From contig BPII01000006.1 of NCBI GenBank assembly GCA_026004035.1, forward strand, positions 14,296-78,295: a DNA stretch of 64,000 nucleotides, written 5' to 3'. The notes under the pieces were generated by a model. The model was not told the origin of the DNA. It searched no databases and saw nothing but the letters and a program-made list of their open reading frames with translations. Positions within the stretch are counted from its first letter, which is position 1; each line of letters opens with the position of its first letter. Positions 1-64,000 of this stretch are shown piece after piece. The position numbers and the translations under genes are program-made. The stretch comes from Candidatus Sericytochromatia bacterium (GTDB taxonomy: Bacteria; Cyanobacteriota; Sericytochromatia; UBA7694; JACMQJ01).

Positions 1-1
1 A

Positions 2-2428
2 CCAATTTTAATAAAAGATATTGGAGTAGTAAAAGATACTTTTAAAGAAAGAGAAACAATTTCAAGATTAAATGGTAAACCTTCCGTTACTGTTTCAGTT
101 CAAAAAAGAAGTGGTGAAAATATTATTGAAATAACTGATGAAGTAAAAAAAAGATTAGAGCAATTTAAAAATAATGTTTCTCCAAATATTAATTTCACCA
201 TAACTTTAGATGCTTCTAAAGATATAAGAAATATGGTTAGTGATTTAGAAAATAATATAATTTCAGGGCTAATACTTGTTTTAGCGGTCCTATTTATATT
301 TATGGATTGGAAATCAGCTTTTTTTGTATCAACTGCAATACCTCTATCTATGCTTATATCATTTATAGTTTTAAAAGCACTAGGTATAACGTTAAACATG
401 GTAGTATTGTTCTCTTTAATTCTTGCTTTAGGTATGCTTGTAGATAATGGTATTGTTATTGTTGAAAATATATATAGACATCAGCAAGAAGGTAAAGAAC
501 CTATAGAAGCAGCAAAAATAGGAGTAGCTGAAGTAGAAATACCTGTTATAGCATCTACTCTTACAACATTAGCAGCATTTGCTCCAATGATATTTTGGCC
601 TGGAATAATGGGAGAATTCATGAGTTATTTACCAAAAATGGTAATAATAGTTCTAACAGCTTCATTATTTGTTGCGTTGATTATAAATCCTGTTATGTGT
701 GCTTATATGTTAAAAGTTAAAGAAGAAAAAATCAAAACAGCAGAAAGTGAAGATAATATTTTTATTAAAACTTATAAAAATTTCTTATTTTTTTCTTTAA
801 AACATAAATATTTATTTATATTAGTAAGCTTTTTAACTTTAGTTTTAACTTTTATTGCTTATAGATTTTTAAATCATGGTATAGAATTTTTTCCATCAAC
901 AGATCCTAGAAGGATAAATATAACAATAAAAGCACCTGATGGAACAACTCTTGAAGAGTCTGATAGAATATCAAGAATAGTAGAAGAAAGACTAAAAAAA
1001 TATAAAGATATAGACTACTTTGTTACTAATGTTGGAACAGGAGGAAATCAAGGAGGATTTGGTGGGAGTGAATCAAGTAGTAACTATACTACAATAAACG
1101 TTGATTTTGTTGATAGAAAATTAAGAAGTCAATCATCTCTTAAAACAACAGATGAAATAAGAAAAGATTTAAAAGATATAGCAGGAGTTGAGATAGAAAT
1201 AAAAAAAGAACAAAAAGGACCACCAGCAGGGTATCCTGTAAATGTTGAAATAGCAGGTGATTCTTTCGAAATGCTAGGTAAAATAGCACAGAATGTTAAA
1301 AATGAAATAGCTTCTGTAAGAGGATTAGTTGATTTAAAAGATAATTTTAGTACAGGAAAAAAGGAAATAAGAATAATTATAGATAAAGAAAAAGCACAAG
1401 TATTAAAATTAAATACACAAGGTATATCAAATGCAATAAGAACAGCTTTTAATGGAACAAAAGCTAGTGTATTTAGAGAAGAAGATGAAGAATACGATAT
1501 AATTGTTAAATTACCAGAAGAAAAAAGAAATAATATTAATAGCTTAAAAACAATGTATATATCTGGTAAAGATGATGTTCAAGTTCCACTTGAATATGTA
1601 GCAAAAATATATTCAGTCCAAGGTTACGGTTCAATAAGAAGGCTAAATCAATCAAGAGTTATTACAGTATCTGCAAATGTAGAAGGTAGAAATGCAAACG
1701 AAGCCTTACAGGAAGTAATAAAAATAGTTAATGAAAAAATAAAATTACCATCAGGATATACTATAAGATATACAGGTGAAAATAAAGAAAAGGAGGCAGC
1801 TAGTAAATTTTTATCAAATGCTTTTTTAATAGGAGTTTTTCTTATAATAATGATATTAGTATTTCAATTTAATTCTATAGTTTTACCTTCTATTATAATG
1901 TTTTCAGTAATATTATCTTTAGTTGGTGTATTATGGGGACTTATAATAACAAGGACCCCTTTCGGAGTTATTATGACAGGAATTGGAGTTATAAGTTTAG
2001 CAGGTGTTGTTGTCAATAATTCAATAGTTCTTATAGATTATATACAACAATTAAGAAAAGAAGGGCTTAATAAAATAGATGCAATAATAAAAGCAGGTGC
2101 TACAAGATTGAGACCTGTTTTATTAACAGCTATAACTACTATTTTAGGACTTTTACCTATGGTATTAGGAATAAATATTGACTTTGTAAATATGACTATT
2201 GATAGTGGTTCTGATAATACCCAATGGTGGGGACCAATGGCAGTTGCTGTTTTTTATGGATTAACGTTTTCTACTATACTGACATTAGTTTTTGTTCCTG
2301 TTATGTATTTAACAATTACTGATAATATTGATAAATTTAAAGGCTTATTATTAAAAATATCAAATAGAAAAAAAATTGAAAAACAAAAATTTTTTTCAAA
2401 AAAAGATATTAAACCTCTTACTAATTAA
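2..2428 (+). CDS. RND-family (AcrB/CzcA-type) efflux transporter permease, C-terminal part; 5' end outside window
   Basis: Frame 2 is open from the first bases of the window to the stop at 2428 (ORF track 233..2428 is the Met-initiated tail). The translation shows alternating large soluble loops and clustered hydrophobic helices and ends ...FVPVMYL, as in RND pumps. Confidence 0.8.
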   Translation, partial: PILIKDIGVVKDTFKERETISRLNGKPSVTVSVQKRSGENIIEITDEVKKRLEQFKNNVSPNINFTITLDASKDIRNMVSDLENNIISGLILVLAVLFIFMDWKSAFFVSTAIPLSMLISFIVLKALGITLNMVVLFSLILALGMLVDNGIVIVENIYRHQQEGKEPIEAAKIGVAEVEIPVIASTLTTLAAFAPMIFWPGIMGEFMSYLPKMVIIVLTASLFVALIINPVMCAYMLKVKEEKIKTAESEDNIFIKTYKNFLFFSLKHKYLFILVSFLTLVLTFIAYRFLNHGIEFFPSTDPRRINITIKAPDGTTLEESDRISRIVEERLKKYKDIDYFVTNVGTGGNQGGFGGSESSSNYTTINVDFVDRKLRSQSSLKTTDEIRKDLKDIAGVEIEIKKEQKGPPAGYPVNVEIAGDSFEMLGKIAQNVKNEIASVRGLVDLKDNFSTGKKEIRIIIDKEKAQVLKLNTQGISNAIRTAFNGTKASVFREEDEEYDIIVKLPEEKRNNINSLKTMYISGKDDVQVPLEYVAKIYSVQGYGSIRRLNQSRVITVSANVEGRNANEALQEVIKIVNEKIKLPSGYTIRYTGENKEKEAASKFLSNAFLIGVFLIIMILVFQFNSIVLPSIIMFSVILSLVGVLWGLIITRTPFGVIMTGIGVISLAGVVVNNSIVLIDYIQQLRKEGLNKIDAIIKAGATRLRPVLLTAITTILGLLPMVLGINIDFVNMTIDSGSDNTQWWGPMAVAVFYGLTFSTILTLVFVPVMYLTITDNIDKFKGLLLKISNRKKIEKQKFFSKKDIKPLTN

Positions 2429-2435
2429 CAAACTT

Positions 2436-2578
2436 CTTGGGCACTAGGATTGAGTTATGGAAAAAATTACATTAAAAAGGTTATAAATACTAAATTTGAA
2501 GTATATTTAAATATAAATCTTTAAAATGCTTACTATTAAGGTATTTTAAGCTTATCAAAAATAACATTAGCCCAGTGT
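2436..2578 (-). repeat. Copy 1 (reverse orientation) of a ~140-bp interspersed intergenic element; ncRNA or MITE-like
   Basis: Its reverse complement aligns at about 85% identity over ~140 bp with 26362-26503 and 56890-57033. Ends are mutually complementary (GACACTGGG...CCTAGTGCC). It lies between convergent gene ends. Confidence 0.6.
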
Positions 2579-2602
2579 CATTTTGTAAAAAAATAAAAAA
2601 AT

Positions 2603-5600
2603 CTATTGTATCATAACAGAAAAACTAACTTCACCACTACTTCCAGGAGTTAATATTCCATTTACATTCCAAATTATAAGTCCTGTTCCATTTACAGGTG
2701 GTGCTGTTATAGTTCCACTTCCTGTAACAAAACTTGCAGAAACAAAAGTGGTATTAGCCGGTGTCATATCTTGTATTTTTATATTTTTTAAATCATCATT
2801 TCCCATATTAGTATAAACTATACTATAAGTTAAAATTGTTCCCGGTGGTTGGCTTCCTGTTGGACTAACTGTTTTAATAAGTCTTAGTACTCCTGATGTT
2901 CCTGAATCTGATACAGTTGTAATATCTTGAACTATGGCAACTTTATTTTGTGTTAATAATGGATCAGATGGTGTTAAAGTTGCTGTTAGGGTTAAAGTAT
3001 CTACTGTATTTACAGGTGCATTACTTGGAATTTCTACTTTAACTATAATTCTTATGCTATGATTTGAATTCAAGTTATAAATATCACCTAATGACATACC
3101 GTTAACATTACTATAAGGAGTATCAGGTCCATCTAATATACCATTTTCATTTACATCTCTAAAGAATGTATATGTCCAACCTTGAACTGAACTGAAATTT
3201 AATGTTACATTACCGGCTAAATCACTTCTCAAGTAATGAGTATAATATATTGTGCTACCTGCTAGAGCATTACTAGAATTATTTGGTGAAAACACAAAAT
3301 TGTCTGGACCAACTATTTTTACAGAAGAAAATTCTGATGTATCATTTGTAGAATTTGTGGCTGTAGTAGTTATGTATTCACCTTCAACTATCTTTCCACC
3401 AACATTTGGAATAATACAATCAATATTTCCATTACTATCAGCATAACAATTTCCTAGATATATTTGTCCTTCACCATGTTGAACATTTTTTACCATCACC
3501 TAGTATTATTTCACCATTATTATTTCCATCATCAGTAGCTTTGAATACTTCTATAAGAGAATTTGCAAAAGCTGTTTGATTTGGTGCAGAACCAACATAA
3601 CCTTTTATATGTAATGAATCACCTACTAATATTGCTGATGTAATAATTGGGTAATCAGTTCCATTATTAGCAAGAGAAGAATTTATTATTCCATCATTTG
3701 GAGTTACTCCATCAAGATTTATTCCTAATGTATTTGGATCAGGATTATCTGACCTTAAGTCTATACCTAGATTAGCACTACCTGAAACTAACCCATTACG
3801 AAAAATACTATTTTCTGTTATACGAACTCTATTAGTAGATTGAACAACAATACCAGCTCCACCACTATCAGATATTATATTTCTATATATTTGAACAACT
3901 GAACCTGAACCTATTGTTCTAACTATGATATTTATAGGTTCATTTGAAGGATTTCCATCTAAATTTTTACCATTATTTGAATATGTATTTTCTTGAACAA
4001 CTAAATTAACAACATTTGCTGATGGATTATATCCTAATTCACTACCTGCTCCTCTCATGTGATGAACATAGTTATACTGAATAGTATCATTTAAACCATT
4101 TCCTATTATAAGAATTCCATCAAAAGTATTAGTTTGACCTGTTGAAGGTCTTGTAACTTCATTATATTCTACAAGCATATTAGAACCGCCACCATCTCTT
4201 CTTATACCAGAATTATTTGTCTTTACATAGTTATGTCTAACTATCATATTTGAGCTGTTATTTCCTAATTCAACAAAATATGTAGCAGAATAAACTGTTG
4301 ATTCTACTCCATTTGCTTGCATTCCAAATAAATTATCTTGAATTAAAGAATTATTACCTTGTATTAATACTCCACAAGCAACAAAAGCTATATTTCTTAA
4401 TTCAAATCCTGTAGCTGCTGTTGTAGTTGTAAGTCCTCTTATATTTGAAGCAACAATTTCTACTTCAGGATTATCAAATGGTGGTAAATATGTTTGTGAT
4501 ACTCCTACAAAAACATTACCTGCTGTTTGTCCAATATTTGTTTCTTGACCTCCAGCTGTTCTTACATTATTCGTTTGTGTTCTACCATCTATTATAGTAT
4601 CTGGAGCTGTTATATCAGGTAAAGCTGAAGATAATATTATTCTTGCAGCACCATAAGAAGTTAATTGATTTGTGTAAGATGTGTTTTGTCCTGGATTTGA
4701 AACTCCATTTGGTATCATAAAAATAGATACTTCTTTACCAGGTGTTTGTCCAACCTGTGCAAGTCCAGAATTACCTAAAGCATTACTATTTAGTATAAAT
4801 TGTCTTAAACTTCCTTGTCCAGAATTATTTGTATTTACAATTGTGTCAAAGTTAAATCCAAAATCTACACCTGTAATATTTGAAACTAAATATACATTTG
4901 TAATAGATTGTGCTGTTGTAGTTGATGTATTAAGAGCTGATAAAGTTGTACTACCATTTCCGGCATCTACCTTTGTAGGATCCTGACCACCTACCATATT
5001 TGTAATATCTACAACAATACCACTAGAAACATCTGTTCTAAAAGTTTGAACTCCAAGCTCACCTGAACCACCACCTGGTCTTGATGAAGTAACAGAACTA
5101 TTAACTACTCTTACAGTATAATTTCCAGGTAATAATCCACTAAAAGTATAAATCCCACTAGCATTTGTTGTTGTAAATGTAACAAAATTACCTGCACTAT
5201 TATATAACTCAACTCTTACATTAGGTCTTCCTACCCCTGAAGCACTTGTAAAATTTCTACCTGCACCACCACCATAATTTATATCTTCAAATACTCTACC
5301 TGATATAGAGTAAGTAGCATTTGATATATTTATTGTATAATCTTCAACCTCTCCATCTAAAAATGTTCCTCCAGTATCATTAGCACTTATAGAACCTGTT
5401 GTTAATCTTAATCTTACATAAGAATCACCAGCTACTATATTAGGACCACTTCCACCTATATTATTCCAAGTTAAAGTTACATTTCCATTTGTTCCATTAG
5501 GTACATTAACACTAGTAGCTTCATCAGCTTGAAATATTCCATCTCTATCAAAATCTATCCAGCCGTATAATGTTGCATTATTACCAGTGTTATTATATAC

Positions 5601-8324
5601 ATTAACATTCAGACTATATGTTGAAAAAGATGTATGTAATAATGGAAAGCTTGTAACTCCATCTTCATCATCTGTATTATCATTATCATCACCATTAGCA
5701 CTTATACCTGGTAATCCATCATTTTCAGAATCTATTAAAGAACCTATTCTAATATTATTTTTTATAGCATGACGTGCTCCTGATGAAGAATTCAATGTTA
5801 AGTATGAATTTGATGCATCTCCATAATCATAAACATTCTGTATTGTTAATGTGTAATCTTCAACTTCTCCATTATTTTTCAAGCCTGCAAAATCTGAGTT
5901 TGATAAAGAATCAGTTGTAAGTCTTACTCTTAGATAAGAATTTCCAGCTTGTATATTTGTTGGTATAGATAACCAAGTTAATGTAAATGTTCCATTATTT
6001 GTTCCATTAGGAACAGTTATTAAACTACTAGCTTCACTGCTTTGAAAAACTCCATCTAAATTAAAATCTATCCAAGCTCTTAAATTTGCGTTTGAGCCTG
6101 TGTTATTAGTTACTAAAACATTAACAGAATATGAAGAAGCATTTGTATATAAAATTGGTATAGTTGAAATTGAATCTTCATCATCACTTGTATTTGAATC
6201 ATCTCCATTTGCACTTGTATTCGGTTGTCCATTATTATCAATATCTATTAAAGCACCTAATTTAATATTATTCTTTATAATATGTCTAGCACCATTTGAT
6301 GAATTAATAGTTAAATATGTATCTGGTGCATCACCATAGTCATAAGAAGTTATAGTAATATCTTCATTATTTGTAGATGTTGCAATATAGTAACTGTTGG
6401 TTGTTTGCCCACTAGTTGTTCTTTGTGGATCAAGATATTGAGCTTGAGCTGGATTTTGAAATGTTCCTTCAAAAATTGTATTAGGAATATTCACATTAAA
6501 AGTTATTGTTACACTTCCTCCACCTGGTATTGTAAAAACTCCCCAATTTGGATTTGTAGAACCAGATGATGGATTTGTTACAGGACTTCTTGTCGCTCCA
6601 CCTGATAGATTAACTGAAGTTGTAGACAAATATGTAAATCCACTTGGTAGTAAATCAGATATATTAACTTGTTCAGCATTACCTCTATTGATAGCATTTG
6701 ATACTGTAATAGTGTATTGTCCTGTAATTCCTGAAGATGTATTTGTTAAATTTGGTGTTGATGTAGTCTTTGTAACTGTCAAATTAGGTAAGCAATCGGG
6801 ATTTGCTCCAGCACCAGGTATTGTATTTATTGGAACAGGTGTTAGTAAATCACCAACAGAAGGAGCACCTGGACCTGATGTAGGAGCACCAAAGTAATTT
6901 GAAGTATCTGTTGTTGTATATCCAGGTGATCCATTTTGTATGTTTATTGTAGCTCCAGATGAAACAGTAACATATCCACCACCACCTCCACCACCAGGTC
7001 CATGAGAATTAATAAAACCTGATTGAGTTGGCCATGAATTAGCACCATTAGCACCTCTTGCATTTATTGTTATACCTGTTAGATTATTATCAGCTGTATA
7101 AAATAAAACACTACCACCTGCACCACCACCACCTGCACCATCATTAGCAGGGTCAGGAGGAGTAGTACCATTGGCATTTATAGTTCCTGTACTACCATTT
7201 ATAGTTCCAGCTCTAATAAATACCATTCCACCACCTAAACCACCACTACTTTGAACACCTGATGAATTATTTCTTGTTCCAGCACCACCACCTCCTCCCA
7301 TTACCATTCTTGTAGGAGAAGCAGGGAAAGGAGCACCACCTAAACCACCTCTTGGCAAGTTTGAATACCAAGTATTACCACCTTGACCACCAGCACCAAA
7401 ATTAGAACCACCACCACCACCAGAATTTTGGTCATTAGCACTTGGGTTTCCATCTGTACCACCACCTCCAGCATTGCCGGGAGCACCCCTTGCAAAACTA
7501 CCACCTGGATAACCTTCTACACCAGTATTAATAATATTACTACCATCATAAACATATCTTGGAGTTCCTGCTATACCTTCACCTTTTGAAGCATGAAAAT
7601 TTCCAGAATTTCTGACATAGTCTGTATTAGAACCTCCAGGACCACCTGTTACTTGTCTAGCACCACCACCACGAAATCCTTTTCCTGTCATATCTATTGT
7701 TGCACCATTAAAATTTAGTATTCCAGCAACATCAAAAGCCAAAACTCCTCCTGTATTACCATTCCAAGCAGGAGCAGTTACTGTTCCACTTAAAGTCAAA
7801 CTAGAATATTGAGGAACTCTTATAACTTGAAATCTTTTTTGACCACTTGTAGCAGTAGCATTTGCATTTATATAAGAATTAACTAATGGTGAGGCTAAGT
7901 TTATAGTTCCACCTGCTGTTGAAACTGAATTTGTTGCTATAGCATACTCAAAAAGTCCAGCATTACCAACACTTGTTTGTCCCCTTCCTGTTCCATCATT
8001 AGCTCCATAGTTAGCATTATTTGTATAATTTATTGTTCCATCTTGCATTTGTATTATAAGTAATAAGTCTCCTGGTGATATTCCAACAGCACCTAATCTT
8101 GAAGCTCCTACAGTTACTGATGTACTACCAGCTATAGGGTTTCCTGTTCCAGGGTAGTAATCTATAAGTAATGATGATGTAGGACCAGCTACTCCATCTT
8201 TACCAGGGTTACTACAATATGAAAATACTTCTTTTGTAAGAATTATATTTACTAAAATTAATATGAAAAGTATATTAAAAACTTTAAATTTCATCAATAA
8301 TTTAACAAATAACCTCCATAACAA
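2603..8324 (-). CDS. Giant secreted surface adhesin (~1900 aa): signal peptide, parallel beta-helix repeats, Gly-rich region, two GEVED-type repeats, Cna-B/SdrD-B domain, C-terminal DUF11 domain. Split into ORFs 3471..8324 and 2603..3499 by a 1-nt frameshift in an A6/T6 run at 3487-3492
   Basis: N-terminus is MKFKVFNILFILILVNIIL (signal peptide). A ~130-aa unit YDYGDA..SYLT.NSS.GARH.IKNNI..G...GEVEDYT(L/I) occurs twice. Beta-helix-like RITENSIFRNG repeats and a long GGGGxG stretch are present. YSISGRVFEDINYGGG...GNYTVRV is Cna-B-like. The 298-aa tail carries a TIGR01451/DUF11-like motif (GTILTYSIVYTNMGNDD). With A5 instead of A6 at 3487-3492 the frames read ...ILGDGKNVQHGEGQIYLGNCY continuously. 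Confidence 0.65.
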
Positions 8325-8326
8325 AA

Positions 8327-10747
8327 TTATTGTAAATCTTTTTTAGTCAATACATTATTTTGTCCCCAGATATCACCAAAATTTCCTAATTTAAATGTTA
8401 GACCAATATAAGGGCCTTGAGCATTATAATTTGTAGTTATCAAATCTTTATCATTATAACCAAAGAAATTATATCCTAAAGCTAATCTTAAATCTTTCAT
8501 AGGAAAATATCCTATTTCAGTAATAAAATCATTTAAAGATGTTAATGTTTCAAATTGAGTTAAATTTCTATATTCTCCTACTATATCAAAATTATAAGAT
8601 AATTTATATGTTATTCTTGCAAGTCCTAAGCTAATGTTTGAATATACAGGATTAAATCCTTTTGTTATATCATAAGAATTTTTCCATGCAAGTTTTGTAT
8701 ATACTTCCCAATAATATGAAGGTTGAAAAAAGCCTTCAAATGAAAATATATTGTTTAAAACATCAGAAGAAAATTCTAATCCATCATGATTTTTTCTTAA
8801 TTGATATTTAAACAAAGCATTGAAAAAATCACTATTTAAAGGTCTATAAGCTAGCCCAAATAAAGCATCCATATTATGAGTTCTTATCAATTCACTTGAA
8901 CTGTTATACATAAATCTTCCAAATACACCAAAATCATCACCTAAAGCTCCAGCAGCATTAAAGTTAAATAAATTACTTGCTCTTAATCCATCTCTAAAAT
9001 CATATTTAGCTGAAGCTCTAAATCCTAGATTTTTAGGGAAGTATTCAGTAGAAAAAGACCAAGCATTATAACTTTCATCCATAGATATATTTAAATTTGG
9101 ATTATTACCATTTACTCTTTCAAAATTAATTCCTAATGCAAGTTCAGGAATTAGATTTATTCTATTATTAAAACCAATTCTAGTTTGTGCTGACCTACCA
9201 TCAATTGCACTATCTATTTGATATTTTGCTCCCATGTTTAGTGAATTAAAAACATCTAAACCTGTATTAAAAGTTGTATCAGCTCCAATTATTGTAGCTG
9301 TTGTTAGTTTATCTCTTTCAAAAAATGCTTGTCTTGCATATAATTTTAAATTATCTGTTAAAGCATAGTCTAAACCTAATGTTGTTTGTGTTGGTCTTGT
9401 AAAATCTTGAGTACTTAATAAATTTTGTTCTCTACTAGCATTTAAAGATATATTATAAAATGTTGGAGATTTATAATTTAAAATTGCTAAAGCTGAATTA
9501 TCTATTTGATTTATATTTTGTGGATTTGAAAATTGTCTAAATTCTAAACCACCACTTACAATATGTGAAAATATATCCTGATTGACTCTTGTATTTAATG
9601 CTTGTAGTAAATGCCCGGTAGTAAAATTCTTATCTCTATTAAATTCAATATTTAAACTTGTAGCATCAAAAGGCTTATATTCTAGTTTTCCAAAATATCT
9701 TTCTGTACCAGGTGCAAAACTATTACCTGTTTTATTAGAGAAATCTTTTTCTACAAATTGATATTCACCTTTTAAAGATAAATTATCAAGTGGTTTTGCT
9801 GAAATACCAGCTCTATATGATGAACCGTATTTATCTTCAAAAAAACTATTTGCATATTCAGCACTTATGTCAAAATTTTCACCTATTTTCTCTGTTAAGC
9901 TTACACCTGCTAATTGATAAGGTGCTGAAGGATTTAATTCTCTTATATAATTACCTCCTAAAGTTAAACCAAAACCTAGAGGTTGATTTAATTTTACTCC
10001 TACAATACTATTTGATAATTCTTGAGGATAATATTCATAAGTTATTATTATAAAATTAGGATTTAAGTTTTCATCTACACTTGCTATTGGTTGACTAAAT
10101 ATTAGAGTTCCTGTAGAATAGTCTATATTGTAATCACTTAATCTTGTTAATGTAGTAGTTTTTAATATTCTATTTATAAATGTTCTGTCTCTTGTTTCTA
10201 TTATTATTCTTTCTGTTCCATTTACAAGAGGATATTTACTTGTGTAATATGGTCCTGAAACACCTGCAGCTCTTATTTCATCTCTATTAAACATTTGTCT
10301 TGATATAGCCCCAAATACTTCTAAATCAGTTATTTGAGGTATATTTAATTTTAATCTTGCACCATTTAGAACACGATTATAATTACTCATTCTTGGTGTT
10401 GTAATATCTGCACTTACAAAACCGGTATTAAAATCACCAAACATTAAACTAGATTTATCTTTTTCTAATTTAAAAAAAACATTACTATTTGATGTTACTA
10501 TTTGATTTAATTGACTTGAATCACCATATATTGGATATAATCTATCTTCAGCTCTATCTCTGAACATGATATTTGAATCATCATTTAAAGCGTTTAATTT
10601 TCTACGAGTATCTAATGCAAAAGTTAATAAATAATCATCAAAAATAGTTCCTTGAGTAAATAATGATCCTCCTATATCAAAATTAAAACCAGCTTTAGCT
10701 TTTGGGTCGTTTTCAAATGATTGTCCGCTTAGTAAATGAATATCCAC
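8327..10747 (-). CDS. Putative outer-membrane beta-barrel protein (806-aa fragment lacking its own signal peptide)
   Basis: Tyr/Phe/Asn/Gly-rich with alternating-hydrophobic beta-strand pattern across ~800 aa. GTG start with an in-frame stop 4 codons upstream. Sits 2 nt upstream of the adhesin gene. The signal peptide probably comes from ORF 10825..11535 via frameshift(s) in 10748-10830. Confidence 0.45.
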   Translation of the reverse strand: MDIHLLSGQSFENDPKAKAGFNFDIGGSLFTQGTIFDDYLLTFALDTRRKLNALNDDSNIMFRDRAEDRLYPIYGDSSQLNQIVTSNSNVFFKLEKDKSSLMFGDFNTGFVSADITTPRMSNYNRVLNGARLKLNIPQITDLEVFGAISRQMFNRDEIRAAGVSGPYYTSKYPLVNGTERIIIETRDRTFINRILKTTTLTRLSDYNIDYSTGTLIFSQPIASVDENLNPNFIIITYEYYPQELSNSIVGVKLNQPLGFGLTLGGNYIRELNPSAPYQLAGVSLTEKIGENFDISAEYANSFFEDKYGSSYRAGISAKPLDNLSLKGEYQFVEKDFSNKTGNSFAPGTERYFGKLEYKPFDATSLNIEFNRDKNFTTGHLLQALNTRVNQDIFSHIVSGGLEFRQFSNPQNINQIDNSALAILNYKSPTFYNISLNASREQNLLSTQDFTRPTQTTLGLDYALTDNLKLYARQAFFERDKLTTATIIGADTTFNTGLDVFNSLNMGAKYQIDSAIDGRSAQTRIGFNNRINLIPELALGINFERVNGNNPNLNISMDESYNAWSFSTEYFPKNLGFRASAKYDFRDGLRASNLFNFNAAGALGDDFGVFGRFMYNSSSELIRTHNMDALFGLAYRPLNSDFFNALFKYQLRKNHDGLEFSSDVLNNIFSFEGFFQPSYYWEVYTKLAWKNSYDITKGFNPVYSNISLGLARITYKLSYNFDIVGEYRNLTQFETLTSLNDFITEIGYFPMKDLRLALGYNFFGYNDKDLITTNYNAQGPYIGLTFKLGNFGDIWGQNNVLTKKDLQ

Positions 10748-10824
10748 TTTTTGAATTAGCTAATCCTATCATTATAGGTTTTCTATAAGGAACTGTATAT
10801 TCTAATTTACCTATTTTTTTTATA

Positions 10825-11535
10825 TCATTTACAGAAACTAATATTTTTACCTTCTCCAATAGTATTTGGACTTAATATATCTACTTCTATGTAACCATTT
10901 TTTGTTTTTAATTGAATTCCATTTGTATTCGGGTCTTGATCTTCAGATTTTATAACTCCATTATCAGTATTTACGTTTATAAATATATCATCTGGAACAG
11001 GATTATTATATTTATCTAGTATTTTTATTTTCAACTTTGATATTTTTTTACCATCAGCTGGAGCTGTAAATGGTTCAATTTCTATATTATAAGGTTTTCC
11101 TCTAACATAAATAAATTTTTCTAGAGTCTCTATAACATTATTGTTTGAATCATAAATTTTTACTAATACTTTGTTTTCACCTTCTTGTAAAGGTATAGCA
11201 TAATAAGTATATACATTATTATTATTACTTGTATCAAGTTGAATTTTACCTATTAGTTTATTATCAAGAATATTATCATTCAAAATTATTTCATAAGTAT
11301 GATTAGGTGGAACAGATAATTTGAATGAAGCTGAAGGAACTTCTAATAATGGTGTAGCTTCATTACTATTTAAATCAATTTCATTTCTTGAAACAAAATT
11401 TTCTTTTTCATCTACTTTTTCTTTTGTAACTACTGTTTCACCTAAAGTTATGGATTCTTGAGCAATGGCAATAGATGGCATTATTAAAATGCCAATTAAG
11501 ATTATACTTAATATATTTCTAATAATAATTGCCAT
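10825..11535 (-). CDS. Secreted protein with signal peptide and Ig-like (Big-type) beta-sandwich region; probably the N-terminal part of the downstream beta-barrel gene
   Basis: MAIIIRNILSIILIGILIMPSIAIAQE is a signal peptide followed by V/I/N/K-rich beta-rich sequence. The third frame is open across 10748-10859 and links this ORF to the 806-aa ORF. An A8/T8 run lies at 10813-10820. Confidence 0.45.
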   Translation of the reverse strand: MAIIIRNILSIILIGILIMPSIAIAQESITLGETVVTKEKVDEKENFVSRNEIDLNSNEATPLLEVPSASFKLSVPPNHTYEIILNDNILDNKLIGKIQLDTSNNNNVYTYYAIPLQEGENKVLVKIYDSNNNVIETLEKFIYVRGKPYNIEIEPFTAPADGKKISKLKIKILDKYNNPVPDDIFINVNTDNGVIKSEDQDPNTNGIQLKTKNGYIEVDILSPNTIGEGKNISFCK

Positions 11536-11552
11536 AATACTTATATACAGTA

Positions 11553-11612
11553 TTAAAATTCAAATTCGTATGAAGTTAAACACTACTTCATGTGAATTTT
11601 TTGTGAATTTTA
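11553..11612 (-). promoter_or_regulatory. Candidate activator-dependent promoter for the 11535->2603 operon: two 11-bp direct repeats (AAAATTCACA), then TTTAAC-N17-TTTAAT
   Basis: Minus strand reads TAAAATTCACAAAAAATTCACATGAAGTAGTGTTTAACTTCATACGAATTTGAATTTTAATACTG. The same block (~80% identical, identical -35/-10 spacing) occurs at 19171-19218 upstream of the 153-aa/975-aa DUF11 operon. Confidence 0.5.
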
Positions 11613-14600
11613 ATACCGCTTTTTCATGTCAATCTTAAAATTATTATCTTTTAATTCTAAATATTCATTAGAATCAAAAATCAATTTTAAATTTTTATCT
11701 AATATTGGTTTATCAAAGTTAAATTCAAAATCACCTTTACCAATATTAAGTTTCATATCATTTAAAAACAAATTAAATTGACTATTTGAATAACCTTTTA
11801 ATTTACCTTTTAAAGTTTGTGCATTTATTAAATTAGCTATAAATTGAGCAACTTCTGCTCTTGTTGTTAATTTGTTTGGTCTAAATGTGTTATCTTCAAA
11901 AGCTACTAATAAATTATTACTATAAGCATTTAATACATGTGGTTTAGCCCAATCTGGGATTTTATCAAAATCTGAAAAAATATTATTTATGCTTCTAGTA
12001 TTACTTCCTAGTGCTTTACTAACAATAGTAGCTAGTTCGTATCTAGGAATAAAATTATCAGGTTTAAAAGTTTTATCTCTATAACCACTTACAAGATTTT
12101 CATCAACTGCTACTTTTATAAAAGGATTAGCCCAATGATTTTCTTTTACATCAATAAAATTAGCTTTACCTACTGGTCTATAGTTTTCTTTAGCTTTGAC
12201 TATTTCTAACTCTAAATCAATTTTATTATTTAAATCATCACTAATTTGAATAATATATTTACCAATTTCTAAAGGATTATTATTATCATCAAATCCATTC
12301 CAATCTAAGGAATAAAAAACCTTTTTCAAAAATTTTATTTTCATAAAAAGTTTTAACTACTTTATTATCTTTTAAAACTTTTAAAGTTATAGGTGTTTGA
12401 TTATTAACAAAAAATCTTATTGTAGTAAAAGTTTGAACATCGTAAGATTTCATAGCAACTAAAATAAGTTTTGTAGCTTCAGCTCTTGTTATATTTCTTT
12501 CTGGTTTAAAGTTACCATCCGGATAACCATGAATAATTTCTAATCCTGACTCATATTCAACGATTTTTCTTGACCAATGATCTTTAATATCTGGATATGT
12601 AATATAAGGTATTTTCTTTATGGAAATTTGATTAGGAAATAGAAATGCTAAACTTATAGGGTTTTCAGGTTTTCCTAACTTAAAGTCAATATTATCTAAT
12701 TTTACAAGTCTAAAGTTTGCCTTTCCTAATCCACTTTCAGGTATGAATACTCTTCTTATAATATCATCTTCACCAATCCAAGCTTCTTTTATTGGATTTT
12801 TAAATTTAGGTATATAATAAAGTGTTATTAATTTCTCTTTATTATCATAAATAACTTTTAAATCATTTGCTTTTTCCTTTAAGTCTAATTCATTTGTATT
12901 TAATTTTAAGCTATTATTTTCACTTTTATAAGTTTTATCATTTATATTTATTTCAAAATTTGTATTTGAAATAAACTCTAAAATTCCATCTGTAACATTT
13001 ACAAATCTATCCTTTATAATATCAATTTGTTTTTTTGTAGCTTTATCTATCTCTTTATTTTTATTTTCTATTAATTCTATTGCTTCATTTACAGGATAAA
13101 CATTTTTTAGGTAATGAATTTTTATCTATATGTAGTATAAAATCTCCTGGTGGTAAATCAGGTATAGAATATTTACCATTTTTATCTGTTAAAATTCTTA
13201 AAACCGTTTGCAGTGTATAATTCAATATTTTCTAATCCTGTGTCTTTCTCATCAGGTATTCCATTATTATTATTGTCTATAAATACTCTACCTATTATTG
13301 CACCATTATACCCGAATATATCTTTTCTAACAAAAACAATTGCTTTAGCTGGACCACCTTCAAGTTTAGTTCCATTAGGAGAAATTGCATTAACTCTTGC
13401 TTCATTTATAGATGCACCACCACTTACTCTTATACCTGTTCTAGCTTGATAAACTAAAGTAAATTTCTTTTCTGGTGGCATATCACCAAGTTTTATTTCC
13501 ATTTTTTCAATAGCTTCAAAATTATCTATTTTTTGACCATTTATGGATAATGTATTAGGTACATACTTAAAGCCTTCTGGTAATTTATCTATTACAATAC
13601 CATTTTTTAATGTATATCTAAGTTTATTTGTTACATCAACAGTATAAAACAACTGTATCACCTATATTTATAGTTTGCTTATTAACTTTTTTATTTATAT
13701 CAAAAATCTTTTTAGCTCTTAAAGGAATATTAAAAGGAATACTTTCAACATCTTTTATTACTGTTAATTGTGCTTTTTCATCAAAAATATTAAGCATATA
13801 TTTACCAATTTTTTCATCACTTGGCATAGTTCTAACTATAAATTGTCTGCTTTCATATCCATCAGCTTTTACTGTTAAACAATATTGTTTAAATGTTAAT
13901 TGTTCTTTTGATAGAAAAAATTGATAAAGACCATCTTCTTTTGTAATTATAGGGTTATTTTGAGATTGTCCTGGTGCTATATCTTCTAGTTTTACTAAAT
14001 TATTAGGATTATCACAAGAATGTATTAACCTTACTTCAGCATCTTTAACTCTTACATCTAATCCTCCTAACTCATCATAAACTATACCAAAAGGATCAAC
14101 TAATAAATCTAAATTAACTATTACATCGCCTTCCTTTACTTCAACATTTACTTTACTATAAGTAACATATCCATCAGCTTTTGTAACTTTAACATAATAA
14201 ATTCCTGGTTTTAATTCATTTCCTTGAGAGTCTTTTGAAAATTGATATAATCCGTTTGCATCAGAATTTACAGTTGCTATAACATTACCTTTCTCATCTA
14301 ATAGTTCCACAAGTGCATTAGAAACGATTTTTTTAGTTTGACTATCTACTACTTTACCTGATATTTCTATTGGTGTTTTGTTATCACCAATTTTTTGAAT
14401 ATTAACATTTTTCTGAGTTATCAAAATTCCATTTTTATCTTGATATATTATTGTGTATAATCCTTTATCTGGAAGAGAAACTTTAAATGTACCCAATTTT
14501 CCTGTTAAATAAGTAGTTACTTCTTTTCCATCTTTATCTAGCACCTTTATAATTGCTTTATCTAAAGGCAATCCTGTTTTTTTATCAATAACAGTTCCAG

Positions 14601-15659
14601 AAATAAAATATTCTAATTGTAATGTGTTAACTGTAGTGTTAGTTAAAACTTTTATTACTTTCTTATCTACTAAATCTTTTGTCAAAAAATTATCTTTATC
14701 ATCTTTATGTGGATATTCTACATAAGCTTGATTATCTATACTACCTTCTTTTGCATTATCCTTAACTTTAACTTTAAAACTTACTTGTGCTTTTACATCT
14801 TGCTCTAATTTATCCCATAGAACTTTTATGTATTTTGTATCTTTGCTAGGAAAATTATTCCAATTTACATTATCATTGGAAAATAAAATTTTACCTCCTA
14901 AGTTTGCAATAACAGGTGTATCAATTAGTAAAAAAAACATCATCTGGAAGTTTATCTATTAAAGCTAAATCCAAAGCAACCTCATCACCATTATTTTCTA
15001 ATTCAATGGTATATAAAAGAACCTCACCAACTCTAATATTACCTCTAGGATAAACACTTTTATTTGTTACTATACTAACACCTTTTTTCTTTGTATCAAA
15101 AGGTATGCTACTAGTTATGGATATCACTTTTATTTTTAAATTATCTTGTTTTATAATAGTAGGCTGTAATATAGTAATACCTGATATTTTTGGTTCTATT
15201 ATTGTATTGTCAGGTAATCCTATAATATCTTTTATAGCAACTATAAAATTAAAAGTTTGATTTGGTTGTAATTTAGGTGTTGATACTATTTTACTTTCAT
15301 CTTGTTCTATTAATCCATTATTATTTTTATCTTCATATATTTCAAAAATTGTTCCAGCTAGTAAATTTTCAACACTAAGATTATATGTTTCTTCTTTATC
15401 ACCTGTATTAGTTATTTCAGAAGGAAAAAGCCAAGTACTTAAAGGTGTTCCTTCTATGTTATTTTTTTTTGCTTTTATAATAAAATTCCTATTTATAGCA
15501 ATTATAGATGTTTCTTCAATATTTGATAAAACCTTTTGAGTTTTACCTTTATCATCAATATAAGTTCCTTCAGCTTGATTAATTATGGAAAGTGCAAAGG
15601 AATTTTTTTTGAAAAATAAAATTACTATAAATAAGAATAATTGAAATATTTTTTTTCAT
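11610..15659 (-). CDS. Large SLH-domain cell-surface protein (~1340 aa): signal peptide, DUF11, multiple Cna-B/SdrD-B-like domains, two C-terminal SLH domains. Broken into at least 5 frames (ORFs 14921..15127, 13636..14943, 13182..13661, a start-less frame ~12290..13120, 11610..12344)
   Basis: The ATG at 15659 is followed directly by an A8 run (plus strand T8 at 15649-15656). With A7 the product begins MKKIFQLFLFIVILFFKKNSFALS (signal peptide) and reads through into the 15127 ORF. That ORF contains EVLLYTIELENNGDEVALDLALIDKLPDD (DUF11-like). The 435-aa and 159-aa ORFs carry Cna-B-like repeats (GKVVDSQTKKIVSNALVELLDEKGNVIATVNSDANGLYQF; GRVFIDNNNNGIPDEKDTGLENIELY). The open frame 12290-13120 encodes IHGYPDGNFKPERNITRAEATKLIL (SLH) and the 244-aa ORF encodes GYRDKTFKPDNFIPRYELATIVSKAL (SLH). 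Frame junctions coincide with A/T runs (for example A8 at 14930-14937). Confidence 0.6.
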
Positions 15660-15668
15660 AATTTTTCA

Positions 15669-15693
15669 AAAAAAAAGGCTCTTACGAGCCTTG
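15669..15693 (-). terminator. Rho-independent terminator of the 975-aa gene
   Basis: Minus strand reads AAGGCTCGTAAGAGCCTTTTTTTTTG: a 7-bp GC-containing stem, 4-nt loop and T9 tail, 9 nt after the stop at 15702. Confidence 0.7.
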
Positions 15694-15701
15694 ATTTAAT
15701 A

Positions 15702-18629
15702 TTAATTAATTTGCACCCTAAATCTTACTTCTCCTCTTTCAGCTGGATTTACTGTTCCTCCAGTTGTTGCTGTGTTAGCACCTCCAACATAAAATCTAAC
15801 TTGATTTGTTAAGAATTCACCTGCATCATCACCACTAGCGTCTGTAACAGCAGCACCATTAAATACTCCTCCATTATCAGTTATATCAGGATCATATTGT
15901 AATGAACCTGAAACATATGTTGTATTTGCTGGTATTAAGTCTGTAATAACACAATTTAGAGCGTCAGCACTACCTATATTTTCATATTGTATTCTATATT
16001 CTAAAATATCACCTGGTTTTCCTGTTGTTCCAGGATCATTATTAGTTCCTGAAGGTCCTTTATTTACAACAGATTTTGTTAATGATATGAAGCCAGATAC
16101 AACTGTTGTAGTATCAGTATTAGTTTGTGTATTAGAACCAACTTGTCCTGTAACTACTGTGCTGTCAACAGTTCCTGAAGGAGTTCCAGAAGGTATAATA
16201 ACCTTTATTTTGAAATTAAATGAAGCACCAGGTGCTAATGGTGTTGTTGTAGTTATTATATTATTTGATGTATCCATTACTTGATAAGTAAACCCATTAG
16301 TTCCAGCACTTGCACTTAAATTATATGTTTCAGTTGTATTACCTGTATTTGTTAATGTATGGTCGTAGAATAATACACCACCAGCAGGAGCAGAGCCACT
16401 CCTATTTGCTACTAATGTAAATGTTCGGAAAGCAGGTACTATTAAAGTATCGGATACAGTATCAAACTTAGTATTATCATTTGTAGATGTAGAAGTAATA
16501 TTAACTGGATATGAATTTGGTGCTACTCCAGAAGGAACATTTACAACAGCCACAAAATTAGCTGAAGCACCAGCATTTATAACACCTGTATCACTAACAT
16601 TTAGATTTCCTCTTTCTAAAACAGTAGCACCAGCTGCAACAGAAGCAAATAAAGATTGACCAGCAGCAAATGTTACTGTATTACCAGCTACACTTCCTAC
16701 TGTTAAAGTTTGACCATTAATAATTATATTATCTCCAGCTGTAAATCCAGTAGCATTAGTTAAATCAACTGATGTTGCACCTGCTGATGCAGCACTAGCT
16801 AATGTTGTTGTTGTAAGAACAGGATAGAATAAAATTGTTGCACCAGAGATTGTAGTAGATGAGGTTAGATTAAATGTATCAGGACTACCTCCTTTATTTT
16901 GTATTTGTATAGGATAAGAAACTGTTGTTCCATTTGCACTAGCTGTAAGTGATACAGGTGTATCATCATCATTTGTGCTTGCACTTCCATTTATTATATT
17001 TTCTAAATTAACATCAGGTACAATAACACTAGTTAATCTATTTCTTGTTGTATCACTTAATGTTTGTCCTGGATTTGTTCCAATAGCTGTTCCACCATTT
17101 GTAGATGTTGCTCTAACAACTGCATTGAAAGGACCACCACTTGCATTAGTAGGAACAAAAACTCTTGTTACAAATGTAAATTCTCCTTCATCTACAGCAG
17201 GAGTATTTGGATCATCTCTCAAAATATTTCCTGTATCTGGGATACTATCACCGTTTGTGTCGAGTAATGGATTTACGTTATTAGCTCCAACACTTGGATC
17301 TGTTAATTGGAAGAAAGAAACAGTTGATCCAGCAGGGAATGTATTACTATCTACTGTAATATTAAATAAATCAGTTGCATTACCTTTGTTCTTAACTACA
17401 TTTTTGAAATATAAATATGTTCCTGCTGGAGTGCTTGCTTGAACAGTTGCATCTGTTGTAGCTGCATCTGTACCTGTTGTTGTTTGAGCACCAAATGGAG
17501 TACTTGAGAATGTTAATAGTACAGCTGATTTTCTATTAATTTGAGAATTTACTGTATTTGTTGTTCCTGTTATTTTTGGTGTATTAATATCATTATCATC
17601 ATAACTAAAATTAGCACTATTTGGAACTACTACATTAGGAGCAGTTGCTTCTACTCTAACTTTAAAACTTACCACTCTTGTATTAGCTGGAGCCAAAGAA
17701 GGTAATTGCCATCTAACATGTGTTACATTTGCATCTGTTGTTCCTGTAGGAGTATAAGTATAAGTTGTACCACCATCATTTGAGAAAGAAAATGTTCCAA
17801 CACCACTTTGAGAAGCAACAATAAAATCTGTATTTGCTGGTATTTGATCTATAAACTCAACATTGTTAGCTGTTTGGTTACCAGTATTTGTAATTGTAAA
17901 TGTATATGTTAAATCACCATTTGGATCAACATTAGCTAAGTCAACTGTTTTAGATACTGATATAACAGCATCATTTACAACTGTTGTTTTATTATAATTA
18001 TTTGTATCAGTTACAGTATTATTACCTACTGAAGTACCTTGTAAATCTACTGTTATAACATTACCACTGCTAGCACTTGATGGAACTTGATATTTTACTA
18101 TTAACTTAACTTGAGTATCAGCTGGAACATTATTGACAGAACCTCCATTTGGTATTAAAGTATCTCCAACATCTACTATACCATTTCCATTAACATCTAA
18201 ATATACTTCTTTACTACTATTTACTCCTGTAACCAAGCTTGGTGTTGTTGTTGAACCTACTACAGAACTTATTGTGAAAGAATCTGTAGCATTACCATTA
18301 TTTGTTAATGTATATGGATAATATACAATACCACCTGGTGTAGCATTTTGTTGTTGTCCTGGTGATGCTTCAGTTCCATTTGGGGTTATAGTAAAACCAT
18401 AAACAGCAGTTACAGTAGTTGTAACAAGATTAGATGTAGAAGTATAAGAATTATTTTGTGAGTCCTCGTAAGTCGCTGTAGCTTGGTTACCTATAACAGT
18501 TCCTGCTGGAGTTCCAACAGCCTTGGCTTCCTTTTGAACTCCAACTAAAGAAAATGGTGTAACGAGTAGTAAAGCTGTTAATAATGAGGTTAGCTTACTA
18601 CTTTCTTTTTTGAGTTTAATTTTACTCAT
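15702..18629 (-). CDS. DUF11 (TIGR01451 conserved-repeat) cell-surface protein, 975 aa, Thr/Asn/Gly-rich; possible S-layer or outer-layer component
   Basis: Signal peptide MSKIKLKKESSKLTSLLTALLLVTPFSLVG. Repeated ~100-aa beta-rich units with motifs such as YTFTITNTGNQTANNVEF and YNLSASAGTNGFTY. Strong SD AAGGAGAG 7 nt before the ATG. Confidence 0.6.
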   Translation of the reverse strand: MSKIKLKKESSKLTSLLTALLLVTPFSLVGVQKEAKAVGTPAGTVIGNQATATYEDSQNNSYTSTSNLVTTTVTAVYGFTITPNGTEASPGQQQNATPGGIVYYPYTLTNNGNATDSFTISSVVGSTTTPSLVTGVNSSKEVYLDVNGNGIVDVGDTLIPNGGSVNNVPADTQVKLIVKYQVPSSASSGNVITVDLQGTSVGNNTVTDTNNYNKTTVVNDAVISVSKTVDLANVDPNGDLTYTFTITNTGNQTANNVEFIDQIPANTDFIVASQSGVGTFSFSNDGGTTYTYTPTGTTDANVTHVRWQLPSLAPANTRVVSFKVRVEATAPNVVVPNSANFSYDDNDINTPKITGTTNTVNSQINRKSAVLLTFSSTPFGAQTTTGTDAATTDATVQASTPAGTYLYFKNVVKNKGNATDLFNITVDSNTFPAGSTVSFFQLTDPSVGANNVNPLLDTNGDSIPDTGNILRDDPNTPAVDEGEFTFVTRVFVPTNASGGPFNAVVRATSTNGGTAIGTNPGQTLSDTTRNRLTSVIVPDVNLENIINGSASTNDDDTPVSLTASANGTTVSYPIQIQNKGGSPDTFNLTSSTTISGATILFYPVLTTTTLASAASAGATSVDLTNATGFTAGDNIIINGQTLTVGSVAGNTVTFAAGQSLFASVAAGATVLERGNLNVSDTGVINAGASANFVAVVNVPSGVAPNSYPVNITSTSTNDNTKFDTVSDTLIVPAFRTFTLVANRSGSAPAGGVLFYDHTLTNTGNTTETYNLSASAGTNGFTYQVMDTSNNIITTTTPLAPGASFNFKIKVIIPSGTPSGTVDSTVVTGQVGSNTQTNTDTTTVVSGFISLTKSVVNKGPSGTNNDPGTTGKPGDILEYRIQYENIGSADALNCVITDLIPANTTYVSGSLQYDPDITDNGGVFNGAAVTDASGDDAGEFLTNQVRFYVGGANTATTGGTVNPAERGEVRFRVQIN

Positions 18630-18657
18630 TTTATACTCTCCTTATAAATAAAAATTA

Positions 18658-19113
18658 CTATTTTAACTTAACTTTATAACTTATAACCAAAGTTTGATTT
18701 GGTTTTAAAGGTTTATCTATAAGCCATTTTATTTTTTTATACATATCAGGTGTTGCTGGTTTTAAAACTTCTTTATTTCCTTCTCTTACTTTTATTTTTG
18801 GTTCTTTATCAAAAGTTTTACCATCTAGGCTAAATAAAGCTTCATATAAATATTTTTCTTTAATATATGTTGTTCCTTCTGGTATATTTCCTACCGGTTG
18901 TAATTTTCTAGCTTCAGAATCACCAACATTTGTCAAAACAATTCTATATACAAGAGTATCACCAGGCTGAGCTTTATCAGCAGATTCGTAAATTTCTTTA
19001 TTATCTTTCAAAATTATCTTTTGATTTTCTAGCTTTACCTTTACATCAGGCTTAGAATAAGCTGGTAAAGAAAAAGTAAAACTTATTAAAAATAAACTTA
19101 CTAATCTCTTCAT
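18658..19113 (-). CDS. Small secreted single-domain DUF11-like protein (~151 aa), first gene of the operon with the 975-aa protein
   Basis: MKRLVSLFLISFTFSLPAYS is a signal peptide. DTLVYRIVLTNVGDSEARKL is a DUF11-type motif. The ORF track start at 19119 is a TTG; ATG at 19113 is more likely. Confidence 0.5.
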   Translation of the reverse strand: MKRLVSLFLISFTFSLPAYSKPDVKVKLENQKIILKDNKEIYESADKAQPGDTLVYRIVLTNVGDSEARKLQPVGNIPEGTTYIKEKYLYEALFSLDGKTFDKEPKIKVREGNKEVLKPATPDMYKKIKWLIDKPLKPNQTLVISYKVKLK

Positions 19114-19170
19114 AATCAAACAAAAATAATAATAACTAATATGTTATTTTAATACTATTAAATAACAAAT

Positions 19171-19218
19171 TTGTATGAAGTTAAACACTATTTACGTGAA
19201 GATTTTGTGAAGATTTTA
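19171..19218 (-). promoter_or_regulatory. Second copy of the direct-repeat + TTTAAC-N17-TTTAAT promoter block, upstream of the 153-aa/975-aa operon
   Basis: Minus strand reads ATTAAAATCTTCACAAAATCTTCACGTAAATAGTGTTTAACTTCATACAAATTTGTTATTTAAT. It carries a tandem 11-bp repeat AAAATCTTCAC and matches the 11553-11612 block. Confidence 0.5.
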
Positions 19219-19641
19219 ATTTTTAATGATATTTTGAATATTAATTAAAATATTTTTAATATCTTTTTCTGTAGTTTTTACATAAGAATATTTAAAGTAA
19301 TCTATACTTTTTAAAGTATTAATTAAATAATCATTATTAATTATAGTAGATATTTCTTCTGTTGTTAAGTATTTGCAATCAATATTCTCTTTATATTTTA
19401 TATATTCCTTTAAAATTAAAGATAGTTCATCTAACAATTTATCTGTAGAATTATTTAAATTTAAACTATTAATTTTTTTTTCTAGAATTTGCTTATAATT
19501 CAAACTATTATTTCTTGATGATAAAAATTTTCTCATTAAGAAGAATATTAATAATAAAATTAGCAATACTAAAATTAAGTAAAAAATATTATTTTGATAT
19601 ATTATTTTTATCGGATCATATATATCATGTATATCATTCAT
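19216..19641 (-). CDS. Hypothetical membrane protein (one N-terminal TM helix)
   Basis: ORF; its start overlaps the upstream gene stop (ATGA at 19638-19641). Confidence 0.4.
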   Translation of the reverse strand: MNDIHDIYDPIKIIYQNNIFYLILVLLILLLIFFLMRKFLSSRNNSLNYKQILEKKINSLNLNNSTDKLLDELSLILKEYIKYKENIDCKYLTTEEISTIINNDYLINTLKSIDYFKYSYVKTTEKDIKNILINIQNIIKN

Positions 19642-20510
19642 TTAATAGATACTAATTCAGTATAAAGAACTTTTACAGTTGCTTCTCTAAGATTTATTGT
19701 TTTTATACCAAAATTTTCAAATACACGCTTACTTTTTAAAGATTTTACATTTTTTAAATCCAGTTTTTCTTTGTATAATTTAGTGCTAGTTGCATCTCCA
19801 TTTATACCATGCAGTTCTAATTTAGAAAGTTTATCTACTTTATCCAAATTATTTTCAACAATAATAGTAGCTTTTTCTTTTTCTTTAAACTTAAGTGCTA
19901 ACTCAGTTACACAAATTAAGCCAATTAAAGCACTTAGAAATAAACTTGAGAAAATATTATTTAAAATAGTAGATAAAGATTGATTTTCTCCTAAAGTTAT
20001 ATAGTTAAATATACTTGCAACAGCAATAACACCAACAGCATAAACTAATATTGTTTCACTTTCTAGATGATCAGTAGCTAAAACAAGAGAAGAGTATAAA
20101 AGTGCTATTTTAAAATCAATTCCTAACAATGAGTAAGTTACATAAGTTAATCCTACAATAGTTATTAAAACATTTAAAGTAATAAGGTTTATTATTGATG
20201 AAAAATTTTTTCTTAAGTTATTCAAATTTATCAGCAAATAACCTTCAAAAACAATAATAGCAACACAAATTAATATTACTTTTATTCCATTTTTGTCAAA
20301 TACATCAGGATTTATAAGATTTAATCCATATTTACCTAAAATAATTTCAAAAAACATAAAAAATATTATTGAAGGAAAATTTGTTTTATTTGATAATAAA
20401 TGACCTAAGATACCTACTAATAAAATTGATACTAATGTTATTATTATTATTATTATTAGTAAAGAAAGATAATGATGTAAATATTCACCTAAGTTAAATA
20501 TATCATTCAT
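19638..20510 (-). CDS. Hypothetical polytopic membrane protein (possible cation/proton-antiporter-like fragment)
   Basis: About 7 hydrophobic helices. LLVGILGHLLSNK resembles CPA-family N-termini. Its start overlaps the aconitase stop at 20510. Confidence 0.35.
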   Translation of the reverse strand: MNDIFNLGEYLHHYLSLLIIIIIITLVSILLVGILGHLLSNKTNFPSIIFFMFFEIILGKYGLNLINPDVFDKNGIKVILICVAIIVFEGYLLINLNNLRKNFSSIINLITLNVLITIVGLTYVTYSLLGIDFKIALLYSSLVLATDHLESETILVYAVGVIAVASIFNYITLGENQSLSTILNNIFSSLFLSALIGLICVTELALKFKEKEKATIIVENNLDKVDKLSKLELHGINGDATSTKLYKEKLDLKNVKSLKSKRVFENFGIKTINLREATVKVLYTELVSIK

Positions 20511-23203
20511 TAATTTTTAATAAAATTTCTTAATACTGTTTGTAAAATTCCACCATTCCTATAATAATCAATTTCAACAGGTGTATCAATTCTACAAATG
20601 GCTTTGAATTCTATTTGTTCTCCATTTTCTTTTTTAGCAATTACTTTAACTTCTTGTTTAGGTTTTAAATTATCGTCTATTAAAATATCAAATAATTCAT
20701 CTCCTTTTAGTCCTAGTGTATTATAATTTTCTCCTTCTTTAAATTGCAAAGGTAAAACTCCCATACCAACTAAATTTGCCCTATGTATTCTTTCAAAGGA
20801 TTCAGCTATCACAAATTTAACTCCTAATAAATAAGTTCCTTTTGCTGCCCAATCTCTAGATGATCCTGTTCCATACTCTTTTCCTGCTAATATACCTAAT
20901 GGTATATTAGCAGCCTTATACTTCATTGCTGCATCATATATATATTCAACTTTATTTTCAGGAAAGTATAATGTGTATCCACCTTCGATTCCATCAAGTA
21001 ATAAATTCTTTAATCTTATATTAGCAAAAGTTCCTCTTGTCATAACCTTATCATTCCCTCTTCTTGATCCATAAGAATTAAAGTCTTTAGGATCAACACC
21101 ATTTTCAATTAAATATTTTCCTGCTGGACTATCTTTTTTTATTGATCCTGCTGGTGAAATATGATCTGTTGTTATTGAATCACCTAATTTTGCAAGTAAT
21201 CTAGCATTTTTAATTGCTTTTATAGGTTCAACATGCATTGATAAATTTTCAAAAAATGGTGGTTCTTGTATGTAAGTAGATTTTTCATTCCAATTAAATA
21301 AATCACTCTCTACAACAGGTATTTCATTCCATTGTTTATTAGAAAACTCTACATTATCATACATTTTCTTAAATACATCTTTGTCAAGAGCATATTTTAA
21401 TAAACTATTTATTTCATCATTACTAGGCCATATATCTTTTAAATAAACTTCTTTACCTTCATTATCAATTCCTAAAGGTTCTTTTGTTAAATCTATATCT
21501 ACAGTTCCAGCTATTGCATAAGCTACAACTAAAGGTGGGGATGCTAAATAATTAGCTTTTACACTTGGATGTATTCTTCCTTCAAAATTTCTATTTCCTG
21601 ACAAAACACTAGCAACTATTAAATCACCTTCTTTTATTGCTGATTCTACTTCATCTTTTATAGGTCCAGAATTACCTATACAAGTAGTACATCCATAACC
21701 AACAGTGTTAAAACCTAACTTGTCTAAATATTCTGTTAATCCAGTTTGATTTAAATATTCTGTTACAACTCTAGAGCCGGGAGCAAGTGAAGTCTTAACA
21801 TAAGGTTTTACTTTTAAACCTTTCTCTACAGCTTTTTTAGCTAATAATCCAGCACCTATTAAAACACTAGGATTTGATGTATTAGTACAACTTGTTATTG
21901 CAGCAATAACAACATCACCATGTTTCATTTTTACTTCTTCTTTTTCTTTAAATATTCCAAAATTTGAAAGTTTTTCTTCATTTAAATTAAATCCTTTAGT
22001 ATCAGTTAATGAATTTCTAAAAACTTCCTTCATTTTTGATAATGAAACTCTGTCTTGAGGTCTTTTTGGACCAGCCAAAGATGGTTCTACTGTTGATAAG
22101 TCTAATTCTAATGTATCTGTAAATATTGGATCTTCCGTATCATCTGTTCTAAATAATCCTTGAAGTTTCATATAATTTTCAACAGTTTTAACTAATTCTT
22201 CAGGTCTTCCTGTATTTCTTAAATAATTAAGTGCTTCATTATCTATTGGAAAAAATCCCATAGTAGCACCATATTCGGGTGCCATATTTGCTATTGTTGC
22301 TCTATCAGGTAAAGATATATTGCTTAAACCACTTCCATAAAATTCTACAAATTTACCTACAACTCCTTTTTTACGTAGCATTTGAACTATTGTTAAAGTT
22401 AAATCAGTAGCAGTTACACCTGGTTGTAATTTACCATATAATTTAAATCCTATAACTTCAGGTATTAACATATATATAGGTTGTCCTAACATAACAGCTT
22501 CAGCTTCTATGCCACCTACACCCCAACCTAATATACCTAATCCATTTATCATTGTTGTATGTGAATCAGTACCTACTAAAGAATCAGGATAAAAAACTTT
22601 TAAGTCATCTTCATCTTTACTCCAAAGTGCTTTTGCTAAATACTCTAAATTAACCTGATGAATTATGCCAATTGAAGGTGGAATTACTCTAAAGTTTTTT
22701 AATGACTTTTGACCCCATTTAAGAAATTCATATCTTTCTCTATTTCTTTCAAATTCTAAACTTCTATTTTTATCTAAAGCATCATTAGAACCATAAAAAT
22801 CTACTTGAACAGAATGATCTATAACTAAATCAACTGGTACAATTGGATTTATTTTAGTAGAATCGCCCCCAAATCTTTTCATAGCACTTCTCATTGCTGC
22901 TAAATCAACAACAACAGGAACACCTGTAAAATCTTGTAATATTACTCTAGCAGGTTTAAATGGTATTTCCTCTTCTTTTGGATTTTTTGGATCATAATTT
23001 GCTAATTTATAAATATCTTCTTGATTTACTAAATAATCATCACATTCTCTTAATACAGATTCTAATAATATCTTTATAGAAAAAGGAAGTTTTCTTATAT
23101 TAGGAAATCCTTTTTCTTCAAGTTTTGATAAACTATACATATATGCTTGATTTCCATATCCAGTGTCAAATTTAACTCTGGTATCAATCATTTTTTTAGC
23201 CAT
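20510..23203 (-). CDS. acnA: Aconitate hydratase A
   Basis: 897 aa. N-terminus [30 protein letters not shown], and the [11 protein letters not shown] and SGNRNFEGR regions are aconitase A/IRP-family signatures. Confidence 0.9.
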
Positions 23204-23389
23204 TTAACAACTCCTTTGTTATAATTTAGATAATTAAGTTTAGCACTATACTAATTAATATTAACATTTTTTTACAAAGATATAATTTTTTGATTTAAAA
23301 TAAAAAAACTATCACTTTTTTATTAAGCTAGACATTTTAATATTTAGATTTTAAAATTTATAAATAAAATTAAAAAACAAAGAGGTTTT

Positions 23390-25140
23390 ATGTCTTTAGA
23401 TTTGAAAATACTTAATGGTAATATTATAGATGGAACAGGAAATAAAGCTTATGTTTCTGATATAGGAATAAAAGATGGTAAGATTGTTGAAATAGGTAAT
23501 TTAAGTAGTAATTTAGCAAAAGAAACTATAAATGCTGATGGGTATATCGTTACCCCTGGTTTTATTGATTTACATACTCATTATGACGGGCAAATATCTT
23601 GGGATTCAGAATTAACACCTTCTTCTATTCATGGAGTCACTACAGTAGTAACAGGTTCTTGTGGAGTTGGATTTGCACCTTGTAAAGAAAAAGATAGAGA
23701 AAAATTAATAACACTAATGGAAGGTGTAGAAGATATACCTGGTTCAGCTTTATCTGAAGGGATAAATTGGAAATGGGAAACTTTTACAGAATATATGAAT
23801 GCCATTGACTCAATACCTCATACAATAGATTTTGCTATGCAAATGACACACGATCCTTTAAGAGTATATGTAATGGGTGATAGAGCTGTTGCTAATCAAA
23901 AAGCTACCGAAGATGATATAAAAAAGATGGCAAAAATATTAAGAGAAGGTTTAATTAGTGGTGCTGTTGGCTTTTCTACAGGTAGAACTGATAATCATAA
24001 AAGCGGAAGAGGTGAAGATACACCAGCAGCTGAAGCTAGTGTAGAAGAATTAACTGGAATTGTGCAAGCTTTTAAAGGTATTAATCATGGAATAATACAA
24101 GCCGTAAGTGATTTTGATATGTTAAAAGGAGATGAATTTTTCGATAAAGAATTTGATGTATTAGAAAAAATGGCTTTAGTAAGTAATAAACCTCTTTCAA
24201 TATCGCTTATGCAAAGGGATCAATCACCTAATCAATGGCAATGGATAATAAAAAGAGCAGAAGAAGCAAATTCAAAAGGTATAAATATAAGATTACAGGT
24301 AGGTGCTAGAGCAATAGGCGTTTTATTAGGATTAGAAACCACTTTTCAACCGTTTATGGGATTTCCATCTTATAAAAAAATAAGTAATTTACCTTTAGAA
24401 GAAAGAGTTAGAATAATGAAAAATCCAGAATTTAAAGAAAAACTGTTAAAAGAAAAAAATGAAAAATTAGCTGGTGATGGTAGCCATATACCACCTTTAG
24501 CAGATATATTGTTATCTCAATTAGATATCATAGGTATGAGAATGTTTAAATTAGGAGAAAAACCTAATTATGAACCTGAGATAAAGGATAGTATAGGATA
24601 TAAAGCTAAACAAAAAGGTGAGAGTATTATAGGTGCATTATATGATGCTTTGCTAGAAGATGAAGGAAAAGCTTTGATATATTTTCCTTTGTATAATTAT
24701 ACAGAATTTAACTTAAACAATTTGTATAAAATGATAAATCATCCTCTTTCTTTACCCGGATTAAGTGATGGTGGAGCACATGTAGGTACTGTTTGTGATG
24801 CTAGTTTTCCTACATTTATGCTTACACATTGGTGTAGAGATAGAAAAGGTGATAAATTTAATTTAGAAAAAATTATAAAAAACAAACTAAAGACTTAGCT
24901 GATTATATAGGCTTTAAGGATAGAGGAATAATAAAAGAAGGATTTAAAGCTGATATTAATATTATAGATTTTGATAATTTAAATCTATTACCACCAAAAT
25001 TAATTTCTGACTTACCAGCAGGTGGCAAAAGACTTATGCAAAAAGCTAATGGTTATATAGCAACAATAGTAAGTGGTGAAGTAATATTAAAAAATAATGT
25101 ATTTACAGGCAAAAAACCAGGTAGATTAGTTAGATTATAA
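23390..25140 (+). CDS. N-acyl-D-amino-acid deacylase (D-aminoacylase, amidohydrolase superfamily); frameshifted near 24867-24882 (two A6 runs)
   Basis: PGFIDLHTHYDGQISWD and SDGGAHVGTVCD motifs. After the stop at 24898 the protein continues in the +2 frame (24862-25140: ...DLADYIGFKDRGIIKEGFKADINIIDF...PAGGKRLMQKANGYIATIVSGEVIL), which is the normal D-aminoacylase C-terminus. Confidence 0.75.
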
Positions 25141-25175
25141 TCATAATAAATACAAAAAGGAATATATTAACACTT

Positions 25176-26354
25176 ATGAAATGTTCTATTGTAATGACAG
25201 GAGGAGTAGTAAAAGGAGCCTTTCAAACAGGTGTTTTAAAATCTTTAGCTGAAAGAAATATTATTCCTAGTGTTGTAGTAGGAGCTTCCGCAGGTGCTCT
25301 TAATGCAGGAATGACTACAAAATTAATTGCTGAAGATAATTTTAAACCTGAAGTTATAGAAGATCAAATGATAAAAGTTTGGTTATATGAAACATCTTTA
25401 ATGAATTTATGGGGTGAAAGTACCAACAAAAATAATACTATAAGAGATATTTTAGGAATAAATACTAACCCTTTTATGATAATAAAAAAATTGTCAAATT
25501 TTGAAATAGAAATCTGGGAAAAACTGAAAAAAATTCTTTCACTTTCTTTTTTATCAGTTTTTAATAATGAATCATTAATGAAAGTTTTAAATAACTATAT
25601 AAAAGCACCTAATGAAATATTAAATGATGTAAAATGTGCAGTATCACTAACAGATTTACTAGGACATACTGAAATCATAAATAATCAAAAAATAAATAAT
25701 TATTCTGAATATGTAACATTTGAATTTAAAAAAGGAGATAATGATAAACTAAGAGAAAAATTTAAACTTTTGAGAGAAGTAATATTAGCATCAGCAAGTT
25801 TTCCAGGAATGTTTCCACCTTTTGAAATAGATATAAAAAAAGATGGTAATAAAAGACTATATATTGATGGTGGAATAACAAAAAATGCACCTTTTGGTAG
25901 AGCTATAAAACTTGATTCTGAAGTAGAATACGTTTTTTTAATATCAACTACTAATATAAGTAAGCCTGTAATAAATAGTATTAGCACTTTTACAGATTTA
26001 ATATCTCAATTATATGAAATAATAATAACAAAAGATATAGCCAATGATTATAGAAAAGTAATTCAGATAAATGAAAAAATAAATATATTATCTAATCTTC
26101 TAGAAAAAGATAAAAATAATATTATTATTGATAATAAAAAAAACAATGATTTATGTAAATTAGCTGGTTTTAAAAATGTTAAAGACTATCTCTCAAAAAG
26201 AATTGTAAAAATAATATTTATAGAACCTGAAAAACCGTTGGAAGGTGATCCTTTTGCTGGAATATACAGAAAAGATAATAGAAAAATACTAGAAAACTAT
26301 ATAAATGAAGGTTATAAAGTTGGTAATAAAGTTTTAGATAATTTTTTTAATTAA
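25176..26354 (+). CDS. Patatin-like phospholipase
   Basis: Oxyanion-hole region VMTGGVVKGAFQTGVL and nucleophile motif GASAGALNA (GxSxG). DGG present near DGGITKNAPF. Confidence 0.75.
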   Translation: MKCSIVMTGGVVKGAFQTGVLKSLAERNIIPSVVVGASAGALNAGMTTKLIAEDNFKPEVIEDQMIKVWLYETSLMNLWGESTNKNNTIRDILGINTNPFMIIKKLSNFEIEIWEKLKKILSLSFLSVFNNESLMKVLNNYIKAPNEILNDVKCAVSLTDLLGHTEIINNQKINNYSEYVTFEFKKGDNDKLREKFKLLREVILASASFPGMFPPFEIDIKKDGNKRLYIDGGITKNAPFGRAIKLDSEVEYVFLISTTNISKPVINSISTFTDLISQLYEIIITKDIANDYRKVIQINEKINILSNLLEKDKNNIIIDNKKNNDLCKLAGFKNVKDYLSKRIVKIIFIEPEKPLEGDPFAGIYRKDNRKILENYINEGYKVGNKVLDNFFN

Positions 26355-26361
26355 CAAAAAT

Positions 26362-26503
26362 TTGTAACTAGGCTAATATTATTTTTGATAAGCTTAAGAT
26401 CCCTTAATAGTAAGCATTCTAAAGATTTATATTTAAATATACTTTAAATTTAGTATTTATAAGCTTTTGAAGATAATTTTTTTATAACTCAATCTCAGTA
26501 CCT
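26362..26503 (+). repeat. Copy 2 of the ~140-bp interspersed element
   Basis: Aligns with 56890-57033 and the reverse complement of 2436-2578 (GGCTAAT...TTTTTGATAAGCTTAA...TAATAGTAAGCATT...ATAACTCAATC...). Lies between convergent gene ends. Confidence 0.6.
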
Positions 26504-26541
26504 AAATTATAGTTATATTTTTTCAACTAGTTTGAAAATAA

Positions 26542-27369
26542 CTACCAATTTTTAAATAAATTAGGTAATAAAATTTCTTGCTTGTTTTTAATAAGCATTT
26601 TTTGTTTATATAAGTAATCTTTATTTGTAAAATTGATTATTTCTATTAAATCATCCTTAAATTTATTTATAAAATTGTTAAATGTATCTTTTTGAAATTT
26701 TGGTTCAATTATGAAGTCATAAGAAAATAGAATGTTATTTTTAATCCAATTCAAGTATGACATAGTTCCAAACCTGTATATATTCATGTATAAGTACATA
26801 GATACTTTAGAAGTCTTTTTTCTTACAAAATTATAATTAGGTATATATATCAATTGACCTTCATTTAAAGTTGATGAGAAAACTGAATTTTCAAAAGTTT
26901 GCAAACCTAGTTTATTATTAGATGGCTTATCAAATATTTCCCAATAAGAATCTCCATATACTTGTATTACCAAAGAATCAAATATTTCTCTATGAATTTC
27001 TTTACCATGATTTTGTCCGTTTTCCACTTCTAGATCCATTTCAATATAACTATTCATTAAATTTGATAGTTCAAAACATAAATCTAGTAATTCTTTATCT
27101 AAAAAATTTATTTTTTTTATAGTCAAATTTGAGTTTTGATTTAATATTTCTATAAACAATGGATGATTTAATACTTCATTTTCTATATTTTTAACCATTC
27201 CTTTATAGTATGTAACAATATTATTTTTATCTAATTCTGAATTATTAATTATTTCATTAAATTTATTCCAATTAATTAAATTAATAATATCTTCATAATT
27301 TACTTTAATTATAAATGGTTTATTTTCATTTATATTTTGTATTAGTTGTTGAATATCAAATACTTTCAT
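26542..27369 (-). CDS. Cupin_4/JmjC-like protein, third paralogue, probably degenerate; last gene of the giant-protein operon
   Basis: EIHREIFDSLVIQVYGDSYWEI and GQLIYIPNYNFVRK align with the HxD and second-His segments of the 407-aa paralogue. H-R-E is kept but Arg replaces the distal His. Confidence 0.4.
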   Translation of the reverse strand: MKVFDIQQLIQNINENKPFIIKVNYEDIINLINWNKFNEIINNSELDKNNIVTYYKGMVKNIENEVLNHPLFIEILNQNSNLTIKKINFLDKELLDLCFELSNLMNSYIEMDLEVENGQNHGKEIHREIFDSLVIQVYGDSYWEIFDKPSNNKLGLQTFENSVFSSTLNEGQLIYIPNYNFVRKKTSKVSMYLYMNIYRFGTMSYLNWIKNNILFSYDFIIEPKFQKDTFNNFINKFKDDLIEIINFTNKDYLYKQKMLIKNKQEILLPNLFKNW

Positions 27370-28579
27370 AATAGATATTAATGATACTATGTTTTAAAAA
27401 ATTATTAATTAACTCCAAAATTAATTCTTTATTTATCTTGGGAAATTTTTCTATTAATTCTTTTATATTAAATTTTTTTTGTTCAAATATATAGTATATC
27501 ATATCAATTAATTCATTTTTGAGAATAACAGATTGATAATTTAAATATATTTCGAAATTAAAATCTTGTTTTGATATACTGAATAAGTTAGTATTTACTT
27601 GAAAGTGTAAATTACAGTTTTCATTTACGGTTTGAGCATATGGTAAATTTATTAAATTACAATTAGGAGTATTTATTATCCAATTTTGATACAATTTTTC
27701 TAAAATAGAACTTATGTTAATATTAGTAAATTTGTTTTTTATATAATTAATGGTACTATTTAGCTCATGTTTAAAATTGTAATTCTTTTTTGTTATCAAT
27801 TTAAAAGAATATAAATCTTGATATAAAGAATTTTTTAAGTATATAAAAAAATCCATAGCACTTATACTTGTAAAACCAATTGTTAAATGTAATGATGGTT
27901 TATAAATTGGTATAACTTTATGAACAAAACCTTTAGGTATATACAAAATATCACCTGGTTCAAGGATATATTCTTTAAAAATACTTTTATTCTTTTCAAA
28001 AAAGTTATCTAATGAGGGTAATTTTTTATTACTTATCCATTTATCCCATTTTTTTTCTTCATATTCCATAAGTTTATATTTAATATGTTTTCTATAATCA
28101 TAATCTGTTGTTATATCAGCTATATACCATTTTTTATTCCCCTCTAAATGAATAATAAAAATATCATAATTATCTATATGTGCTGCAAAAGCATCTTTAT
28201 TTTCATCTGGATAGGAAGAATATAAATTTATCTTAATATCAGTTAAAAATTCTTTTTTTAAAGAATTAACAAATTGAGATAAATCTTTATCTAAATACTC
28301 AATAATGTCTAGTTTTAAAGTAAAACCATTTAACAAAAATTTTCTTAAATTATCTCTGCCTATTATATCTATATCTAATACTTTTTGATCTTTTAATGAT
28401 ACATACAAATTGTATAAAAAATTATTTTCAAGAATATTATTTAATTTGCTCCAATTAAAAATATCTGAAAATTTTTTAGAAGGTTCTTTTTTTATATATA
28501 GATGTTTTCTAGAATAAAAGTTTTTAAAAAAATCTTCTATAGTTACAGGAGAAATAATATCTTTTAAAGTGCTAATCAT
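27356..28579 (-). CDS. Cupin_4/JmjC-domain Fe(II)/2-oxoglutarate oxygenase (ribosomal-oxygenase YcfD/RoxA-like)
   Basis: AAHIDNYDIFIIHLEGNKKWYI (HxD) and LEPGDILYIPKGFVHKV (distal His) match the cupin_4 ROX signature. Confidence 0.6.
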   Translation of the reverse strand: MISTLKDIISPVTIEDFFKNFYSRKHLYIKKEPSKKFSDIFNWSKLNNILENNFLYNLYVSLKDQKVLDIDIIGRDNLRKFLLNGFTLKLDIIEYLDKDLSQFVNSLKKEFLTDIKINLYSSYPDENKDAFAAHIDNYDIFIIHLEGNKKWYIADITTDYDYRKHIKYKLMEYEEKKWDKWISNKKLPSLDNFFEKNKSIFKEYILEPGDILYIPKGFVHKVIPIYKPSLHLTIGFTSISAMDFFIYLKNSLYQDLYSFKLITKKNYNFKHELNSTINYIKNKFTNINISSILEKLYQNWIINTPNCNLINLPYAQTVNENCNLHFQVNTNLFSISKQDFNFEIYLNYQSVILKNELIDMIYYIFEQKKFNIKELIEKFPKINKELILELINNFLKHSIINIYYESI

Positions 28580-29360
28580 TTTTTAAACTAAAATATTCAT
28601 TAACTAAGAAATTACAGAAAGAAATAGCTTTATCTTTCATATCTTTATTTAAATTTTCTAAATAAAAGTTTTCTGGATTGTTTATATATTCGAATAAATC
28701 CATAATTTCTTTTTTTTTATTAGGGTAAAAAATAGAAAATACTTTAATACAAGTATCTATATCATTAGAATAAAAATTAACTTTGTTTAAAAATAGTTCA
28801 AATGATGCTCTAATCAATTTTTTAACAAATTTAAAAAAAATTTTAGTATTTTCTAATGATTTGAAAAGTTCTTTATTATTGTAAAAATCTTTCATTATAA
28901 AGCTTGCTTCATAGAGTTTGTAATTCTTTATATAAAATGATATGTCTTCACCATATAAACATTTAGATAATACTTTAATTGTAAACATTAATTGATTATC
29001 ATTAAAAAGAGTCGTTCTATCAATGATAAATAAATCTATATCCCTAACAAAAGAATTTTTTTTAAGAAATTCTTTTTTATATTCATCCCAAAAATAATAA
29101 AAACTATAGTTATCCTCATTTATTATTAATATTAAATCTATATCGGAATGAAAATCTATTGTTTTGCCAAACAATAATCCACCTCTTAAATAAATACTAC
29201 TTATTGAAGGATATATTAGATAAAGAATGTAATTAATTATTTTTTTTAAAACTTCAAGCCATTTTGTGTTTTTAATATTATCTAATGATAAATTATTTAC
29301 TATATTATATTCTTTATCAATATTTAAATAATATAGATTATCTTTATTTATAGTTATCAT
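28572..29360 (-). CDS. Pol-beta-superfamily nucleotidyltransferase-domain protein
   Basis: YLRGGLLFGKTIDFHSDIDLILII fits the hG[GS]x9-13Dh[DE]h minimal nucleotidyltransferase motif. Confidence 0.5.
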   Translation of the reverse strand: MITINKDNLYYLNIDKEYNIVNNLSLDNIKNTKWLEVLKKIINYILYLIYPSISSIYLRGGLLFGKTIDFHSDIDLILIINEDNYSFYYFWDEYKKEFLKKNSFVRDIDLFIIDRTTLFNDNQLMFTIKVLSKCLYGEDISFYIKNYKLYEASFIMKDFYNNKELFKSLENTKIFFKFVKKLIRASFELFLNKVNFYSNDIDTCIKVFSIFYPNKKKEIMDLFEYINNPENFYLENLNKDMKDKAISFCNFLVNEYFSLKND

Positions 29361-30465
29361 TTTCTATTTCTATAATATTGTTTTTAATCAAATAATTTAA
29401 TAGTAATACTACATCATTTTTTGTTAGATTATTATCTATTTTGTATAAATCCTGTAAATTAAATTTATTAGCTTTTTTAAAAATAAATTCTGCTAACTTT
29501 GAGTATTTTACATCAATAGATATATATTTTTTCCAAAAATATATAATTAAATTTTCTTCTTTATACTCAAATACACTATCCATGTAATCTTTTCTTAATA
29601 AATTAAATTTATCTTCAATACCTATAATATTGTTCATAAAAATAAAAGGAAATTTACAACATTTTTCTCCTTCTTGAGTTTTAATTAAATAATTATAATA
29701 TTCATCAAATAAACTAGGATCATCTAATTTATTTAATAATTTTTCTTTTAATTTTTCTATTATATTAACCCAGTTTGGATCTATATTTAGTTCTTTGTTA
29801 GTTTCTTGTTGAAAAGTTAAGTTTAATGGCAAAGTATCTATAAAATCATTATCATTTACAATAATATTATTTAAAAACCATTCTAAGAAAGAATTTGCAT
29901 TATTATATTCTATTTCTACATTAAGTCCTAAAGCTTTAACATCAGAAACAATTGTGTAATTAGAATTCATTGGAATGTATATAAAATCATTTTTATTCAA
30001 TTTAAATTCATTGCTTTCAAGAGTTGAATTTACTTTCAAATTAAAATAACCTTCCAGTACAAAAAAAAGTATATCCTTATTTTCATATTGAAAGTTAAAG
30101 TAAGAATTTTTATTTAACTTTATAAGTAAACTTGTAGTTATTCTGCACTTTAAATCATCAATAATTTTTAAAATAAATTCTCTTAATTTACTTTCATATT
30201 TATGTATGTTGTATATAACCACATGTCCTTGGCTAACTAGATGTTTATGAATTTCAAATAAACTATTTGGATTAATTCTTTTATAATCATCAAATATTAA
30301 GTTTATATCATATGGAGGTACTTTTTTTGTATTAATTATATTATTTACATTTTCCCAATAGAATTGTAAATTATAATTTCCTAAAAAACATCTCTTTAAT
30401 AAGAAATTATCTTTAAATTGAGTAAAAGTGCATGGTTTAATTATTTCTTCAAAAAAGCTTAGCAT
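29344..30465 (-). CDS. Cupin_4/JmjC-like paralogue lacking both Fe-binding histidines (predicted pseudo-enzyme)
   Basis: Aligns with the 407-aa paralogue: FQYENKDILFFVLEGYFNLKV (H->Y, D->N) and NKNDFIYIPMNSNYTIV (H->Y). Its start overlaps the last codon of the giant gene at 30465. Confidence 0.5.
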   Translation of the reverse strand: MLSFFEEIIKPCTFTQFKDNFLLKRCFLGNYNLQFYWENVNNIINTKKVPPYDINLIFDDYKRINPNSLFEIHKHLVSQGHVVIYNIHKYESKLREFILKIIDDLKCRITTSLLIKLNKNSYFNFQYENKDILFFVLEGYFNLKVNSTLESNEFKLNKNDFIYIPMNSNYTIVSDVKALGLNVEIEYNNANSFLEWFLNNIIVNDNDFIDTLPLNLTFQQETNKELNIDPNWVNIIEKLKEKLLNKLDDPSLFDEYYNYLIKTQEGEKCCKFPFIFMNNIIGIEDKFNLLRKDYMDSVFEYKEENLIIYFWKKYISIDVKYSKLAEFIFKKANKFNLQDLYKIDNNLTKNDVVLLLNYLIKNNIIEIENDNYK

Positions 30466-33400
30466 TATGATTTATAAACTGCTGAAAATGCTCCTTGTGT
30501 TACCTTTACTCTTCTTCTTCTCCAATCCCAGTCTAAAATGATCTTACCTACTATTTGATCACCTCTACTACTATTTGATGTAGCAGCAATTATAATATTA
30601 TCTAATAATCCATATTTCAAAACTTCCTGATATTCTTGACTATCCAATATAGCTTTTAGTTTTTCTGTAAATTTATTTACATTACCATCAACATTTGCTC
30701 CTCCAGATCTTCCTTTAGAAGCTGTAACTAAGTTATTATATACTTTATAAGCATAATCATTATCTTTATCAGTTTTTAAGAATTTATCACCTCCACTAGT
30801 GTATGAAACATCAGCTCCAGATGAATTAACTACTGCAAATCTATTATATACACCTGTTGCTAATGAGCTAGCAGTTGTTCCTGAGTAACCAACAGTAGCA
30901 GAGGTATAGTAAGAAGTATCTCTTCTATCCTCAGCTCCTATATATTTTGTTTTTCTTTTACCAAGTGCTATACCATTAGCAATTTCAGTATCACTTAAAA
31001 CTCCATCTCTATCAGTATCTATATCTATTACTCCATCTTGATCTTCATCATCAAAATAATGAACTTTAAGAAGAATAGTTGCATCATTTACCATACTATT
31101 TCCACCTTTTGCTGATAATGTAATACTTGCAAAACCGTCAGTATCAGTTGTAAAATTAAGATTATCTTTATAAGCTACATTAAAACCTCTAGGATCATCA
31201 CCCATTACTAATTTTCCATCAATATATCCATAATTTAAAACAGCATTTAGTGGACCATTATCATTTATAGTTGATGTTGTAAACTCTTTAGTCTCAAATG
31301 ATTGTATTGTTGGTTCACCAGTAGAAACAAGTTCTATTTCATGTATAGTAGATAATATTCCGACTCCTTTTCCATCTGTATTTTTAAAGTTTAGAACTAA
31401 AGATTTAAGTTTTTCTTGTTCTTGACCAAAATATGTTAATTTTTCGGCATCAAATAATTCCTGACTAAATACACCACTTTGAGGATCTTGTCCTAAAGCG
31501 TAAGATTTTAAAGTATTAGGATCCCTACCTTTAAATCCACCTTCATACATTCTTACAGACCAAGTTTCATCTAAAGGTCCTATACCTGCTATGTTAGATG
31601 ATACAATGTCTATTCCATCAGAGCCTAAATGATAATTATGTTGTAACATAATGGTATTAAAACCTTCTTTTAATACTCCAGAAGGAATATTATAAGTAGT
31701 AGTTCCATTTGTATTACTAACTCCAGGAGGTATTTGTTGACCATTTATATACAAATAAGCATCAGTTTTAGCATTTATTGTTATAGTTTTTGGTCCTGAA
31801 GCTTGAGCTACTGTTAAACCTATTGTCTTTTTTACAAATGTAGTCATAAATTCATATGTATTAGCACCACCAGGAACAGTTGTTCCTTCTTCAAAACAAG
31901 TTCCGTCAACATATGGCATTCCATCAACAGATGGATCATAATTAACCCATCCTGTTAGTTTATTATTTACTTGTTTTTTTGTAGGCTTGATATCTGTAAC
32001 TAAACCTAAGTTGATAGCCATAGCTCTATCAACATACATTTGATTATCACTGTTTATAAGTCTTCCCATACTGTCCTTATAAAAAATTGTATTTTTTGTT
32101 ACTGTTAATTTTAAACCATTTGGAGAAGTTGGATCTAATTCTGCAACCATTGTTGGAGGATTAGGTGCTCCCCAGGTAGCATAAGAATCTACTTTATTAG
32201 TATTATATGTAGCTGCATCCTGCTCTATGTATGTTAGTAATGTATTAGAGAAACTTGGAAAATCAGTATTTGTTATTTCTACTCTTGAAGAATTACCTTC
32301 GTTATACCTTCCTCTTATATTAGTTCCTCTTGGATCAAAACTTATATTTGGTCTATTAGTGTTATTAACCTCATTTTGATAAGAACCTCCTGTAACAAAT
32401 TTACTATTTAGTTGTTGTTTATATGCATAAAAATCAGTTTCAGCATTTTTTCTACCAGAAACTCTTACATTATCTATATTCCAACCGTCACCTTCATTAT
32501 TATCACTATCAGCTTCAAATACAAATTTTATTCTAACATTTGGAGAACCTGCTACACAATTCAAATCATACCTTGATGACACCCATCCTTGATTACCTGG
32601 TAAACCATTTGCATTAACATCTTTTTCTTGTCCACTTTTGTTAGAACCTAATGCTAATTGCCAAGTTACACCATCATCGGTACTGTACCATACAGATATT
32701 TTATCTCCATCATCAACATTACCTCCTCTTGTATTTGTACCAAATCTACTATCAAATTCTACAACAGCATTTTGATATTGAGATAAATCAATTCTTGGTG
32801 ATATTAATTCTCCTTTTGATTTACCTCTTGCAACAACTTCTATATCATCTAAATTCCATCCTCTATGATCATCATTTAACCATTGATCTCCAGCATTAAA
32901 GTAAAAACCTACCTTTTGATCTGTTGTTCCCCAATTTGTGTTTAGTAAGAAATATCTTTGTTGCCAACCATTACTAGACTGTGCAGCAACATCAACTTGA
33001 TTTTTAGTTGCTCCAGGAGCAGTTCCATGGATATCTTCATTACCACTTATTCCTATAATCTTCATTGGAGCACCATTACCAGCTGACTGTATAGCATATC
33101 TTTTATCATATTTTTTTCCATCATTGACACCGATAATTTCTGTTTCAAAATTTTCTCTGTACCTAAGCTCTAATTGATTAAATGTATTACCAATACCAAC
33201 ATTCATATTTCTTAAATCCAATGATCTTACCATATAACCTTCAGGGACATATGGTTTTGATACATATACTTGAAAACCAGGTATCATATCTTGATTATTA
33301 TTTAAAAGAGGACCTTCTTGTCTTTCTACAAAGTCATCTGAACCCTGACTATCATAAGCGTAGGATGGGTTTGCATAAGGACCTGCTAAATTTTTAAGTG

Positions 33401-35579
33401 TGTATAAATTGGCATATGTATTTCCATTAGAATCAATATAACCATTACCCCACCATGTGTCATGAGGATCTATTAAATCAAATAATCCAAATATTGTTGA
33501 ATCTAAACCATAGTCAAAAGTTATTCCTGATACTACAGTACTTGTTTGTGTTGTTCTCTGAGCATTAGATGGATTAACTTTATCTCTTGTATAATTTAAA
33601 CCTATACCATCATAATTAGTAAATAATAAACCACCAAACAGACCTCTTGTATCTTTTAAATGTAAATAAATTCTTTTTAATCCTGAGGCTCCAGTATTAT
33701 TAGTTAAATTAAAAGACATGCTACCGTTATCATTAGCCCATCCACTAACTTGACTAGCTACATTACCATAATTTTCATTCTTTACACGTATTTCAAATTT
33801 AGGTTGATACCATCTAATAGTTTTTCCCAAAATCTTCCAATGAGATTCTACATCGCCCCAAAACATAGTCACAGATTGATTACTTGGAGCTGGCGGTAAT
33901 GGAACACCGCTTGTAGGAACAGCTGTTCCATAATGAGCTACACCTGAGTTAGTACCTCCAAAGTTTTCAATACCAAAATGATAACTATAATTTCCACTGA
34001 AAGCACTATCCCCATTTACAGGAGTTTCTTGCATTACTCTCCATCTAGAACTTAAGCTACCGTCTGTCATTCCGGTAATACTTTGTACATCTCTTTCATC
34101 TAGAACATAATATTGTGTCCATCTATCAGAAAAGGAGACACTAGGACTTAGGTTTCCTATTGAAATATTTCTATTTGAATTTTTAGAAATAGTTTGTATT
34201 ATAGTATTATTATTACTATCTTGTGCATTTGTAGGATAATATCCTAAATTAATATTTGGCTGAGCTGCATCAGGATAATTTTTAGGTATCCCATAAGTAT
34301 CAAAAGCTTTAAGTTCAGAATCATCATATTGATTACCTCCTGAACCATTTAAGGCATCTATATAATCATCACCTATACCAGGACCTAGTATACTTGACAA
34401 AGGAGCACCGCTATTTATATTAGATAGATTTGCACCATTATAAACATTTTCAACATGATCTTTTATAAGAAAAAATTCGTAATTATAATTTGTACCGGTT
34501 GGATCACCAAAAAAAACACTACCTGTTCCTGTTTTGGCTCTATTATTAACAATACGCCATTGTAAATGTTCACTCATTTTGTTTAAATCTCTATCATAAG
34601 GATTAATAAATACTTGTGTCCATTTACAATCATCATAAGGAGCTATGGATTGTGTATTTGGATCATATAAATTCAAGCTTTTTAAAACTCCACTATTTTC
34701 AAATCCTTCATATAAAGCATACGAAATCTCATCAGCTTTAGCTGTTACTCCAGGAGCAAAAACACCTCTATTTGGTTGTAGAGCAGTAATATTAACTTGA
34801 TAAACTTTTGGATCAACACCTGCACCTATATCTTTTATATCAAGATCAGGATCATAAAAAATTCCAGTTTTATTTGCTGAATTTGTAGCTGCAATTGCTG
34901 GATCTAAATGGTTCTCTGCGCGTGAATATAATGGATCATTTATTGAAACATTTAAAACTTCTCTTTCATTAGCAGTTCCTTGTCCTCTTAAACTAACATA
35001 TCTATCAATAGTTGTAGCATAGCTAGCGTTTACTCTATCTACATCCCACATCCATAAATAACCAAGTGTAGAAAAGAAAGAATTACCTAACTCATGATGT
35101 GTATTTGAAACATCATAATAAGTTCTTCCAACTGTACTTGAATTTGGTCTATTTTGATTAAAACTCTCTAATTCCATAGCTCTAGAAGCAAAAAAAGGAT
35201 TATACTGATAATTATAAACTTCTTTGTTATATGGTGTTATTTCTAAATTAGGTTTACAATTATCAATAGATGGAGTTCCATATTTATTTGGTATTATTGC
35301 AGTATTTTTTGTATCAGCCTTTTTATACATCAACTCATTTAGCATTTGTTCATAAATTACATTAAGTTCTTCTATTAAAGTATTTAATTTTGCTTGTAAT
35401 GATGCTATATAGCTTCTTATCCATTCAAGTCCTCTCTCATAATCTTTATCTCTTGATTGTTGATCTGATATTTGTATTATTCCTTGTGAAAAAACATTAG
35501 CATTTGCTTGTGCTATCTGTCTAAGTTGATAATCAGCATTAGTTTTATTATACAAAGATGATGCAGATATTGAAGACAT
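30465..35579 (-). CDS. Giant hypothetical protein, 1704 aa, ~12% Asn, Gly/Thr/Tyr-rich, no signal peptide, N-terminal coiled coil, lectin-like beta-sandwich motifs
   Basis: Single uninterrupted ORF. N-terminus MSSISASSLYNKTNADYQLRQIAQANANVFSQ followed by heptad-like ...LQAKLNTLIEELNVIYEQMLNEL. Repeated GWN(L/I)D(D/N)(I/V)xV motifs suggest galactose-binding-like or discoidin-like domains. Confidence 0.5.
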   Translation of the reverse strand: MSSISASSLYNKTNADYQLRQIAQANANVFSQGIIQISDQQSRDKDYERGLEWIRSYIASLQAKLNTLIEELNVIYEQMLNELMYKKADTKNTAIIPNKYGTPSIDNCKPNLEITPYNKEVYNYQYNPFFASRAMELESFNQNRPNSSTVGRTYYDVSNTHHELGNSFFSTLGYLWMWDVDRVNASYATTIDRYVSLRGQGTANEREVLNVSINDPLYSRAENHLDPAIAATNSANKTGIFYDPDLDIKDIGAGVDPKVYQVNITALQPNRGVFAPGVTAKADEISYALYEGFENSGVLKSLNLYDPNTQSIAPYDDCKWTQVFINPYDRDLNKMSEHLQWRIVNNRAKTGTGSVFFGDPTGTNYNYEFFLIKDHVENVYNGANLSNINSGAPLSSILGPGIGDDYIDALNGSGGNQYDDSELKAFDTYGIPKNYPDAAQPNINLGYYPTNAQDSNNNTIIQTISKNSNRNISIGNLSPSVSFSDRWTQYYVLDERDVQSITGMTDGSLSSRWRVMQETPVNGDSAFSGNYSYHFGIENFGGTNSGVAHYGTAVPTSGVPLPPAPSNQSVTMFWGDVESHWKILGKTIRWYQPKFEIRVKNENYGNVASQVSGWANDNGSMSFNLTNNTGASGLKRIYLHLKDTRGLFGGLLFTNYDGIGLNYTRDKVNPSNAQRTTQTSTVVSGITFDYGLDSTIFGLFDLIDPHDTWWGNGYIDSNGNTYANLYTLKNLAGPYANPSYAYDSQGSDDFVERQEGPLLNNNQDMIPGFQVYVSKPYVPEGYMVRSLDLRNMNVGIGNTFNQLELRYRENFETEIIGVNDGKKYDKRYAIQSAGNGAPMKIIGISGNEDIHGTAPGATKNQVDVAAQSSNGWQQRYFLLNTNWGTTDQKVGFYFNAGDQWLNDDHRGWNLDDIEVVARGKSKGELISPRIDLSQYQNAVVEFDSRFGTNTRGGNVDDGDKISVWYSTDDGVTWQLALGSNKSGQEKDVNANGLPGNQGWVSSRYDLNCVAGSPNVRIKFVFEADSDNNEGDGWNIDNVRVSGRKNAETDFYAYKQQLNSKFVTGGSYQNEVNNTNRPNISFDPRGTNIRGRYNEGNSSRVEITNTDFPSFSNTLLTYIEQDAATYNTNKVDSYATWGAPNPPTMVAELDPTSPNGLKLTVTKNTIFYKDSMGRLINSDNQMYVDRAMAINLGLVTDIKPTKKQVNNKLTGWVNYDPSVDGMPYVDGTCFEEGTTVPGGANTYEFMTTFVKKTIGLTVAQASGPKTITINAKTDAYLYINGQQIPPGVSNTNGTTTYNIPSGVLKEGFNTIMLQHNYHLGSDGIDIVSSNIAGIGPLDETWSVRMYEGGFKGRDPNTLKSYALGQDPQSGVFSQELFDAEKLTYFGQEQEKLKSLVLNFKNTDGKGVGILSTIHEIELVSTGEPTIQSFETKEFTTSTINDNGPLNAVLNYGYIDGKLVMGDDPRGFNVAYKDNLNFTTDTDGFASITLSAKGGNSMVNDATILLKVHYFDDEDQDGVIDIDTDRDGVLSDTEIANGIALGKRKTKYIGAEDRRDTSYYTSATVGYSGTTASSLATGVYNRFAVVNSSGADVSYTSGGDKFLKTDKDNDYAYKVYNNLVTASKGRSGGANVDGNVNKFTEKLKAILDSQEYQEVLKYGLLDNIIIAATSNSSRGDQIVGKIILDWDWRRRRVKVTQGAFSAVYKS

Positions 35580-35747
35580 TAAAAATCTCCTAAATATAAT
35601 TTCTTAAAATAATTATAAAACACTTAAATTTTATATTCTTTCTTTAAACAAAGAATTTACAATGATTTAATAATTTAAAATTTTTTATTTAATATATTTA
35701 TAATTTTTTTTGTTATATAATAGATTTAATTATATTTTAGAATATAA

Positions 35748-36941
35748 ATGATGAATAATAAATTTAGTATAAAAGATTTAACTAAAAAAGATTTAGAAAA
35801 TAAATCTGTTTTAGTTAGAGTTGATTTTAATGTTCCAATACAAGAAAATAAAGTTCTTGATACTACTAGAATAGAAGCATCTTTACCAACAATAAAATAT
35901 TTATTAGAAAATAATTCAAAAGTTATTTTAATTTCACATCTTGGAAGACCAAAAGGTAAAAAAGATTTAAAGTATTCATTAAAACCGGTATATGATTTTA
36001 TAAAAAATAATTTGAATATGAACATTATTTTTTTAGATGATTGTATAGGGGAAAATGTAGAATTAGAAATAAAGAAACAAAGCTACCCATCATTAATTTT
36101 ACTAGAAAATGTTAGATTTTATCCAGAAGAAGAAAAAAATGATAGAAATTTTTCTGAAAAATTATCAAAATTAGCTGATATTTTTGTTAATGATGCTTTT
36201 GGAACAGCACATAGATCTCATTCTTCAACTGTAGGAGTAGCAGAATTTTTACCTACCTATTGTGGTTTTCTTATGGAAAAAGAAATAAATTTTCTTTCAA
36301 AAGCACTAAATCCAGAAAAACCTTTTGTAGCTATTATAGGTGGTGCTAAAGTTTCAAGTAAAATAGGAGTTTTAAAAAATCTTATAAATAAAACAGATAC
36401 GCTAATAATAGGTGGTGCAATGACTTATACATTTTTAAAAGCACTTGGTAAAAATGTAGGAAATTCCTTTGTAGAAAATGATTATTTAGTTACTGCTAGA
36501 GAAATAATTGAATTAGCACAAAAAAATAATTGTAATTTGTTTCTGGCAAAAGATCATGTTGTAGCTGAATCTATTGATTCTGAAAATACTACTATAGTAG
36601 ATGATATACCAAATAATTTATCAGCTTTTGATATAGGAAATAAAAGTATAGATGAAATAATAAAAATTCTGTCAAATGCAAAAACCATTGTTTGGAATGG
36701 GCCTTTAGGAGTATTTGAAAAACCTCAATTTGAAAATGGAACAAAAAAAGTAGCTTTATTTTTATCTACATTAAAAGAAAAAGGAGTTACTACTATAGTT
36801 GGTGGTGGTGATTCTGTGGCTGCTATTGAAAAATTTAATCTTACTGATAAATTCTCACATGTTTCAACAGGTGGTGGTGCTTCTTTAGAATTTCTTGAAG
36901 GAATAGAATTACCTGGTATAAAAGTTATAAAAGATAAATGA
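35748..36941 (+). CDS. pgk: Phosphoglycerate kinase
   Basis: VRVDFNVPI, ISHLGRPKG and GGGASLE signatures. Confidence 0.9.
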   Translation: MMNNKFSIKDLTKKDLENKSVLVRVDFNVPIQENKVLDTTRIEASLPTIKYLLENNSKVILISHLGRPKGKKDLKYSLKPVYDFIKNNLNMNIIFLDDCIGENVELEIKKQSYPSLILLENVRFYPEEEKNDRNFSEKLSKLADIFVNDAFGTAHRSHSSTVGVAEFLPTYCGFLMEKEINFLSKALNPEKPFVAIIGGAKVSSKIGVLKNLINKTDTLIIGGAMTYTFLKALGKNVGNSFVENDYLVTAREIIELAQKNNCNLFLAKDHVVAESIDSENTTIVDDIPNNLSAFDIGNKSIDEIIKILSNAKTIVWNGPLGVFEKPQFENGTKKVALFLSTLKEKGVTTIVGGGDSVAAIEKFNLTDKFSHVSTGGGASLEFLEGIELPGIKVIKDK

Positions 36942-37522
36942 ATAATGCTATAATACTAGCTGGTGGTGAGAGTTCTAGAGTTGGAGAAAATAAAGCTTTT
37001 TTAAAATTTGGAAATAAAACACTAATAGAAATAATTATTGATGAGTTACTCAAATATTTTGACAATATTTCTATTATTACTTTAAATATTGAAGAATATT
37101 CTTTTATAAAAAATTCAAAAGTTAAAGTCTTTGAAGATTTAATAAAAGATAATGCTTCTGTATTAGAAGCAATTTATACTGGTCTTTACTATAGTAATAC
37201 TGAATATAGTTTTATAACTTCTTGTGATAGACCATATATAAATATAGAATTAATAAAATATCTTTATTCTTTTACTAGTGATTATGATGTAATTTGTCCT
37301 ATTTATGAGTTTAAGGCTGTTTCTTTACATGCAGTTTATTCAATCAAGTGTTTAAATCTAATAAAAAACAAAATTGATAAAGGTGAGAAGAAAATTAATA
37401 AATTATTCAGGAATTTTAATGTTAAATATGTTCAAGAAGAAGAGATAATTAAACAATTTGGTAGTTCAAAACACTTATTTCAAATAAAAACCTATTTAGA
37501 TTATTTGTTATGTAAAAATTAA
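36938..37522 (+). CDS. MobA-like NTP transferase (molybdenum cofactor guanylyltransferase-like)
   Basis: N-terminus MNNAIILAGGESSRVGENKAFLKFGNKTLIE matches the MobA GxxLAGGxSxRMGxDK pattern. Overlaps the pgk stop (ATGA). Confidence 0.55.
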   Translation: MNNAIILAGGESSRVGENKAFLKFGNKTLIEIIIDELLKYFDNISIITLNIEEYSFIKNSKVKVFEDLIKDNASVLEAIYTGLYYSNTEYSFITSCDRPYINIELIKYLYSFTSDYDVICPIYEFKAVSLHAVYSIKCLNLIKNKIDKGEKKINKLFRNFNVKYVQEEEIIKQFGSSKHLFQIKTYLDYLLCKN

Positions 37523-37886
37523 AGATAGTCTAAAGATAAAAAACAAAAGAAAGAAGAATTAACAAGAAGTCAAAAATTAAATAACAAAAAAAAAATCTAA
37601 AATGAGAATAAAAGTAGAGCATAGTGTGGAGTAAAAAAATATAAAATAATGTCTGAAAAATTAAAAATAACTGATATTAATCTCTATAACAGGATTATAG
37701 GTGTATGTTGTGGATTATTTAATTTTTATATAAGGAACTAATTATAAGCATACAAAAACTCTATTATCTTTCTTTATTCAAAATAAATAAAAATTTAATC
37801 TTAAATTAATTTATAAGTTTAACAACCAAGTTAAAGCTTATTTATATCTTTTGGTATAAAATAAATAAAATGTTAAAATATCCTTT

Positions 37887-40800
37887 ATGAAAGATTTATA
37901 CTTTTTAAACAATAATTTATTCAATGAAAATTTCTTATTAGATGAAATTAAAAGATTTCCTGATTTTGATTCAGACATAAGTAATATTTTTGAAGAAATA
38001 AAGCAATTATATAAACCTGACTATTTTATAAAATTAAATGAAGATCAATTAATAGAAGAGTTCATAAAAAAAGTATTAGAAAAGCTAGGATGGGAGTTTT
38101 TAACTCAAGAAAGTCAAACAGTACAAGGTAAGAAAGAAAGACCTGATTTTTCACTTTTTATAGCAAGAGAAGAAAAAGAAAATTATATTTCTAATAAAGA
38201 AAGTCAAAAAATATCCCTTATATGTGAAGCAAAAGCTTTTAATGTTCCACTTGATAATAAAAGAATTAATGACAATCCTCATTTTCAAATAGTAGAATAC
38301 ATGGTTTATCTTAATAAAAAATATGGTTTTTTAACTAATGGTAGATACTGGCGACTTTATAATAAGGAAAAATTTACAGGTAGCAAAATTTTTTACGAAA
38401 TAGATTTACAAGTAATATTTGAAAAAAATGATATAGAAGCTTTTAAATATTTTTATCATTTTTTTAAAAAAGATAGTTTTACAATAAGAAAAAATCAAAC
38501 AACTTTTATAGAGGAAGTAGATAAGAAAAATGAAGAAGTAAAATTAGAAATAGAAGAAAATTTAAGAAATGTAATATATGGTTACCAAGGTAATAAATCA
38601 ATATTTGAGCTAATAGGTAAATGTATATATGAAAGATATCCACATGAAGATTTAGAAGTAATATATGAAAACTCATTATATTTTCTTTTTAGACTTTTAT
38701 TTGTAATTTATTTTGAAGATAAGTTTATTGATGTAATAAAAGATCACATATATTACAAAAAATATTCTTTGAATAAAATTTTAAATGATATAAAATCTTT
38801 AAATAATTTTGATGATTTTGATTTATATAAAGATTTAAAACAAGTATTTAAAACATTAGATGAAGGTGATAAAGATATAGACATACCATTATTTGATGGT
38901 GGTCTTTTTGCTTCAGATAAAGCAAAATTATTATATGGTAATAAAGTAATAGATAATGGTAGCTTAAAAGAAATTTTTGAAACTCTTTTTTACTACAAAG
39001 GTAATAAAAGAGATTTTAAAACTTTATCTATAACACATTTAGGTTCTATTTATGAAGGTCTTTTATCTTTTAGATTTGAAAAAGCTGAGGAAAATATTTT
39101 TTATATAGAATATATAGAAAAATTAAAAAAAGAAGAAAAATTCATAAGTGGTTACTTTGATAATTATGATTATAATAAAATAATTTCTAACAAAAATATT
39201 GAAGTTAAAAATTTAGAAAAATACGAGAAAGGTCAAATACACTTAAAAACTTTATCAAATTCAAGAAAAACAACAGCAAGTTACTATACTCCAAAAGATT
39301 TAGTTAATTTTATGGTAAAAGAAGCTATAGATAAAGCTTTGGAAAATTATAAACCATTAGAAATAAAAATAATAGATAATGCCTGTGGAAGTGGTAATTT
39401 TTTAGTAAATTGTTTGAATTATCTTACACTAAAAGTTTTTGAAAATATAGACAATTACAGTGATATAAAAGAATTAATTTCATTAGAAAATGAAAAAATA
39501 AAATCAACTTTAGATAGTTTTAATTATAAATATAAATATGAAATTGATGAATTTTCAATACTAAAAAGAATAATTTTAAAAAATACAATATATGGAGTAG
39601 ATATTAATTATTTTGCAGTAGAAATAGCAAAACTTGCTTTATGGATAGATACATTTATATTTGGCACACCATTAAGTTTTATAGAACATCATATAAAAAC
39701 AGGTAATTCTCTTATAGGAACAACTATCAATGAATTTAAAGATTTTTGGGAAAATAAGAATAAAGGAGGATTTAACTTTTATGATAGTTTTCTTAAAAAA
39801 TTTGACAATTTAAATGAAGCTTTTCAAAAATTAAGTAACTTAAAAGATACTACAAGAGATGAAATAGAAAAATCAAAAGAAATTTATAGTAAAGAAATAG
39901 AACCTAAATTAAAAGAATTAAACAATTTTTTAAACTTACTTACTTATTTCAAGTTTAAAAAAATAGAAAAAGATAAAGATAAAATAAACAAAATTGATTT
40001 TAATACTAATCTTGAAAATATTCTAAATAATAAAGAAATAGCAACAGATATATATCATTATTCAAAAAAATATTTATTTTTTAACTATGAAATACAATTT
40101 CCTGAAGTATTTACTAGAGAAGACAAAGGTTTTAACATAGTAATAGGTAATCCTCCTTGGGATAAAACAAAGTTTGATGACAAAGATTTTTTCTCTCAAT
40201 ATAAAACAAATTATAGAACTCTATCAAATAATCAAAAAGAAGAATTTAAAATAAATACTTTGACAAAAGATTATATAAAGAAAAAATATGAATATGAAAA
40301 AGATTTTATAGAAAAATCAAATGAATATTACAAAGAAAATTATCCGTATAATAAAGGATCAGGAGATGGAAATTTATTCAGATTTTTCTTAGAAAGAAAT
40401 CTTTCTCTAATATCAGAAAAAGGAAATATTACATATCTTATTCCTTCTGCAATAATGCTTGAAGAAGGTTCTACTGAATTAAGAAAATATATTTTTGAAA
40501 ACTTTAATTTAAATTTTTTTTATAGTTTTGAGAATAGAAAAAAATTATTTAAAGATATAGCTTCAGATTTTGAATTTTCAATATTACAAATAGATAAAAC
40601 AAGAAGAACAGAAAAAATAAAAGTAAAATTTATGATTATAGATTCAAATGATTTATATAATAACGATTATATTGACTATACTATTGATAATTTGAGATTA
40701 TTATCTCCTGATTATTTATCTTTACATAGGTTTATATCTCAAAAAGATATTTCATTAATACATAATTTTTATAGTAAATATAAAATACTTGAAAATAATT

Positions 40801-41684
40801 ACTTAGATTTTAGAAGAGAAATTGATATGACAAATGATAAAGATTTATTTTATGAAAAGAAAGAATATCAGGAAGGAATGATAAAATTATATGAAGGAAA
40901 AATGATTTGGCAATATGACTCTAAGTTTTCTAATCCACAGTATTTTCTAAAAATAGATGAAGTAAAAGAAAGACTGAAATCAAAAGAAATTTATAGATTA
41001 TCTCAAGATGTAAGTATTGCTGAAGAAGAGCTAAAAAACAGATTACAAATTAATTCATTAGAAAATTTTATTTCTTATGATTACAACTATTATAGATTAG
41101 GCTTTAGGGCTATTTCAAATAGTTCAATGGAAAGAAGTTTAATAGCTTCATTAATACCTAAAAATATTTTTGCTGGAAATAGTTTATTTTTATCTATACC
41201 TAAAAAATATTACTTTGATGATAATAGTAGAAACATTTTTACTAAAGAAATAGATATTGAAGTTTTACTTTTTATAAATTCACTATTTAATTCTATAGTT
41301 ATTGATTATATTTTAAGACTAATGATTAAATACAATGTAAATAAAACATATATATATAGATTACCTTTACCACAGCCAAGTAAAGAGGAAATTTATAGTA
41401 ATGAAATATACAAAAAGTTAATGTTTAATTCTTTAAAATTAACTTTACACTATAATTACAATGATTTTGAAGAATTAGCACAAAAGTTTAACATTAATAA
41501 AGAAGATATTCCAATAACAGAAAAACAAGTTGATTTATTAAAAATAGAAAACGATATTTTGGTAGCAAAACTATATGATTTGTCTTCAGAAGATTTGAAA
41601 CATATTTGTTCATACTTTAAAGTCCTATTGAAAAACAAACCTGAATATATAAGTAGTTTATTGAGTGAATATGACATCAAATAA
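37887..41684 (+). CDS. Type IIG/IIL single-polypeptide restriction-modification enzyme (N-terminal PD-ExK nuclease, gamma-class N6-adenine methyltransferase, C-terminal TRD)
   Basis: ERPDFSLF...x20...LICEAKAF is a PD-(D/E)xK motif. TASYYTPKDLV, then IDNACGSGNFL (motif I) and VIGNPPWDK (motif IV, NPPW). About 650 aa downstream is available for a target-recognition domain. No separate S or R subunit genes nearby. Confidence 0.65.
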   Translation: MKDLYFLNNNLFNENFLLDEIKRFPDFDSDISNIFEEIKQLYKPDYFIKLNEDQLIEEFIKKVLEKLGWEFLTQESQTVQGKKERPDFSLFIAREEKENYISNKESQKISLICEAKAFNVPLDNKRINDNPHFQIVEYMVYLNKKYGFLTNGRYWRLYNKEKFTGSKIFYEIDLQVIFEKNDIEAFKYFYHFFKKDSFTIRKNQTTFIEEVDKKNEEVKLEIEENLRNVIYGYQGNKSIFELIGKCIYERYPHEDLEVIYENSLYFLFRLLFVIYFEDKFIDVIKDHIYYKKYSLNKILNDIKSLNNFDDFDLYKDLKQVFKTLDEGDKDIDIPLFDGGLFASDKAKLLYGNKVIDNGSLKEIFETLFYYKGNKRDFKTLSITHLGSIYEGLLSFRFEKAEENIFYIEYIEKLKKEEKFISGYFDNYDYNKIISNKNIEVKNLEKYEKGQIHLKTLSNSRKTTASYYTPKDLVNFMVKEAIDKALENYKPLEIKIIDNACGSGNFLVNCLNYLTLKVFENIDNYSDIKELISLENEKIKSTLDSFNYKYKYEIDEFSILKRIILKNTIYGVDINYFAVEIAKLALWIDTFIFGTPLSFIEHHIKTGNSLIGTTINEFKDFWENKNKGGFNFYDSFLKKFDNLNEAFQKLSNLKDTTRDEIEKSKEIYSKEIEPKLKELNNFLNLLTYFKFKKIEKDKDKINKIDFNTNLENILNNKEIATDIYHYSKKYLFFNYEIQFPEVFTREDKGFNIVIGNPPWDKTKFDDKDFFSQYKTNYRTLSNNQKEEFKINTLTKDYIKKKYEYEKDFIEKSNEYYKENYPYNKGSGDGNLFRFFLERNLSLISEKGNITYLIPSAIMLEEGSTELRKYIFENFNLNFFYSFENRKKLFKDIASDFEFSILQIDKTRRTEKIKVKFMIIDSNDLYNNDYIDYTIDNLRLLSPDYLSLHRFISQKDISLIHNFYSKYKILENNYLDFRREIDMTNDKDLFYEKKEYQEGMIKLYEGKMIWQYDSKFSNPQYFLKIDEVKERLKSKEIYRLSQDVSIAEEELKNRLQINSLENFISYDYNYYRLGFRAISNSSMERSLIASLIPKNIFAGNSLFLSIPKKYYFDDNSRNIFTKEIDIEVLLFINSLFNSIVIDYILRLMIKYNVNKTYIYRLPLPQPSKEEIYSNEIYKKLMFNSLKLTLHYNYNDFEELAQKFNINKEDIPITEKQVDLLKIENDILVAKLYDLSSEDLKHICSYFKVLLKNKPEYISSLLSEYDIK

Positions 41685-41826
41685 ATCATAATAATTTAAC
41701 ATTGATAAAGAAATCAATAAGTAGCTAAATAAGAAGCTAATATTTTTTTACATTTCGTTATTAAGGTTTTATAGTAATTTAAATTTTAAAATTAATTTTT
41801 TTAACGATATCAAAATATAATTTATT

Positions 41827-42492
41827 TTGTTTTATAATATCTTTAAATTAACCATTTATAATAAATTATTTCAAAAAGGTATTATGAACATAGCTGTAAT
41901 AATAAAAAAAATAGAAGATAAATTTATTTACTCTTCAGATAAAGTTTTAGAAGTTGGAGATCAAATAGCTTTAAGTATTGCTGTTAAATTAAGGGAAAAT
42001 GACTCTTTTGGTTCAAGTAGTGTTTCAGCTTTTTGTATATCACCTTTAGAACATCCTGAAGCAATGAGAGAAGCTCTTTGTTTAGGTGCTGATAATGCTT
42101 ACTTTTTAGCTGATGCATTATTTCAAAAAGTCGAGTTAGATAATTTAATGAATATTTTTAAATGTGCTTTTGATACTGTTGGAAACTTTGATCTTGTTTT
42201 AATACCTGCACCTTATAAGGATACTATGATAACAAATTTATCAGGACAATTGGCAAAGTTAATGAATATTAAACATTTGAAAGATGTAACAAATATTTTA
42301 TGGCAAACTAATAAGCTTTTTTACTCAAAAGTTAATTCAAACGACTTTTACCCTTTAGCTTTACCAGCTTTAATAAATATATCTTATGATCCTGAACAAA
42401 AATACTATAATCCAATTAGACTAATGAAACTATACAGAAAAGAAGTAAAAATATTAAATGCTGAACAAATAGGTTTTTCTATCAAAACTTAA
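41827..42492 (+). CDS. Electron-transfer-flavoprotein beta-subunit-like protein (orphan, no adjacent etfA)
   Basis: MNIAVIIKKIEDKF...(internal Met at 41884 is the likely start). EAMREALCLGADNAYFL and FDLVLIPAPYKDTMITNLSGQLAKLMNI align with the EtfB core (ALAMGADRAILV / [28 protein letters not shown]). Confidence 0.45.
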   Translation: MFYNIFKLTIYNKLFQKGIMNIAVIIKKIEDKFIYSSDKVLEVGDQIALSIAVKLRENDSFGSSSVSAFCISPLEHPEAMREALCLGADNAYFLADALFQKVELDNLMNIFKCAFDTVGNFDLVLIPAPYKDTMITNLSGQLAKLMNIKHLKDVTNILWQTNKLFYSKVNSNDFYPLALPALINISYDPEQKYYNPIRLMKLYRKEVKILNAEQIGFSIKT

Positions 42493-42590
42493 AACTTAAA
42501 AAATAATATTATCTATATCTGTTTTTTAAAATACTTGCTATAAATAGTTTATAATGCTATAAATATATAAATTAATTAAAAATAAAATAA

Positions 42591-45434
42591 ATGAAAAAAA
42601 TATTAATAGTCTTATTTTCTTTAATTTTCATATTACCTAATTATTCTTGTCATTTACTAAAAAAAAACTTTGAAAATGATAATCATTATAATAAATCTAA
42701 ATTAGAAATAAATAATTATTTTTATACTCTTGATAATGGTTTAAAAGTTGTTTTACATCAGGATAAATCTGATCCTGTTGTAGCTTTATCAATAATGTAT
42801 CATGTAGGTTCAGCAAGAGAAAAAAAAGGTAAAACAGGTTTTGCACATTTATTTGAACATATGCTATTTCAAAGGTCTGAAAATGTAGGTGAAGACCAAT
42901 TCTTTAAAATAGTTCAATCGTTAGGAGGAAATCTTAATGGTTTTACTTGGAATGATGGGACTATGTATTTTGAGGTAGTACCTAAAAATGCTTTAGAAAC
43001 TATTTTATGGCTAGAATCTGATAGAATGGGATTTTTCATAAATAGTGTTACAAAGTCATCTTTTGAAAATCAAAAAAATGTTGTTCAAAATGAAAAAAGA
43101 CAAAGATATGATAATTCACCTTATGGGCATCAGTACTATGTTTTAGATAAGTTAATTTATCCAGAAAATCACCCTTACAATTGGCAAACTATTGGTGAAA
43201 TGAAAGATTTAAAGAATGCAACATTAGAAGATGTAAAAGATTTTTATGAAAATTTTTATGGGCCAAACAATGCAGTTCTAGTTTTATCAGGAGATTTTGA
43301 TATAGAAGAAGCTAAAAAATTAATAAATAAATATTTTGGTGAAATAAAACCTAAAAAACAAGTAAAACCATTAGAAGTAAGTAATATTACTTTAAATGAA
43401 AATAAAATTTTCTATTATGAAGATAATTTCGCAAAATTACCAAAGCTATTAATAGCTTATCCTAGTGTAGAATCATATTCAAAAGATTATTATGCTTTAA
43501 ACTACTTAGTTGATTTATTAAATAGTAAGTTTTCAGTAATATATAAATCTTTAGTAGAAGATAAGAAAATTATAAGTTCTTTTTCTATTTATCAAGATGC
43601 AGGAGAAATAGCAGGTAAAATTGTTTTTAATTTTAATGGTTTTGAAAATACTAATTTAGATGATGTAAAAAATTCTTTTTTTGAATCTTTAAAAAACTTT
43701 GAAAAAAACGGAATAAATGAAAAAGAAATTTTATCTTTAAAAGCTAAAAAAGAATTAGAGTTTTATCAAAATATGGAAACCGTTTTGAATAAATCATTAA
43801 ATATAGCTTATTATGTTTCTTATAAAAATGATCCTAATTATTACAAAAAAGAAATAGAAAATATATTGTCTGTAACAAAAGAGGATATTTTAAATGTTTA
43901 TAATAAATATATAAAAAATAAAAATAGTGCAATTTTAAGTATAGTTCCAAAAGGAAAAAAAGATTTAGTTGTAAAAAATTCTAAATTGTTTGAAATAAAG
44001 GAAGAGAATATACAAGAAGCAAATAATAATGAAAAGTTTATAAAGGAAGAAAAAATAATAAAGACTAAATCGTCATTTGATAGAAGTATTCAACCTAAAA
44101 TACTATATGAACCATACTTATCTTTACCAGAGATAACATCATTCTATCTACAAAATAGACTAAGAATAATACATTCAGAAAAAAATGAATTACCTTTAGT
44201 GAATTTTTCTTTAACAATAAATGGAGGACTATTAAAGGATGAGGATAATAAGGAAGGAACAGCTTATTTACTTGCAAAACTATTAAATGAAGGTACAGCT
44301 TTTAAATCAGCTGAAGAGTTTGAACAAGCTTTAAACGAATTAGGAGCAAGTATATATGTTACATCAAATAAAGAAGAAATAATAATAAATGTACAAACTT
44401 TATCAAGAAATTTTAATAAAACTATTTCTTTATTACAAGAATTACTATTAAATCCTAGATGGGATAATAAAAAATTAGAATTAATAAAATATCAAACTAT
44501 AAATGATTTAAATAAAATGGAAGCCAATCCAAATGATATCGCTAATAATATTTTAAATAAAGTCTTTTTTGGAAAAACAAAATTGTCATTTATACCACAA
44601 GGAACAAAAGAAACTTTAGAAAATATTTCTTTAGATGATTTAAAAAAATACTATGATAGAGTTTTCTCTCCTTCAAATTCATTTCTAGCAATTGTTGGGA
44701 ATATAACTAAAAATGAATTGATTACATCACTTGTAAATATTGAAACTTTATGGCAACCTAAATTTTTAACTAATAATAAAGTATATATAGAAAATAAATT
44801 AATTAAAAATACTTTGTATTTTTATAATTTACCTAATTCTAAACAATCTGTCATTTATGCTGGTTATCCATCAGAAAGTATGAATTACTATGATTACTAT
44901 AAAAATTATATAATGAACTATAAATTAGGTGGTGCTTTTACAAGTAATATTAATTTAGTTCTTAGAGAAGAAAAAGGTTATACTTATGGTGCTAGGACGT
45001 ATTTTATTAATAATAAAAATTATTCCATCTTTTTAGTATCTACAAGCGTTAAATCTAATACAACAGCAGATTCTTTAAAGATAATAAAACAAGAAATTGA
45101 AAGTTATTATAGTAAATTTAACGATGATGATTTTAAATTCACAAAAGAATCAATTTTAAGAAGTGATTCAATTAATTTTGAAAAGTTATCTTCTTATTTA
45201 AATATGCTTCAATCAATAGGTAAATATGATTTAGATTTAGATTATATACTTAAAAGACAAGATATTCTAAAAAATATTTCTAAAGATGAAATTATAAATT
45301 TAGCAAATAATTTAAAAAATAAAAACATTGTATATATAGTTGTAGGTGATGCAAAAACTCAATTAGAAGAGATAAAAGAACTAGGATTATTTAATGTAAA
45401 CCTTGTTAATTATAATGGAGATATTTTAGAATGA
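42591..45434 (+). CDS. M16-family (pitrilysin/insulinase) zinc metallopeptidase, tandem M16 units, lipoprotein-type signal
   Basis: Inverted zinc motif HLFEHMLF (HxxEH) with downstream E. 947 aa fits a two-unit M16B architecture. Signal peptide with LPNYSC lipobox-like cysteine. Confidence 0.75.
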   Translation: MKKILIVLFSLIFILPNYSCHLLKKNFENDNHYNKSKLEINNYFYTLDNGLKVVLHQDKSDPVVALSIMYHVGSAREKKGKTGFAHLFEHMLFQRSENVGEDQFFKIVQSLGGNLNGFTWNDGTMYFEVVPKNALETILWLESDRMGFFINSVTKSSFENQKNVVQNEKRQRYDNSPYGHQYYVLDKLIYPENHPYNWQTIGEMKDLKNATLEDVKDFYENFYGPNNAVLVLSGDFDIEEAKKLINKYFGEIKPKKQVKPLEVSNITLNENKIFYYEDNFAKLPKLLIAYPSVESYSKDYYALNYLVDLLNSKFSVIYKSLVEDKKIISSFSIYQDAGEIAGKIVFNFNGFENTNLDDVKNSFFESLKNFEKNGINEKEILSLKAKKELEFYQNMETVLNKSLNIAYYVSYKNDPNYYKKEIENILSVTKEDILNVYNKYIKNKNSAILSIVPKGKKDLVVKNSKLFEIKEENIQEANNNEKFIKEEKIIKTKSSFDRSIQPKILYEPYLSLPEITSFYLQNRLRIIHSEKNELPLVNFSLTINGGLLKDEDNKEGTAYLLAKLLNEGTAFKSAEEFEQALNELGASIYVTSNKEEIIINVQTLSRNFNKTISLLQELLLNPRWDNKKLELIKYQTINDLNKMEANPNDIANNILNKVFFGKTKLSFIPQGTKETLENISLDDLKKYYDRVFSPSNSFLAIVGNITKNELITSLVNIETLWQPKFLTNNKVYIENKLIKNTLYFYNLPNSKQSVIYAGYPSESMNYYDYYKNYIMNYKLGGAFTSNINLVLREEKGYTYGARTYFINNKNYSIFLVSTSVKSNTTADSLKIIKQEIESYYSKFNDDDFKFTKESILRSDSINFEKLSSYLNMLQSIGKYDLDLDYILKRQDILKNISKDEIINLANNLKNKNIVYIVVGDAKTQLEEIKELGLFNVNLVNYNGDILE

Positions 45435-46882
45435 TAAAAAAATTTTTTAAAAAATTATTCTTCTCATCTTTATCATTAATAATATTAAATTCATCATTAA
45501 TAGCTATTTCTAATGAATATTACGACACAGATGTAATAATAGCTGGTGCTGGACTTTCAGGTCTAACTTCGGCTTATAAACTAAATAAAAAAGGTATTAA
45601 ATTTAAAATTTTTGAAATTTCTGACAGGGTTGGGGGTAGATCAAGAACTGCTAAATATGATAATGGTATGAAAGTAGAAGCAGGATTAGCGGAATTTTGG
45701 GAAAGTAATCCTGCTATTGAACTTATAAAAGAATTAAACTTACCTACTGAAGAAGGACAAGGTTTCTCATCTTGTTTTATTAATAACACTTTATACAAAT
45801 ATACTCAAAATTCTAACGAAGAATTTTTAAAATCAATTTTTAATAAAAATGAATTTAATTCATTTTTGAAATGGGATAGAGAAGTAAAAATTTTACTTGA
45901 AAAGTTAAAAAATAGAAAACCTGATAAGAATATGATGAAATTAAAAGATATTTCTTTTGCTGATTGGGTAACAAAAAAACATAAACTACCCAAAAAAGTT
46001 TCTGAATGGATTAGAGTAACAATAGAGGTAGAAATAGGCACTTCTTGGGAAAATATCAGTGCTTTAGATGGTATAGATGAATGGCATATTTTTAATAATG
46101 GTGGTGAGAAAGAATATCATATTGTAAATGGTAATGAAACTTTAGCTCAAGAACTAGCAAAAAGAGTTGGATTAGAAAATATTTATATAAAACATCAAGT
46201 TGTTAGATTTAAAAATATAAAAGATGCTGTAGAAGTAGAAGTAATGAACAATGAAAACTTTGAACATAAAACATACAGAGCAAAATATGCTATAAGTACT
46301 ATTCCACTTTTTAGATTAGCTGAAGTCCAGTTTGAACCTCAACTACCAAAAAAGAAATATGATGCTATAAAAACTCAATCATGGGGTTCATATTTTACTG
46401 CACATGTATTTTTTGCTCCTGATACAAAAAAGTATTGGATAGATGATAAAGGTCAAAACATATTACCTATACTTTCTGATAGTCCTTTAGGTGTAATTTA
46501 TTCTGCTGATAGAAAAGATGATAAATCACCTTATATTGTTAATTTACTAATAACTGGTGAATATGCTGAAAAGTTTAATTATAGAGGACTTTTATTTGAT
46601 GAAATAAGAAATGAGTTAAACTTGGCTTTTGAAAAAATTTGGAAAGGCTCATCTAAAAAAATAATAAAATATGAGTTCTTTAGATATCATCCTAGAGCAA
46701 TAGCTGCATGGCCTGTTGGTAGGTCAAGATTTGATGAATTATCAGAAGATTTACGAAAACCATTTGGTAGAATATACTTTGCAGGAGATTTTACTGAAAG
46801 TTCTCATTCAGATGGTGCTATTAGGTCAGCTTTAAGAGTAGTAAATGATATTCTTAAAAAAGAGAAAAAGAATGAAAACTAG
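45431..46882 (+). CDS. FAD-dependent amine oxidase family protein (flavin monoamine oxidase-like), secreted
   Basis: DVIIAGAGLSGLTSAYKL (GxGxxG Rossmann) and EISDRVGGR motifs. Signal peptide. Overlaps upstream stop. Confidence 0.65.
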   Translation: MIKKFFKKLFFSSLSLIILNSSLIAISNEYYDTDVIIAGAGLSGLTSAYKLNKKGIKFKIFEISDRVGGRSRTAKYDNGMKVEAGLAEFWESNPAIELIKELNLPTEEGQGFSSCFINNTLYKYTQNSNEEFLKSIFNKNEFNSFLKWDREVKILLEKLKNRKPDKNMMKLKDISFADWVTKKHKLPKKVSEWIRVTIEVEIGTSWENISALDGIDEWHIFNNGGEKEYHIVNGNETLAQELAKRVGLENIYIKHQVVRFKNIKDAVEVEVMNNENFEHKTYRAKYAISTIPLFRLAEVQFEPQLPKKKYDAIKTQSWGSYFTAHVFFAPDTKKYWIDDKGQNILPILSDSPLGVIYSADRKDDKSPYIVNLLITGEYAEKFNYRGLLFDEIRNELNLAFEKIWKGSSKKIIKYEFFRYHPRAIAAWPVGRSRFDELSEDLRKPFGRIYFAGDFTESSHSDGAIRSALRVVNDILKKEKKNEN

Positions 46883-46893
46883 ATATTATTTTT

Positions 46894-49800
46894 ATGCATA
46901 GTAAAGAAATTACTTACAAATTACTAGAACATGATAATAATATAAATTCAATAGCTTTAAGTTATGATAATAAACTTATTGCTACTGGCGGATATGATAA
47001 TCAAATAAAAATTTGGAATTTTAACGATAATATAGATTTTTACAAAAAATTAGAAGGGCATCAAGATAATGTAAATTCAATATTGTTTTCATATGATAAT
47101 AAATATTTGTATTCATGCTCATCTGATAAAACTATAAAAATTTGGGATATAAAAAATTTCAAAGAATTAAAAACTTTTTATTCTCATACGGACGAAGTAA
47201 ATAGTATTTCTATAAGTCCTGATGGATTTACTTTGTCAAGCTGTAGCTCTGATAAAACAATAAAATTATGGGATTTAAACTCACAAAAAGAAATAACAAC
47301 ATTAATTGGACATCATGATAAAGTTAATTATACTCATTTTAGTAATAATAATAAGTATTTGCTTTCTTGTAGTGAAGATAATACTATAAAAATTTGGGAT
47401 TTAGAAAATTACAGAATAATAAAAATTATTCAATGCCATAGTAAAGGGGTATTACAGGCAAAATTTAATGTTGATTCATCCTTAATATTATCTTGTAGTA
47501 AAGATTTAACTATAAAATTGATAAACTTTGAAGGTTTGGAATTAAAAACTTTTAAAGGACATACAAAGGATATTTGCTCTGTTTTCTTTTTTAATAATGA
47601 ATATAATATAATATCAGCTTCAAAAGATAAAACAATAAAAATATGGGATATAGAAACTCAAAATGAAATAAAAACAATAAAAGCACATAATAAAGAAATT
47701 AATTCAATATTTATTTCAGATGATTATCGTAATATATTATGTTGTGGTAATGATAGATATATAAGTTTAATAAATCTAAAATTAGATGAAACTAAAAAAG
47801 AAATAATCAAAGAATTTTCTAAAACTAGCGATAATGACAACTTTCAGGAAGTTTTAAAAATAGAAAATTTTAGAGTAATAAAAAATTATTCTGATATTGA
47901 ATCACTTTCATATAGTTCTGATGGTAGAAATATAGCTGCTGCTTTAAGTGATTTTAGTATAAAAATATGGGATATAAATAATTTAAATCATAAAATAATA
48001 TCAGGTCACAAAGACACTATAAATCATATATCATTTAGCCCAGATGGTAATTATATAGCATCAGCTAGTTATGACAAAACAATAAGAATTTGGGATATTG
48101 AAAATAAGAGTGAATTAAAAGTTTTTAAAGGACATACCGAATCTGTAAAATTTATAACATATAGTCCCGATGGAAAATATTTAGCATCTTGTGCTGATGA
48201 TAAAACAATAAGACTTTGGTCAATATATTCGGGAGCACAAATTAGAATATTCAAAGGACATATAAATTGGATTTATCATTTAAGTTATAGTCCTGATGGA
48301 AAATATTTAGCATCTGCTAGTGCTGATGGAACTATCAAGATATGGGATACTGAATTAGGTAGTGAAGTTATTACTTTAAAAGGACATATAGATTGGGTTA
48401 ATTATGTATCATTTAATAATACAGGTAATATATTAATTTCTGCTAGTTCTGATAATACGATAAAGATTTGGAATTTAATAAATGGTAAGGAAATAAACAC
48501 TCTATCTGGACATAATGATAGTGTAATATTTACATCATATACAAGTGATAATAAATATATAATTTCTGCAAGTTTAGATAAAACTCTTAAAATTTGGGAT
48601 TCAGAAACATACAGCTTAATAGAAACTTTGAATATAACTGATACAGATAATTATAAAATAACTTTTAATCAAGTAAATAAATGTTTAGCTACTACTAATG
48701 ATGATAATAGTATTTTACTATGGAGATTATCAAATGTAAAAGTTCCAAAAGAAGAAAAAAATGAAGTAATCAAAAATAAAGTTGAAAAACTTGAAATAAA
48801 AAAGGAAGTAAAAGAAGATAAAGAAGAGATAAAAGATACTATTAAAGCTTTATCAATAAATATAAAAGAAATATCTAGCTTTAAACAAATAGGTTATATA
48901 AGTTATTTAACTTTTTCAAAAAATTCTAAATATGTTATAAGTGGAAGCTTTGATAGAAGTATAAAAATATTTGACATAAATGGTAATCTAATAAAAACTT
49001 TGGATGGTCATAATGGAGCAGTTTTATGTATTTGCAATACTAATGATGCAAATATAATAGTTTCTTCTAGTTCAGATAAAACTATAAGAATATGGGATAT
49101 AGAAAAAGGAAAACAAATAAATATATTAACAGGACATTCTGATACTATAAAAACTTTAGCGGTTAATAGCAATAATATATTAGCTTCAGGTGGAATGGAT
49201 AAGACAATAAAACTTTGGGATTTAGAAAAAACAAAATGTATAAAAACAATAAGTGCTCATGATGATTATATAAGTAATATAATTTTTTCTAAAGATGATA
49301 AATTGCTATTATCTTCAAGTTTTGATAAAAGCATAAAAATATGGAATACAGAAAATTATAGTATAGAAAAAGTTCTGTTCTCTTCAGATGCAAACATTAA
49401 TTCAATTGATATAAGTTTAGATAATAAATATGTTGTAGCTGCTTGTTCAGACAGAAAAATAAGAATATGGGAAATAGAAACAGGAAATTTAGTTAAAGTT
49501 CTAAAAGAACATCTAGGTAATGTTAATTCTGTAAAATATACAAAAGACTATAAATATTTAGTTTCTTGCAGTGTTGATAAAACTATAAAAATATGGGATA
49601 TAGAAGTTGGTATATCTGTAAATACATTAACAGGACACTTTGATGAAATATATAATGTAGATTGTTCTGAAAATAACTTGATAGTTTCTTGTACAGCTCA
49701 AGATACCATAACAGTATGGGAGTTTTTTCAAGGTAAATTTAAGCAATTTGAAAAAATGGACAATAAAGAAGAAAAAAAAGATTATAAAGAAGTTATTAAT

Positions 49801-50151
49801 ATAATAGACGAATATTACCCTATTGCATCTAAAATTGCTAAAAATGTGTATAATTTGCAATTAAAAAATCAAGAAACAGAAGATGAAGTATATAAGCCTA
49901 ATGTAGAATTATCTGATGATGAAAAGTTTTTATGGAATATTCTTATTGACTATGAAGAAATAGATGAAGATATTTTAAACATGATTTGTGAAGAAAAAAA
50001 TTTAAAAATAAATGTCAAAGATTTAATGAGTAAATTAGTAAATAAAATAAATGCTTTTTCAAAAGGCTTAATAGAAGTAATGAAAACTGATGACGGAAAT
50101 AGAATATATACAATAGTTGATTTAAAGATAGCAAAAGAAATTAAAGTTTAG
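46894..50151 (+). CDS. WD40-repeat protein, 1085 aa, two beta-propellers separated by a Lys/Glu-rich linker
   Basis: More than 20 repeats ending ...DKTIKIWD / WD. Central segment KVPKEEKNEVIKNKVEKLEIKKEVKEDKEEIKDT is charged and helical. No signal peptide. Confidence 0.7.
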   Translation: MHSKEITYKLLEHDNNINSIALSYDNKLIATGGYDNQIKIWNFNDNIDFYKKLEGHQDNVNSILFSYDNKYLYSCSSDKTIKIWDIKNFKELKTFYSHTDEVNSISISPDGFTLSSCSSDKTIKLWDLNSQKEITTLIGHHDKVNYTHFSNNNKYLLSCSEDNTIKIWDLENYRIIKIIQCHSKGVLQAKFNVDSSLILSCSKDLTIKLINFEGLELKTFKGHTKDICSVFFFNNEYNIISASKDKTIKIWDIETQNEIKTIKAHNKEINSIFISDDYRNILCCGNDRYISLINLKLDETKKEIIKEFSKTSDNDNFQEVLKIENFRVIKNYSDIESLSYSSDGRNIAAALSDFSIKIWDINNLNHKIISGHKDTINHISFSPDGNYIASASYDKTIRIWDIENKSELKVFKGHTESVKFITYSPDGKYLASCADDKTIRLWSIYSGAQIRIFKGHINWIYHLSYSPDGKYLASASADGTIKIWDTELGSEVITLKGHIDWVNYVSFNNTGNILISASSDNTIKIWNLINGKEINTLSGHNDSVIFTSYTSDNKYIISASLDKTLKIWDSETYSLIETLNITDTDNYKITFNQVNKCLATTNDDNSILLWRLSNVKVPKEEKNEVIKNKVEKLEIKKEVKEDKEEIKDTIKALSINIKEISSFKQIGYISYLTFSKNSKYVISGSFDRSIKIFDINGNLIKTLDGHNGAVLCICNTNDANIIVSSSSDKTIRIWDIEKGKQINILTGHSDTIKTLAVNSNNILASGGMDKTIKLWDLEKTKCIKTISAHDDYISNIIFSKDDKLLLSSSFDKSIKIWNTENYSIEKVLFSSDANINSIDISLDNKYVVAACSDRKIRIWEIETGNLVKVLKEHLGNVNSVKYTKDYKYLVSCSVDKTIKIWDIEVGISVNTLTGHFDEIYNVDCSENNLIVSCTAQDTITVWEFFQGKFKQFEKMDNKEEKKDYKEVINIIDEYYPIASKIAKNVYNLQLKNQETEDEVYKPNVELSDDEKFLWNILIDYEEIDEDILNMICEEKNLKINVKDLMSKLVNKINAFSKGLIEVMKTDDGNRIYTIVDLKIAKEIKV

Positions 50152-50158
50152 TTAAAAA

Positions 50159-50786
50159 TTATTTTGTAATATTAGTTTTTTTAGGCATAAGACATATTTC
50201 TAAGATAGCACTTAATATTTTAAGATATTCTTCATTTTTTTGAAATCTTTTTATTTTTTTTAATTCTTTTTTCTGTCTATCCAGTTTATCTTTTGTCTCT
50301 ATTAATTGATTTTTTAAAGCTATTAATTTATCTTCTTTTTTAAATCTTTTTATAAATCTTTGAATAAAGTTACCTTCATTTAAATCATTTTCCATGAATT
50401 CAACTTCTTGAGAAAGTTTTTCAACTTTTTTTTTTAATTGAAATAGCTTTCTTTTTAATTATTTTTATAAGTTCATCAAAATCATCATACCTTTGTTTAT
50501 AATCAGCTCCACCATCTTCATAAAAATCTCTACTTAGACCTGTAACCATACTTTTTAATAAATGTAATGTTGGTGAATGTCGTCTATCTAAATCTAATGC
50601 TGATATTATAAAGCTTATTGCTTTTTCTGTACTTCCTTCATTTAAGCTTATTAATGCCCATTGATATAAATAATCAGCATTTATATTAATACCTAGTTTA
50701 TGTTTATATTTATTATATAAATCACTTTCAAGATTTTTTTCAAGTAATGTAGCAATATTTACTAACTTAGACTTATCCTTATCCAT
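50159..50786 (-). CDS. Hypothetical ~200-aa protein split into ORFs 50421..50786 and 50159..50395 by a frameshift at a T10/A10 run (50426-50435)
   Basis: With A9 the reading ...IKKKVEKLSQEVEFMENDLNEGN joins both ORFs in frame. Confidence 0.4.
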
Positions 50787-50791
50787 TTTAA

Positions 50792-51364
50792 CTATTGACT
50801 ACGTTTTTTTAACCATTTTAATACAAATGCAGCATTTGTTTTTGAAATAATATCAGATGATTTTATATTTTCTATCTTGTTAATCATTTCTCTTTTTTCA
50901 CTATCTGAAAAATTTTTATTCATAAATTGTAATGGACCATTTATCATTTGTTCTTTGTGATTACCATCTAAATTTAAGAATTTATTTATTTCTTCATCAG
51001 ATATATCAGATGCAAATTCTTTTAAAAGCTTATTAGCTTGCTTACTTACTGATTTTAATTTTGAGTTATCAGAAATATCTATTTTTTTTATTTCTTTTCT
51101 TGGTAAAATAGTAATTTCATTTTTAAAAACTTTACTTTCTTGTTTCTGAATGTTTTCATTTATATCAAGTTGTTCTATTTCTTCACTAGTTACTTCTTCA
51201 AAATCTTCATAATCTTCATTTTCTTCTTCTACTTCAAATTGTTCTATTTCTTCATTAGTTACTTCTTCAAAATCTTCATCTTCTTTTAAAAAATCTAACT
51301 TAGAGTTTGAAGTACCTTCCTTGGCTGAAGATTTTTTTATTGAATCACCTTTATTAAAAGTCAT
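50792..51364 (-). CDS. Hypothetical acidic protein with tandem EEIEQ-type repeats
   Basis: NEEIEQFEVEEENEDYEDFEEVTSEEIEQLDINEN. The DNA shows a ~48-bp near-duplicate at 51167-51215 and 51237-51283. Confidence 0.35.
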   Translation of the reverse strand: MTFNKGDSIKKSSAKEGTSNSKLDFLKEDEDFEEVTNEEIEQFEVEEENEDYEDFEEVTSEEIEQLDINENIQKQESKVFKNEITILPRKEIKKIDISDNSKLKSVSKQANKLLKEFASDISDEEINKFLNLDGNHKEQMINGPLQFMNKNFSDSEKREMINKIENIKSSDIISKTNAAFVLKWLKKRSQ

Positions 51365-51511
51365 AAATCTCCTAAAACTACTATTATTCTAGTTTTTCTA
51401 GAAAAAAGTAGCTTTTTACAACATATAATATAATAATATTATACTTTTAGAAAAATTAATAATAAAGTTACTTGATTTAATTATTTTATTATAAAAATTT
51501 TTATATAAAAA

Positions 51512-53887
51512 TTAAGTAAAATGAAAATATTTTCTTTCAAATATTTTATTTATAGCTATTTCTAAATTTTGAGAATAAAAAATTGAATCATATTCATTTT
51601 GAAAACCATATTTTTCTAATTCATGTATTTCAATATTACTATCAGAAATAATTGTAATAGGTACCTTGTAGTTAATTTTAATTTTTTCCAATATTTGGAA
51701 TATATTAATCTTATCACTATTTAATAAAATAACAGAATCTATTTTAGTTTTTTCTTTATAATCTACAAAGTTGTTTATTAATTTATAGTCTATAGTTATA
51801 GAAAGATTATTTGATACTTTTTTTATAATTTTTTCAAAATTATTATCTTTTTTAAAGTCATAAATCAGAAGATTTATATAATTTTTCATAATAAACTTTA
51901 TTAAAGTTTCTACAAAATTATCTATTTCATTCATTCTATTATTCACATTTATCCAAGGGTTCATACAAGTAACTCTTAATACAACTATTTTCTTCTCCTT
52001 ATTTTTATAAAAATTATCAATTGATATGCCACTATTTCTTAGTAAATTTTCTATTGCTTGTCCTTGATATGTTTCGTAATTAAATTCTGTTTTTGATATT
52101 ATGTAATTTAAATTATGATATTGATTTACATTAAATTTAAATTTTTCATATATTCTACTATTTAATTTATTCATAAATTCTATATCTTTATTATTTTTAG
52201 AATTTACAATAAAGCAAAGTAAATTACTATCAGGTTCGCAAATAGGAATGATTTTAAAAGGATTATCATTATTATTATAGTCAAGAAAAGAATTATATAA
52301 ATATGATGCTACATTAAGAGTATCAAGAATAATCTTACCATGACCTTTTATATTTAATGGTATCAATTTATGAGATAAATAGCATGAACATGCTGCTGCT
52401 CCAGGTTTTGAGCCTTCAATAATATATTTACCAATAAATTCAAAGTTAGAGTTCTCATGAAAAACATATGGTGCATTTACACTTAAAAGTTCTTTAACTT
52501 TATTCGATTTAAAAAGAATACTTCCAGCAGGATAAGGAATATATCCTAATTTATGTGGATCTATTGTTATGCTATCATAGTCTTTTAAGGCTTTTATAGA
52601 ATTATATAAGTGTTCTATTTTAGATTTTGATTTATTTAAAGATATTTTTTTGCAAAAATCAGAAAAATCTTCTATTTCTTTATAAAAACTTATATCATCT
52701 TTTTTAAACATTATAATATCATCATAAATTATAGATGCTATGTAACCTCCCCAAGCAGCATCACTATGTAAATAAAAGCTAACTTTAAAATCTTTCTCAA
52801 ATTTATTTTTTAAATTAACAATTTCTTTATGAGCATCTATTGAACCTTCTTCAGTAGAACCAAATACTGATATTAAGGCTACAATAGGAATATATTTATT
52901 TTTCAACTTTAAAATAGTCTTTTCTAGTTTTTTTATATCAATTCTAAATTCTTTATCACAAGGTATTTCTATAATATTATCTTTACTAGAACCTAAACCT
53001 AATATATCAAATATTTTTGTATATGAATAGTGTTTAGTTTGTGGAATAATAAAAACAGGTTCATTTATATTATTAAACATATCAGACATTTCTTTGTAAA
53101 ATTTTCTAATACCTAAAGATTGTAACGAGTATTTATTTATGGTTTTTTTTATAATATCTACAATTTCTTTTTTTATACTACTTGGTAAAAAAGATACGTT
53201 ATTTTTTTTTACTTCATTATCTAAAGCTAAGTTTATAATTTTATCTTCTAAACTTAATTTTGTTTTAGTATCTAAATTTAATAGCTCCCAAGAACCTATA
53301 CTTATAAAGTTAGTATCATTTATTTTAAAATCTTTTAAAAAATTGAAATTTTCATATTCTATTAATTCTTTTATAGCTTTGTATATCGAAATAGGTTTAA
53401 AAAAGCAGTTTCTTGCTACCCACATAGCTTCGAGATTAGCAATTGTTCCTCCAGATGTTATATGTCCCCACGAAGAATTGATATCATAACCTACCATGTA
53501 AGAAAGCATTTTAGCTACTATTAACTCATATCTTGTTGTAACAGGTGAAGCTTCAGATGATATATTATTTGGATTATATAACATAGCTGCAAAATAACCT
53601 ATAATAGCAGGTATTGTTGTTTCAGATACCATATGACCAATATATCTTGGACTAAAAAATGGAACACCTTTTTTTAATTCAGACAAAATTTTATGTAACT
53701 CTTGTTTTAAATTTGCATAATCTGAATTAATATCATTTCTTTGTTTTTCTAAGATGTATGGTTCATCTTCAGCATTATAATTTTTTCTCCAATAAAATTG
53801 ATCTAATAATACTTCATTAACTAGTTCCTTTAAATAGTTAGAATTTTCAGATTTTGGACCTAAAAAAAATGCTTCTTTATTTTTCAT
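51512..53887 (-). CDS. Group II PLP-dependent amino-acid decarboxylase family protein with a ~280-aa C-terminal extension
   Basis: FFLGPKSEN...SPRYIGHM, SGGTIANLEAMWVARN, HSDAAWGG and DPHKLGYIPYPAGSILF (PLP-lysine in DPHK). 791 aa versus ~480-620 aa typical. Confidence 0.65.
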   Translation of the reverse strand: MKNKEAFFLGPKSENSNYLKELVNEVLLDQFYWRKNYNAEDEPYILEKQRNDINSDYANLKQELHKILSELKKGVPFFSPRYIGHMVSETTIPAIIGYFAAMLYNPNNISSEASPVTTRYELIVAKMLSYMVGYDINSSWGHITSGGTIANLEAMWVARNCFFKPISIYKAIKELIEYENFNFLKDFKINDTNFISIGSWELLNLDTKTKLSLEDKIINLALDNEVKKNNVSFLPSSIKKEIVDIIKKTINKYSLQSLGIRKFYKEMSDMFNNINEPVFIIPQTKHYSYTKIFDILGLGSSKDNIIEIPCDKEFRIDIKKLEKTILKLKNKYIPIVALISVFGSTEEGSIDAHKEIVNLKNKFEKDFKVSFYLHSDAAWGGYIASIIYDDIIMFKKDDISFYKEIEDFSDFCKKISLNKSKSKIEHLYNSIKALKDYDSITIDPHKLGYIPYPAGSILFKSNKVKELLSVNAPYVFHENSNFEFIGKYIIEGSKPGAAACSCYLSHKLIPLNIKGHGKIILDTLNVASYLYNSFLDYNNNDNPFKIIPICEPDSNLLCFIVNSKNNKDIEFMNKLNSRIYEKFKFNVNQYHNLNYIISKTEFNYETYQGQAIENLLRNSGISIDNFYKNKEKKIVVLRVTCMNPWINVNNRMNEIDNFVETLIKFIMKNYINLLIYDFKKDNNFEKIIKKVSNNLSITIDYKLINNFVDYKEKTKIDSVILLNSDKINIFQILEKIKINYKVPITIISDSNIEIHELEKYGFQNEYDSIFYSQNLEIAINKIFERKYFHFT

Positions 53888-53959
53888 AAAATTACCATTC
53901 TAAACTAAATGTTTGAAATATATAGTAAAATAATTCTACTTAAATTTTTAGAAAAATTT

Positions 53960-54640
53960 TTAAATCATATAATTTTTATATAAATTATTAATCATGTTTC
54001 TTGTAGCTTGTCCTATATCATTTTTACCAAAAATAGAAGAGCCTGCAACAAGTATATCAGCACCATTTTTTAAAACTTCTATTGAAGTGTTTTCATCAAT
54101 TCCACCGTCAACTTGAATTTTTATATCTAAATTATTACTATCTATAAATTTTCTAAGAGAGTATATTTTTTGTAAAGATGATTTTATAAATTTCTGACCT
54201 CCAAACCCTGGATTTACACTCATTATGAGAATCATGTCTAAAATATCAGAAATATAATTTATCATATCAAAATTTATAGGTGTTGAAGGATTAAATGCTA
54301 TACCTGTTTTTGCTCCTTTAGATTTTATATAACTTAAAGTTCTATGCAAATGAGTAACATTTTCTACATGAACAGTTATATTTTCTGCACCAGATAAAAT
54401 AAACTCTTCAATATATAAATCAGGATTATTTATCATTAAATGAGTATCGAAAAATAATTTAGTATGTTTTCTTAAGCTTTTTAAAACAAGTGAGCCAAAG
54501 GATATATTAGGTACATAATGTCCATCCATTACATCTAAATGTAACCATTTTGCACCATTTTTCTCTACAATCTCTATTTGTTCTTTTAAATTACTAAAGT
54601 CAGCTGCTAGTAATGAAGGTGCAAGAATTTTTTCAGTCAT
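53960..54640 (-). CDS. rpe: Ribulose-phosphate 3-epimerase
   Basis: LAPSLLAADFSNL, HLDVMDGHYVPN and GQKFI motifs. Confidence 0.85.
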   Translation of the reverse strand: MTEKILAPSLLAADFSNLKEQIEIVEKNGAKWLHLDVMDGHYVPNISFGSLVLKSLRKHTKLFFDTHLMINNPDLYIEEFILSGAENITVHVENVTHLHRTLSYIKSKGAKTGIAFNPSTPINFDMINYISDILDMILIMSVNPGFGGQKFIKSSLQKIYSLRKFIDSNNLDIKIQVDGGIDENTSIEVLKNGADILVAGSSIFGKNDIGQATRNMINNLYKNYMI

Positions 54641-55331
54641 TTACAAACTCCTTAAGTGCTAACTTTGCTGCTTTTTGTTCAGCTTCTTTTTTTGACTTTC
54701 CTATTGCTTCAAATTCTTTATCTAATACTTTTAATACACATTTAAAAATTGCTTTGTGAGGTGGTCCATCTAAATGAAAAGAGTTATATTCTGGTAAAAT
54801 TTTAAATTTTGCTTGTGTTAATTTTTGTAATAAATCTTTGCTATTTGATTCTTCAGCTCTTCCATTCATAGCATTTATTAAGTCATTTTTTAATAAATTT
54901 ATTATCAAATTAGAAGTAAATTCAAATCCTTTACAAATAAATAATGCACCTAAAACTGCTTCAAAACAATTAGCAAGTATTGAATCTTTTTCCTTTCCTC
55001 CTGATGCTATCTCTTTATGACCTAATTTTATATTTTTACTTAGATTTATTCTTCTTGAAACATTAGCTAAAGATTTATCACTAACAACATAAGCTCTTGC
55101 TGTACTCATTTGTCCTTCACTAGCATTTGGATAATTACAATATAACCAATTACTAACAGATAATTTTAAGACAGCATCACCTAGAAACTCTAATCTTTCA
55201 TTATCTAATATATTATTGTCTCTTAATTCTGCTTTATATGATTTATGAGTTATTGCTATATCTAATATAGTATAATCTATATCTTCTTTTATATCTAGTT
55301 TTTCAAGAAGTTTTTTTATTTTTTTACTCAT
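54633..55331 (-). CDS. rnc: Ribonuclease III
   Basis: RNase III signature ERLEFLGDAVL followed by a C-terminal dsRBD (KDLLQKL...GPPHKAIFK). Confidence 0.85.
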   Translation of the reverse strand: MSKKIKKLLEKLDIKEDIDYTILDIAITHKSYKAELRDNNILDNERLEFLGDAVLKLSVSNWLYCNYPNASEGQMSTARAYVVSDKSLANVSRRINLSKNIKLGHKEIASGGKEKDSILANCFEAVLGALFICKGFEFTSNLIINLLKNDLINAMNGRAEESNSKDLLQKLTQAKFKILPEYNSFHLDGPPHKAIFKCVLKVLDKEFEAIGKSKKEAEQKAAKLALKEFVND

Positions 55332-55401
55332 CGAGGTTAATTATAACAAAGCTAATTATGATTATGTTAATAATTTAATCTTATTATGTTAAAATAAATA
55401 T

Positions 55402-56616
55402 ATGTTAAAAAAATATTTGCTTACAAGTATAATATTATTAACAGTAATATTAATTAGTCCATCCTCAATTTCTAAAGAAATAAATATAAGAGTTGGAATA
55501 CAGACAAATATTCAATCTACAATTGTAAGTACTTCTCTAAATGGAACTATTTTTCATTTTTATAATAATAAAATGAATAAAGTTTTTGATATTTTACCTC
55601 AAGAACCTTGTTATATAGAAAATAAAAAAGGATTATTACAAATAATTTCCAATGATAAAAAACTTATAATATCATCAGGTAAAGTAATAATAAAGAATAC
55701 TGAAGATAAGGGTAAATATGTACCTTTAGTATATGCTGGTAATAAATGGTATAGAGGAGAATTAGAAATATTTGTTTCTTTAAGCAATAAAAATAATATT
55801 ACTGTTGTAAATAATTTACCATTAGAAGAATATTTATATGGAGTTGTTCCTTCTGAAATGCCATCTTCATGGCCAATAGAAGCACTTAAAACTCAAGCTA
55901 TTGCAGCAAGAACTTATGCATTGACTCATTTAGGTCAATTTGCAAAGGAAGGTTTTGATGTTATGCCTACAGTTATAAGTCAAGTTTATGGTGGTGCTGA
56001 AAGTGAAACACCCATTACAAATAAAGCAGTAGATGAAACAATAGGAAAAGTAATAACATATAATAATAAACTTATAAATGCTTATTACTCATCTTCTTCA
56101 GGTGGTATAACAGAAGATGGAATTAATGTATGGGGAGAAAATTTACCTTATTTAAAATCTGTTATAGATTTTGATGAAGATTCACCTAAGTATTCTTGGT
56201 ATAAAATTATTAATAATACTGATTTACAGAATATTTTAAAAAATTCTTTTAATAGAGATATAGGGAAAATACTTAATATTAGTATAGTAGAGACAACATC
56301 ATCAGGTAGAGCTAATAAATTACTATTTGAAGGCACTAAATCAAATATAGAAATAGATGCAAAAAAGTTTAGATTAGCATCAAAACTTAATAGTACTCTC
56401 TTTAAAGTTGAAAAAATGGATTTAGGTACAAGTTTTTACGATAATTATAGTATTCCAAATTTATTTATATTTGTTGGTAAAGGTTGGGGACATGGTACAG
56501 GAATGTCTCAATGGGGTGCAAGAGCAATGGCTAAAAATGGTAAAACTCATGTAGAAATAATTAAACATTATTATCAAGGTACTGAAATAAGCAATATAAA
56601 TAGTATAATAAATTAG
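55402..56616 (+). CDS. SpoIID/LytB-domain protein (amidase enhancer family)
   Basis: Signal peptide. ...GVVPSEMPSSWPIEALKTQAIAARTYAL and GWGHGTGMSQWGA are SpoIID-family conserved blocks. Confidence 0.65.
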   Translation: MLKKYLLTSIILLTVILISPSSISKEINIRVGIQTNIQSTIVSTSLNGTIFHFYNNKMNKVFDILPQEPCYIENKKGLLQIISNDKKLIISSGKVIIKNTEDKGKYVPLVYAGNKWYRGELEIFVSLSNKNNITVVNNLPLEEYLYGVVPSEMPSSWPIEALKTQAIAARTYALTHLGQFAKEGFDVMPTVISQVYGGAESETPITNKAVDETIGKVITYNNKLINAYYSSSSGGITEDGINVWGENLPYLKSVIDFDEDSPKYSWYKIINNTDLQNILKNSFNRDIGKILNISIVETTSSGRANKLLFEGTKSNIEIDAKKFRLASKLNSTLFKVEKMDLGTSFYDNYSIPNLFIFVGKGWGHGTGMSQWGARAMAKNGKTHVEIIKHYYQGTEISNINSIIN

Positions 56617-56889
56617 TCTTTTCAATTATTCATAATCTTGAGATATTGAATTAACAGGATCATAATTGTAAATATCGTTTTCATATTTATCTGAAAATCT
56701 ACTTTGGTCTATCTTATACTCTGTGCATATAATTTCTTTGGATTCTTCTTTTTGTAATTACTCAAGCTAGTTGACACTAATATATGTTAATTTTTATTTA
56801 CTTTTGTTGAATACAGAGAAAATTTTTTTGAAAATATAATTAAATTACATGAGTATTGTTTACCAAATAAATAAAGAAAAAATTAAAAA

Positions 56890-57033
56890 AGAGTAGGTGC
56901 TGGGCTAATTTTATTTTTTGATAAGCTTAAAATCATTTAATAGTAAGCATTTTAAAGATTTATATTAAAATATACCTTAAATTCAGTGTTTATAAGCTTT
57001 TTAAGGTAATTTTTTCTATAACTCAATCCCAGT
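56890..57033 (+). repeat. Copy 3 of the ~140-bp interspersed element
   Basis: GGTGCTGGGCTAAT...AACTCAATCCCAGTGCC. The 9-nt ends can pair when G-U wobble is allowed. Lies between the SpoIID-like gene and the MarR gene. Confidence 0.6.
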
Positions 57034-57080
57034 GCCAGGTTTATATAATAAAATGTTATAATATATCTATATTTTTTTAG

Positions 57081-57533
57081 TTGCTTTTAATGATAGAGAA
57101 TGTAAATTTGGAAGATATACAAAAATTAAGTAAGTTAGTTGATAGTATAGGAGCTTGGTTATATAAAACTGAAATAGATGAAATAAAGAAAAGTAATATT
57201 TCAGAGCTTACTTATAGTGAATTACATACTTTAAAAGCTATCGAAGAAATTGAAAATGCAAAGCTTTATGAAATAGCTGATAAATTAGGTGTTTCAAGTG
57301 CTTCTATGTCTGTTACAATAGATAATTTAGAAAAAAAGTCTTTTGTTATAAGAGATAAAGACAAAAATGATAGAAGAGCTATAATAATAAGACTTACAGA
57401 AAAAGGTATTAATGCAAATAGAGAACATGAGAAATTACATTGTAAAATGGCTGAAGCTATATTAAGTAAATTAGATAAGGATCAACAAAAAATAATAGTT
57501 AAAGCTTTTGAAAAGCTACTTTCTAATGAATAA
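57081..57533 (+). CDS. MarR-family transcriptional regulator
   Basis: Winged-helix region ELTYSELHTLKAIEEIENAKLYEIADKLGVSSASMSVTIDNLEKKSFV. Confidence 0.7.
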   Translation: MLLMIENVNLEDIQKLSKLVDSIGAWLYKTEIDEIKKSNISELTYSELHTLKAIEEIENAKLYEIADKLGVSSASMSVTIDNLEKKSFVIRDKDKNDRRAIIIRLTEKGINANREHEKLHCKMAEAILSKLDKDQQKIIVKAFEKLLSNE

Positions 57534-58515
57534 TTTTAGAACAGAAGTAAATGTTAAGAAATTTGATTTTGATATAGAATTTACAGATGGTTTATTTTTT
57601 ATAGGTTCTTGTTTTTCAGAAAATATAAGTAATTTATTTAAAAAATATAAATTTAAAGTATTTAGTAATCCATCAGGAATTTTATATAATCCTATTTCTA
57701 TATCAAATATTCTTGACTTTGTTATAAAAAATAAATTTTTTACAAAAAATGATTTATTATATTCAAATAACAAATGGATAAGTTTTTATCATCATGGTGA
57801 TTTCTCAAATGAAAATTTAAATTTAACTTTAGAAAAAATAAATAGTAATTTAGAAGATGCAAATAAATTTTTAAAAAAAGCAAATTATTTATTTATAACT
57901 TTTGGAAGTGCTTTTGTGTATGAACTAAAAGAAAATAAGTTAATAGTAGCTAATTGTCACAAATTAAATTCAGATTTATTTAATCAGAGATTACTAAATA
58001 TTCAAGAAATAGAAAAAAATTATATTGAACTTATATGTAAATTAAATAATTTTAATCAAGATATAAAAATAATATTTACGGTAAGTCCAATAAGATATTT
58101 AAAATATGGGCATGAACAAAACACTTATAGTAAATCAATACTTTTTGTTTGTATAAATGAATTAAAAAAAAAATTTAAAAATGTTTATTATTTTCCATCT
58201 TATGAAATCATTATGGATGACTTAAGAGATTATAGATTTTATAATGATGATATGATACATCCTTCAAATCAAGCAATAGAGTATATATGGCAAAAATTAA
58301 TAAATTCTATGCTAAGCAAAAAAACTATTAGTATTATAAAAGAAATAGATAAAATTTTATTAGCAAAAAATCATATTCCTTTTAATCCTTGTAGTAATGA
58401 ATACAAAAATTTTTGTAAAAAAAATATTAATTTAATAGAAGAATTAGAGCAAAAGTATGATTTTATTGATTTTAAAGAAGAAAAAGAATTTTTCTTGAAA
58501 TTTATTCAATATTAG
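57508..58515 (+). CDS. GSCFA-domain family protein
   Basis: FFIGSCFSENI near the N-terminus is the eponymous GSCFA motif. The likely start is the internal Met around 57526. Confidence 0.5.
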   Translation: MKSYFLMNNFRTEVNVKKFDFDIEFTDGLFFIGSCFSENISNLFKKYKFKVFSNPSGILYNPISISNILDFVIKNKFFTKNDLLYSNNKWISFYHHGDFSNENLNLTLEKINSNLEDANKFLKKANYLFITFGSAFVYELKENKLIVANCHKLNSDLFNQRLLNIQEIEKNYIELICKLNNFNQDIKIIFTVSPIRYLKYGHEQNTYSKSILFVCINELKKKFKNVYYFPSYEIIMDDLRDYRFYNDDMIHPSNQAIEYIWQKLINSMLSKKTISIIKEIDKILLAKNHIPFNPCSNEYKNFCKKNINLIEELEQKYDFIDFKEEKEFFLKFIQY

Positions 58516-59851
58516 AAATACTTAAAACATGTGGTGGGGTGCAATCTGCAGGATATATATAAGAAATATCTATTACTTTTTTTTCGTATGGCTTTAAAAT
58601 TAATTTTAAAATAGGTTCTCCTTTTTCTGTGAATCTTTGAACTATATGAACATAATCTATTATTCTTTTATTATTTAATTCATATTCTAATTTTAACTCT
58701 CCTCTAAAATTTATTTTATCAGGTGGCATCAAATTAAATTTTAATTTATCTACATTTCTTATATTTTCAGGAATTCTTATTGGTGAATCAAAACTTATAT
58801 ATATTCTTTGTTCTTGATTAGTATTGTTATATAAAGGTATTCTTATATTGTAATTTACTCCATAATTTGCATGTGCTTGATATGCTGTGTCTTTATATCT
58901 TCTGACTAACTTAGCATTTTGATTTTGCCCTGTTGATAAAGTATTATTATATAATGTATTTAAAACATAAGCAAAAGATTTTCCTTTTTCTGGTATATTA
59001 AGATTTAAAAAATCATTTTTTAAGATACCAAACCATTCATTACCTATTTGAACTCCTGCTACTCTGCCGTATATAAAAGGCGTTCCTTTTGGTAATACTG
59101 TATCTAAAGGTGAAGGTATCTTATCTCTTTTTTCTGCTAAATTTCCTTTTTCTAAAATATTTATCCAATCTTGTAAATTGGGTTTTAATTTAAATCCTAA
59201 GAATTTTTTTTCAAATAAAGCTAAATCAGCTACATAAATATTGTCAGATGAGTATAATTTTATTAATGTGCTTCTACCATTTATATATGGTGGTTCTAAG
59301 TCTGAAGTGTTTATTTTTTTCTCAAATAGTAAAAGATATTCGTTAGGTTTAATAGTGTAAGTTCTTTTTAAAAAATTTTTATTTCTAATAATATCTTGAG
59401 CTACTCTATCACCTGGTCCTGAATAAATATTACCATCAAAATTATCTTTTAGTTTTTCAAGTTTAATAAATGGTGAATCAGGCTGACTTACATAAGATGC
59501 TGAAGACTTAATTTTTATTTTTACTTCTTTATCATTTGGGTTTTTTATTAATATTGCTTGGTATAAGTCTTTATCATTATCTTCTTGTTTGGATATATGA
59601 TGTGAAAAAATATCAAATTCACCTTTAAAAGAGTAGTTTAAATGTGCATTAGGATATAGCATATTATCTGGTGGAAATGTAGATAATAATATTCCATCAG
59701 TTTTAATAATTTCAGGACTATTACTATTGAATACAGGCACATTATTAATTTTTCCGTCTAATGAAAATACTTTGTAATCAAGTTCTAATTCATTAGCTAA
59801 TAAATCATTTGTTAAAATTAGAAAAAACAATAATGTTAAAATCTTTTTCAT
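58502..59851 (-). CDS. Hypothetical secreted protein (signal peptide), 449 aa
   Basis: MKKILTLLFFLILTNDLLANE signal peptide. No recognisable motif. Confidence 0.35.
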   Translation of the reverse strand: MKKILTLLFFLILTNDLLANELELDYKVFSLDGKINNVPVFNSNSPEIIKTDGILLSTFPPDNMLYPNAHLNYSFKGEFDIFSHHISKQEDNDKDLYQAILIKNPNDKEVKIKIKSSASYVSQPDSPFIKLEKLKDNFDGNIYSGPGDRVAQDIIRNKNFLKRTYTIKPNEYLLLFEKKINTSDLEPPYINGRSTLIKLYSSDNIYVADLALFEKKFLGFKLKPNLQDWINILEKGNLAEKRDKIPSPLDTVLPKGTPFIYGRVAGVQIGNEWFGILKNDFLNLNIPEKGKSFAYVLNTLYNNTLSTGQNQNAKLVRRYKDTAYQAHANYGVNYNIRIPLYNNTNQEQRIYISFDSPIRIPENIRNVDKLKFNLMPPDKINFRGELKLEYELNNKRIIDYVHIVQRFTEKGEPILKLILKPYEKKVIDISYIYPADCTPPHVLSISNIE

Positions 59852-60807
59852 AACTGATTAACTAAATTAAATTTTTCGTAGAATTTTATAAAAGTCTCTA
59901 TATCTTCAGGTTTTTCTATGCTAAAAGCATTTACATTTTTGTCTATTTTTTTTGCTAATTTTGTTAAAACTTTTGATGGTCCTATTTCAAGAAATATATT
60001 AATTCCATTTGACAATATATTTTTTATAGAATCTTCCCATAATACGGGTGAAACTAATTGCCATTTTAATTTTTCTTTGAATTTTCTACCACTTAATGTT
60101 ATAGTATTATCTATATTGGTTACTATTGGTATATTTGAATCTTTAAACTCTGTTTCATCTATTGTAGTTATTAATTCATCTAATGCACTTCCCATTAAAG
60201 GTGAATGAAAAGCACCACTCACGTTTAAATATAATACTTTAGCTCCCTTATTTTTTATAAAACTTGAAAAATCTTTTACTTTTTCTAATTTTCCTGATAT
60301 AACAAATTGTTCAGAAGAATTATAATTAGCTATAACTAAATCTTCACCACTAGAAAATTCTTCGCAATATCTTTCTATTTTTTTTCTATCTAATCCTAAA
60401 ACAGCTATCATAGTTCCTGGTTCTTTATCACCAGCCCTTGACATTAAATCACTTCTTATTTTAACTAATTTACAAACATTTTTAAATGATAATACACCAC
60501 CACAAAATAAAGCTGTATATTCACCTAAACTATGACCAGCTAAAATACTAGGTTTTATATTAAATTTATTGTAAATAAGATTATATATAGCTATACTAAT
60601 AGTTAATATACAAGGTTGAGCTATGTTTGTTTTTTGTAAATAATCAAATTCTGAATTAAAACAAATATTAGCAATATCCATTTTGAAATATTTACTAGCT
60701 TCTTCAAATGTATTTCTAATTTCTACAAACTGATTAAAAAATTCAATACCCATCTTAGGATATTGAGACCCTTGACCTGGAAATAAAAAAGCTATTTTAG
60801 AATTCAT
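59848..60807 (-). CDS. fabD: Malonyl-CoA:ACP transacylase
   Basis: AFLFPGQGSQYPKMG and active-site GHSLGEYTAL motifs. Confidence 0.85.
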   Translation of the reverse strand: MNSKIAFLFPGQGSQYPKMGIEFFNQFVEIRNTFEEASKYFKMDIANICFNSEFDYLQKTNIAQPCILTISIAIYNLIYNKFNIKPSILAGHSLGEYTALFCGGVLSFKNVCKLVKIRSDLMSRAGDKEPGTMIAVLGLDRKKIERYCEEFSSGEDLVIANYNSSEQFVISGKLEKVKDFSSFIKNKGAKVLYLNVSGAFHSPLMGSALDELITTIDETEFKDSNIPIVTNIDNTITLSGRKFKEKLKWQLVSPVLWEDSIKNILSNGINIFLEIGPSKVLTKLAKKIDKNVNAFSIEKPEDIETFIKFYEKFNLVNQL

Positions 60808-61531
60808 TAACTCTTCCTCATTGAAGATATTAACTATATTTTATATTGAAATTTTATTTTTTAGTATAATGATTATTAACTTTTCTTTATATTATTATTA
60901 CTTTAACAACGAAATCATAAAATTAACATAAAGTAATATTTTAGAGAGTAATTAGTTATAATATAATTTGTATTTTTATTTTGGATAACCTCGACAATGA
61001 AACTATAAATTTAGTATAAAATAGTATTTATAATATTTAGAAAATAGTATTAAATTGAAAAAATACAAGATATTTTATTATTTTTCAAGTAATTTTATAG
61101 GTTATAATCTACTTCCTGTAATTCCTTTATAAATTATACTAATTGTTTTATTAATATTAACTTATTATCAAGTAAAGAAAATATTTTTAGCTGGTTACTA
61201 ATTTCGTTGTTAAAGTTAAAGAGATATACCAATTTAATACTTCAATTATTAATGTTATTGAGAGTTATCAAGAAAGTTGTGTTTATACATATTTGAAATC
61301 AATTTTATACATATTTGAAATCAATCTATAAAATGTTTTTGGGATTTTCATACACAAGATTTAAGACAACTCTCTTTATTTCACTCAAAATGCAACACTA
61401 TTATTAACTATTATTAACTATTTCACTCAAAATGTAACATTTTATTTTGCGAAAATGCAAAACTTATTGCTATTTAATATTTCTTAATATTTATATTTTC
61501 TGAAAATCTTGATATACAATGATTATAGGAT

Positions 61532-62452
61532 TTGTTAATAATTTTTTCTAGGTATTATATGAAGGATTATAAAATAATAAAATATAAAAATATATGGTTT
61601 ACAATATCTGCACTTCTTTTGATACCGGGTATAATAGCATTATTTTTAGGTTGGCTTAAGCCTGGTTTAGATTTTATTGGTGGTACATTAATAGAGATAA
61701 AAACAGAGAAAAATTATAATGCTCAAGAAATAAAGAATATACTTACAAAAATAGACAAAGATTTATATGCTGATGCTGTCGTCCAACCTTCTGATTTAAT
61801 ATTGAGTATAAAGGCTAAATCAATAGATAATAATCAACAAATGAAATTATTTGAAGCTCTAAAAAAAGAAATAGGAAATTTTGAACAACAAAGAGTTGAA
61901 ATAGTAGGTCCTACAATAGGTAAAGAACTTTTTAGAAATTCTATGACAGGATTTATTTTAGTAATGTTAGGAATAATAGCTTACTTATCATTTAGATTTA
62001 GATATGACTATGCTATATGTGCAATAATAGCACTAGCTCATGATGTTTTATTTTTAGTTGGAACTTTTGCAATATTAGGAAAACTTTATGGAATTGAAAT
62101 TGATAGTCTATTTGTTACCGCTGCTTTAACAGTAGCTGGTTTTTCTGTTCATGACACAATAGTTGTATATGATAGAATAAGAGAAAATTTAAAGAAATCA
62201 AAAAGAGGTACGCCAATAGAAGAGGTAGCTAATGTCAGTTTAAACCAAACTATGGCAAGAAGTATAAATACCTCTTTAACATTAGTTTTAACATTAGTTT
62301 TCTTATTTTTATTTGGTGGTGAATCTATAAAAAGTTTTACACTAGCAATGTTAATAGGTGTTATAGCCGGGACTTATTCAAGTATATGTATAGCAAGTCC
62401 TTTGATAGTTGTTTGGAGAAATTTTGAAAAATCTAAGAAAGCTTCTGCTTGA
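61532..62452 (+). CDS. secF: Protein translocase subunit SecF (stand-alone, no secD adjacent)
   Basis: IWFTISALLLIPGIIALFLGWLKPGLDFIGGTLIEI and the C-terminal 6-TM block with GFSVHDTIVVYDRIRENL are SecF signatures. Start probably at Met 61559. Confidence 0.75.
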   Translation: MLIIFSRYYMKDYKIIKYKNIWFTISALLLIPGIIALFLGWLKPGLDFIGGTLIEIKTEKNYNAQEIKNILTKIDKDLYADAVVQPSDLILSIKAKSIDNNQQMKLFEALKKEIGNFEQQRVEIVGPTIGKELFRNSMTGFILVMLGIIAYLSFRFRYDYAICAIIALAHDVLFLVGTFAILGKLYGIEIDSLFVTAALTVAGFSVHDTIVVYDRIRENLKKSKRGTPIEEVANVSLNQTMARSINTSLTLVLTLVFLFLFGGESIKSFTLAMLIGVIAGTYSSICIASPLIVVWRNFEKSKKASA

Positions 62453-63951
62453 TGAGTAACATAGATGATTTAGAAATTTTAATAAGAGCTAGATATCCAA
62501 TAATATATATAGTTTCTTATGAAGAAAGAAGAGTTGAAAATGATATTTTAAATATATCTTTAAGAAGTGATAAGAAAACCTATTCTTGGTCATCAACACA
62601 AGGTCTTATAAATGTTTCACAATCAAAAAATTATAGTATTTTGAATGAATCAAGTAAAGATATTTACACTTGTTTAGATATTATAAGTAAATCAAATGAG
62701 GCATCTATTTTTATATTAAAAGACTTACATCATTATATAAATGATCCTTTAATTAATAGAAAAATAAAAGATTTATCAATATCTTTAAAAAGCACTTTTA
62801 AAACTATTATAATTTTATCACCTATATTAAAAATTCCTACAGAATTAGAAAAAGATATTGTAGTAATAGATTATAAACTATCAGATTTTAATGATATAGC
62901 TCAACTACTTGATAAACTAATAAACTCGCTACAGATAAATAAAAAGAATGTAGAAATAAATTTATCAACATCAGATAAAGAAAGATTGATACAATCATGC
63001 TTAGGATTAACTTTAAGTGAAGTAGAGAATGTGTTAGCAAAAATAATTGTTTCTAAAAAAAGACTAGATATACAAGATATTGATTTAATAAATGAAGAAA
63101 AAAAACAAATTATAAGAAAAACGGGCTTACTTGAATTTTATTCTACAAGTGAAAATATATCTAATGTTGGTGGATTAAATAACTTAAAAATATGGTTAAA
63201 GAAAAGAAGTAGAGCATTTACTAAAGAAGCAAGAAATTATGGTTTACCACAACCAAAAGGAATTTTACTCTTAGGTGTTTCTGGTTCAGGAAAAAGTTTA
63301 GTAGCTAAATCTATATCTTCTTTATGGCATCTACCATTATTAAGGCTTGATATGGGAAATTTGTTTAGTGGTCTTGTAGGATCATCGGAAGAAAATGTAA
63401 GAAAATCTATCAAGATAGCTGAATCAGTAGCACCATGTTTATTATGGTTAGATGAAATAGATAAAAGTTTTTCTGGAATGTCTAACTCTCAAATATCGGA
63501 TGGCGGAACATCAGCAAGAGTATTATCTAGTTTTCTTACTTGGATGCAAGAAAAACAATCATCAGTATTTATAATAGCTACTGCTAATGATATATCTAAT
63601 ATGCCTCCAGAATTATTAAGAAAAGGTCGTTTTGACGAAATATTTTTTTTAGACTTACCAACTTTAAATGAAAGAAAAGAAATATTTAATATACACCTTT
63701 TAAAAAGAAATAGAAATCCAATTAATTTTGATATTCAATATTTTGCTGAAATAAGCGAAGGTTTTTCAGGGGCAGAAATTGAACAAGTTATAATATCAGC
63801 AATGTATGATAGTTTTGAAGAAAATAGAGAAGTAAGTAATAATGATATTATTAATTCAATAAAAAATTGTGTTCCATTATCAAAAACAATGAAAGAAGCA
63901 ATAGAAAATATTAGAAATTGGAGTAAAACTAGAGCAATACCTGCATCTTAG
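62449..63951 (+). CDS. AAA+ ATPase with a ~250-aa N-terminal domain of unknown function, translationally coupled to secF
   Basis: Walker A GVSGSGKS, Walker B LLWLDEIDK and arginine-finger region KGRFDEIFF. ATGA overlap with the secF stop. Confidence 0.6.
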   Translation: MMSNIDDLEILIRARYPIIYIVSYEERRVENDILNISLRSDKKTYSWSSTQGLINVSQSKNYSILNESSKDIYTCLDIISKSNEASIFILKDLHHYINDPLINRKIKDLSISLKSTFKTIIILSPILKIPTELEKDIVVIDYKLSDFNDIAQLLDKLINSLQINKKNVEINLSTSDKERLIQSCLGLTLSEVENVLAKIIVSKKRLDIQDIDLINEEKKQIIRKTGLLEFYSTSENISNVGGLNNLKIWLKKRSRAFTKEARNYGLPQPKGILLLGVSGSGKSLVAKSISSLWHLPLLRLDMGNLFSGLVGSSEENVRKSIKIAESVAPCLLWLDEIDKSFSGMSNSQISDGGTSARVLSSFLTWMQEKQSSVFIIATANDISNMPPELLRKGRFDEIFFLDLPTLNERKEIFNIHLLKRNRNPINFDIQYFAEISEGFSGAEIEQVIISAMYDSFEENREVSNNDIINSIKNCVPLSKTMKEAIENIRNWSKTRAIPAS

Positions 63952-64000
63952 ATTTAATTATTTAATCAAAATAGTTGTTTCAAGTTAAAGAATAAAAAAA

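Follow-up and report, generated by a model that had tools for sequence, protein, structure and literature searches.

Five genes on the minus strand make up the cassette described here, and we refer to their products, in gene order, as cap, shaft, anchor, barrel and tip adhesin (all coordinates below are on that strand). The cassette lies in a 64-kb window, the whole stretch of DNA that was analysed, from a Candidatus Sericytochromatia (Cyanobacteriota) MAG, an ordinary diderm and not a toga bearer. Genes for AcrB and SecF occur within the window, consistent with a diderm host, and no csaB was found within the same 64 kb. The initial annotation of the locus stands in part. The strand and positions of all five products were borne out, and domain searches recovered its SLH, DUF11, GEVED and CnaB-type domains, whereas its reading frames, SLH count, shared promoter and beta-helix were not upheld.

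The cap gene (18658..19113) encodes about 151 aa counted from its ATG (the 153-aa protein) and has Pfam and TIGR01451 matches. Its product consists of a signal peptide and a single CLIPPER/DUF11 domain that stops behind the F strand (…VISYKVKLK). In five other loci (L002, L007, L011, L015 and L016) the cassette opens with an ortholog of 154-164 aa. The shaft gene (15702..18629) is intact and encodes 975 aa, 100% identical to NCBI KatS3mg068_1055, in which Pfam and sequence comparison place a signal peptide and donor hairpin first, then consecutive Ig-like domains, and at the C-terminus an acceptor CLIPPER domain ending in …VRFRVQIN. An AF2 model (pLDDT 88) consists of all-beta Ig-like domains. 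Thr, Ser, Asn and Gly are abundant in the protein, and Cys is almost absent. The shaft has 618 homologs, and among the best 120, from several phyla, 115 keep both ends.

The anchor gene (11610..15659) encodes 1347 aa once six inserted bases are removed; the gene of ~1340 aa annotated earlier is not open here, and falls into seven pieces with six +1 insertions between them. Intact orthologs measure 1348 aa (L001), 1288 aa (L002) and 1418 aa (L007). Behind the signal peptide come a donor hairpin, a stalk of DUF11, CarboxypepD_reg and SdrD_B domains, SLH repeats and a tail. The SLH domains are real (E 5e-33), but profile matches give three repeats in place of the two originally counted: repeat 1 at 12451..12597 and repeats 2 and 3 at 11826..12158. 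An Ig-like insert separates the first from the other two, and about 80 aa follow the third.

The barrel gene (8327..11535) encodes 1068 aa after removal of two inserted bases. Two Ig-like domains (10846-11334) follow its signal peptide and precede about 40 beta strands, among which lies a highly conserved insert (10031-10270; GVSGPY…ETRDR…DYNIDY). The ~800-aa ORF does encode a large beta-barrel: for P0001, an ortholog with 85-89% identity, AF2 predicts a pair of Ig-like domains at the N-terminus and about 40 strands (pLDDT 73.8). As had been noted, the signal peptide does sit in the upstream ORF, since both ORFs belong to a single gene, which in orthologs is one frame of 1072-1233 aa. The tip adhesin gene (2603..8294) encodes 1896 aa once one inserted base is removed. 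Profile matches place two GEVED units at 5400-6344 (E 3e-26) and SdrD_B at 5103-5306, and the Cna-B domains predicted at the locus prove to be CnaB-type SdrD_B and CarboxypepD_reg. The Gly-rich N-terminal region is AgmC_N-like, with a match below the model cut-off, and no profile confirmed the beta-helix once assigned to this giant. DUF11, now CLIPPER, is present in all four non-barrel proteins, and TIGR01451 also matched at the locus.

Nine single-base insertions break the anchor, barrel and tip adhesin genes and leave cap and shaft intact. Six lie in the anchor gene (15656, 14937, 13649, 13203, 13109 and 12319), two in the barrel gene (10849 and 10737) and one, at 3488, in the A6 run 3486..3491 of the tip adhesin gene. 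The first anchor frameshift falls in an A8 run immediately after the ATG (15649..15656), where the ortholog has A7. Removing the nine bases yields clean ORFs of 1347, 1068 and 1896 aa. That these three genes are frameshifted in the present assembly counts against a functional fibre of the kind we propose below.

If the frameshifts were real, the locus would be inactive or switched off here, either as a recently inactivated remnant or through an on/off switch at the population level. The other 47 kb contain one frameshift, against nine +1 insertions in three genes. The 3488 insertion recurs in an independent public assembly of run DRR290133, and two contigs of that assembly end exactly where alleles of n and n+1 bases would diverge; one of the public contigs (L004) stops after exactly seven A at the anchor A8 site. 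On the other hand, the 4,311 codons of the corrected genes, in DNA of 25% GC, contain no deletion and no further stop, unlike decaying genes. That every one of the nine is a +1 change suggests a technical or very specific cause, and cap, shaft and the close relatives are intact. We regard inactivity or switching as possible but somewhat unlikely.

A hairpin with a T-run, resembling an intrinsic terminator, lies directly 3′ of the shaft gene (15675..15692). It is conserved in L001, and a different hairpin occupies the same place in L002. A terminator in this position fits an abundant subunit, and so strong a hairpin immediately downstream of the 975-aa gene speaks against the single shared promoter that had been proposed. 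Neither did promoter searches favour one, with 115 promoter-like matches found versus 117.5 expected in shuffled sequence.

The ends of these proteins provide the new finding. Judged by sequence, cap, shaft and tip adhesin each end in a CLIPPER domain without its last hairpin, and the mature forms of shaft and anchor start, immediately behind the signal peptide, with precisely the missing hairpin, including its conserved Asn. The C-terminal DUF11 matches end at about profile position 80 of 114, which is where the proteins end. By comparison, a complete internal CLIPPER domain of the shaft (17538..17966) covers Pfam DUF11 positions 2-105 of 114. Internal domains run on into the pattern 'vv.N.A.f.Y.D…SN.V', the motif found at the mature N-termini of the shaft (18411..18518; VGTPAGTVIGNQATATYEDSQNNSYTSTSNLVTTTV) and the anchor (15521..15592; LSIINQAEGTYIDDKGKTQKVLSN). 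This motif is likewise N-terminal in anchors and fused anchor-barrel proteins of other phyla. The shaft hairpin matches the G/G′ strands of the internal domain in sequence and strand pattern, and in the AF2 model it carries the same broken-strand signature.

Residue conservation follows the same division. We assign the Lys/Asp/Asn isopeptide triad following PMC12617251, which describes DUF11, DUF7507, DUF7619 and DUF7927 as stalk domains whose Lys-Asp-Asn isopeptide bonds are intramolecular. In the internal reference domain the triad is Lys227, Asp261 and Asn337. The C-terminal acceptor domain of the shaft (15705..16094) keeps Lys852 and Asp897 and lacks the Asn-bearing hairpin, while the donor hairpin supplies Asn48. 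Across 47 sequences, I46, N48 and D897 are invariant, and K852, K227, D261, N337 and A339 are at least 90% conserved. The acceptor domain of the tip adhesin (2606-2893) also lacks the hairpin, as does the cap in C-terminal alignment, and neither of these two proteins begins with a donor hairpin.

When acceptor domains were extended by the N-terminal peptide of the shaft and these chimeras rescored against four related Pfam families, the matches reached the full profile in all four, with a modest gain of +3.4 to +9.5 bits. With the reversed peptide the change was -1.7 to +2.0 bits, and the anchor's own hairpin gained little (at most +1.5 bits). Acceptor-only, both-ended and donor-only proteins co-occur in each classified cassette, and there are departures from the pattern. 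The cap lacks the catalytic Asp (VGNIPE) and an alphaproteobacterial anchor (L010) lacks the donor Asn; consequently, a covalent bond cannot be universal. At an ENA locus (L014), the downstream fn3 proteins have ends that are not acceptor-like, with one exception. The shaft hairpin is modelled in the AF2 monomer at a pLDDT of about 90 and may pack in cis.

Three Sericytochromatia loci (L002, L006 and L007) and Thermus thermophilus (NZ_AP025604.1 and HB8 pTT27) share the gene order cap, shaft, anchor, barrel, adhesin, and a gammaproteobacterium (L011) has the same gene set. A core of anchor-type protein, barrel and adhesin is also found in a filamentous cyanobacterium and on an ENA contig. The barrel family comprises 6,871 clusters at E ≤ 1e-3 and has no curated name. 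Most of the best 150 relatives are 1600-2800 aa long, being anchor-barrel fusions of ~2000 aa with the barrel C-terminal, and DUF11 and SdrD_B occur in 19 of 24 sampled fusions. One, P0031 (2488 aa), joins an SLH anchor and the barrel in a single polypeptide; in the L011 fusion an OmpA peptidoglycan-binding domain (E 1e-15) takes the place of SLH. Synteny, fusions and this SLH/OmpA exchange support the earlier view of a coherent envelope locus in which SLH wall anchoring and a large outer-membrane barrel act together.

Such a pairing could instead be an OmpM/SlpA-like porin or outer membrane-to-wall tether that would stabilise the envelope and perhaps form a pore, the DUF11 proteins being independent neighbouring adhesins exported by another route. 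SLH plus barrel is a known tether of Terrabacteria and Cyanobacteria (PMC10628300, PMC9388160), in which a periplasmic SLH domain is coupled to an outer-membrane beta-barrel. P0031 has that combination, SlpA (8ae1) is among the fold matches of our barrel, and SLH is exchanged for OmpA. We nevertheless think this reading unlikely. In those tethers there is a coiled coil, whereas here an Ig-like stalk of ~1000 aa with a shaft-type donor hairpin precedes SLH, both superfluous for a simple tether. The barrel is larger and has Ig-like domains of its own, and acceptor-ended DUF11 partners are conserved alongside it from Thermus to Proteobacteria. SLH may also be absent: the anchors of Thermus and LEGE 11480 have no recognisable wall-binding domain.

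By fold, the barrel resembles MtrB, SlpA, FimD/PapC, LptD and SprA in the PDB, generic matches with TM about 0.2; by sequence only Porin_4 matched, below threshold. The generic nature of these matches weighs against the fibre model, in which protein conduction by the barrel is conjectural. A secretion system for single adhesins, of autotransporter or two-partner kind, would need no polymerisation and would make the hairpin a secretion or targeting signal. In it the barrel would export the giant adhesin and the remaining DUF11 proteins, all staying monomeric at the cell surface. The fused forms, Ig-rich N-terminally with a C-terminal barrel, do resemble autotransporters. Weak Big_1 and Invasin_D3 matches adjoin the barrel, and an adhesin gene always lies downstream of it in the relatives examined. 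We consider this, too, improbable. Profile searches of the locus proteins matched no type V barrel or POTRA family, and the barrel has about 40 strands, not 12-16. A mere signal would not explain why the hairpin corresponds exactly to what the acceptor lacks, with Lys, Asp and Asn conserved.

The initial annotation read the locus as an S-layer or toga-like assembly in which SLH proteins hold a paracrystalline DUF11 layer with the barrel within it. Of this reading the coherent envelope locus is supported; the toga or S-layer and the shared promoter are not. The SLH repeats are real, and the composition of the shaft and the terminator behind its gene are as in abundant structural proteins; a passage of PMC12617251 also mentions a DUF11 link to archaeal S-layer porins. 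However, the host is a sericytochromatian diderm and not a member of the Thermotogota. SLH occurs only in the anchor and is absent from the putative layer proteins, and in other phyla the same cassette has OmpA or no recognisable wall-binding module. A single donor and a single acceptor per subunit, joined head to tail, predict linear chains rather than sheets. This makes a layer very unlikely.

We propose instead that the subunits form a linear fibre of the type tip–shaft(n)–anchor, held together by strand complementation and perhaps also by isopeptide bonds, which would run through the barrel and be fastened to the wall; we consider this reading evenly balanced between right and wrong. All five products would be exported by Sec. 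Cap, shaft and tip adhesin would each present an incomplete C-terminal acceptor comprising strands A to F and the Lys and Asp of the triad, with the cap departing from this scheme in its Asp; shaft and anchor would each carry an N-terminal donor hairpin with the conserved Asn. The donor hairpin of each subunit would enter the acceptor of the next subunit outward, giving a chain of tip or cap, n shaft subunits and anchor, and an intermolecular isopeptide bond between Lys and Asn might lock each junction. The anchor would pass its Ig-like stalk through the ~40-strand barrel, with the barrel serving as conduit and collar, and would bind wall polymer in the periplasm with its three SLH repeats.

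The closest analogy is with chaperone-usher pili (FimA/FimH/FimD, PapC). There, too, an incomplete Ig-like fold is completed by the N-terminal strand of a neighbour, the tip adhesin is acceptor-only and rod subunits carry donor and acceptor alike. The fibre is held at a large outer-membrane barrel by its final subunit, and a terminator follows the major subunit gene; FimD and PapC are also among our barrel fold matches. Here, however, no usher (PF00577) or chaperone family was detected. The locus has no chaperone-like gene, which counts against the fibre model. Subunits have a CnaA-like CLIPPER fold with a two-strand hairpin as donor, shaft subunits measure about 900 aa versus about 160 aa, and the barrel has about 40 strands versus 24. 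The base would be wall-tied by SLH or OmpA, and a covalent bond is possible.

Donor-strand complementation together with isopeptide bonds, as proposed here, is the subject of papers on two filaments, the Sulfolobus acidocaldarius threads (PMC9715654) and Clostridium perfringens BsaA (PMC11580942), the latter with intermolecular bonds according to the title. Those hosts have no outer membrane, and their fibres come from other subunit families and have neither a barrel nor a basal subunit fixed to the wall. Sortase-assembled Gram-positive pili share Ig-like Cna-type domains, Lys/Asp(Glu)/Asn chemistry and a wall-fixed basal subunit. Our host is a diderm, with no LPXTG signal or sortase here, and the bond, if formed, would be autocatalytic in a reconstituted domain rather than enzyme-made. 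In SpyTag/SpyCatcher (PMC6539128), a split isopeptide domain reconstitutes in trans by design. CLIPPER fibrillar adhesins (PMC12617251) draw on the same Pfam families but have complete domains with intramolecular bonds, and the portions of that paper drawn on here make no mention of domains split between C- and N-termini, or of a barrel. Taken across the phyla in which it recurs, the cassette suggests a type of bacterial surface fibre that is widespread and has yet to be described.

Five consecutive coding regions occupy positions 2603-19119 on the minus strand in an ORF scan of the window, and Pfam and NCBIfam profile searches of the five products bear out the domain calls of the initial annotation. 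The 153-aa product, here termed the cap, consists of a single DUF11/TIGR01451 domain, scoring 20.3 bits in Pfam, under the cut-off of 24.6, and 30.2 for TIGR01451, above the cut-off of 24. The 975-aa product, or shaft, carries DUF11 and DUF7619. The frame-corrected SLH protein, or anchor, contains two DUF11, two CarboxypepD_reg and two SdrD_B domains together with SLH repeats. Its claimed combination of SLH with DUF11/Cna-B domains holds; the claimed number of SLH domains, two, does not, as PF00395 matches three stretches (113 bits, cut-off 20.8), likewise in intact orthologs. The large adhesin comprises two GEVED units, SdrD_B and a C-terminal DUF11, and its N-terminal region matches AgmC_N below that model's cut-off. 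Scores for PF01345 (cut-off 24.6) are 53.6 bits in the shaft, 66.6 in the anchor and 34.5-38.8 at the adhesin C-terminus. By sequence, the remaining ~800-aa ORF, the candidate barrel, gives a sub-threshold Porin_4 match only, and NCBIfam has no family for it. No pyruvyl transferase (CsaB) was found among the scanned window ORFs, which cover nearly every ORF of 100 aa or more, and the window holds no tRNA or Rfam features.

The three largest genes of the cassette (anchor, barrel and adhesin) are not open frames in this assembly, and one rival reading, orthogonal to the others considered here, holds that this population carries the locus in a dead or switched-off state. DNA alignment with L001, a contig 82% identical to the window whose own anchor and barrel genes are unbroken, places single-base insertions at 15656, 14937, 13649, 13203, 13109 and 12319 in the anchor gene and at 10849 and 10737 in the barrel gene. 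Because L001 ends near the start of the adhesin gene, the frame change in that gene (3486-3491) was located by the overlap of its two reading frames. All nine insertions are +1, and all lie in or beside A/T runs of 3-8 bases. Removing the nine bases yields uninterrupted ORFs of 1347, 1068 and 1896 aa for anchor, barrel and adhesin. There is no further stop in 4,311 codons, and restored ORFs are 75% and 85% identical to their orthologs; the broken genes are therefore not old pseudogenes. An alternative genetic code was rejected, since the breaks are frame changes rather than in-frame stops and nine deletions mend the ORFs. Programmed frameshifting or transcriptional slippage was also rejected: no slippery motif is common to the nine sites, and several of the runs have just 3-5 bases. 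Outside the cassette, one frameshift was found in the window, of opposite sign, in an amidohydrolase gene near 24880 (23390-25137), where 24862-25137, in another frame, matches the C-terminal end of Amidohydro_3.

In the public Logan assembly of run DRR290133, two contigs match the window at 100% identity. One of them (L012) carries the 3488 insertion and starts exactly past the T-run at 10735-10737; the other (L004) stops exactly seven A into the A8 run at 15649-15656. Both ends fall at the points where an allele bearing the inserted base would part from one lacking it, which is the expected output of a de Bruijn graph if n and n+1 alleles co-occur. This suggests that both alleles are present in the DRR290133 reads, either as real heterogeneity or as an artefact. 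Searches of public assemblies gave no match for the truncated 236-, 435- and 244-aa ORFs, and a search with the intact anchor ortholog as query did not find an intact allele of this organism.

The cassette recurs well beyond this genome. The order small DUF11 protein, ~1000-aa DUF11 protein, SLH protein, barrel and large adhesin is found at three further Sericytochromatia loci and in Thermus thermophilus, including the HB8 megaplasmid pTT27 (NC_006462.1, 173362-187718; TTH_RS10905-10925, comprising TTH_RS10905, 10910, 11750, 10920 and 10925), where all five genes are annotated as hypothetical or DUF11. The same gene set is present in the gammaproteobacterium Oceaniserpentilla. By source names, homologs of the barrel or shaft come from Cyanobacteriota/Sericytochromatia, Deinococcota (including T. 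thermophilus HB8), Pseudomonadota, Verrucomicrobiota and Krumholzibacteriia. Among 24 sampled fusion proteins, 19 place DUF11 and SdrD_B domains in front of the barrel, and P0031 (2488 aa) carries three SLH repeats and then the barrel in one chain. An OmpA peptidoglycan-binding domain stands in place of SLH in three of the 24, and in the Oceaniserpentilla fusion. From adjacency and fusions of the P0031 type, barrel and SLH protein are thus halves of a single machine, in which wall binding is a recurrent and exchangeable feature. Synteny and fusions likewise uphold the initial view of a coherent envelope locus; its assignment to surface-layer assembly gives way to that of a proposed surface-fibre cassette.

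Two of the related loci carry an extra gene of 249-266 aa and unassigned function after the adhesin gene (L002, 14714-15514; L007, 21692-22441). The window lacks this gene; there, the neighbour downstream of the adhesin gene is an AcrB gene on the opposite strand. Immediately downstream of the shaft gene, both the window (15675-15692) and L001 have a terminator-like hairpin, and a different hairpin takes the same place in L002 (4157-4188). Their position suggests attenuation of the downstream machinery genes.

The barrel itself belongs to a very large family. A profile search of 1.84 billion representatives returned 6,871 clusters at 50% identity, 3,003 of them at E <= 1e-30. Most of the best 150 relatives are 1600-2800 aa long with the barrel C-terminal, and database names are limited to 'uncharacterized repeat protein (TIGR01451)', 'SdrD B-like domain-containing protein' and 'YfaZ family outer membrane protein'. 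An AF2 model of a 1072-aa ortholog (pLDDT 73.8) consists of a signal peptide, two Ig-like domains (50-250) and ~40 membrane-length strands between 256 and 1051, with one helix and a small beta insert in which the family's most conserved motif lies. Both a closed barrel and the count of ~40 strands are predictions of this model. Foldseek returned generic matches for the barrel (MtrB, SlpA, FimD/PapC, LptD and SprA, TM ~0.2), and for the barrel and shaft models alike only generic large barrels or multi-Ig proteins. Searched by sequence, the PDB returned no relatives for the barrel profile, the shaft or the adhesin.

The ends of the proteins indicate how the cassette products might fit together. 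DUF11, recently renamed CLIPPER, has been shown to be an Ig-like stalk domain whose Lys-Asp-Asn isopeptide bond is intramolecular (PMC12617251). The cap, shaft and adhesin each end immediately past the F strand of such a domain (…V.F.V.V-COOH), and the Pfam match of these terminal acceptor domains ends at about position 80 of 114. Complete internal domains run on into a hairpin, 'vv.N.A.f.Y.D…(S/T)N.V', that bears the triad Asn. The same hairpin, the donor, comes immediately after the signal peptide in the shaft (VGTPAGTVIGNQATATYED…TSNLVTTTV) and in the anchor (LSIINQAEGTYIDD…), as it does in anchors and fused anchor-barrels from other phyla. Once the shaft peptide was appended to acceptors, matches to DUF11, DUF7507, DUF7619 and DUF7927 ran over the full profile and rose by 3.4 to 9.5 bits; a control with the peptide reversed changed scores by -1.7 to +2.0 bits.

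This split arrangement is strongly conserved. Both ends are kept in 115 of the best 120 of 618 shaft homologs, from several phyla. Across 47 aligned sequences, neither donor Asn48 nor acceptor Asp897 varies, and conservation of Lys852 reaches at least 90%, so that the split triad K852/D897 plus N48 mirrors the conserved internal triad K227/D261/N337. The cap has no triad Asp, and one lineage lacks the donor Asn; both points weigh against the model proposed below. Classified cassettes follow a constant grammar, in which cap and adhesin have an acceptor only, the shaft has both ends and the anchor has a donor only; the HB8 cassette conforms to it. At the sequence level, the matching truncations and the chimeras with the appended peptide lend support to strand complementation between subunits as a possible meaning of these features. 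Docking of the donor hairpin on its own chain is a competing possibility. In the AF2 model of the shaft monomer (pLDDT 88), the N-terminal hairpin shows an interrupted-strand pattern like that of the internal G/G' strands, and the model may be compatible with such cis docking too. An S-layer or toga locus is poorly supported, as a grammar of one donor and one acceptor argues for chains.

Given the composition, synteny, fusions and conserved split pattern, we infer docking in trans, an isopeptide bond, a topology and an export path as follows. A linear fibre would begin with the adhesin or the cap, continue through n shafts and end in the anchor, its subunits joined by hairpin-in-groove complementation and each junction possibly locked by an intermolecular Lys-Asn bond. 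The anchor would send its stalk through the barrel and bind wall polymer on the periplasmic side by its SLH domains. A high ratio of subunits to machinery would fit with the terminator downstream of the shaft gene. The cassette contains no chaperone gene, which we count against the fibre model. The locus is best read as a coherent cassette for a proposed surface fibre rather than as one for an S-layer or toga.

Comparison with known systems bears on the remaining rivals. The first is a plain OmpM/SlpA-type tether with bystander adhesins. Such tethers resemble the cassette in pairing SLH with an outer-membrane barrel as a unit, adjacent here and fused in P0031. However, their SLH domain is N-terminal and followed by a coiled-coil stalk, whereas here ~1000 aa of Ig-like domains precede the SLH repeats; in place of a long helix the barrel model has just H321-333, and its likeness to the SlpA fold is generic (TM 0.2). 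The second is an autotransporter-like exporter of monomeric adhesins. Here the cassette offers sub-threshold matches to Big_1 and Invasin_D3 in the Ig-like domain before the barrel, with no POTRA domain and no 12- or 16-stranded barrel family; type V barrels have 12 or 16 strands, against ~40 predicted here. Chaperone-usher pili would share the assembly logic if the strand complementation that we propose from sequence is real; no cassette protein has a Pfam or NCBIfam match to usher (PF00577) or chaperone (PF00345). No sortase was found in the scanned window ORFs, nor are there LPXTG-type ends, the C-termini being the acceptor F strand. Archaeal threads and BsaA may be alike in junction chemistry. 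By their defining features, the cassette falls outside the chaperone-usher, sortase, type V and OmpM/SlpA families. The literature searched contains no description of it, and in that literature two apparent matches to DUF11 proved to be DUF1102, DUF111 or DUF115.

The organism gives no more room to the toga-type reading raised initially. The shaft matches KatS3mg068_1055, from a Candidatus Sericytochromatia MAG, at 100% identity, barrel homologs are named Sericytochromatia or Cyanobacteriota, and the host is a normal diderm, with AcrB and SecF genes in the window. In the Thermotogota toga, Ompα combines SLH with a long coiled coil beside the porin Ompβ, unlike the cassette, which has no coiled coil. 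A Thermotogota or toga origin was rejected on the names of the homologs.

Several other genes in the window deserve mention. An exceptionally AT-rich stretch at 26000-30500 (18-19% GC), holding two JmjC/cupin-like genes and two ORFs without a family match, may be an acquired island. The 1704-aa protein encoded at 30465-35579 has no obvious signal peptide and a weak Reelin_subrepeat-B match as its sole family match; having neither donor nor acceptor ends, it does not belong to the cassette. A 1265-aa Eco57I/MmeI-type (type IIG-like) restriction-modification enzyme is encoded at 37887-41684, and a 1085-aa protein made up almost wholly of WD40 repeats (17 stretches) at 46894-50151.

We speculate, with somewhat less than even confidence, that these cassettes represent a widespread and undescribed class of diderm surface filament, polymerised through split CLIPPER domains, with isopeptide-locked junctions and a basal subunit that passes through a ~40-strand barrel to peptidoglycan. 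In such a filament, a C-terminal 'Catcher' would receive the N-terminal 'Tag' hairpin of the following subunit, and autocatalytic intermolecular Lys-Asn isopeptide bonds would form at the junctions. The single-chain beta-barrel of ~40 strands would be larger than that of SprA, which has 36. Because the same cassette lies on pTT27 of the tractable T. thermophilus HB8, the fibre hypothesis is directly testable. If true, it would provide natural split-domain ligation pairs from thermophiles. It would also represent a new route to building pili in two-membrane bacteria, without sortase or chaperone, in which strand complementation, as in chaperone-usher pili, is combined with the covalent chemistry of Gram-positive pili, and it would give a function to thousands of unnamed ~2000-aa 'TIGR01451 / DUF11 / SdrD B-like' outer-membrane proteins.

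Follow-up and report, generated by a model that had tools for sequence, protein, structure and literature searches.

Here we describe two similar promoter-like blocks in DNA from a Candidatus Sericytochromatia genome, in which short (A/T)TCAC units recur every 11 nt on the sense strand and are followed by TTTAWC and a -10-like hexamer. The window, that is, the whole analysed stretch of 64,000 nt, holds two such blocks, copy A and copy B, both within a single conserved five-gene envelope cluster. Six genomes have conserved repeats at both positions, in phase and confined to the sense strand. We consider it probable that the blocks are activator-dependent promoters of the sigma-70 type with a poor -35 element, and that their activator is an OmpR/PhoB-family response regulator with a winged helix.

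Sericytochromatia are an uncultured, non-photosynthetic sister lineage of the photosynthetic cyanobacteria. To our knowledge nothing is known about transcriptional control in this group, and a literature search found no work on Sericytochromatia promoters. The type of element is well known and the proposed mechanism is a textbook one; the novelty lies in its instance in Sericytochromatia, and its value is that of an annotation and an entry point. What is gained is a cis-element with cross-species support, which joins two transcription units of a conserved, uncharacterised envelope cluster into a small inferred regulon and can be used as a position weight matrix for defining that regulon, as well as a bait for its regulator.

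The two blocks and their envelope gene cluster

Copy A occupies positions 11612-11551 of the minus strand (TAAAATTCACAAAAAATTCACATGAAGTAGTGTTTAACTTCATACGAATTTGAATTTTAATA) and copy B positions 19217-19157 of the same strand (AAAATCTTCACAAAATCTTCACGTAAATAGTGTTTAACTTCATACAAATTTGTTATTTAAT); the coordinates of their parts and of the surrounding genes are collected in Table 1. The original prediction had put the identity of these roughly 60-nt blocks at about 80%, and the alignment gives 50 identities in 63 positions (79%) with two 1-nt gaps. The pair has a local score of 38, compared with 20 for the highest-scoring unrelated 80-nt tile of the window. The other predicted parts were found as well. 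Tandem 11-bp direct repeats are present in both copies, and the pattern TTCAC-N6-TTCAC (11-nt period) occurs within the 64 kb at these two sites only; TTTAAC-N17-TTTAAT is identically spaced in both. The conserved core includes the 18-mer TAGTGTTTAACTTCATAC, which has exactly two occurrences in the window, at 11568-11585 and 19173-19190 of the minus strand; with up to 3 mismatches allowed, 0.21 chance matches to it are expected in the window. In one respect the earlier description of the repeats was incomplete: the two distal units stand, and a third unit in phase with them, the TTCAT inside the core (22 nt after the second repeat in copy A and 21 nt in copy B), had been overlooked. The looser pattern TCAC-N7-TCAY shows by itself no enrichment in the window (2 found, 2.5 expected), and the case for a more-than-chance origin is made because of the shared block and its conservation in other genomes, not because of loose pattern counts.

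Table 1. Parts of the two blocks and neighbouring genes, in window coordinates
Feature	Position	Strand	Remarks
Copy A distal unit 1, AAAATTCACA (TTCAC 11607-11603)	11602..11611	-	begins inside the SLH stop codon 11612-11610
Copy A distal unit 2, AAAAATTCACA (TTCAC 11596-11592)	11591..11601	-	11 nt after unit 1
Copy A TTTAAC, candidate weak -35 (3/6 to TTGACA)	11575..11580	-	within degenerate third 11-nt slot
Copy A proximal in-phase unit TTCAT	11570..11574	-	22 nt after unit 2
Copy A candidate -10 TTTAAT	11552..11557	-	17 nt after TTTAAC
Copy B distal unit 1, TTCAC within AAAATCTTCAC	19207..19211	-	5 nt past the upstream ORF stop codon (19218-19216)
Copy B distal unit 2, TTCAC	19196..19200	-	11 nt after unit 1
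Copy B TTTAAC (19185-19180), then proximal TTCAT (19179-19175)	19175..19185	-	21 nt after unit 2
Copy B candidate -10 TTTAAT	19157..19162	-	TTAAAT at the same offset in L009, L011, L012, L015
Small secreted CLIPPER/DUF11 protein, ~151 aa	18658..19113	-	Pfam DUF11; first gene behind copy B
975-aa CLIPPER/DUF11 surface protein	15702..18629	-	second gene of the copy B unit
GC-rich hairpin then T9 run, intrinsic-terminator-like, closing the copy B unit	15675..15692	-
Large SLH-anchored surface protein gene, six frame segments in the window	11610..15659	-	Pfam: SLH, CarboxypepD_reg, DUF11
Barrel protein gene, putatively driven by copy A	8327..11535	-	236-aa and 806-aa ORFs are one gene
Giant GEVED/SdrD_B/CLIPPER surface protein, 1617-aa and 298-aa ORFs	2603..8324	-	last gene downstream of copy A

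Base composition of the window is about 25% GC, and the best homologues of the 806-aa barrel ORF are labelled Candidatus Sericytochromatia or Cyanobacteriota. The conserved gene cluster is present in ten fetched contigs. Its order is a small CLIPPER/DUF11 gene (~155 aa), a CLIPPER gene (~1000-1100 aa), an SLH gene (~1300-1400 aa), a barrel gene (~1100-1250 aa) and a large CLIPPER gene, the last, giant member being present at the cluster end in many contigs. CLIPPER is the present name of PF01345 (DUF11), an isopeptide-bond domain (PMC12617251). Orthologues of the small protein, 154-156 aa long, head the cluster in L009, L011, L012, L014, L015 and L137, and a hairpin with a T run is visible at the place matching the terminator-like element in L008, L009, L011, L012 and L015. 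In the window the layout is copy B, the small gene, the 975-aa gene and the terminator, then the SLH gene, and then copy A, the barrel gene and the giant gene. The common regulon proposed originally for two operons keeps its basis in the shared phased units, but the two are not separate operons: on the compared contigs they appear as units of one conserved five-gene cluster, in which copy A would be an internal promoter directly after the SLH gene.

Several genes of the cluster are interrupted in the window. The SLH protein has about 1350 aa in relatives, and its L008 orthologue, aligned by tblastn, spans 15655-11613 in alternating frames with five interruptions. The 236-aa ORF starting at 11535, which combines a Big_1-like part with a signal peptide and had been taken for a separate first gene, is according to tblastn the N-terminal piece of a barrel protein of about 1070 aa, split by two frameshifts within the gene; the 806-aa ORF makes up its porin-like barrel, and the orthologues are single proteins of 1072-1251 aa. 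The giant gene is interrupted once (tblastn). Since all these frame breaks in the SLH, barrel and giant genes fall in homopolymer runs, they are likely assembly indel errors, real pseudogenes being the alternative.

Phased TCAC units in related genomes

Identity of the barrel protein to that of the window is 89% in L008 and 56-57% in L009/L010, L011, L012 and L015. In these five species-level relatives, sense-strand (A/T)TCAC units precede the small gene as well as the barrel gene. Counted over the 150 nt before start codons, TCAC occurs 30 times in the 11 target regions (1650 nt) and once in the upstream regions of other cluster genes (2250 nt; Fisher p = 1e-10), whereas the reverse word GTGA does not differ (3 in target and 5 in control regions), so the enrichment of TCAC is strand-specific. 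Spacing between successive units in the 11 orthologous promoters is exactly 11 nt in 17 of 33 cases and 21 or 22 nt in five.

When these promoters were aligned on the proximal unit, a common layout became visible. Distal units stand 11 nt apart; a barrel promoter has two of them, a small-gene promoter from two to four. They are followed by one degenerate slot holding TTTAWC (TTTACC and TTTTAC in two relatives), then by the proximal unit in phase, which is TTCAC or TTCAT and in some promoters TTAAC, TTTAC or TTTAT, and finally by a -10-like T(T/A)NNAT placed 17 nt after TTTAWC and +17 to +22 from the proximal unit. L008, L009, L011, L012 and L015 retain (A/T)TCAC at the offset of the first distal unit of copy A, and the proximal TTCAT of copy A corresponds to an equally placed TTCAC in L009, L011, L012 and L015. 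Little or no variation is seen in the unit core (A/T)TCAC(A), while the A-rich linker takes several forms (AAAAAA, AAAATC, TAAAAC, GTAAAA). Barrel promoters all have 22 nt between the last distal and the proximal unit, and the five small-gene promoters all have 21 nt; as the spacing is kept within each class, the 1-nt difference between copies A and B is a property of the promoter class, not an artefact of assembly.

The ORF upstream of copy B is not conserved in the relatives and the motif is, therefore the element belongs to the downstream gene. In L011 a divergent lipoprotein gene has a third promoter of this layout in front of it. The element is missing from more distant relatives: L013, L014, L137 and L138 (50-53% and 39% identity) have no arrays and next to no spacer ahead of the barrel gene, and L016 (61% identity) is arranged differently. 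The element is thus confined to a single clade.

The same comparison bears on two readings in which no regulator is involved. Two neighbouring intergenic regions may resemble each other as a remnant of duplication or gene conversion, with no regulatory meaning, and the two window cores, alike at 24 of 25 positions, do resemble each other more than copy A resembles its counterpart in L008 (89% identical), which suggests some homogenisation between the copies. As an account of the similarity this is hardly credible, since the arrays occupy both positions in relatives with 56-57% protein identity, where the surrounding intergenic sequence has diverged and the two promoters of a genome are otherwise unlike. 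A somewhat better, though still improbable, account takes the A4-A6 runs recurring every 11 nt between the TCAC cores as phased A-tracts, which would form curved DNA or an UP-like element of a strong, constitutive, factor-independent promoter for abundant surface proteins. Conservation extends to the A-rich linker, and the region matches the location of UP elements, about -40 to -65. Nevertheless, the strongest and strand-specific conservation is that of the non-A core TCAC (30 against 1), the linker varies where TCAC does not, and the core recurs, still in phase, within the promoter spacer, an unlikely place for a curvature element.

Searches beyond the cluster were made with the core and with a degenerate form of the array. 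Against 185,579 species genomes, among which the source genome is not included, the 18-mer TAGTGTTTAACTTCATAC gave 7 single matches in unrelated phyla, as by chance, and a 23-mer core gave no matches in metagenomes. The degenerate metagenome query, TCAC-N7-TCAC-N10/11-TTTAWCTTCA, gave at least 107 unique matches, nearly all of those listed lying inside coding regions of unrelated taxa, and was of no help in delimiting the regulon. Six among the matches listed are intergenic with a downstream ORF, and two of these six, on Firmicute-like contigs, precede VTC-domain genes; the literature search returned nothing tying VTC genes to PhoP.

Proposed activation mechanism and candidate regulator

We infer that the repeats bind a protein, and that this protein is an activator of the OmpR/PhoB type. 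The activator-dependent reading is favoured because the head-to-tail 11-nt units, their division into core and linker and the poor -35 element match published OmpR/PhoB promoters. Such an architecture had been proposed from the window, and it is consistent with the phased TCAC units upstream of both orthologues in five other genomes and with their PHO-box-like geometry. In the model, the regulator would bind head-to-tail to 11-nt units consisting of an (A/T)TCAC(A) core and an A/T-rich linker, and these units would fill helically phased slots. The upstream pair would lie at about -62 to -47; the downstream pair would be formed by the degenerate slot holding TTTAAC together with the in-phase TTCAT/TTCAC at about -29 to -25, overlapping the -35 region and stopping some 11 nt short of the -10 hexamer. 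RNA polymerase would then be brought in by cooperative tandem dimers, which would stand in for a proper -35 contact in the manner of PHO-box promoters. Since most promoters have a degenerate third 11-nt slot, the four-site picture is incomplete. Copy B would drive the small and the 975-aa CLIPPER genes up to the terminator at 15692-15675, copy A would drive the barrel and giant adhesin-like genes, and a single regulator would thus co-control both units of the envelope cluster.

A PHO box consists of direct repeat units of 11 nt, in each of which 7 positions are conserved and 4 less so; E. coli has the core CTGTCAT and S. coelicolor the core GTTCACC (PMC4415409). The E. coli boxes are placed 10 bp before the -10 hexamer (PMC1906773). 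The blocks described here resemble E. coli PhoB and S. coelicolor PhoP promoters in having such 11-nt units. In those promoters the boxes replace the -35 element and end about 10 bp before the -10 (PMC4415409, PMC1906773); here the proximal TTCAY lies about 11 nt before the -10-like hexamer and TTTAWC agrees with TTGACA in 3 of 6 positions, but the partner slot is degenerate and both the -10 and the start site are predicted. The Streptomyces core GTTCACC has TTCAC in common with our units (PMC4415409), while the Streptomyces linkers are GC-rich and the E. coli core CTGTCAT is different.

The closest match in sequence is with B. subtilis PhoP, which has the unit TT(A/T/C)ACA with 11-bp periodicity (PMC11870197, citing Eder 1999). 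That consensus includes TTCACA, the distal unit found here, so that TTCACA-N5-TTCACA is a literal instance of it; the proximal units are TTCATA, TTCACN, TTAACT and TTTACA. The B. subtilis promoters also have four coding-strand slots with 11-bp periodicity that reach the -35/spacer region, and a poor -35 (PMC11870197), as in our blocks. On the other side, the third slot is degenerate here, the targets are surface proteins and not phosphate-scavenging genes, and the host is a relative of cyanobacteria.

Cyanobacterial SphR boxes come from a related phylum, and their consensus CTTAACCT occurs as 8-bp units in tandem, three or more of them, separated by 3-bp linkers (PMC1906773). The 11-nt period and the presence of three or more tandem units are shared with them: L009, L011, L012 and L015 each have three or four in the promoter of the small gene. 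Moreover, the L009 proximal unit CTTAACTT and the word TTTAACTT match the SphR unit (PMC1906773). The distal units, however, are TTCAC instead of TTAAC, one core position off CTTAACCT, and TTTAAC stands here 5-6 nt out of phase with the TCAC units. From M. tuberculosis the mechanistic model was taken: cryo-EM structures show tandem head-to-tail PhoP dimers on one to three PHO boxes, with the downstream pair over the -35, where it displaces the sigma region 4 contact (PMC11825685). That is a structural model from an actinobacterium.

A further OmpR-family regulator, RpaB of photosynthetic cyanobacteria, recognises the HLR1 element, whose core is (G/T)TTACA and whose two 8-nt units leave a 2-nt gap and so repeat every 10 nt. 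Both elements consist of direct repeats of a core resembling TTACA, but the period here is 11 nt and the core is TTCAC.

Because the unit sequence falls within the PHO-box family, a PhoB/SphR orthologue is the leading single candidate for the regulator, a tentative one. Similar cores are used by other OmpR-family regulators. No response-regulator gene was found in the window or in the 10-kb flanks of the related loci, the sole regulator being a MarR protein (57081-57533), and neither pst nor pho genes were found in the 64-kb window or the fetched loci. The link to phosphate is only a lead. It is conceivable, but on balance doubtful, that the arrays are the PHO boxes of Sericytochromatia, at which a PhoB/SphR orthologue would directly activate the CLIPPER/SLH/barrel cluster, or else that they serve a dedicated envelope regulator of one clade. 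If they were PHO boxes, phosphate starvation would remodel the cell surface, and the TTCAC unit would define the Pho regulon of the clade.

Another reading, which we hold to be unlikely, keeps the blocks as promoters but has the TCAC arrays serve as operators, bound by a repressor or by a regulator from a different family. The proximal unit lies within the spacer/-35 region, where repressors bind too, and in L008 and L015 it is palindromic (TTCAYGTGA) and thus readable on both strands. This palindromic extension is missing in L009, L011, L012 and copy B. LytTR-type sites are 9-bp repeats with a 21-bp period and CRP-type sites are the inverted TGTGA-N6-TCACA, so either the period or the orientation does not fit. 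Exact 11-nt head-to-tail units in two to four copies, made of a core and an A/T linker and accompanied by a poor -35, are by contrast the hallmark of OmpR/PhoB sites (PMC4415409, PMC11870197).

Some OmpR/PhoB-independent readings concern the sigma factor itself. The core could belong to an ECF-type sigma promoter with GTTTAAC as its -35 element. ECF promoters have AAC in the -35, a CGT/TC-type -10 and fixed spacing, and ECF factors often control envelope genes; the AAC followed by a conserved spacer-like stretch gives a loose likeness to an ECF -35. Very little probability can be assigned to it, as AAC becomes ATC, ACC or TAC in L009, L011 and L015, a conserved CGT-type -10 is missing in the orthologous promoters, and the phased repeats upstream would be left without explanation. 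Sporulation-sigma (CATACA-type -10), sigma-54 and Bacteroidetes-type promoters were considered and rejected, the relevant bases not being conserved in the relatives.

Predicted transcript starts and the copy A palindrome

From the proposed hexamers we infer where transcription would start. For copy A the predicted start is near 11545, so that at most about 10 nt of leader would precede the ATG at 11535; for copy B a leader of about 37 nt before the ATG at 19113 is predicted. Other -10 candidates in copy A are TACTGT (11552-11547) and TATATA (11547-11542), and with the latter the copy A mRNA would possibly be leaderless. A nearly leaderless copy A mRNA had been predicted, and it does follow from the predicted hexamers, but not as a common trait: the short leader is shared with L008 only, and leaders of the other relatives are about 50 nt long. 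Both -10 candidates of the window (TTTAAT) carry T and not the usual A at position 2. A sigma-70 consensus scan of the window gave 56 sites against 63 expected and did not pick the proposed hexamers; it is uninformative because the DNA is AT-rich, with 25% GC. A Shine-Dalgarno sequence is missing at both starts, as had been stated, and it is also missing from about two thirds of the window genes, so its absence behind copies A and B is normal and not distinctive.

The 7-bp inverted repeat noticed earlier, ATGAAGT-N8-ACTTCAT, is present in copy A as part of a longer interrupted palindrome. As RNA, the region 11612-11536 folds with -16.9 kcal/mol (z = -3.9), and the L008 orthologue has z = -2.1; a comparable fold is missing from copy B (z = -0.8) and from L009 (z = 0.0), and an Rfam search of 10700-19700 on both strands returned no match at E <= 1. 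Judged by these comparisons, the palindrome is not a general feature but specific to the window/L008 lineage, and stands outside the general promoter design.

This fold, together with the start of the block at a stop codon, agrees with copy A acting mainly at the RNA level, as a hairpin after the SLH stop codon that terminates or stabilises the SLH transcript. As the main function this is highly improbable: the fold is confined to one lineage, its stem is A/T-rich with no clean U tract after it, unlike the GC-rich terminator 15692-15675, and the conserved direct repeats would be left unexplained. Beside the favoured function of copy A as an activator-dependent promoter, a hairpin could exist as a secondary, lineage-specific feature, and the palindrome might in this way add an RNA hairpin to the 3' end of the SLH transcript.

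The conserved envelope cluster and its broken genes

The cluster at window positions 2603-19113 is conserved in Sericytochromatia, being present also in the related loci L009, L011-L015 and L137. Alongside CLIPPER/DUF11 isopeptide-domain proteins, it encodes an SLH-anchored multidomain protein and a barrel protein of ~1100 aa, which combines an N-terminal Big_1/invasin-like domain with a C-terminal porin-like barrel. The cluster apparently represents an uncharacterised envelope or surface-fibre system.

In the window, the barrel, SLH and giant genes (2603-15659, minus strand) are each split into several ORFs. An A or T homopolymer run lies at every break (see table), which suggests indel errors of long-read assembly; that these are real pseudogenes is the less likely explanation. 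Beside the cluster, two further ORFs look truncated: that of a Na+/H+ exchanger (19216-20510, 290 aa), in which the profile match is limited to positions 3-117 of 375, and that of AcrB (233-2428, 731 aa), matching profile positions 330-1020 of 1021. Both may carry more frameshifts of the kind found in the cluster genes.

Features of the cluster and of a related locus
Feature	Sequence or context	Position	Strand
Barrel gene, frame breaks	within 2603-15659	near 10849 and 10750-10700	minus
SLH gene, five frame breaks	within 2603-15659	between 14934 and 12295	minus
Giant gene, frame break	within 2603-15659	near 3490	minus
Copy A arm pair	TAAAATTCA/TGAATTTTA	within 11554-11612	minus
Copy A arm pair	AATTC/GAATT	within 11554-11612	minus
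Copy A arm pair	ATGAAGT/ACTTCAT	within 11554-11612	minus
GC-rich hairpin and T9 run	immediately 3' of the 975-aa CLIPPER gene	15675-15692	minus
Third TTCAC-N6-TTCAC array, followed by TTATCTTGCC	upstream of gene 475-1626(-)	L011, about 1660-1730	minus

A hairpin and a palindrome between the genes, and likeness of the two promoter cores

From the end of the T9 run that follows the hairpin behind the 975-aa CLIPPER gene, only ~8 nt remain to the start of the SLH gene. The same order of CLIPPER gene, hairpin, T run and SLH gene was found in L008, L009, L011, L012 and L015, and suggests a partial terminator that sets how strongly the first two genes are expressed relative to the remaining cluster.

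Copy A, the promoter-like block preceding the barrel gene, is itself a long interrupted palindrome (11554-11612, minus strand) with three arm pairs, for which RNA folding gave -16.9 kcal/mol (z = -3.9). Its orthologue in L008 (4412-4480) retains a 13-bp arm with different bases (z = -2.1), and no comparable palindrome was found in L009 or in copy B, the similar block preceding the CLIPPER genes. The SLH transcript might end in a hairpin formed by the palindrome of copy A.

The cores of copies A (11561-11585) and B (19166-19190) differ by one mismatch over 25 nt, whereas about six differences separate the former from its own orthologue in L008 (4450-4475), a locus with 89% barrel-protein identity. 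That the two cores are closer to each other than copy A is to its orthologue suggests gene conversion or concerted evolution between these promoters in this lineage.

Similar arrays elsewhere and other genes of the window

The divergently transcribed gene behind the third array, in L011, encodes a 383-aa lipoprotein without a Pfam match or a homologue in the window, and is a possible additional regulon member in that genome. The layout TCAC-N7-TCAC-N11-TTTAWCTTCA occurs in at least two unrelated, Firmicute-like metagenome contigs (L065, 1332-1405; L023, 67-227), each time immediately before a gene of the VTC domain, which is polyphosphate-related. These occurrences are compatible with PhoP-type PHO boxes of those organisms.

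The window further encodes two JmjC-domain proteins side by side in a 19% GC stretch (26542-28579), an Eco57I/MmeI-type restriction-modification fusion protein of 1265 aa (37887-41684) and a 1085-aa protein with WD40 repeats over nearly its whole length (46894-50151).

Follow-up and report, generated by a model that had tools for sequence, protein, structure and literature searches.

A Sericytochromatia operon pairs a giant protein with intact and degenerate JmjC oxygenases, a candidate protein-modification module

Why should a gene for a giant protein of an uncultured, non-photosynthetic cyanobacterium (Candidatus Sericytochromatia) be followed, in one overlapping run, by three JmjC-type paralogues and a nucleotidyltransferase (NTase)? 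In the window (the whole stretch of 64,000 nucleotides analysed here), five minus-strand genes make up the operon. The first encodes a 1704-aa protein (KatS3mg068_1067; 30465..35579) and is followed by genes for a 373-aa dead JmjC paralogue of ribosomal-oxygenase (ROX) type (29344..30465), whose start overlaps the stop of the giant gene, a 262-aa NTase of the Pol-beta superfamily (28572..29360), a 407-aa JmjC_2, ROX-like 2OG oxygenase (27356..28579) and, last in the operon, a truncated 275-aa JmjC paralogue (26542..27369). From the giant gene to the 275-aa gene, the overlaps are 1 nt (TAATG), 17, 8 and 14 nt. Inspection of the junction sequences finds a clear ribosome-binding site at the giant gene only, where a minus-strand AGGAG Shine–Dalgarno sequence (35587..35591) lies 7 nt upstream of the ATG. 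Overlapping genes with a Shine–Dalgarno sequence solely at the first of them thus suggest that the four downstream genes would be coupled in translation, a reading that the layout fits. The ORF coordinates agree with the five overlapping genes described in the first-pass annotation, and the junctions are compatible with the co-translation that it proposed.

The small genes are real: a frame of 373 codons would stay open by chance at about 19% GC with a probability near 1e-17 (from base frequencies), so improbable that the ORFs of the operon must be coding. The ORF list holds no small ORF and no alternative candidate substrate gene within the operon, and an Rfam search of the DNA gave no matches; promoter and terminator scans were uninformative, the DNA being too AT-rich. 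An AT-rich spacer of 168 nt (35580-35747) separates the operon from a divergent PGK gene, and at the other end a plus-strand patatin gene (25176-26354) is convergent with the 275-aa gene.

The 407-aa protein matches Pfam JmjC_2 (PF08007) with an E-value of 4.2e-20 and 72 bits (cut-off 22), and its PDB matches are NO66, MINA53, YxbC and YcfD, at about 1e-9 to 1e-4. It retains the iron triad (H134-I-D136 and the distal histidine of GFVHKV) and the 2OG-binding lysine, placed within EGNKKW (EGxKxW); these residues line up with the consensus positions HYDxHD...GHWH and G.K.W of the family. Triad and lysine together predict a catalytically competent ROX-type JmjC enzyme, and its length and full-length alignment with relatives are compatible with the three-domain ROX architecture. 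The likeness to known ROX enzymes (E. coli YcfD/RoxA, Rhodothermus tROX, human NO66 and MINA53) thus covers sequence match, HxD...H and EGxKxW motifs, a size of about 400 aa and the succession of an N-terminal barrel, a helical part and a C-terminal region. The differences lie in the low identity to any known ROX and in the company that the enzyme keeps: its operon also encodes dead paralogues and a giant, non-ribosomal protein. Almost all that is known of bacterial JmjC/ROX oxygenases concerns the modification of ribosomes. To our knowledge, the ROX enzymes described so far form homo-oligomers, their targets are Arg or His residues in ribosomal proteins and their genes do not lie next to those of the substrates; we know of no characterised ROX enzyme with a target other than a ribosomal protein.

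Among the PDB matches, Bacillus subtilis YxbC (PDB 1VRB/7ZCC) aligns to residues 3-273 of the 407-aa enzyme (E 5e-9). CzlI, a YxbC-like RiPP hydroxylase of the curacozole cluster, is encoded beside czlA, the gene for its polypeptide substrate (PMC11575548), and therefore sets a precedent for a bacterial YxbC-like JmjC enzyme encoded next to the polypeptide on which it acts. CzlI modifies a short RiPP precursor peptide, whereas the neighbour in the window is a 1704-aa protein, RiPP machinery is absent and pseudo-enzyme partners are present.

Those putative partners belong to the same family. Over its full length the 373-aa protein is paralogous to the 407-aa enzyme (hhalign probability 100%, E 2e-40, 373 columns), and 27 of its 31 relatives match PF08007. 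Its triad reads Q-x-E...Y, with the proximal His replaced by Gln (beside a conserved Tyr) and the Asp by Glu, and the 2OG-binding Lys is missing; the dimerisation region and C-terminal domain are retained. The 275-aa protein is a further paralogue, shortened at the C-terminus (hhalign 99.35%, E 6e-21); it has no C-terminal domain and scores 21.5 bits against the JmjC_2 cut-off of 22. Its H-x-E is intact, but Arg stands in place of the distal His and the Lys is missing. By these profiles and motifs, the two proteins share the JmjC_2 fold and are not classifiable as active oxygenases. When 1.84 billion representatives were scanned exhaustively with the 373-aa protein, 31 matched, five of them at E<=1e-30; these five are the query itself and P0040-P0043, all without the triad. 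The giant-linked JmjC paralogues cluster separately from ordinary bacterial JmjC_2 proteins, and the dead paralogues form a single old, very rare clade. Those with known context lie directly after the giant gene, in the window and on two further contigs (L001 and L036); another dead paralogue, L1_371, heads a second module on the L001 contig.

Inactive 2OG-oxygenase paralogues are known as partners, among them CRTAP, which accompanies prolyl 3-hydroxylase 1, and JARID2, one of the inactive JmjC proteins. The parallel lies in the retention of a dead paralogue that partners or scaffolds an active oxygenase or a complex; CRTAP and JARID2 are eukaryotic, however, and the heteromer in the window is a prediction. 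Our literature search found no description of bacterial JmjC pseudo-enzymes.

The 262-aa protein carries an intact GG...SDxD...GED motif, with the signature R59-G60...S72-D73-I-D75...G137-E138-D139 invariant in six relatives. It falls below Pfam thresholds itself; PF01909 is matched by three of the six family members (best 1.2e-5) and PF18765 by two, and the PDB matches of its profile, though weak (best 0.0037), are all NTases. Like the ANT/AadA-like and MNT-like Pol-beta NTases (PF01909/PF18765), it combines a G[GS]...DxD...E/D motif in an N-terminal NTase domain with a helical C-terminal half; it differs from them in its sub-threshold Pfam scores and in the gene contexts of its relatives, which are unrelated. 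Homologues number only four among 5.8 billion clusters. Present in the window and L001 and absent from L036, the NTase is a lineage-specific operon member outside the conserved core. We also considered using its relatives to mark the system and rejected this, since the neighbourhoods at L006 and L007 are unrelated.

For these four genes the first-pass annotation had named an intact ROX-like JmjC enzyme, two diverged cupin_4/JmjC paralogues, of which the 275-aa protein was the third family member, and a Pol-beta-type NTase, and all four assignments are borne out by the motifs and profile matches above, the two paralogues falling inside the fold by hhalign (100% and 99.35%) to their 407-aa relative. 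It had also read both iron-binding histidines of the 373-aa protein as changed to Tyr, which is right for the distal position; the proximal residue is Gln.

The giant protein has a high content of G/S/T/N and little K or Cys, and neither a signal peptide nor a TM segment was found in it. All its domains are encoded on the minus strand. A conserved N-terminal domain (aa 1 to about 290; 34710..35579) carries the motifs ISDQQSRDK..YEK.LE.IRTYIASLQAKLN, YQYNPFFGSR, HHELG...YLWxWDVDRINASYATT and LQVNVTALQPNRGVF, with a helical hairpin predicted at aa 6-85. Between the two conserved ends lies a variable series of jelly-roll domains; two of these (galactose-binding-like/Reelin-subrepeat-B-like; 32460..33242) each end in a GWN(L/I)D(D/N)(I/V)xV strand, GWNLDDIEV at aa 907 and GWNIDNVRV at aa 1032, and the second contains an Asp-box, YSTDDGVTW. 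The conserved C-terminal domain (aa about 1590-1704; 30468..30812), the best-conserved part of the family and 82% identical to that of L001, closes with ...GDQIxGKLILDWDWRRRRVxVTQGxFSAVYKS. Neither terminal domain has a relative that we could find in Pfam or the PDB. AlphaFold2 models are too poor to assign folds to the termini: the N-terminal 300 aa reach a pLDDT of 49 overall (about 60-78 over residues 10-80) and residues 766-1704 one of 49.7, where beta-sandwich domains alone could be matched.

The family is small and confined to Sericytochromatia/Blackallbacteria MAGs, often with two copies per genome, and our literature search found no description of it. To judge from its composition and domain types, the giant probably reaches the envelope or cell surface by non-classical export. 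The pairing of conserved termini with a variable middle prompted us to consider a flagellin or flagellar axial protein, for which we find no support: Flagellin_N/C and Flg_bb_rod have no Pfam match at E<=1 in the giant or in 20 N-terminal domains, and the PDB profile search gave no match. A phage tail fibre or other viral protein was rejected also (no PHROG match, and no relative of the N-terminal profile among IMG/VR viral contigs), as was an anti-phage defence role for the giant or its neighbours, PADLOC models matching none of the five products of the operon at E<=0.1.

The first-pass annotation had described the giant as lacking a signal peptide, bearing lectin-like GWNxD(D/N)(I/V)xV motifs and headed by a helical region; the first two hold, and the third agrees with the predicted N-terminal hairpin of a low-confidence model. 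Its main rationale, an extraordinarily Asn-rich (~12%) substrate for an Asn hydroxylase, fails. The measured Asn content is 9.6%, against an average of 9.25% for the remaining window proteins and 10.6-14.9% for the four small ones; the composition reflects the AT bias of the genome, and we rejected Asn-richness as a pointer to an Asn hydroxylase.

What links the JmjC set to the giant is gene order. The succession giant, dead JmjC, active JmjC is found on three sequenced contigs (the window, L001 and L036; GC 25-41%), on which the giants are 33-55% identical to that of the window. In L001 the giant (55% identical) precedes two modules, with products of 375-261-407-275 and 371-401-147... aa. In L036 (GC 41% versus 25%), the giant is 33-36% identical and a dead 396-aa JmjC gene begins 17 nt later, followed by an active 456-aa JmjC and then a third, active JmjC. 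The order probably recurs a fourth time in a pair of contigs from sample 3300050046: one ends 19 nt past a giant gene (P0006), and the other reads cut gene (309 aa), JmjC 414, JmjC 380, DUF6365 and 279 aa, the two being linked by the orthology of its JmjC protein P0028 to the third JmjC of L036 (48% identity). A metagenome scan with a five-sequence alignment led to one locus only, L036. The lineages with this synteny are few and all in one class. Every one of these genomes has at least one intact JmjC enzyme beside several dead ones, the dead copies being 2/3 in the window and at least 4/6 of the complete copies in L001, whose seventh copy (the cut 147-aa gene) appears to be without H-x-D/E.

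The module does not accompany every giant. In L037, where the giant is 53% identical and PGK/MobA lie upstream as in the window, a PD40/peptidase gene follows and no JmjC gene was found after the giant. None of about 25 loci from other giant subfamilies has the module. Other subfamilies do adjoin genes for modification enzymes of other kinds: 2OG-FeII_Oxy_3, a sulfotransferase, GT2, NeuB/CMP-NeuAc synthetase, an ATP-grasp enzyme and a methyltransferase. The conserved neighbourhood that the first-pass annotation had looked to is therefore upheld for the giant/dead/active JmjC core in L001 and L036, and does not extend to the NTase, L037 or the roughly 25 other loci.

We give a probability of roughly 0.45 to the reading that a dedicated, probably heteromeric hydroxylase of active and dead JmjC subunits acts on the giant before export. 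Co-transcription and the pairing of giant and hydroxylase in distant relatives suggest that the JmjC enzymes probably modify or handle the giant, which its gene neighbourhood makes their probable substrate. The operon's first, well-translated gene would yield the giant, with its helical N-domain, beta-sandwich (jelly-roll/CBM-like) middle and conserved C-domain, and the four coupled genes would supply a cytoplasmic modification module dedicated to it. In that module the 407-aa enzyme would hydroxylate a side chain of the giant, or a small number of them; the 373-aa protein, and perhaps the 275-aa one, may heteromerise with it through the retained ROX dimerisation and C-terminal domains and serve as substrate-binding or scaffold subunits; the NTase would be a lineage-specific accessory. 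In favour are the overlapping genes with a Shine–Dalgarno sequence at the giant alone, the recurrent order, the rarity of the dead clade and its constant place behind a giant gene or at the head of a module, the constant retention of an intact enzyme, the precedent of CzlI and the other modification enzymes encoded beside other giant subfamilies; against it stand the giants of L037 and the other subfamilies that lack the module, the ribosomal targets of all characterised ROX enzymes, the failed Asn argument, the low-confidence models of the giant and the small number of lineages, all of one class, that show the synteny.

The JmjC set might instead target a ribosomal protein or translation factor, like YcfD, NO66 and MINA53, or a small peptide, its place beside the giant being inherited gene order. 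In PDB and profile searches the 407-aa enzyme does match ribosomal oxygenases best, L037 has a giant without the module, and a distant JmjC_2 relative (P0031) adjoins a lasso-peptide gene cluster, which argues that the family serves other substrates too. Yet the order persists across lineages that share only 22-41% protein identity, stand 16 GC points apart and have different flanking genes; the JmjC set is joined to the giant gene by a start/stop overlap, and no small ORF or further candidate substrate gene accompanies it. We consider such another target unlikely.

Less likely again is a mainly non-catalytic role, in which the JmjC-fold proteins act as chaperones, assembly factors or export adaptors of the giant and hydroxylation either can be dispensed with or has a regulatory part, such as that of an O2/2OG-dependent switch. 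Dead copies are in the majority, an active member is missing from the first L001 module and the most constant neighbour of the giant is a dead JmjC. At least one intact HxD...H copy is nevertheless kept in each lineage, accompanied in the window's 407-aa enzyme by the 2OG Lys, which argues that catalysis is under selection. It is very improbable that the four small genes belong to a mobile or defence island or are decaying duplicates without present function: a sharp GC fall (18-20% against 31% for the giant gene), a nearby type IIG restriction-modification gene (37887-41684) and a match of the 407-aa protein to phage family PHROG_8014 would favour it, but the GC offset recurs in L001 and, smaller, in L036, the restriction-modification gene has no conserved counterpart in L001 or L037, PADLOC, IMG/VR (giant N-terminus) and a tblastn search of phage records (407-aa protein) gave nothing, the repeat search found no meaningful repeats and neither repeats nor an integrase flank the operon genes, and long open frames at 19% GC need selection to persist.

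Whether the dedicated hydroxylase amounts to a new protein-maturation system, in which an active and dead JmjC heteromer serves one giant, non-ribosomal, probably surface-exposed protein, is a larger claim, which we hold to be possible but doubtful. If true, the giant would be the first substrate of a bacterial ROX-type enzyme among non-ribosomal proteins, and a JmjC pseudo-enzyme partner would be known from bacteria for the first time; the NTase would add a second modification in some lineages, and the module would offer a simple bacterial model of pseudo-enzyme partnership among 2OG oxygenases. A JmjC set dedicated to an envelope-type giant would broaden the substrate range of JmjC/ROX enzymes, and the giants themselves, an unannotated family of non-photosynthetic cyanobacteria, are a plausible major cell-surface component of this poorly known lineage.

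The five minus-strand ORFs proposed in the first-pass annotation were recovered at exactly the positions it had assigned them, on a piece of chromosome (GC ~25%) from a Candidatus Sericytochromatia MAG of a hot-spring community. A gene for a giant protein of 1704 aa (30465–35579; identical match KatS3mg068_1067) is followed by genes for proteins of 373, 262, 407 and 275 aa, with junction overlaps of 1 (TAATG), 17, 8 and 14 nt. Because a Shine–Dalgarno sequence (AGGAG, 7 nt upstream) precedes only the giant gene, the four small genes most likely depend on translational coupling, their products being made in smaller amounts. Their GC content is 18–20%, against 31% for the giant gene; by our own calculation, a 373-codon open frame would arise by chance at this composition with a probability of ~1e-17, and the improbability of such long frames argues that the four ORFs are maintained by selection. 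The operon lies among housekeeping genes: on one side are those for aconitase, an amidohydrolase and a patatin-like protein, on the other a divergent pair, PGK and a MobA-like NTP transferase, and then a gene for a type IIG restriction-modification enzyme. The PGK and MobA-like (PF12804) genes overlap by 4 nt, and all three close relatives have the pair in divergent orientation next to the giant gene: the window (35748–37522, +) and comparison loci L001 (5806–7571) and L037 (547–2312). Such coupling of PGK to a nucleotidyltransferase is unusual to our knowledge, and might be a sign of a phosphoglycerate-derived, nucleotide-activated compound. The type IIG enzyme just past this pair (37887–41684, +) is complete at 1265 aa (PADLOC REase_MTase_IIG, 1082 bits; Eco57I/MmeI methylase domains) and has no conserved counterpart in L001 or L037.

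By sequence, the protein of 407 aa is a genuine JmjC_2 enzyme (Pfam E 4e-20), with NO66, MINA53, YxbC and YcfD among its PDB matches; its H134-x-D136, distal His and EGxKxW Lys are all intact. The 373-aa protein alone has no Pfam match, and is a full-length paralogue of the 407-aa enzyme (hhalign probability 100%, E 2e-40), 27 of its 31 relatives matching JmjC_2. Its metal site was initially described as having both His changed to Tyr, which is half right: the residues there are Q-x-E...Y, with the 2OG Lys lost as well. A shorter paralogue, the 275-aa protein (hhalign 99.35%, E 6e-21) still has H-x-E but neither the distal His nor the C-terminal domain. Paralogues without an intact iron triad (hereafter dead) form one clade and are extremely rare: 1.84 billion representatives, searched exhaustively, gave five matches at E≤1e-30 (the query itself and P0040–P0043), all lacking the triad. 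A rough NJ tree places every giant-linked paralogue in a grouping apart from ordinary bacterial JmjC_2 proteins, so diversification of the set in place seems to have preceded the split of the two giant sub-clades. In the 262-aa protein the Pol-beta nucleotidyltransferase (NTase) motif (GG...SDxD...GED) is intact, and its few relatives provide the link to PF01909/PF18765. It accompanies the JmjC genes in the window and L001 only; relatives elsewhere lie in unrelated contexts.

The giant belongs to a small family, with 21 homologues among 5.8 billion clusters and 25 loci in a scan of 185,579 species genomes, every one of these loci in a MAG of Sericytochromatia or Blackallbacteria; a genome often carries two. 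Members share a strongly conserved N-terminal domain of ~280 aa, a variable middle and a conserved C-terminal domain ending LILDWDWRRRRVxVTQGxFSAVYKS; neither terminus has a relative in Pfam or PDB. In the window's giant, aa ~200–766 form a clade-specific region. AlphaFold models are poor (pLDDT ~49), with an N-terminal helical hairpin and several β-sandwich domains, which Foldseek matches to galactose-binding-like jelly rolls (a Pleurotus lectin, Reelin subrepeats, GH2 sugar-binding domains and the InhA2 peptidase domain). The GWNxD(D/N)(I/V)xV motifs at aa 907 and 1032 are modelled as the closing strands of two such domains, so their original designation as lectin-like is acceptable at the level of fold. 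The premise that the giant is extraordinarily Asn-rich, the core of the first-pass rationale, fails: its Asn content is 9.6%, the window's other proteins together have 9.25%, and the small ones exceed both values. Its composition is G/S/T/N-rich and low in Lys, with four Cys, a pattern that also holds in its homologues, one of them encoded in a genome of 41% GC. Such composition is typical of extracellular bacterial proteins and suggests that the giant is extracellular; neither a signal peptide nor a TM segment was found in it.

Other large proteins occur in the window. A cluster of envelope-type proteins (2603–18629, −), G/S/T/N-rich and very Lys-poor, includes an 806-aa porin-like protein, SLH-domain and CarboxypepD_reg/Big-domain proteins, a 975-aa DUF11/DUF7619 protein and a 1617-aa GEVED/SdrD_B protein more extreme than the giant (11.7% Asn, 14.3% Gly). 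A 1085-aa protein (46894–50151, +) consists almost entirely of WD40 repeats (at least 17); cyanobacteria commonly have such WD40-repeat proteins. Within the giant family, P0007 and P0008 (L002, 10001–15088) carry a biotinyl/lipoyl-like barrel-sandwich insertion at aa ~215–290, directly after the conserved N-terminal domain (Pfam Biotin_lipoyl, 3e-5), and two mutually paralogous unknown proteins (340 and 390 aa) are encoded upstream of the L002 giant. In MAG STL-CYA2 (L005, 15683–24845; L031), a second copy, ~14 kb from giant P0018 on its downstream side, is represented solely by numerous short pieces of ORF (tblastn against the query N-terminus, 78% identity in the best segment) and is either a pseudogene or an indel-ridden assembly.

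Downstream JmjC genes recur beside other giants. In L001 (giant 55% identical, same upstream genes) two modules follow the giant, 375-261-407-275 and then 371-401-147.... The second of them holds the orthologues (32–42% identical) of the proteins of 373, 407 and 275 aa in the window, and its 401-aa protein is the only copy in L001 with an intact triad. This tandem duplication (13262–20013) leaves a first copy whose three JmjC-fold proteins all lack the triad, its 407-aa member reading Y-x-Q...I. The sole metagenome locus found with the dead-paralogue profile, L036 (GC 41%), carries giant P0004 (33–36% identical), followed after 17 nt by a dead 396-aa JmjC gene, a putatively active 456-aa one and a third, also predicted active, that runs off the contig. 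This third protein is 48% identical to P0028, on whose contig the order is cut gene, JmjC 414, JmjC 380, DUF6365, 279 aa, then GT41, radical-SAM and GT2 genes. The sample that yielded this contig also contains giants P0005 and P0006, on contigs that break 19 nt past the giant, within the next gene. Counting against a link, the giant of L037 (53% identical, same upstream genes) is followed by a 225-nt spacer and a PD40/peptidase gene, and the NTase is confined to the window and L001. The association of module and giant is one of synteny in a handful of uncultured genomes, and one close relative lacks the module.

The best-supported reading, to which we give a probability of about 45%, is that a dedicated JmjC hydroxylase set acts on the giant. 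The set would modify it in the cytoplasm, with the retained dead paralogues as binding or scaffold partners through their ROX dimerisation and C-terminal regions. There is precedent in CzlI, a YxbC-like JmjC protein whose gene adjoins that of its polypeptide substrate, czlA (PMC11575548). Another co-occurrence of JmjC and NTase around a peptide substrate surrounds P0031, a distant JmjC_2 protein seen on 68 contigs: it adjoins a lasso-peptide cluster (L033/L034/L035, 7785–17068; Asn_synthase-type cyclase, PqqD, Transglut_core3, ABC exporter, HPr-kinase-like protein and NTP_transf_5 nucleotidyltransferase), with a 52-aa ORF just upstream of P0031. It is rather unlikely that the JmjC set acts on another target and has merely inherited its place beside the giant, and less likely again that the JmjC-fold proteins are mainly non-catalytic, with a chaperone role. 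Weakest, and quite improbable, is a mobile or defence island or a set of decaying duplicates, since no PADLOC, PHROG or viral relatives and no flanking repeats were found and the small ORFs are under selection. The first-pass observation is partly confirmed, and its proposal of a JmjC/NTase maturation module is partly supported: the ORFs and families are right, the Asn argument fails and the description of one metal site is half right. The known kind to which this system would belong is that of JmjC hydroxylases of proteins or peptides whose genes accompany those of their likely substrates; neither the giant family nor a bacterial JmjC pseudo-enzyme clade is described in Pfam, NCBIfam, PADLOC, PHROGs, PDB or the literature we found.

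Other giant subfamilies have different neighbours and carry the module in none of the loci examined, which likewise counts against a link. P4H-type 2OG oxygenases (one fused to a sulfotransferase domain), GT2 and GST adjoin the giant in L003 (4942–9682), and NeuB, CMP-NeuAc synthetase, a capsule-synthesis-like protein and GST in L004 (14011–19331); GST lies beside giants in several loci. A subfamily of ~2000-aa giants (L015–L032; for example, L023, 16188–19556, and L018, 5743–9986) has a conserved neighbourhood of its own, with a 1120-aa TPR and Ser/Thr-kinase protein directly downstream and a PQQ β-propeller protein, an ATP-grasp enzyme, a methyltransferase and two 290-aa coiled-coil proteins upstream. 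The presence of other modification-type enzymes beside these subfamilies hints that the giant family may generally be modified, by different enzymes in each lineage.

Follow-up and report, generated by a model that had tools for sequence, protein, structure and literature searches.

A dispersed 140-bp repeat in a Sericytochromatia genome is probably a decaying MITE-like element

Introduction

Sericytochromatia are a poorly sampled, non-photosynthetic sister lineage of Cyanobacteria. In a 64,000-nt stretch of one Sericytochromatia genome (the window), a short sequence without an open reading frame recurs between genes, and its two ends are complementary to each other. Does this sequence encode a family of structured small RNAs, or is it a small piece of mobile DNA? 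A first-pass annotation of the window had put forward both possibilities. Here we examine the copies, their genomic setting, their distribution and their divergence. The results favour a lineage-specific MITE-like repeat over a structured RNA, a non-mobile DNA site or the remains of a larger element.

Results

A repeat of 140 bp in three copies

Three dispersed copies of about 140 bp had been reported, and both blastn and an nhmmer profile bore this out. With the flagged copy (c3) as query, blastn found the other two in the window through 134-nt alignments that are 89.6% and 88.8% identical (E values of 7e-47 and 4e-44), the best match after these having an E value of 0.007. A profile of the three copies matched the window only three times (E of 5e-38 to 7e-41), with nothing further at E ≤ 10. 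The three places had been given correctly, with each end 2–6 nt off; the copies are:

56896..57036, + strand, 141 nt: copy c3 (flagged)
26364..26502, + strand, 139 nt: copy c2
2440..2579, − strand, 140 nt: copy c1

Pairwise identities among c1, c2 and c3 are 87.8, 88.6 and 88.5%, slightly higher than the earlier estimate of about 85%. When the copies are aligned with their flanks, the edges of likeness are the inverted-repeat termini. The copies have a G+C content of 21.6–24.8% (around 23%), compared with 25.4% for the window. All six frames of every copy contain stops and the copies differ by two 1-nt indels, confirming the absence of an ORF. Two AAGCTT palindromes had been described in the core, the second of which reads AACCTT in c1. 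Only the 9 terminal bases and a short segment centred on AAGCTT are symmetric in the element.

We rejected three further apparent similarities. The element contains a 22-nt direct repeat, 71 nt apart, suggestive of a dimer of half-units, but the likeness stops outside the AAGCTT-centred block. The 9-mer ATTTTTTTA precedes both c1 and c2 by 23 nt, as if the element were longer; this reading fails because at c2 these nine bases close the patatin coding sequence and are nearly kept, with one synonymous T/C difference, in two relatives that lack the element (contigs L005 and L006). Two segments weakly like part of the element (61022–61051 and 61514–61550) represent chance A+T-rich matching.

The termini form a degenerate inverted repeat

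Each copy is bounded by a 9-nt, G+C-rich inverted repeat with a consensus of about GGCACTGGG...CCCAGTGCC. The arms are:

56896..56904, + strand: 5′ arm of c3, GGTGCTGGG
57028..57036, + strand: 3′ arm of c3, CCCAGTGCC
26364–26372, + strand: 5′ arm of c2, GTAACTAGG
26494–26502, + strand: 3′ arm of c2, CTCAGTACC
2579–2571, − strand: 5′ arm of c1, GACACTGGG
2448–2440, − strand: 3′ arm of c1, CCTAGTGCC

Across the arms, 85% of cells pair, compared with 29–52% when the partner is slid by 1–3 columns, and the inverted repeat is therefore real. The complementarity reported for the 9-nt ends is strongest in c3 (9/9 positions, two of them G.U) and c1 (8/9); c2, whose ends had gone unquoted, pairs at only 6/9, its helix being broken at the other three.

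The first-pass annotation had taken different bases that still pair as a hint of selection on an RNA helix. Column by column, all of the changes in the terminal helix are one-sided: four leave G.T, and four or more break the pair (for instance A.C, A.A or T.C). Among the imperfect terminal pairs on the sense strand, G.T outnumbers A.C by 4 to 2, a difference that is not significant. The apparent wobbles are the expected decay of G+C-rich ends in a 25% G+C genome.

All copies are intergenic in ordinary chromosomal DNA

All three copies lie between genes, in the following spacers:

2428 to 2603, convergent: AcrB-family stop (2428) and DUF11 surface-protein stop (2603), almost filled by c1
26354 to 26542, convergent: patatin-like stop (26354) and JmjC-like stop (26542), almost filled by c2
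56616 to 57090, both genes on the + strand: SpoIID stop (56616) and MarR-family start (57090), a spacer of 473 nt holding c3

The convergent gene 3′ ends described earlier do flank c1 (2440) and c2 (26364), but c3 sits between two + strand genes. A same-strand stop codon precedes c1 by 23 nt and c2 by 9 nt, whereas c3 lies 280 nt past the SpoIID stop and ends 53 nt before the MarR-family start, the latter taken from a 147-aa gene call of the source run. Copies c2 and c3 share an orientation, are 30.5 kb apart and bracket 30.4 kb; overall, the copies are spaced 24–30 kb apart and both orientations are present.

The window is ordinary chromosome, with genes for aconitase, phosphoglycerate kinase, FabD, SecF, RNase III, ribulose-phosphate epimerase and large DUF11/SLH surface proteins. 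A Pfam scan, which covered all but four of the window ORFs of at least 120 aa, showed no transposase or integrase domain.

Several other features of the window are recorded here in their own right. Amid the core genes, 37887–41684 encodes a 1265-aa protein with Eco57I/MmeI-type methyltransferase domains (a type IIG restriction-modification enzyme). Two − strand clusters (2603–10747 and 13182–18629) carry genes for very large surface proteins of 1617, 806 and 975 aa, whose domains are DUF11, carboxypeptidase-regulatory-like and SLH, and a 300-nt duplication, 70% identical, lies inside the surface-protein cluster (5511–5810 and 6024–6323). A 38-nt direct repeat, 87% identical (TATTAAA..CAAATT.GTATGAAGTTAAACACTA.TT), occupies two intergenic spacers (11551–11588 and 19156–19193), each time just upstream of a − strand gene without a Pfam match (10825–11535 and 18658–19119), and could be a promoter, leader or regulatory motif common to both. 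The 1085-aa ORF at 46894–50151 consists of at least eight diverged units of about 126 nt ending ...ATAAAAATTTGG, a pattern that looks like WD40 repeats, and a source-run short-read contig breaks inside it, at 49238. Finally, the divergent FabD-like and SecF genes are separated by an unusually long spacer of about 725 nt (60808–61531) with local duplications: catatttgaaatcaat twice near 61290–61325, atttcactcaaaatg.aaca twice near 61379–61440, and attattaact twice. Two source-run short-read contigs end in this spacer, at 60969 and 61524, and it has no Rfam match.

The repeat was found only in the source organism

We searched for the element using motifs, profiles and translations. The 22-nt core motif TTAATAGTAAGCATTNTAAAGA, invariant in all copies, was not matched exactly in any of 185,579 species-representative genomes or in JGI metagenomes. 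The species-representative set is without the source genome and its genus, the best match of a neighbouring protein there being 44% identical (in another Sericytochromatia MAG); the JGI scan should include two samples that hold sister organisms (about 80–83% protein identity). A second core motif, GATAAGCTTAAN{4,10}TTAATAGTAAGC, had no match in viral contigs. Plasmids gave none by blastn in distant mode, and phages gave only short A+T-rich chance matches. Six-frame translations of the three copies retrieved nothing at E ≤ 10 from a collection of 5.8 billion proteins.

Sister organisms, identified through SpoIID and patatin proteins that are 80–84% identical, were present in ERR7850097, ERR14653894, SRR11728137, JGI 3300002925 and JGI 3300036768. 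Using nhmmer, we found no element in about 70 kb of sister loci, including one more distant Sericytochromatia locus, and no further copy in 1.46 Mb of fetched sequence overall. The 8.6 kb to the right of the window, covered by source-run contigs, likewise contained no further copy, so that the copies seen directly are three only, in 72.6 kb. The 12% divergence between copies is far below that between these species, and we infer from this that the family most likely arose after the species split.

Copies c2 and c3 lie at breaks in synteny

Sister contigs were also compared at the sites of the copies. In four of them, a convergent gene comes directly after patatin: three have 3 nt between the two genes, and in the fourth there is a short overlap. 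Homology between the window and the sister contigs reaches about 26349, and c2 begins at 26364, within 14 nt of the last homologous base. No element occurs downstream of patatin or SpoIID in the sister contigs, but the downstream genes there also differ, as they do on both sides of SpoIID. The c2 and c3 sites are thus synteny breakpoints rather than clean presence/absence alleles and, because synteny with relatives breaks exactly at these two copies, insertion and rearrangement are inseparable. Only one or two genes neighbouring the markers used remain syntenic, the genomes being rearranged almost everywhere. AcrB relatives in the JGI metagenomes, at 42% identity at best, are too distant for an empty-site comparison at c1.

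Two differences in gene content adjoin the patatin gene. Directly downstream of c2, two adjacent, overlapping genes encode JmjC/cupin-domain proteins of 275 and 407 aa (26542–28579). This pair is missing at the equivalent place in the four sister contigs, where a gene for a 1202-aa PKD/Kelch protein adjoins patatin; two of the four contigs end within that gene. Upstream of patatin, an Amidohydro_3 gene (23390–25176) looks interrupted, as its ORF stops at 24898 after 502 aa. Its orthologues in the four sister contigs are 583–593 aa, and the 80% identical stretch goes on through 24906–25139 (seen via a spurious antisense ORF). The interruption is either a frameshift or pseudogene or an assembly error, and source-run contig L093 starts there, at 24877.

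No target-site duplication was consistent across the three copies at boundary offsets of −20..+3 and −3..+20 and lengths of 2–10. The flanking matches seen were trivial (TT, AA or ATT only) and 7–20 nt away.

Short-read contigs of the source run (DRR290133) provided a different view of the sites. All four contig ends that enter c2 or c3 lie inside the element:

c3: contig L001 ends at column 48; contig L094 starts at column 113
c2: contig L093 ends at column 87; contig L095 starts at column 91

Each terminal 30-mer of these contigs is unique within the window, and the copies have their longest exact runs in common (30, 25 and 16 nt) elsewhere. Contig ends of this kind point to a branching of the assembly graph through further copies, or through strain variants, that lie outside the window; strain polymorphism could also account for them.

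Divergence among the copies looks neutral

In total, 25 alignment columns are variable: 7 of 18 in the termini and 18 of 123 in the interior, with 7 of 62 in the 5′ half and 11 of 61 in the 3′ half. A hand tally of variable columns, polarised by majority rule, gave 9 changes from G/C to A/T and 9 from A/T to G/C, on roughly 33 G/C and 108 A/T sites. Per site, change is therefore about three times more frequent at G/C sites, and the two directions balance. This pattern looks neutral, as would be expected of sequence evolving at compositional equilibrium in a 25% G+C genome, and such an equilibrium would explain both why the G+C-rich ends are the most variable part and why they carry C-to-T 'wobbles'. 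The near-equal pairwise distances fit a star-like history, as expected from a single amplification burst. As the termini are the least conserved part, the copies may no longer be mobilisable.

The divergence and synteny data bear on the possibility that the repeat is a non-mobile DNA site, bound by a host protein or used in recombination, which was copied by recombination or gene conversion and promotes rearrangements. Such a site would accommodate the better conserved 5′ half, the lack of a target-site duplication and of a transposase, and the position of c2 and c3 exactly where gene order departs from sister genomes. However, in genomes rearranged almost everywhere, a coincidence with breakpoints is weak evidence, the substitutions look neutral rather than constrained, and discrete units with inverted termini are the signature of transposition. 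We therefore regard a non-mobile site as unlikely.

Tests of a structured RNA are negative

The first-pass annotation had proposed a structured sRNA family. As a structured RNA, the element would be either an independently transcribed RNA of about 140 nt or a cis-acting 3′-UTR module, closed by a helix between its ends and under selection at the RNA level. The pairable ends of c3 and c1, the (non-significant) excess of G.T over A.C on the sense strand and the positions of c1 and c2 shortly beyond a same-strand stop codon are in line with this, although orientation between convergent genes is uninformative. The dedicated tests (Rfam, folding, covariation, terminator and promoter) all went against it.

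Rfam returned no match at the gathering score across the whole window, for 6S or any other sRNA, and none at a meaningful E value: sub-threshold hits near the copies had E values of 0.12–9 at best and did not cover the element. No tRNA or tmRNA was found in the window. Relative to dinucleotide shuffles, fold z-scores for the three copies were −1.9, +0.7 and −0.8 on the sense strand and −1.6, +0.3 and −1.8 on the antisense strand. The predicted folds are thus no more stable than shuffled sequence, and the minimum-free-energy structures are unlike among copies. An internal hairpin of c3 (CCTTAAA/TTTAAGG) does not survive the substitutions that c1 and c2 carry.

Covariation was likewise absent in the three copies. 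RNAalifold found a compensatory change in 0 of 42 predicted pairs, with a covariation term that was a penalty (+2.11 kcal/mol), and in the terminal helix 0 of 9 pairs had changed on both sides, its covariation score being equalled by 384 of 500 shuffles; with three sequences, both analyses have low power.

We found no terminator-like site, and sigma-70-like matches are as frequent in the element as in shuffles. One weak match (TTAATA-18-TATATT, 9/12) is conserved:

56937..56966, + strand: sigma-70-like match in c3
26404–26433, + strand: sigma-70-like match in c2
2539–2510, − strand: sigma-70-like match in c1

Its presence is at the chance rate for A+T-rich DNA and we claim no function for it; a transcript that began at this internal site would not include the 5′ arm. 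Alignment of the three copies with their flanks shows no conserved sequence before that arm that could be a promoter. Collectively, the RNA reading is without positive support, the power of the covariation analysis being low at n = 3, and we consider a structured RNA improbable. In the most developed version of this reading, the element would be a Sericytochromatia-specific RNA module that ends the transcript of the upstream gene or is transcribed from an unrecognised promoter. Closed by its G+C-rich ends, it would stabilise the mRNA or direct its processing, or would act in trans as an sRNA, and the G.U-tolerant changes would reflect RNA-level selection on one strand; this we hold to be more doubtful still.

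Remnants of larger elements and other known classes

The copies could also be relics of a larger element, either fused left and right IS ends that internal deletion left behind at each site or attachment-site scars of an integrated element. The inverted-repeat termini do resemble IS ends, and c2 and c3 form direct repeats around a 30.4-kb segment. This segment, however, carries phosphoglycerate kinase, ribulose-phosphate 3-epimerase, RNase III and SpoIID, and no integrase. Moreover, three independent deletions would not produce one and the same junction; it was therefore the short unit that was copied, and the relic idea collapses into the MITE reading. As a separate explanation, it is very unlikely.

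Remaining classes were rejected on their defining features, diversity-generating (DGR) and attL/attR readings among them. Integron attC/VCR-type sites require RYYYAAC...GTTRRRY ends and form arrays of a single orientation beside an integrase, whereas the element ends in G..ACTGGG / CCCAGTGCC, and its copies lie tens of kilobases apart in both orientations with no integrase. A retron msr-msd would need an adjacent reverse transcriptase, which is absent: the neighbours are AcrB, DUF11, patatin, JmjC, SpoIID and MarR. A type I toxin-antitoxin system (Ibs/Sib-like) would have a conserved small hydrophobic ORF with an antisense RNA; here no frame is open and conserved across the copies, and the longest shared peptide-like stretch is hydrophilic, has no ribosome-binding site and has stops that differ.

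Discussion

Our analyses indicate that the element is probably a lineage-specific, non-autonomous, decaying MITE-like dispersed repeat. We favour a MITE because the copies are discrete, with sharp edges and inverted termini, and because of their size, low G+C content, intergenic location and lack of coding capacity. Equal distances between copies, neutral substitutions, absence from the sampled sister DNA and from the collections searched with the two core motifs, and short-read contigs that break inside copies argue in the same direction, and RNA-level constraint was not seen. The MITE alternative of the first-pass annotation is thereby favoured on anatomy and not proven, as only three copies were seen, with no target-site duplication, partner transposase or clean empty site, and no IS could be matched to the ends.

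The terminal inverted repeats would have been recognised by a transposase with its gene elsewhere in the genome, which spread the unit, in a single burst, to A+T-rich DNA between genes, for the most part shortly beyond 3′ ends. Neutral drift would since have taken each copy to about 6% from the master sequence. Movement of the unit, a transposase acting in trans and additional copies are inferred in this account. If transcription of the upstream gene runs on into a copy, the two ends of that copy can pair, which might have an incidental effect on the stability or processing of the mRNA 3′ end, as has been reported for ERIC and Correia elements (PMC10969869). Any such influence would be a side effect, with nothing in these data to indicate a selected function.

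Confirmation would make this the first family of small dispersed repeats to be described in Sericytochromatia. Its significance is modest: it opens no new question and has no bearing on a long-standing one. In practical terms, the element fragments short-read assemblies, as the source-run contigs entering c2 or c3 stop inside it, and it marks places where gene order departs from sister species. Copy c3, 53 nt upstream of the MarR-family regulator gene, could affect the expression of that gene.

The MITE class, as named here for the element, includes ERIC, Correia, RUP and bcr1. Prokaryotic MITEs are shorter than 500 bp, with TIRs of 4–30 bp, are A+T-rich, and lie in intergenic DNA or 3′ UTRs, and their flanking direct repeats fade in older copies (PMC10969869). 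The element resembles them in length, TIR range, A+T richness, intergenic location and lack of a transposase. It differs in that no target-site duplication, cognate IS or presence/absence polymorphism is demonstrated here, and in that its predicted transcripts are not unusually stable.

ERIC (or IRU) elements of Enterobacteriaceae are imperfect palindromes of 124–127 bp, intergenic and often just downstream of genes, with no dedicated transposase known and a lineage-dependent copy number (PMC10969869). The likeness to them, which is one of description and not of sequence, covers length, intergenic location downstream of genes and ends that can pair if co-transcribed. ERIC elements belong to another phylum, however, and are mostly palindromic, whereas the symmetry here involves only the 9 terminal bases and the AAGCTT segment.

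With the Correia (NEMIS) elements of Neisseria, the repeat shares a unit of about 100–200 bp, terminal inverted repeats, a position beside genes and a weak internal sigma-70-like motif. Correia elements have 26-bp TIRs, a TA target duplication and an IHF site. By contrast, the TIR here is 9 bp, there is no TA or other duplication, and no match to the IHF consensus was seen in the element by eye.

Closer in lineage are the cyanobacterial MITEs, such as Nezha of Nostocales and the ISSoc2-derived elements of Synechococcus. Those are tied to identified IS partners, unlike the repeat described here, and the likeness is one of kind and not of direct sequence comparison; they are nonetheless the same kind of element, within Cyanobacteriota sensu lato.
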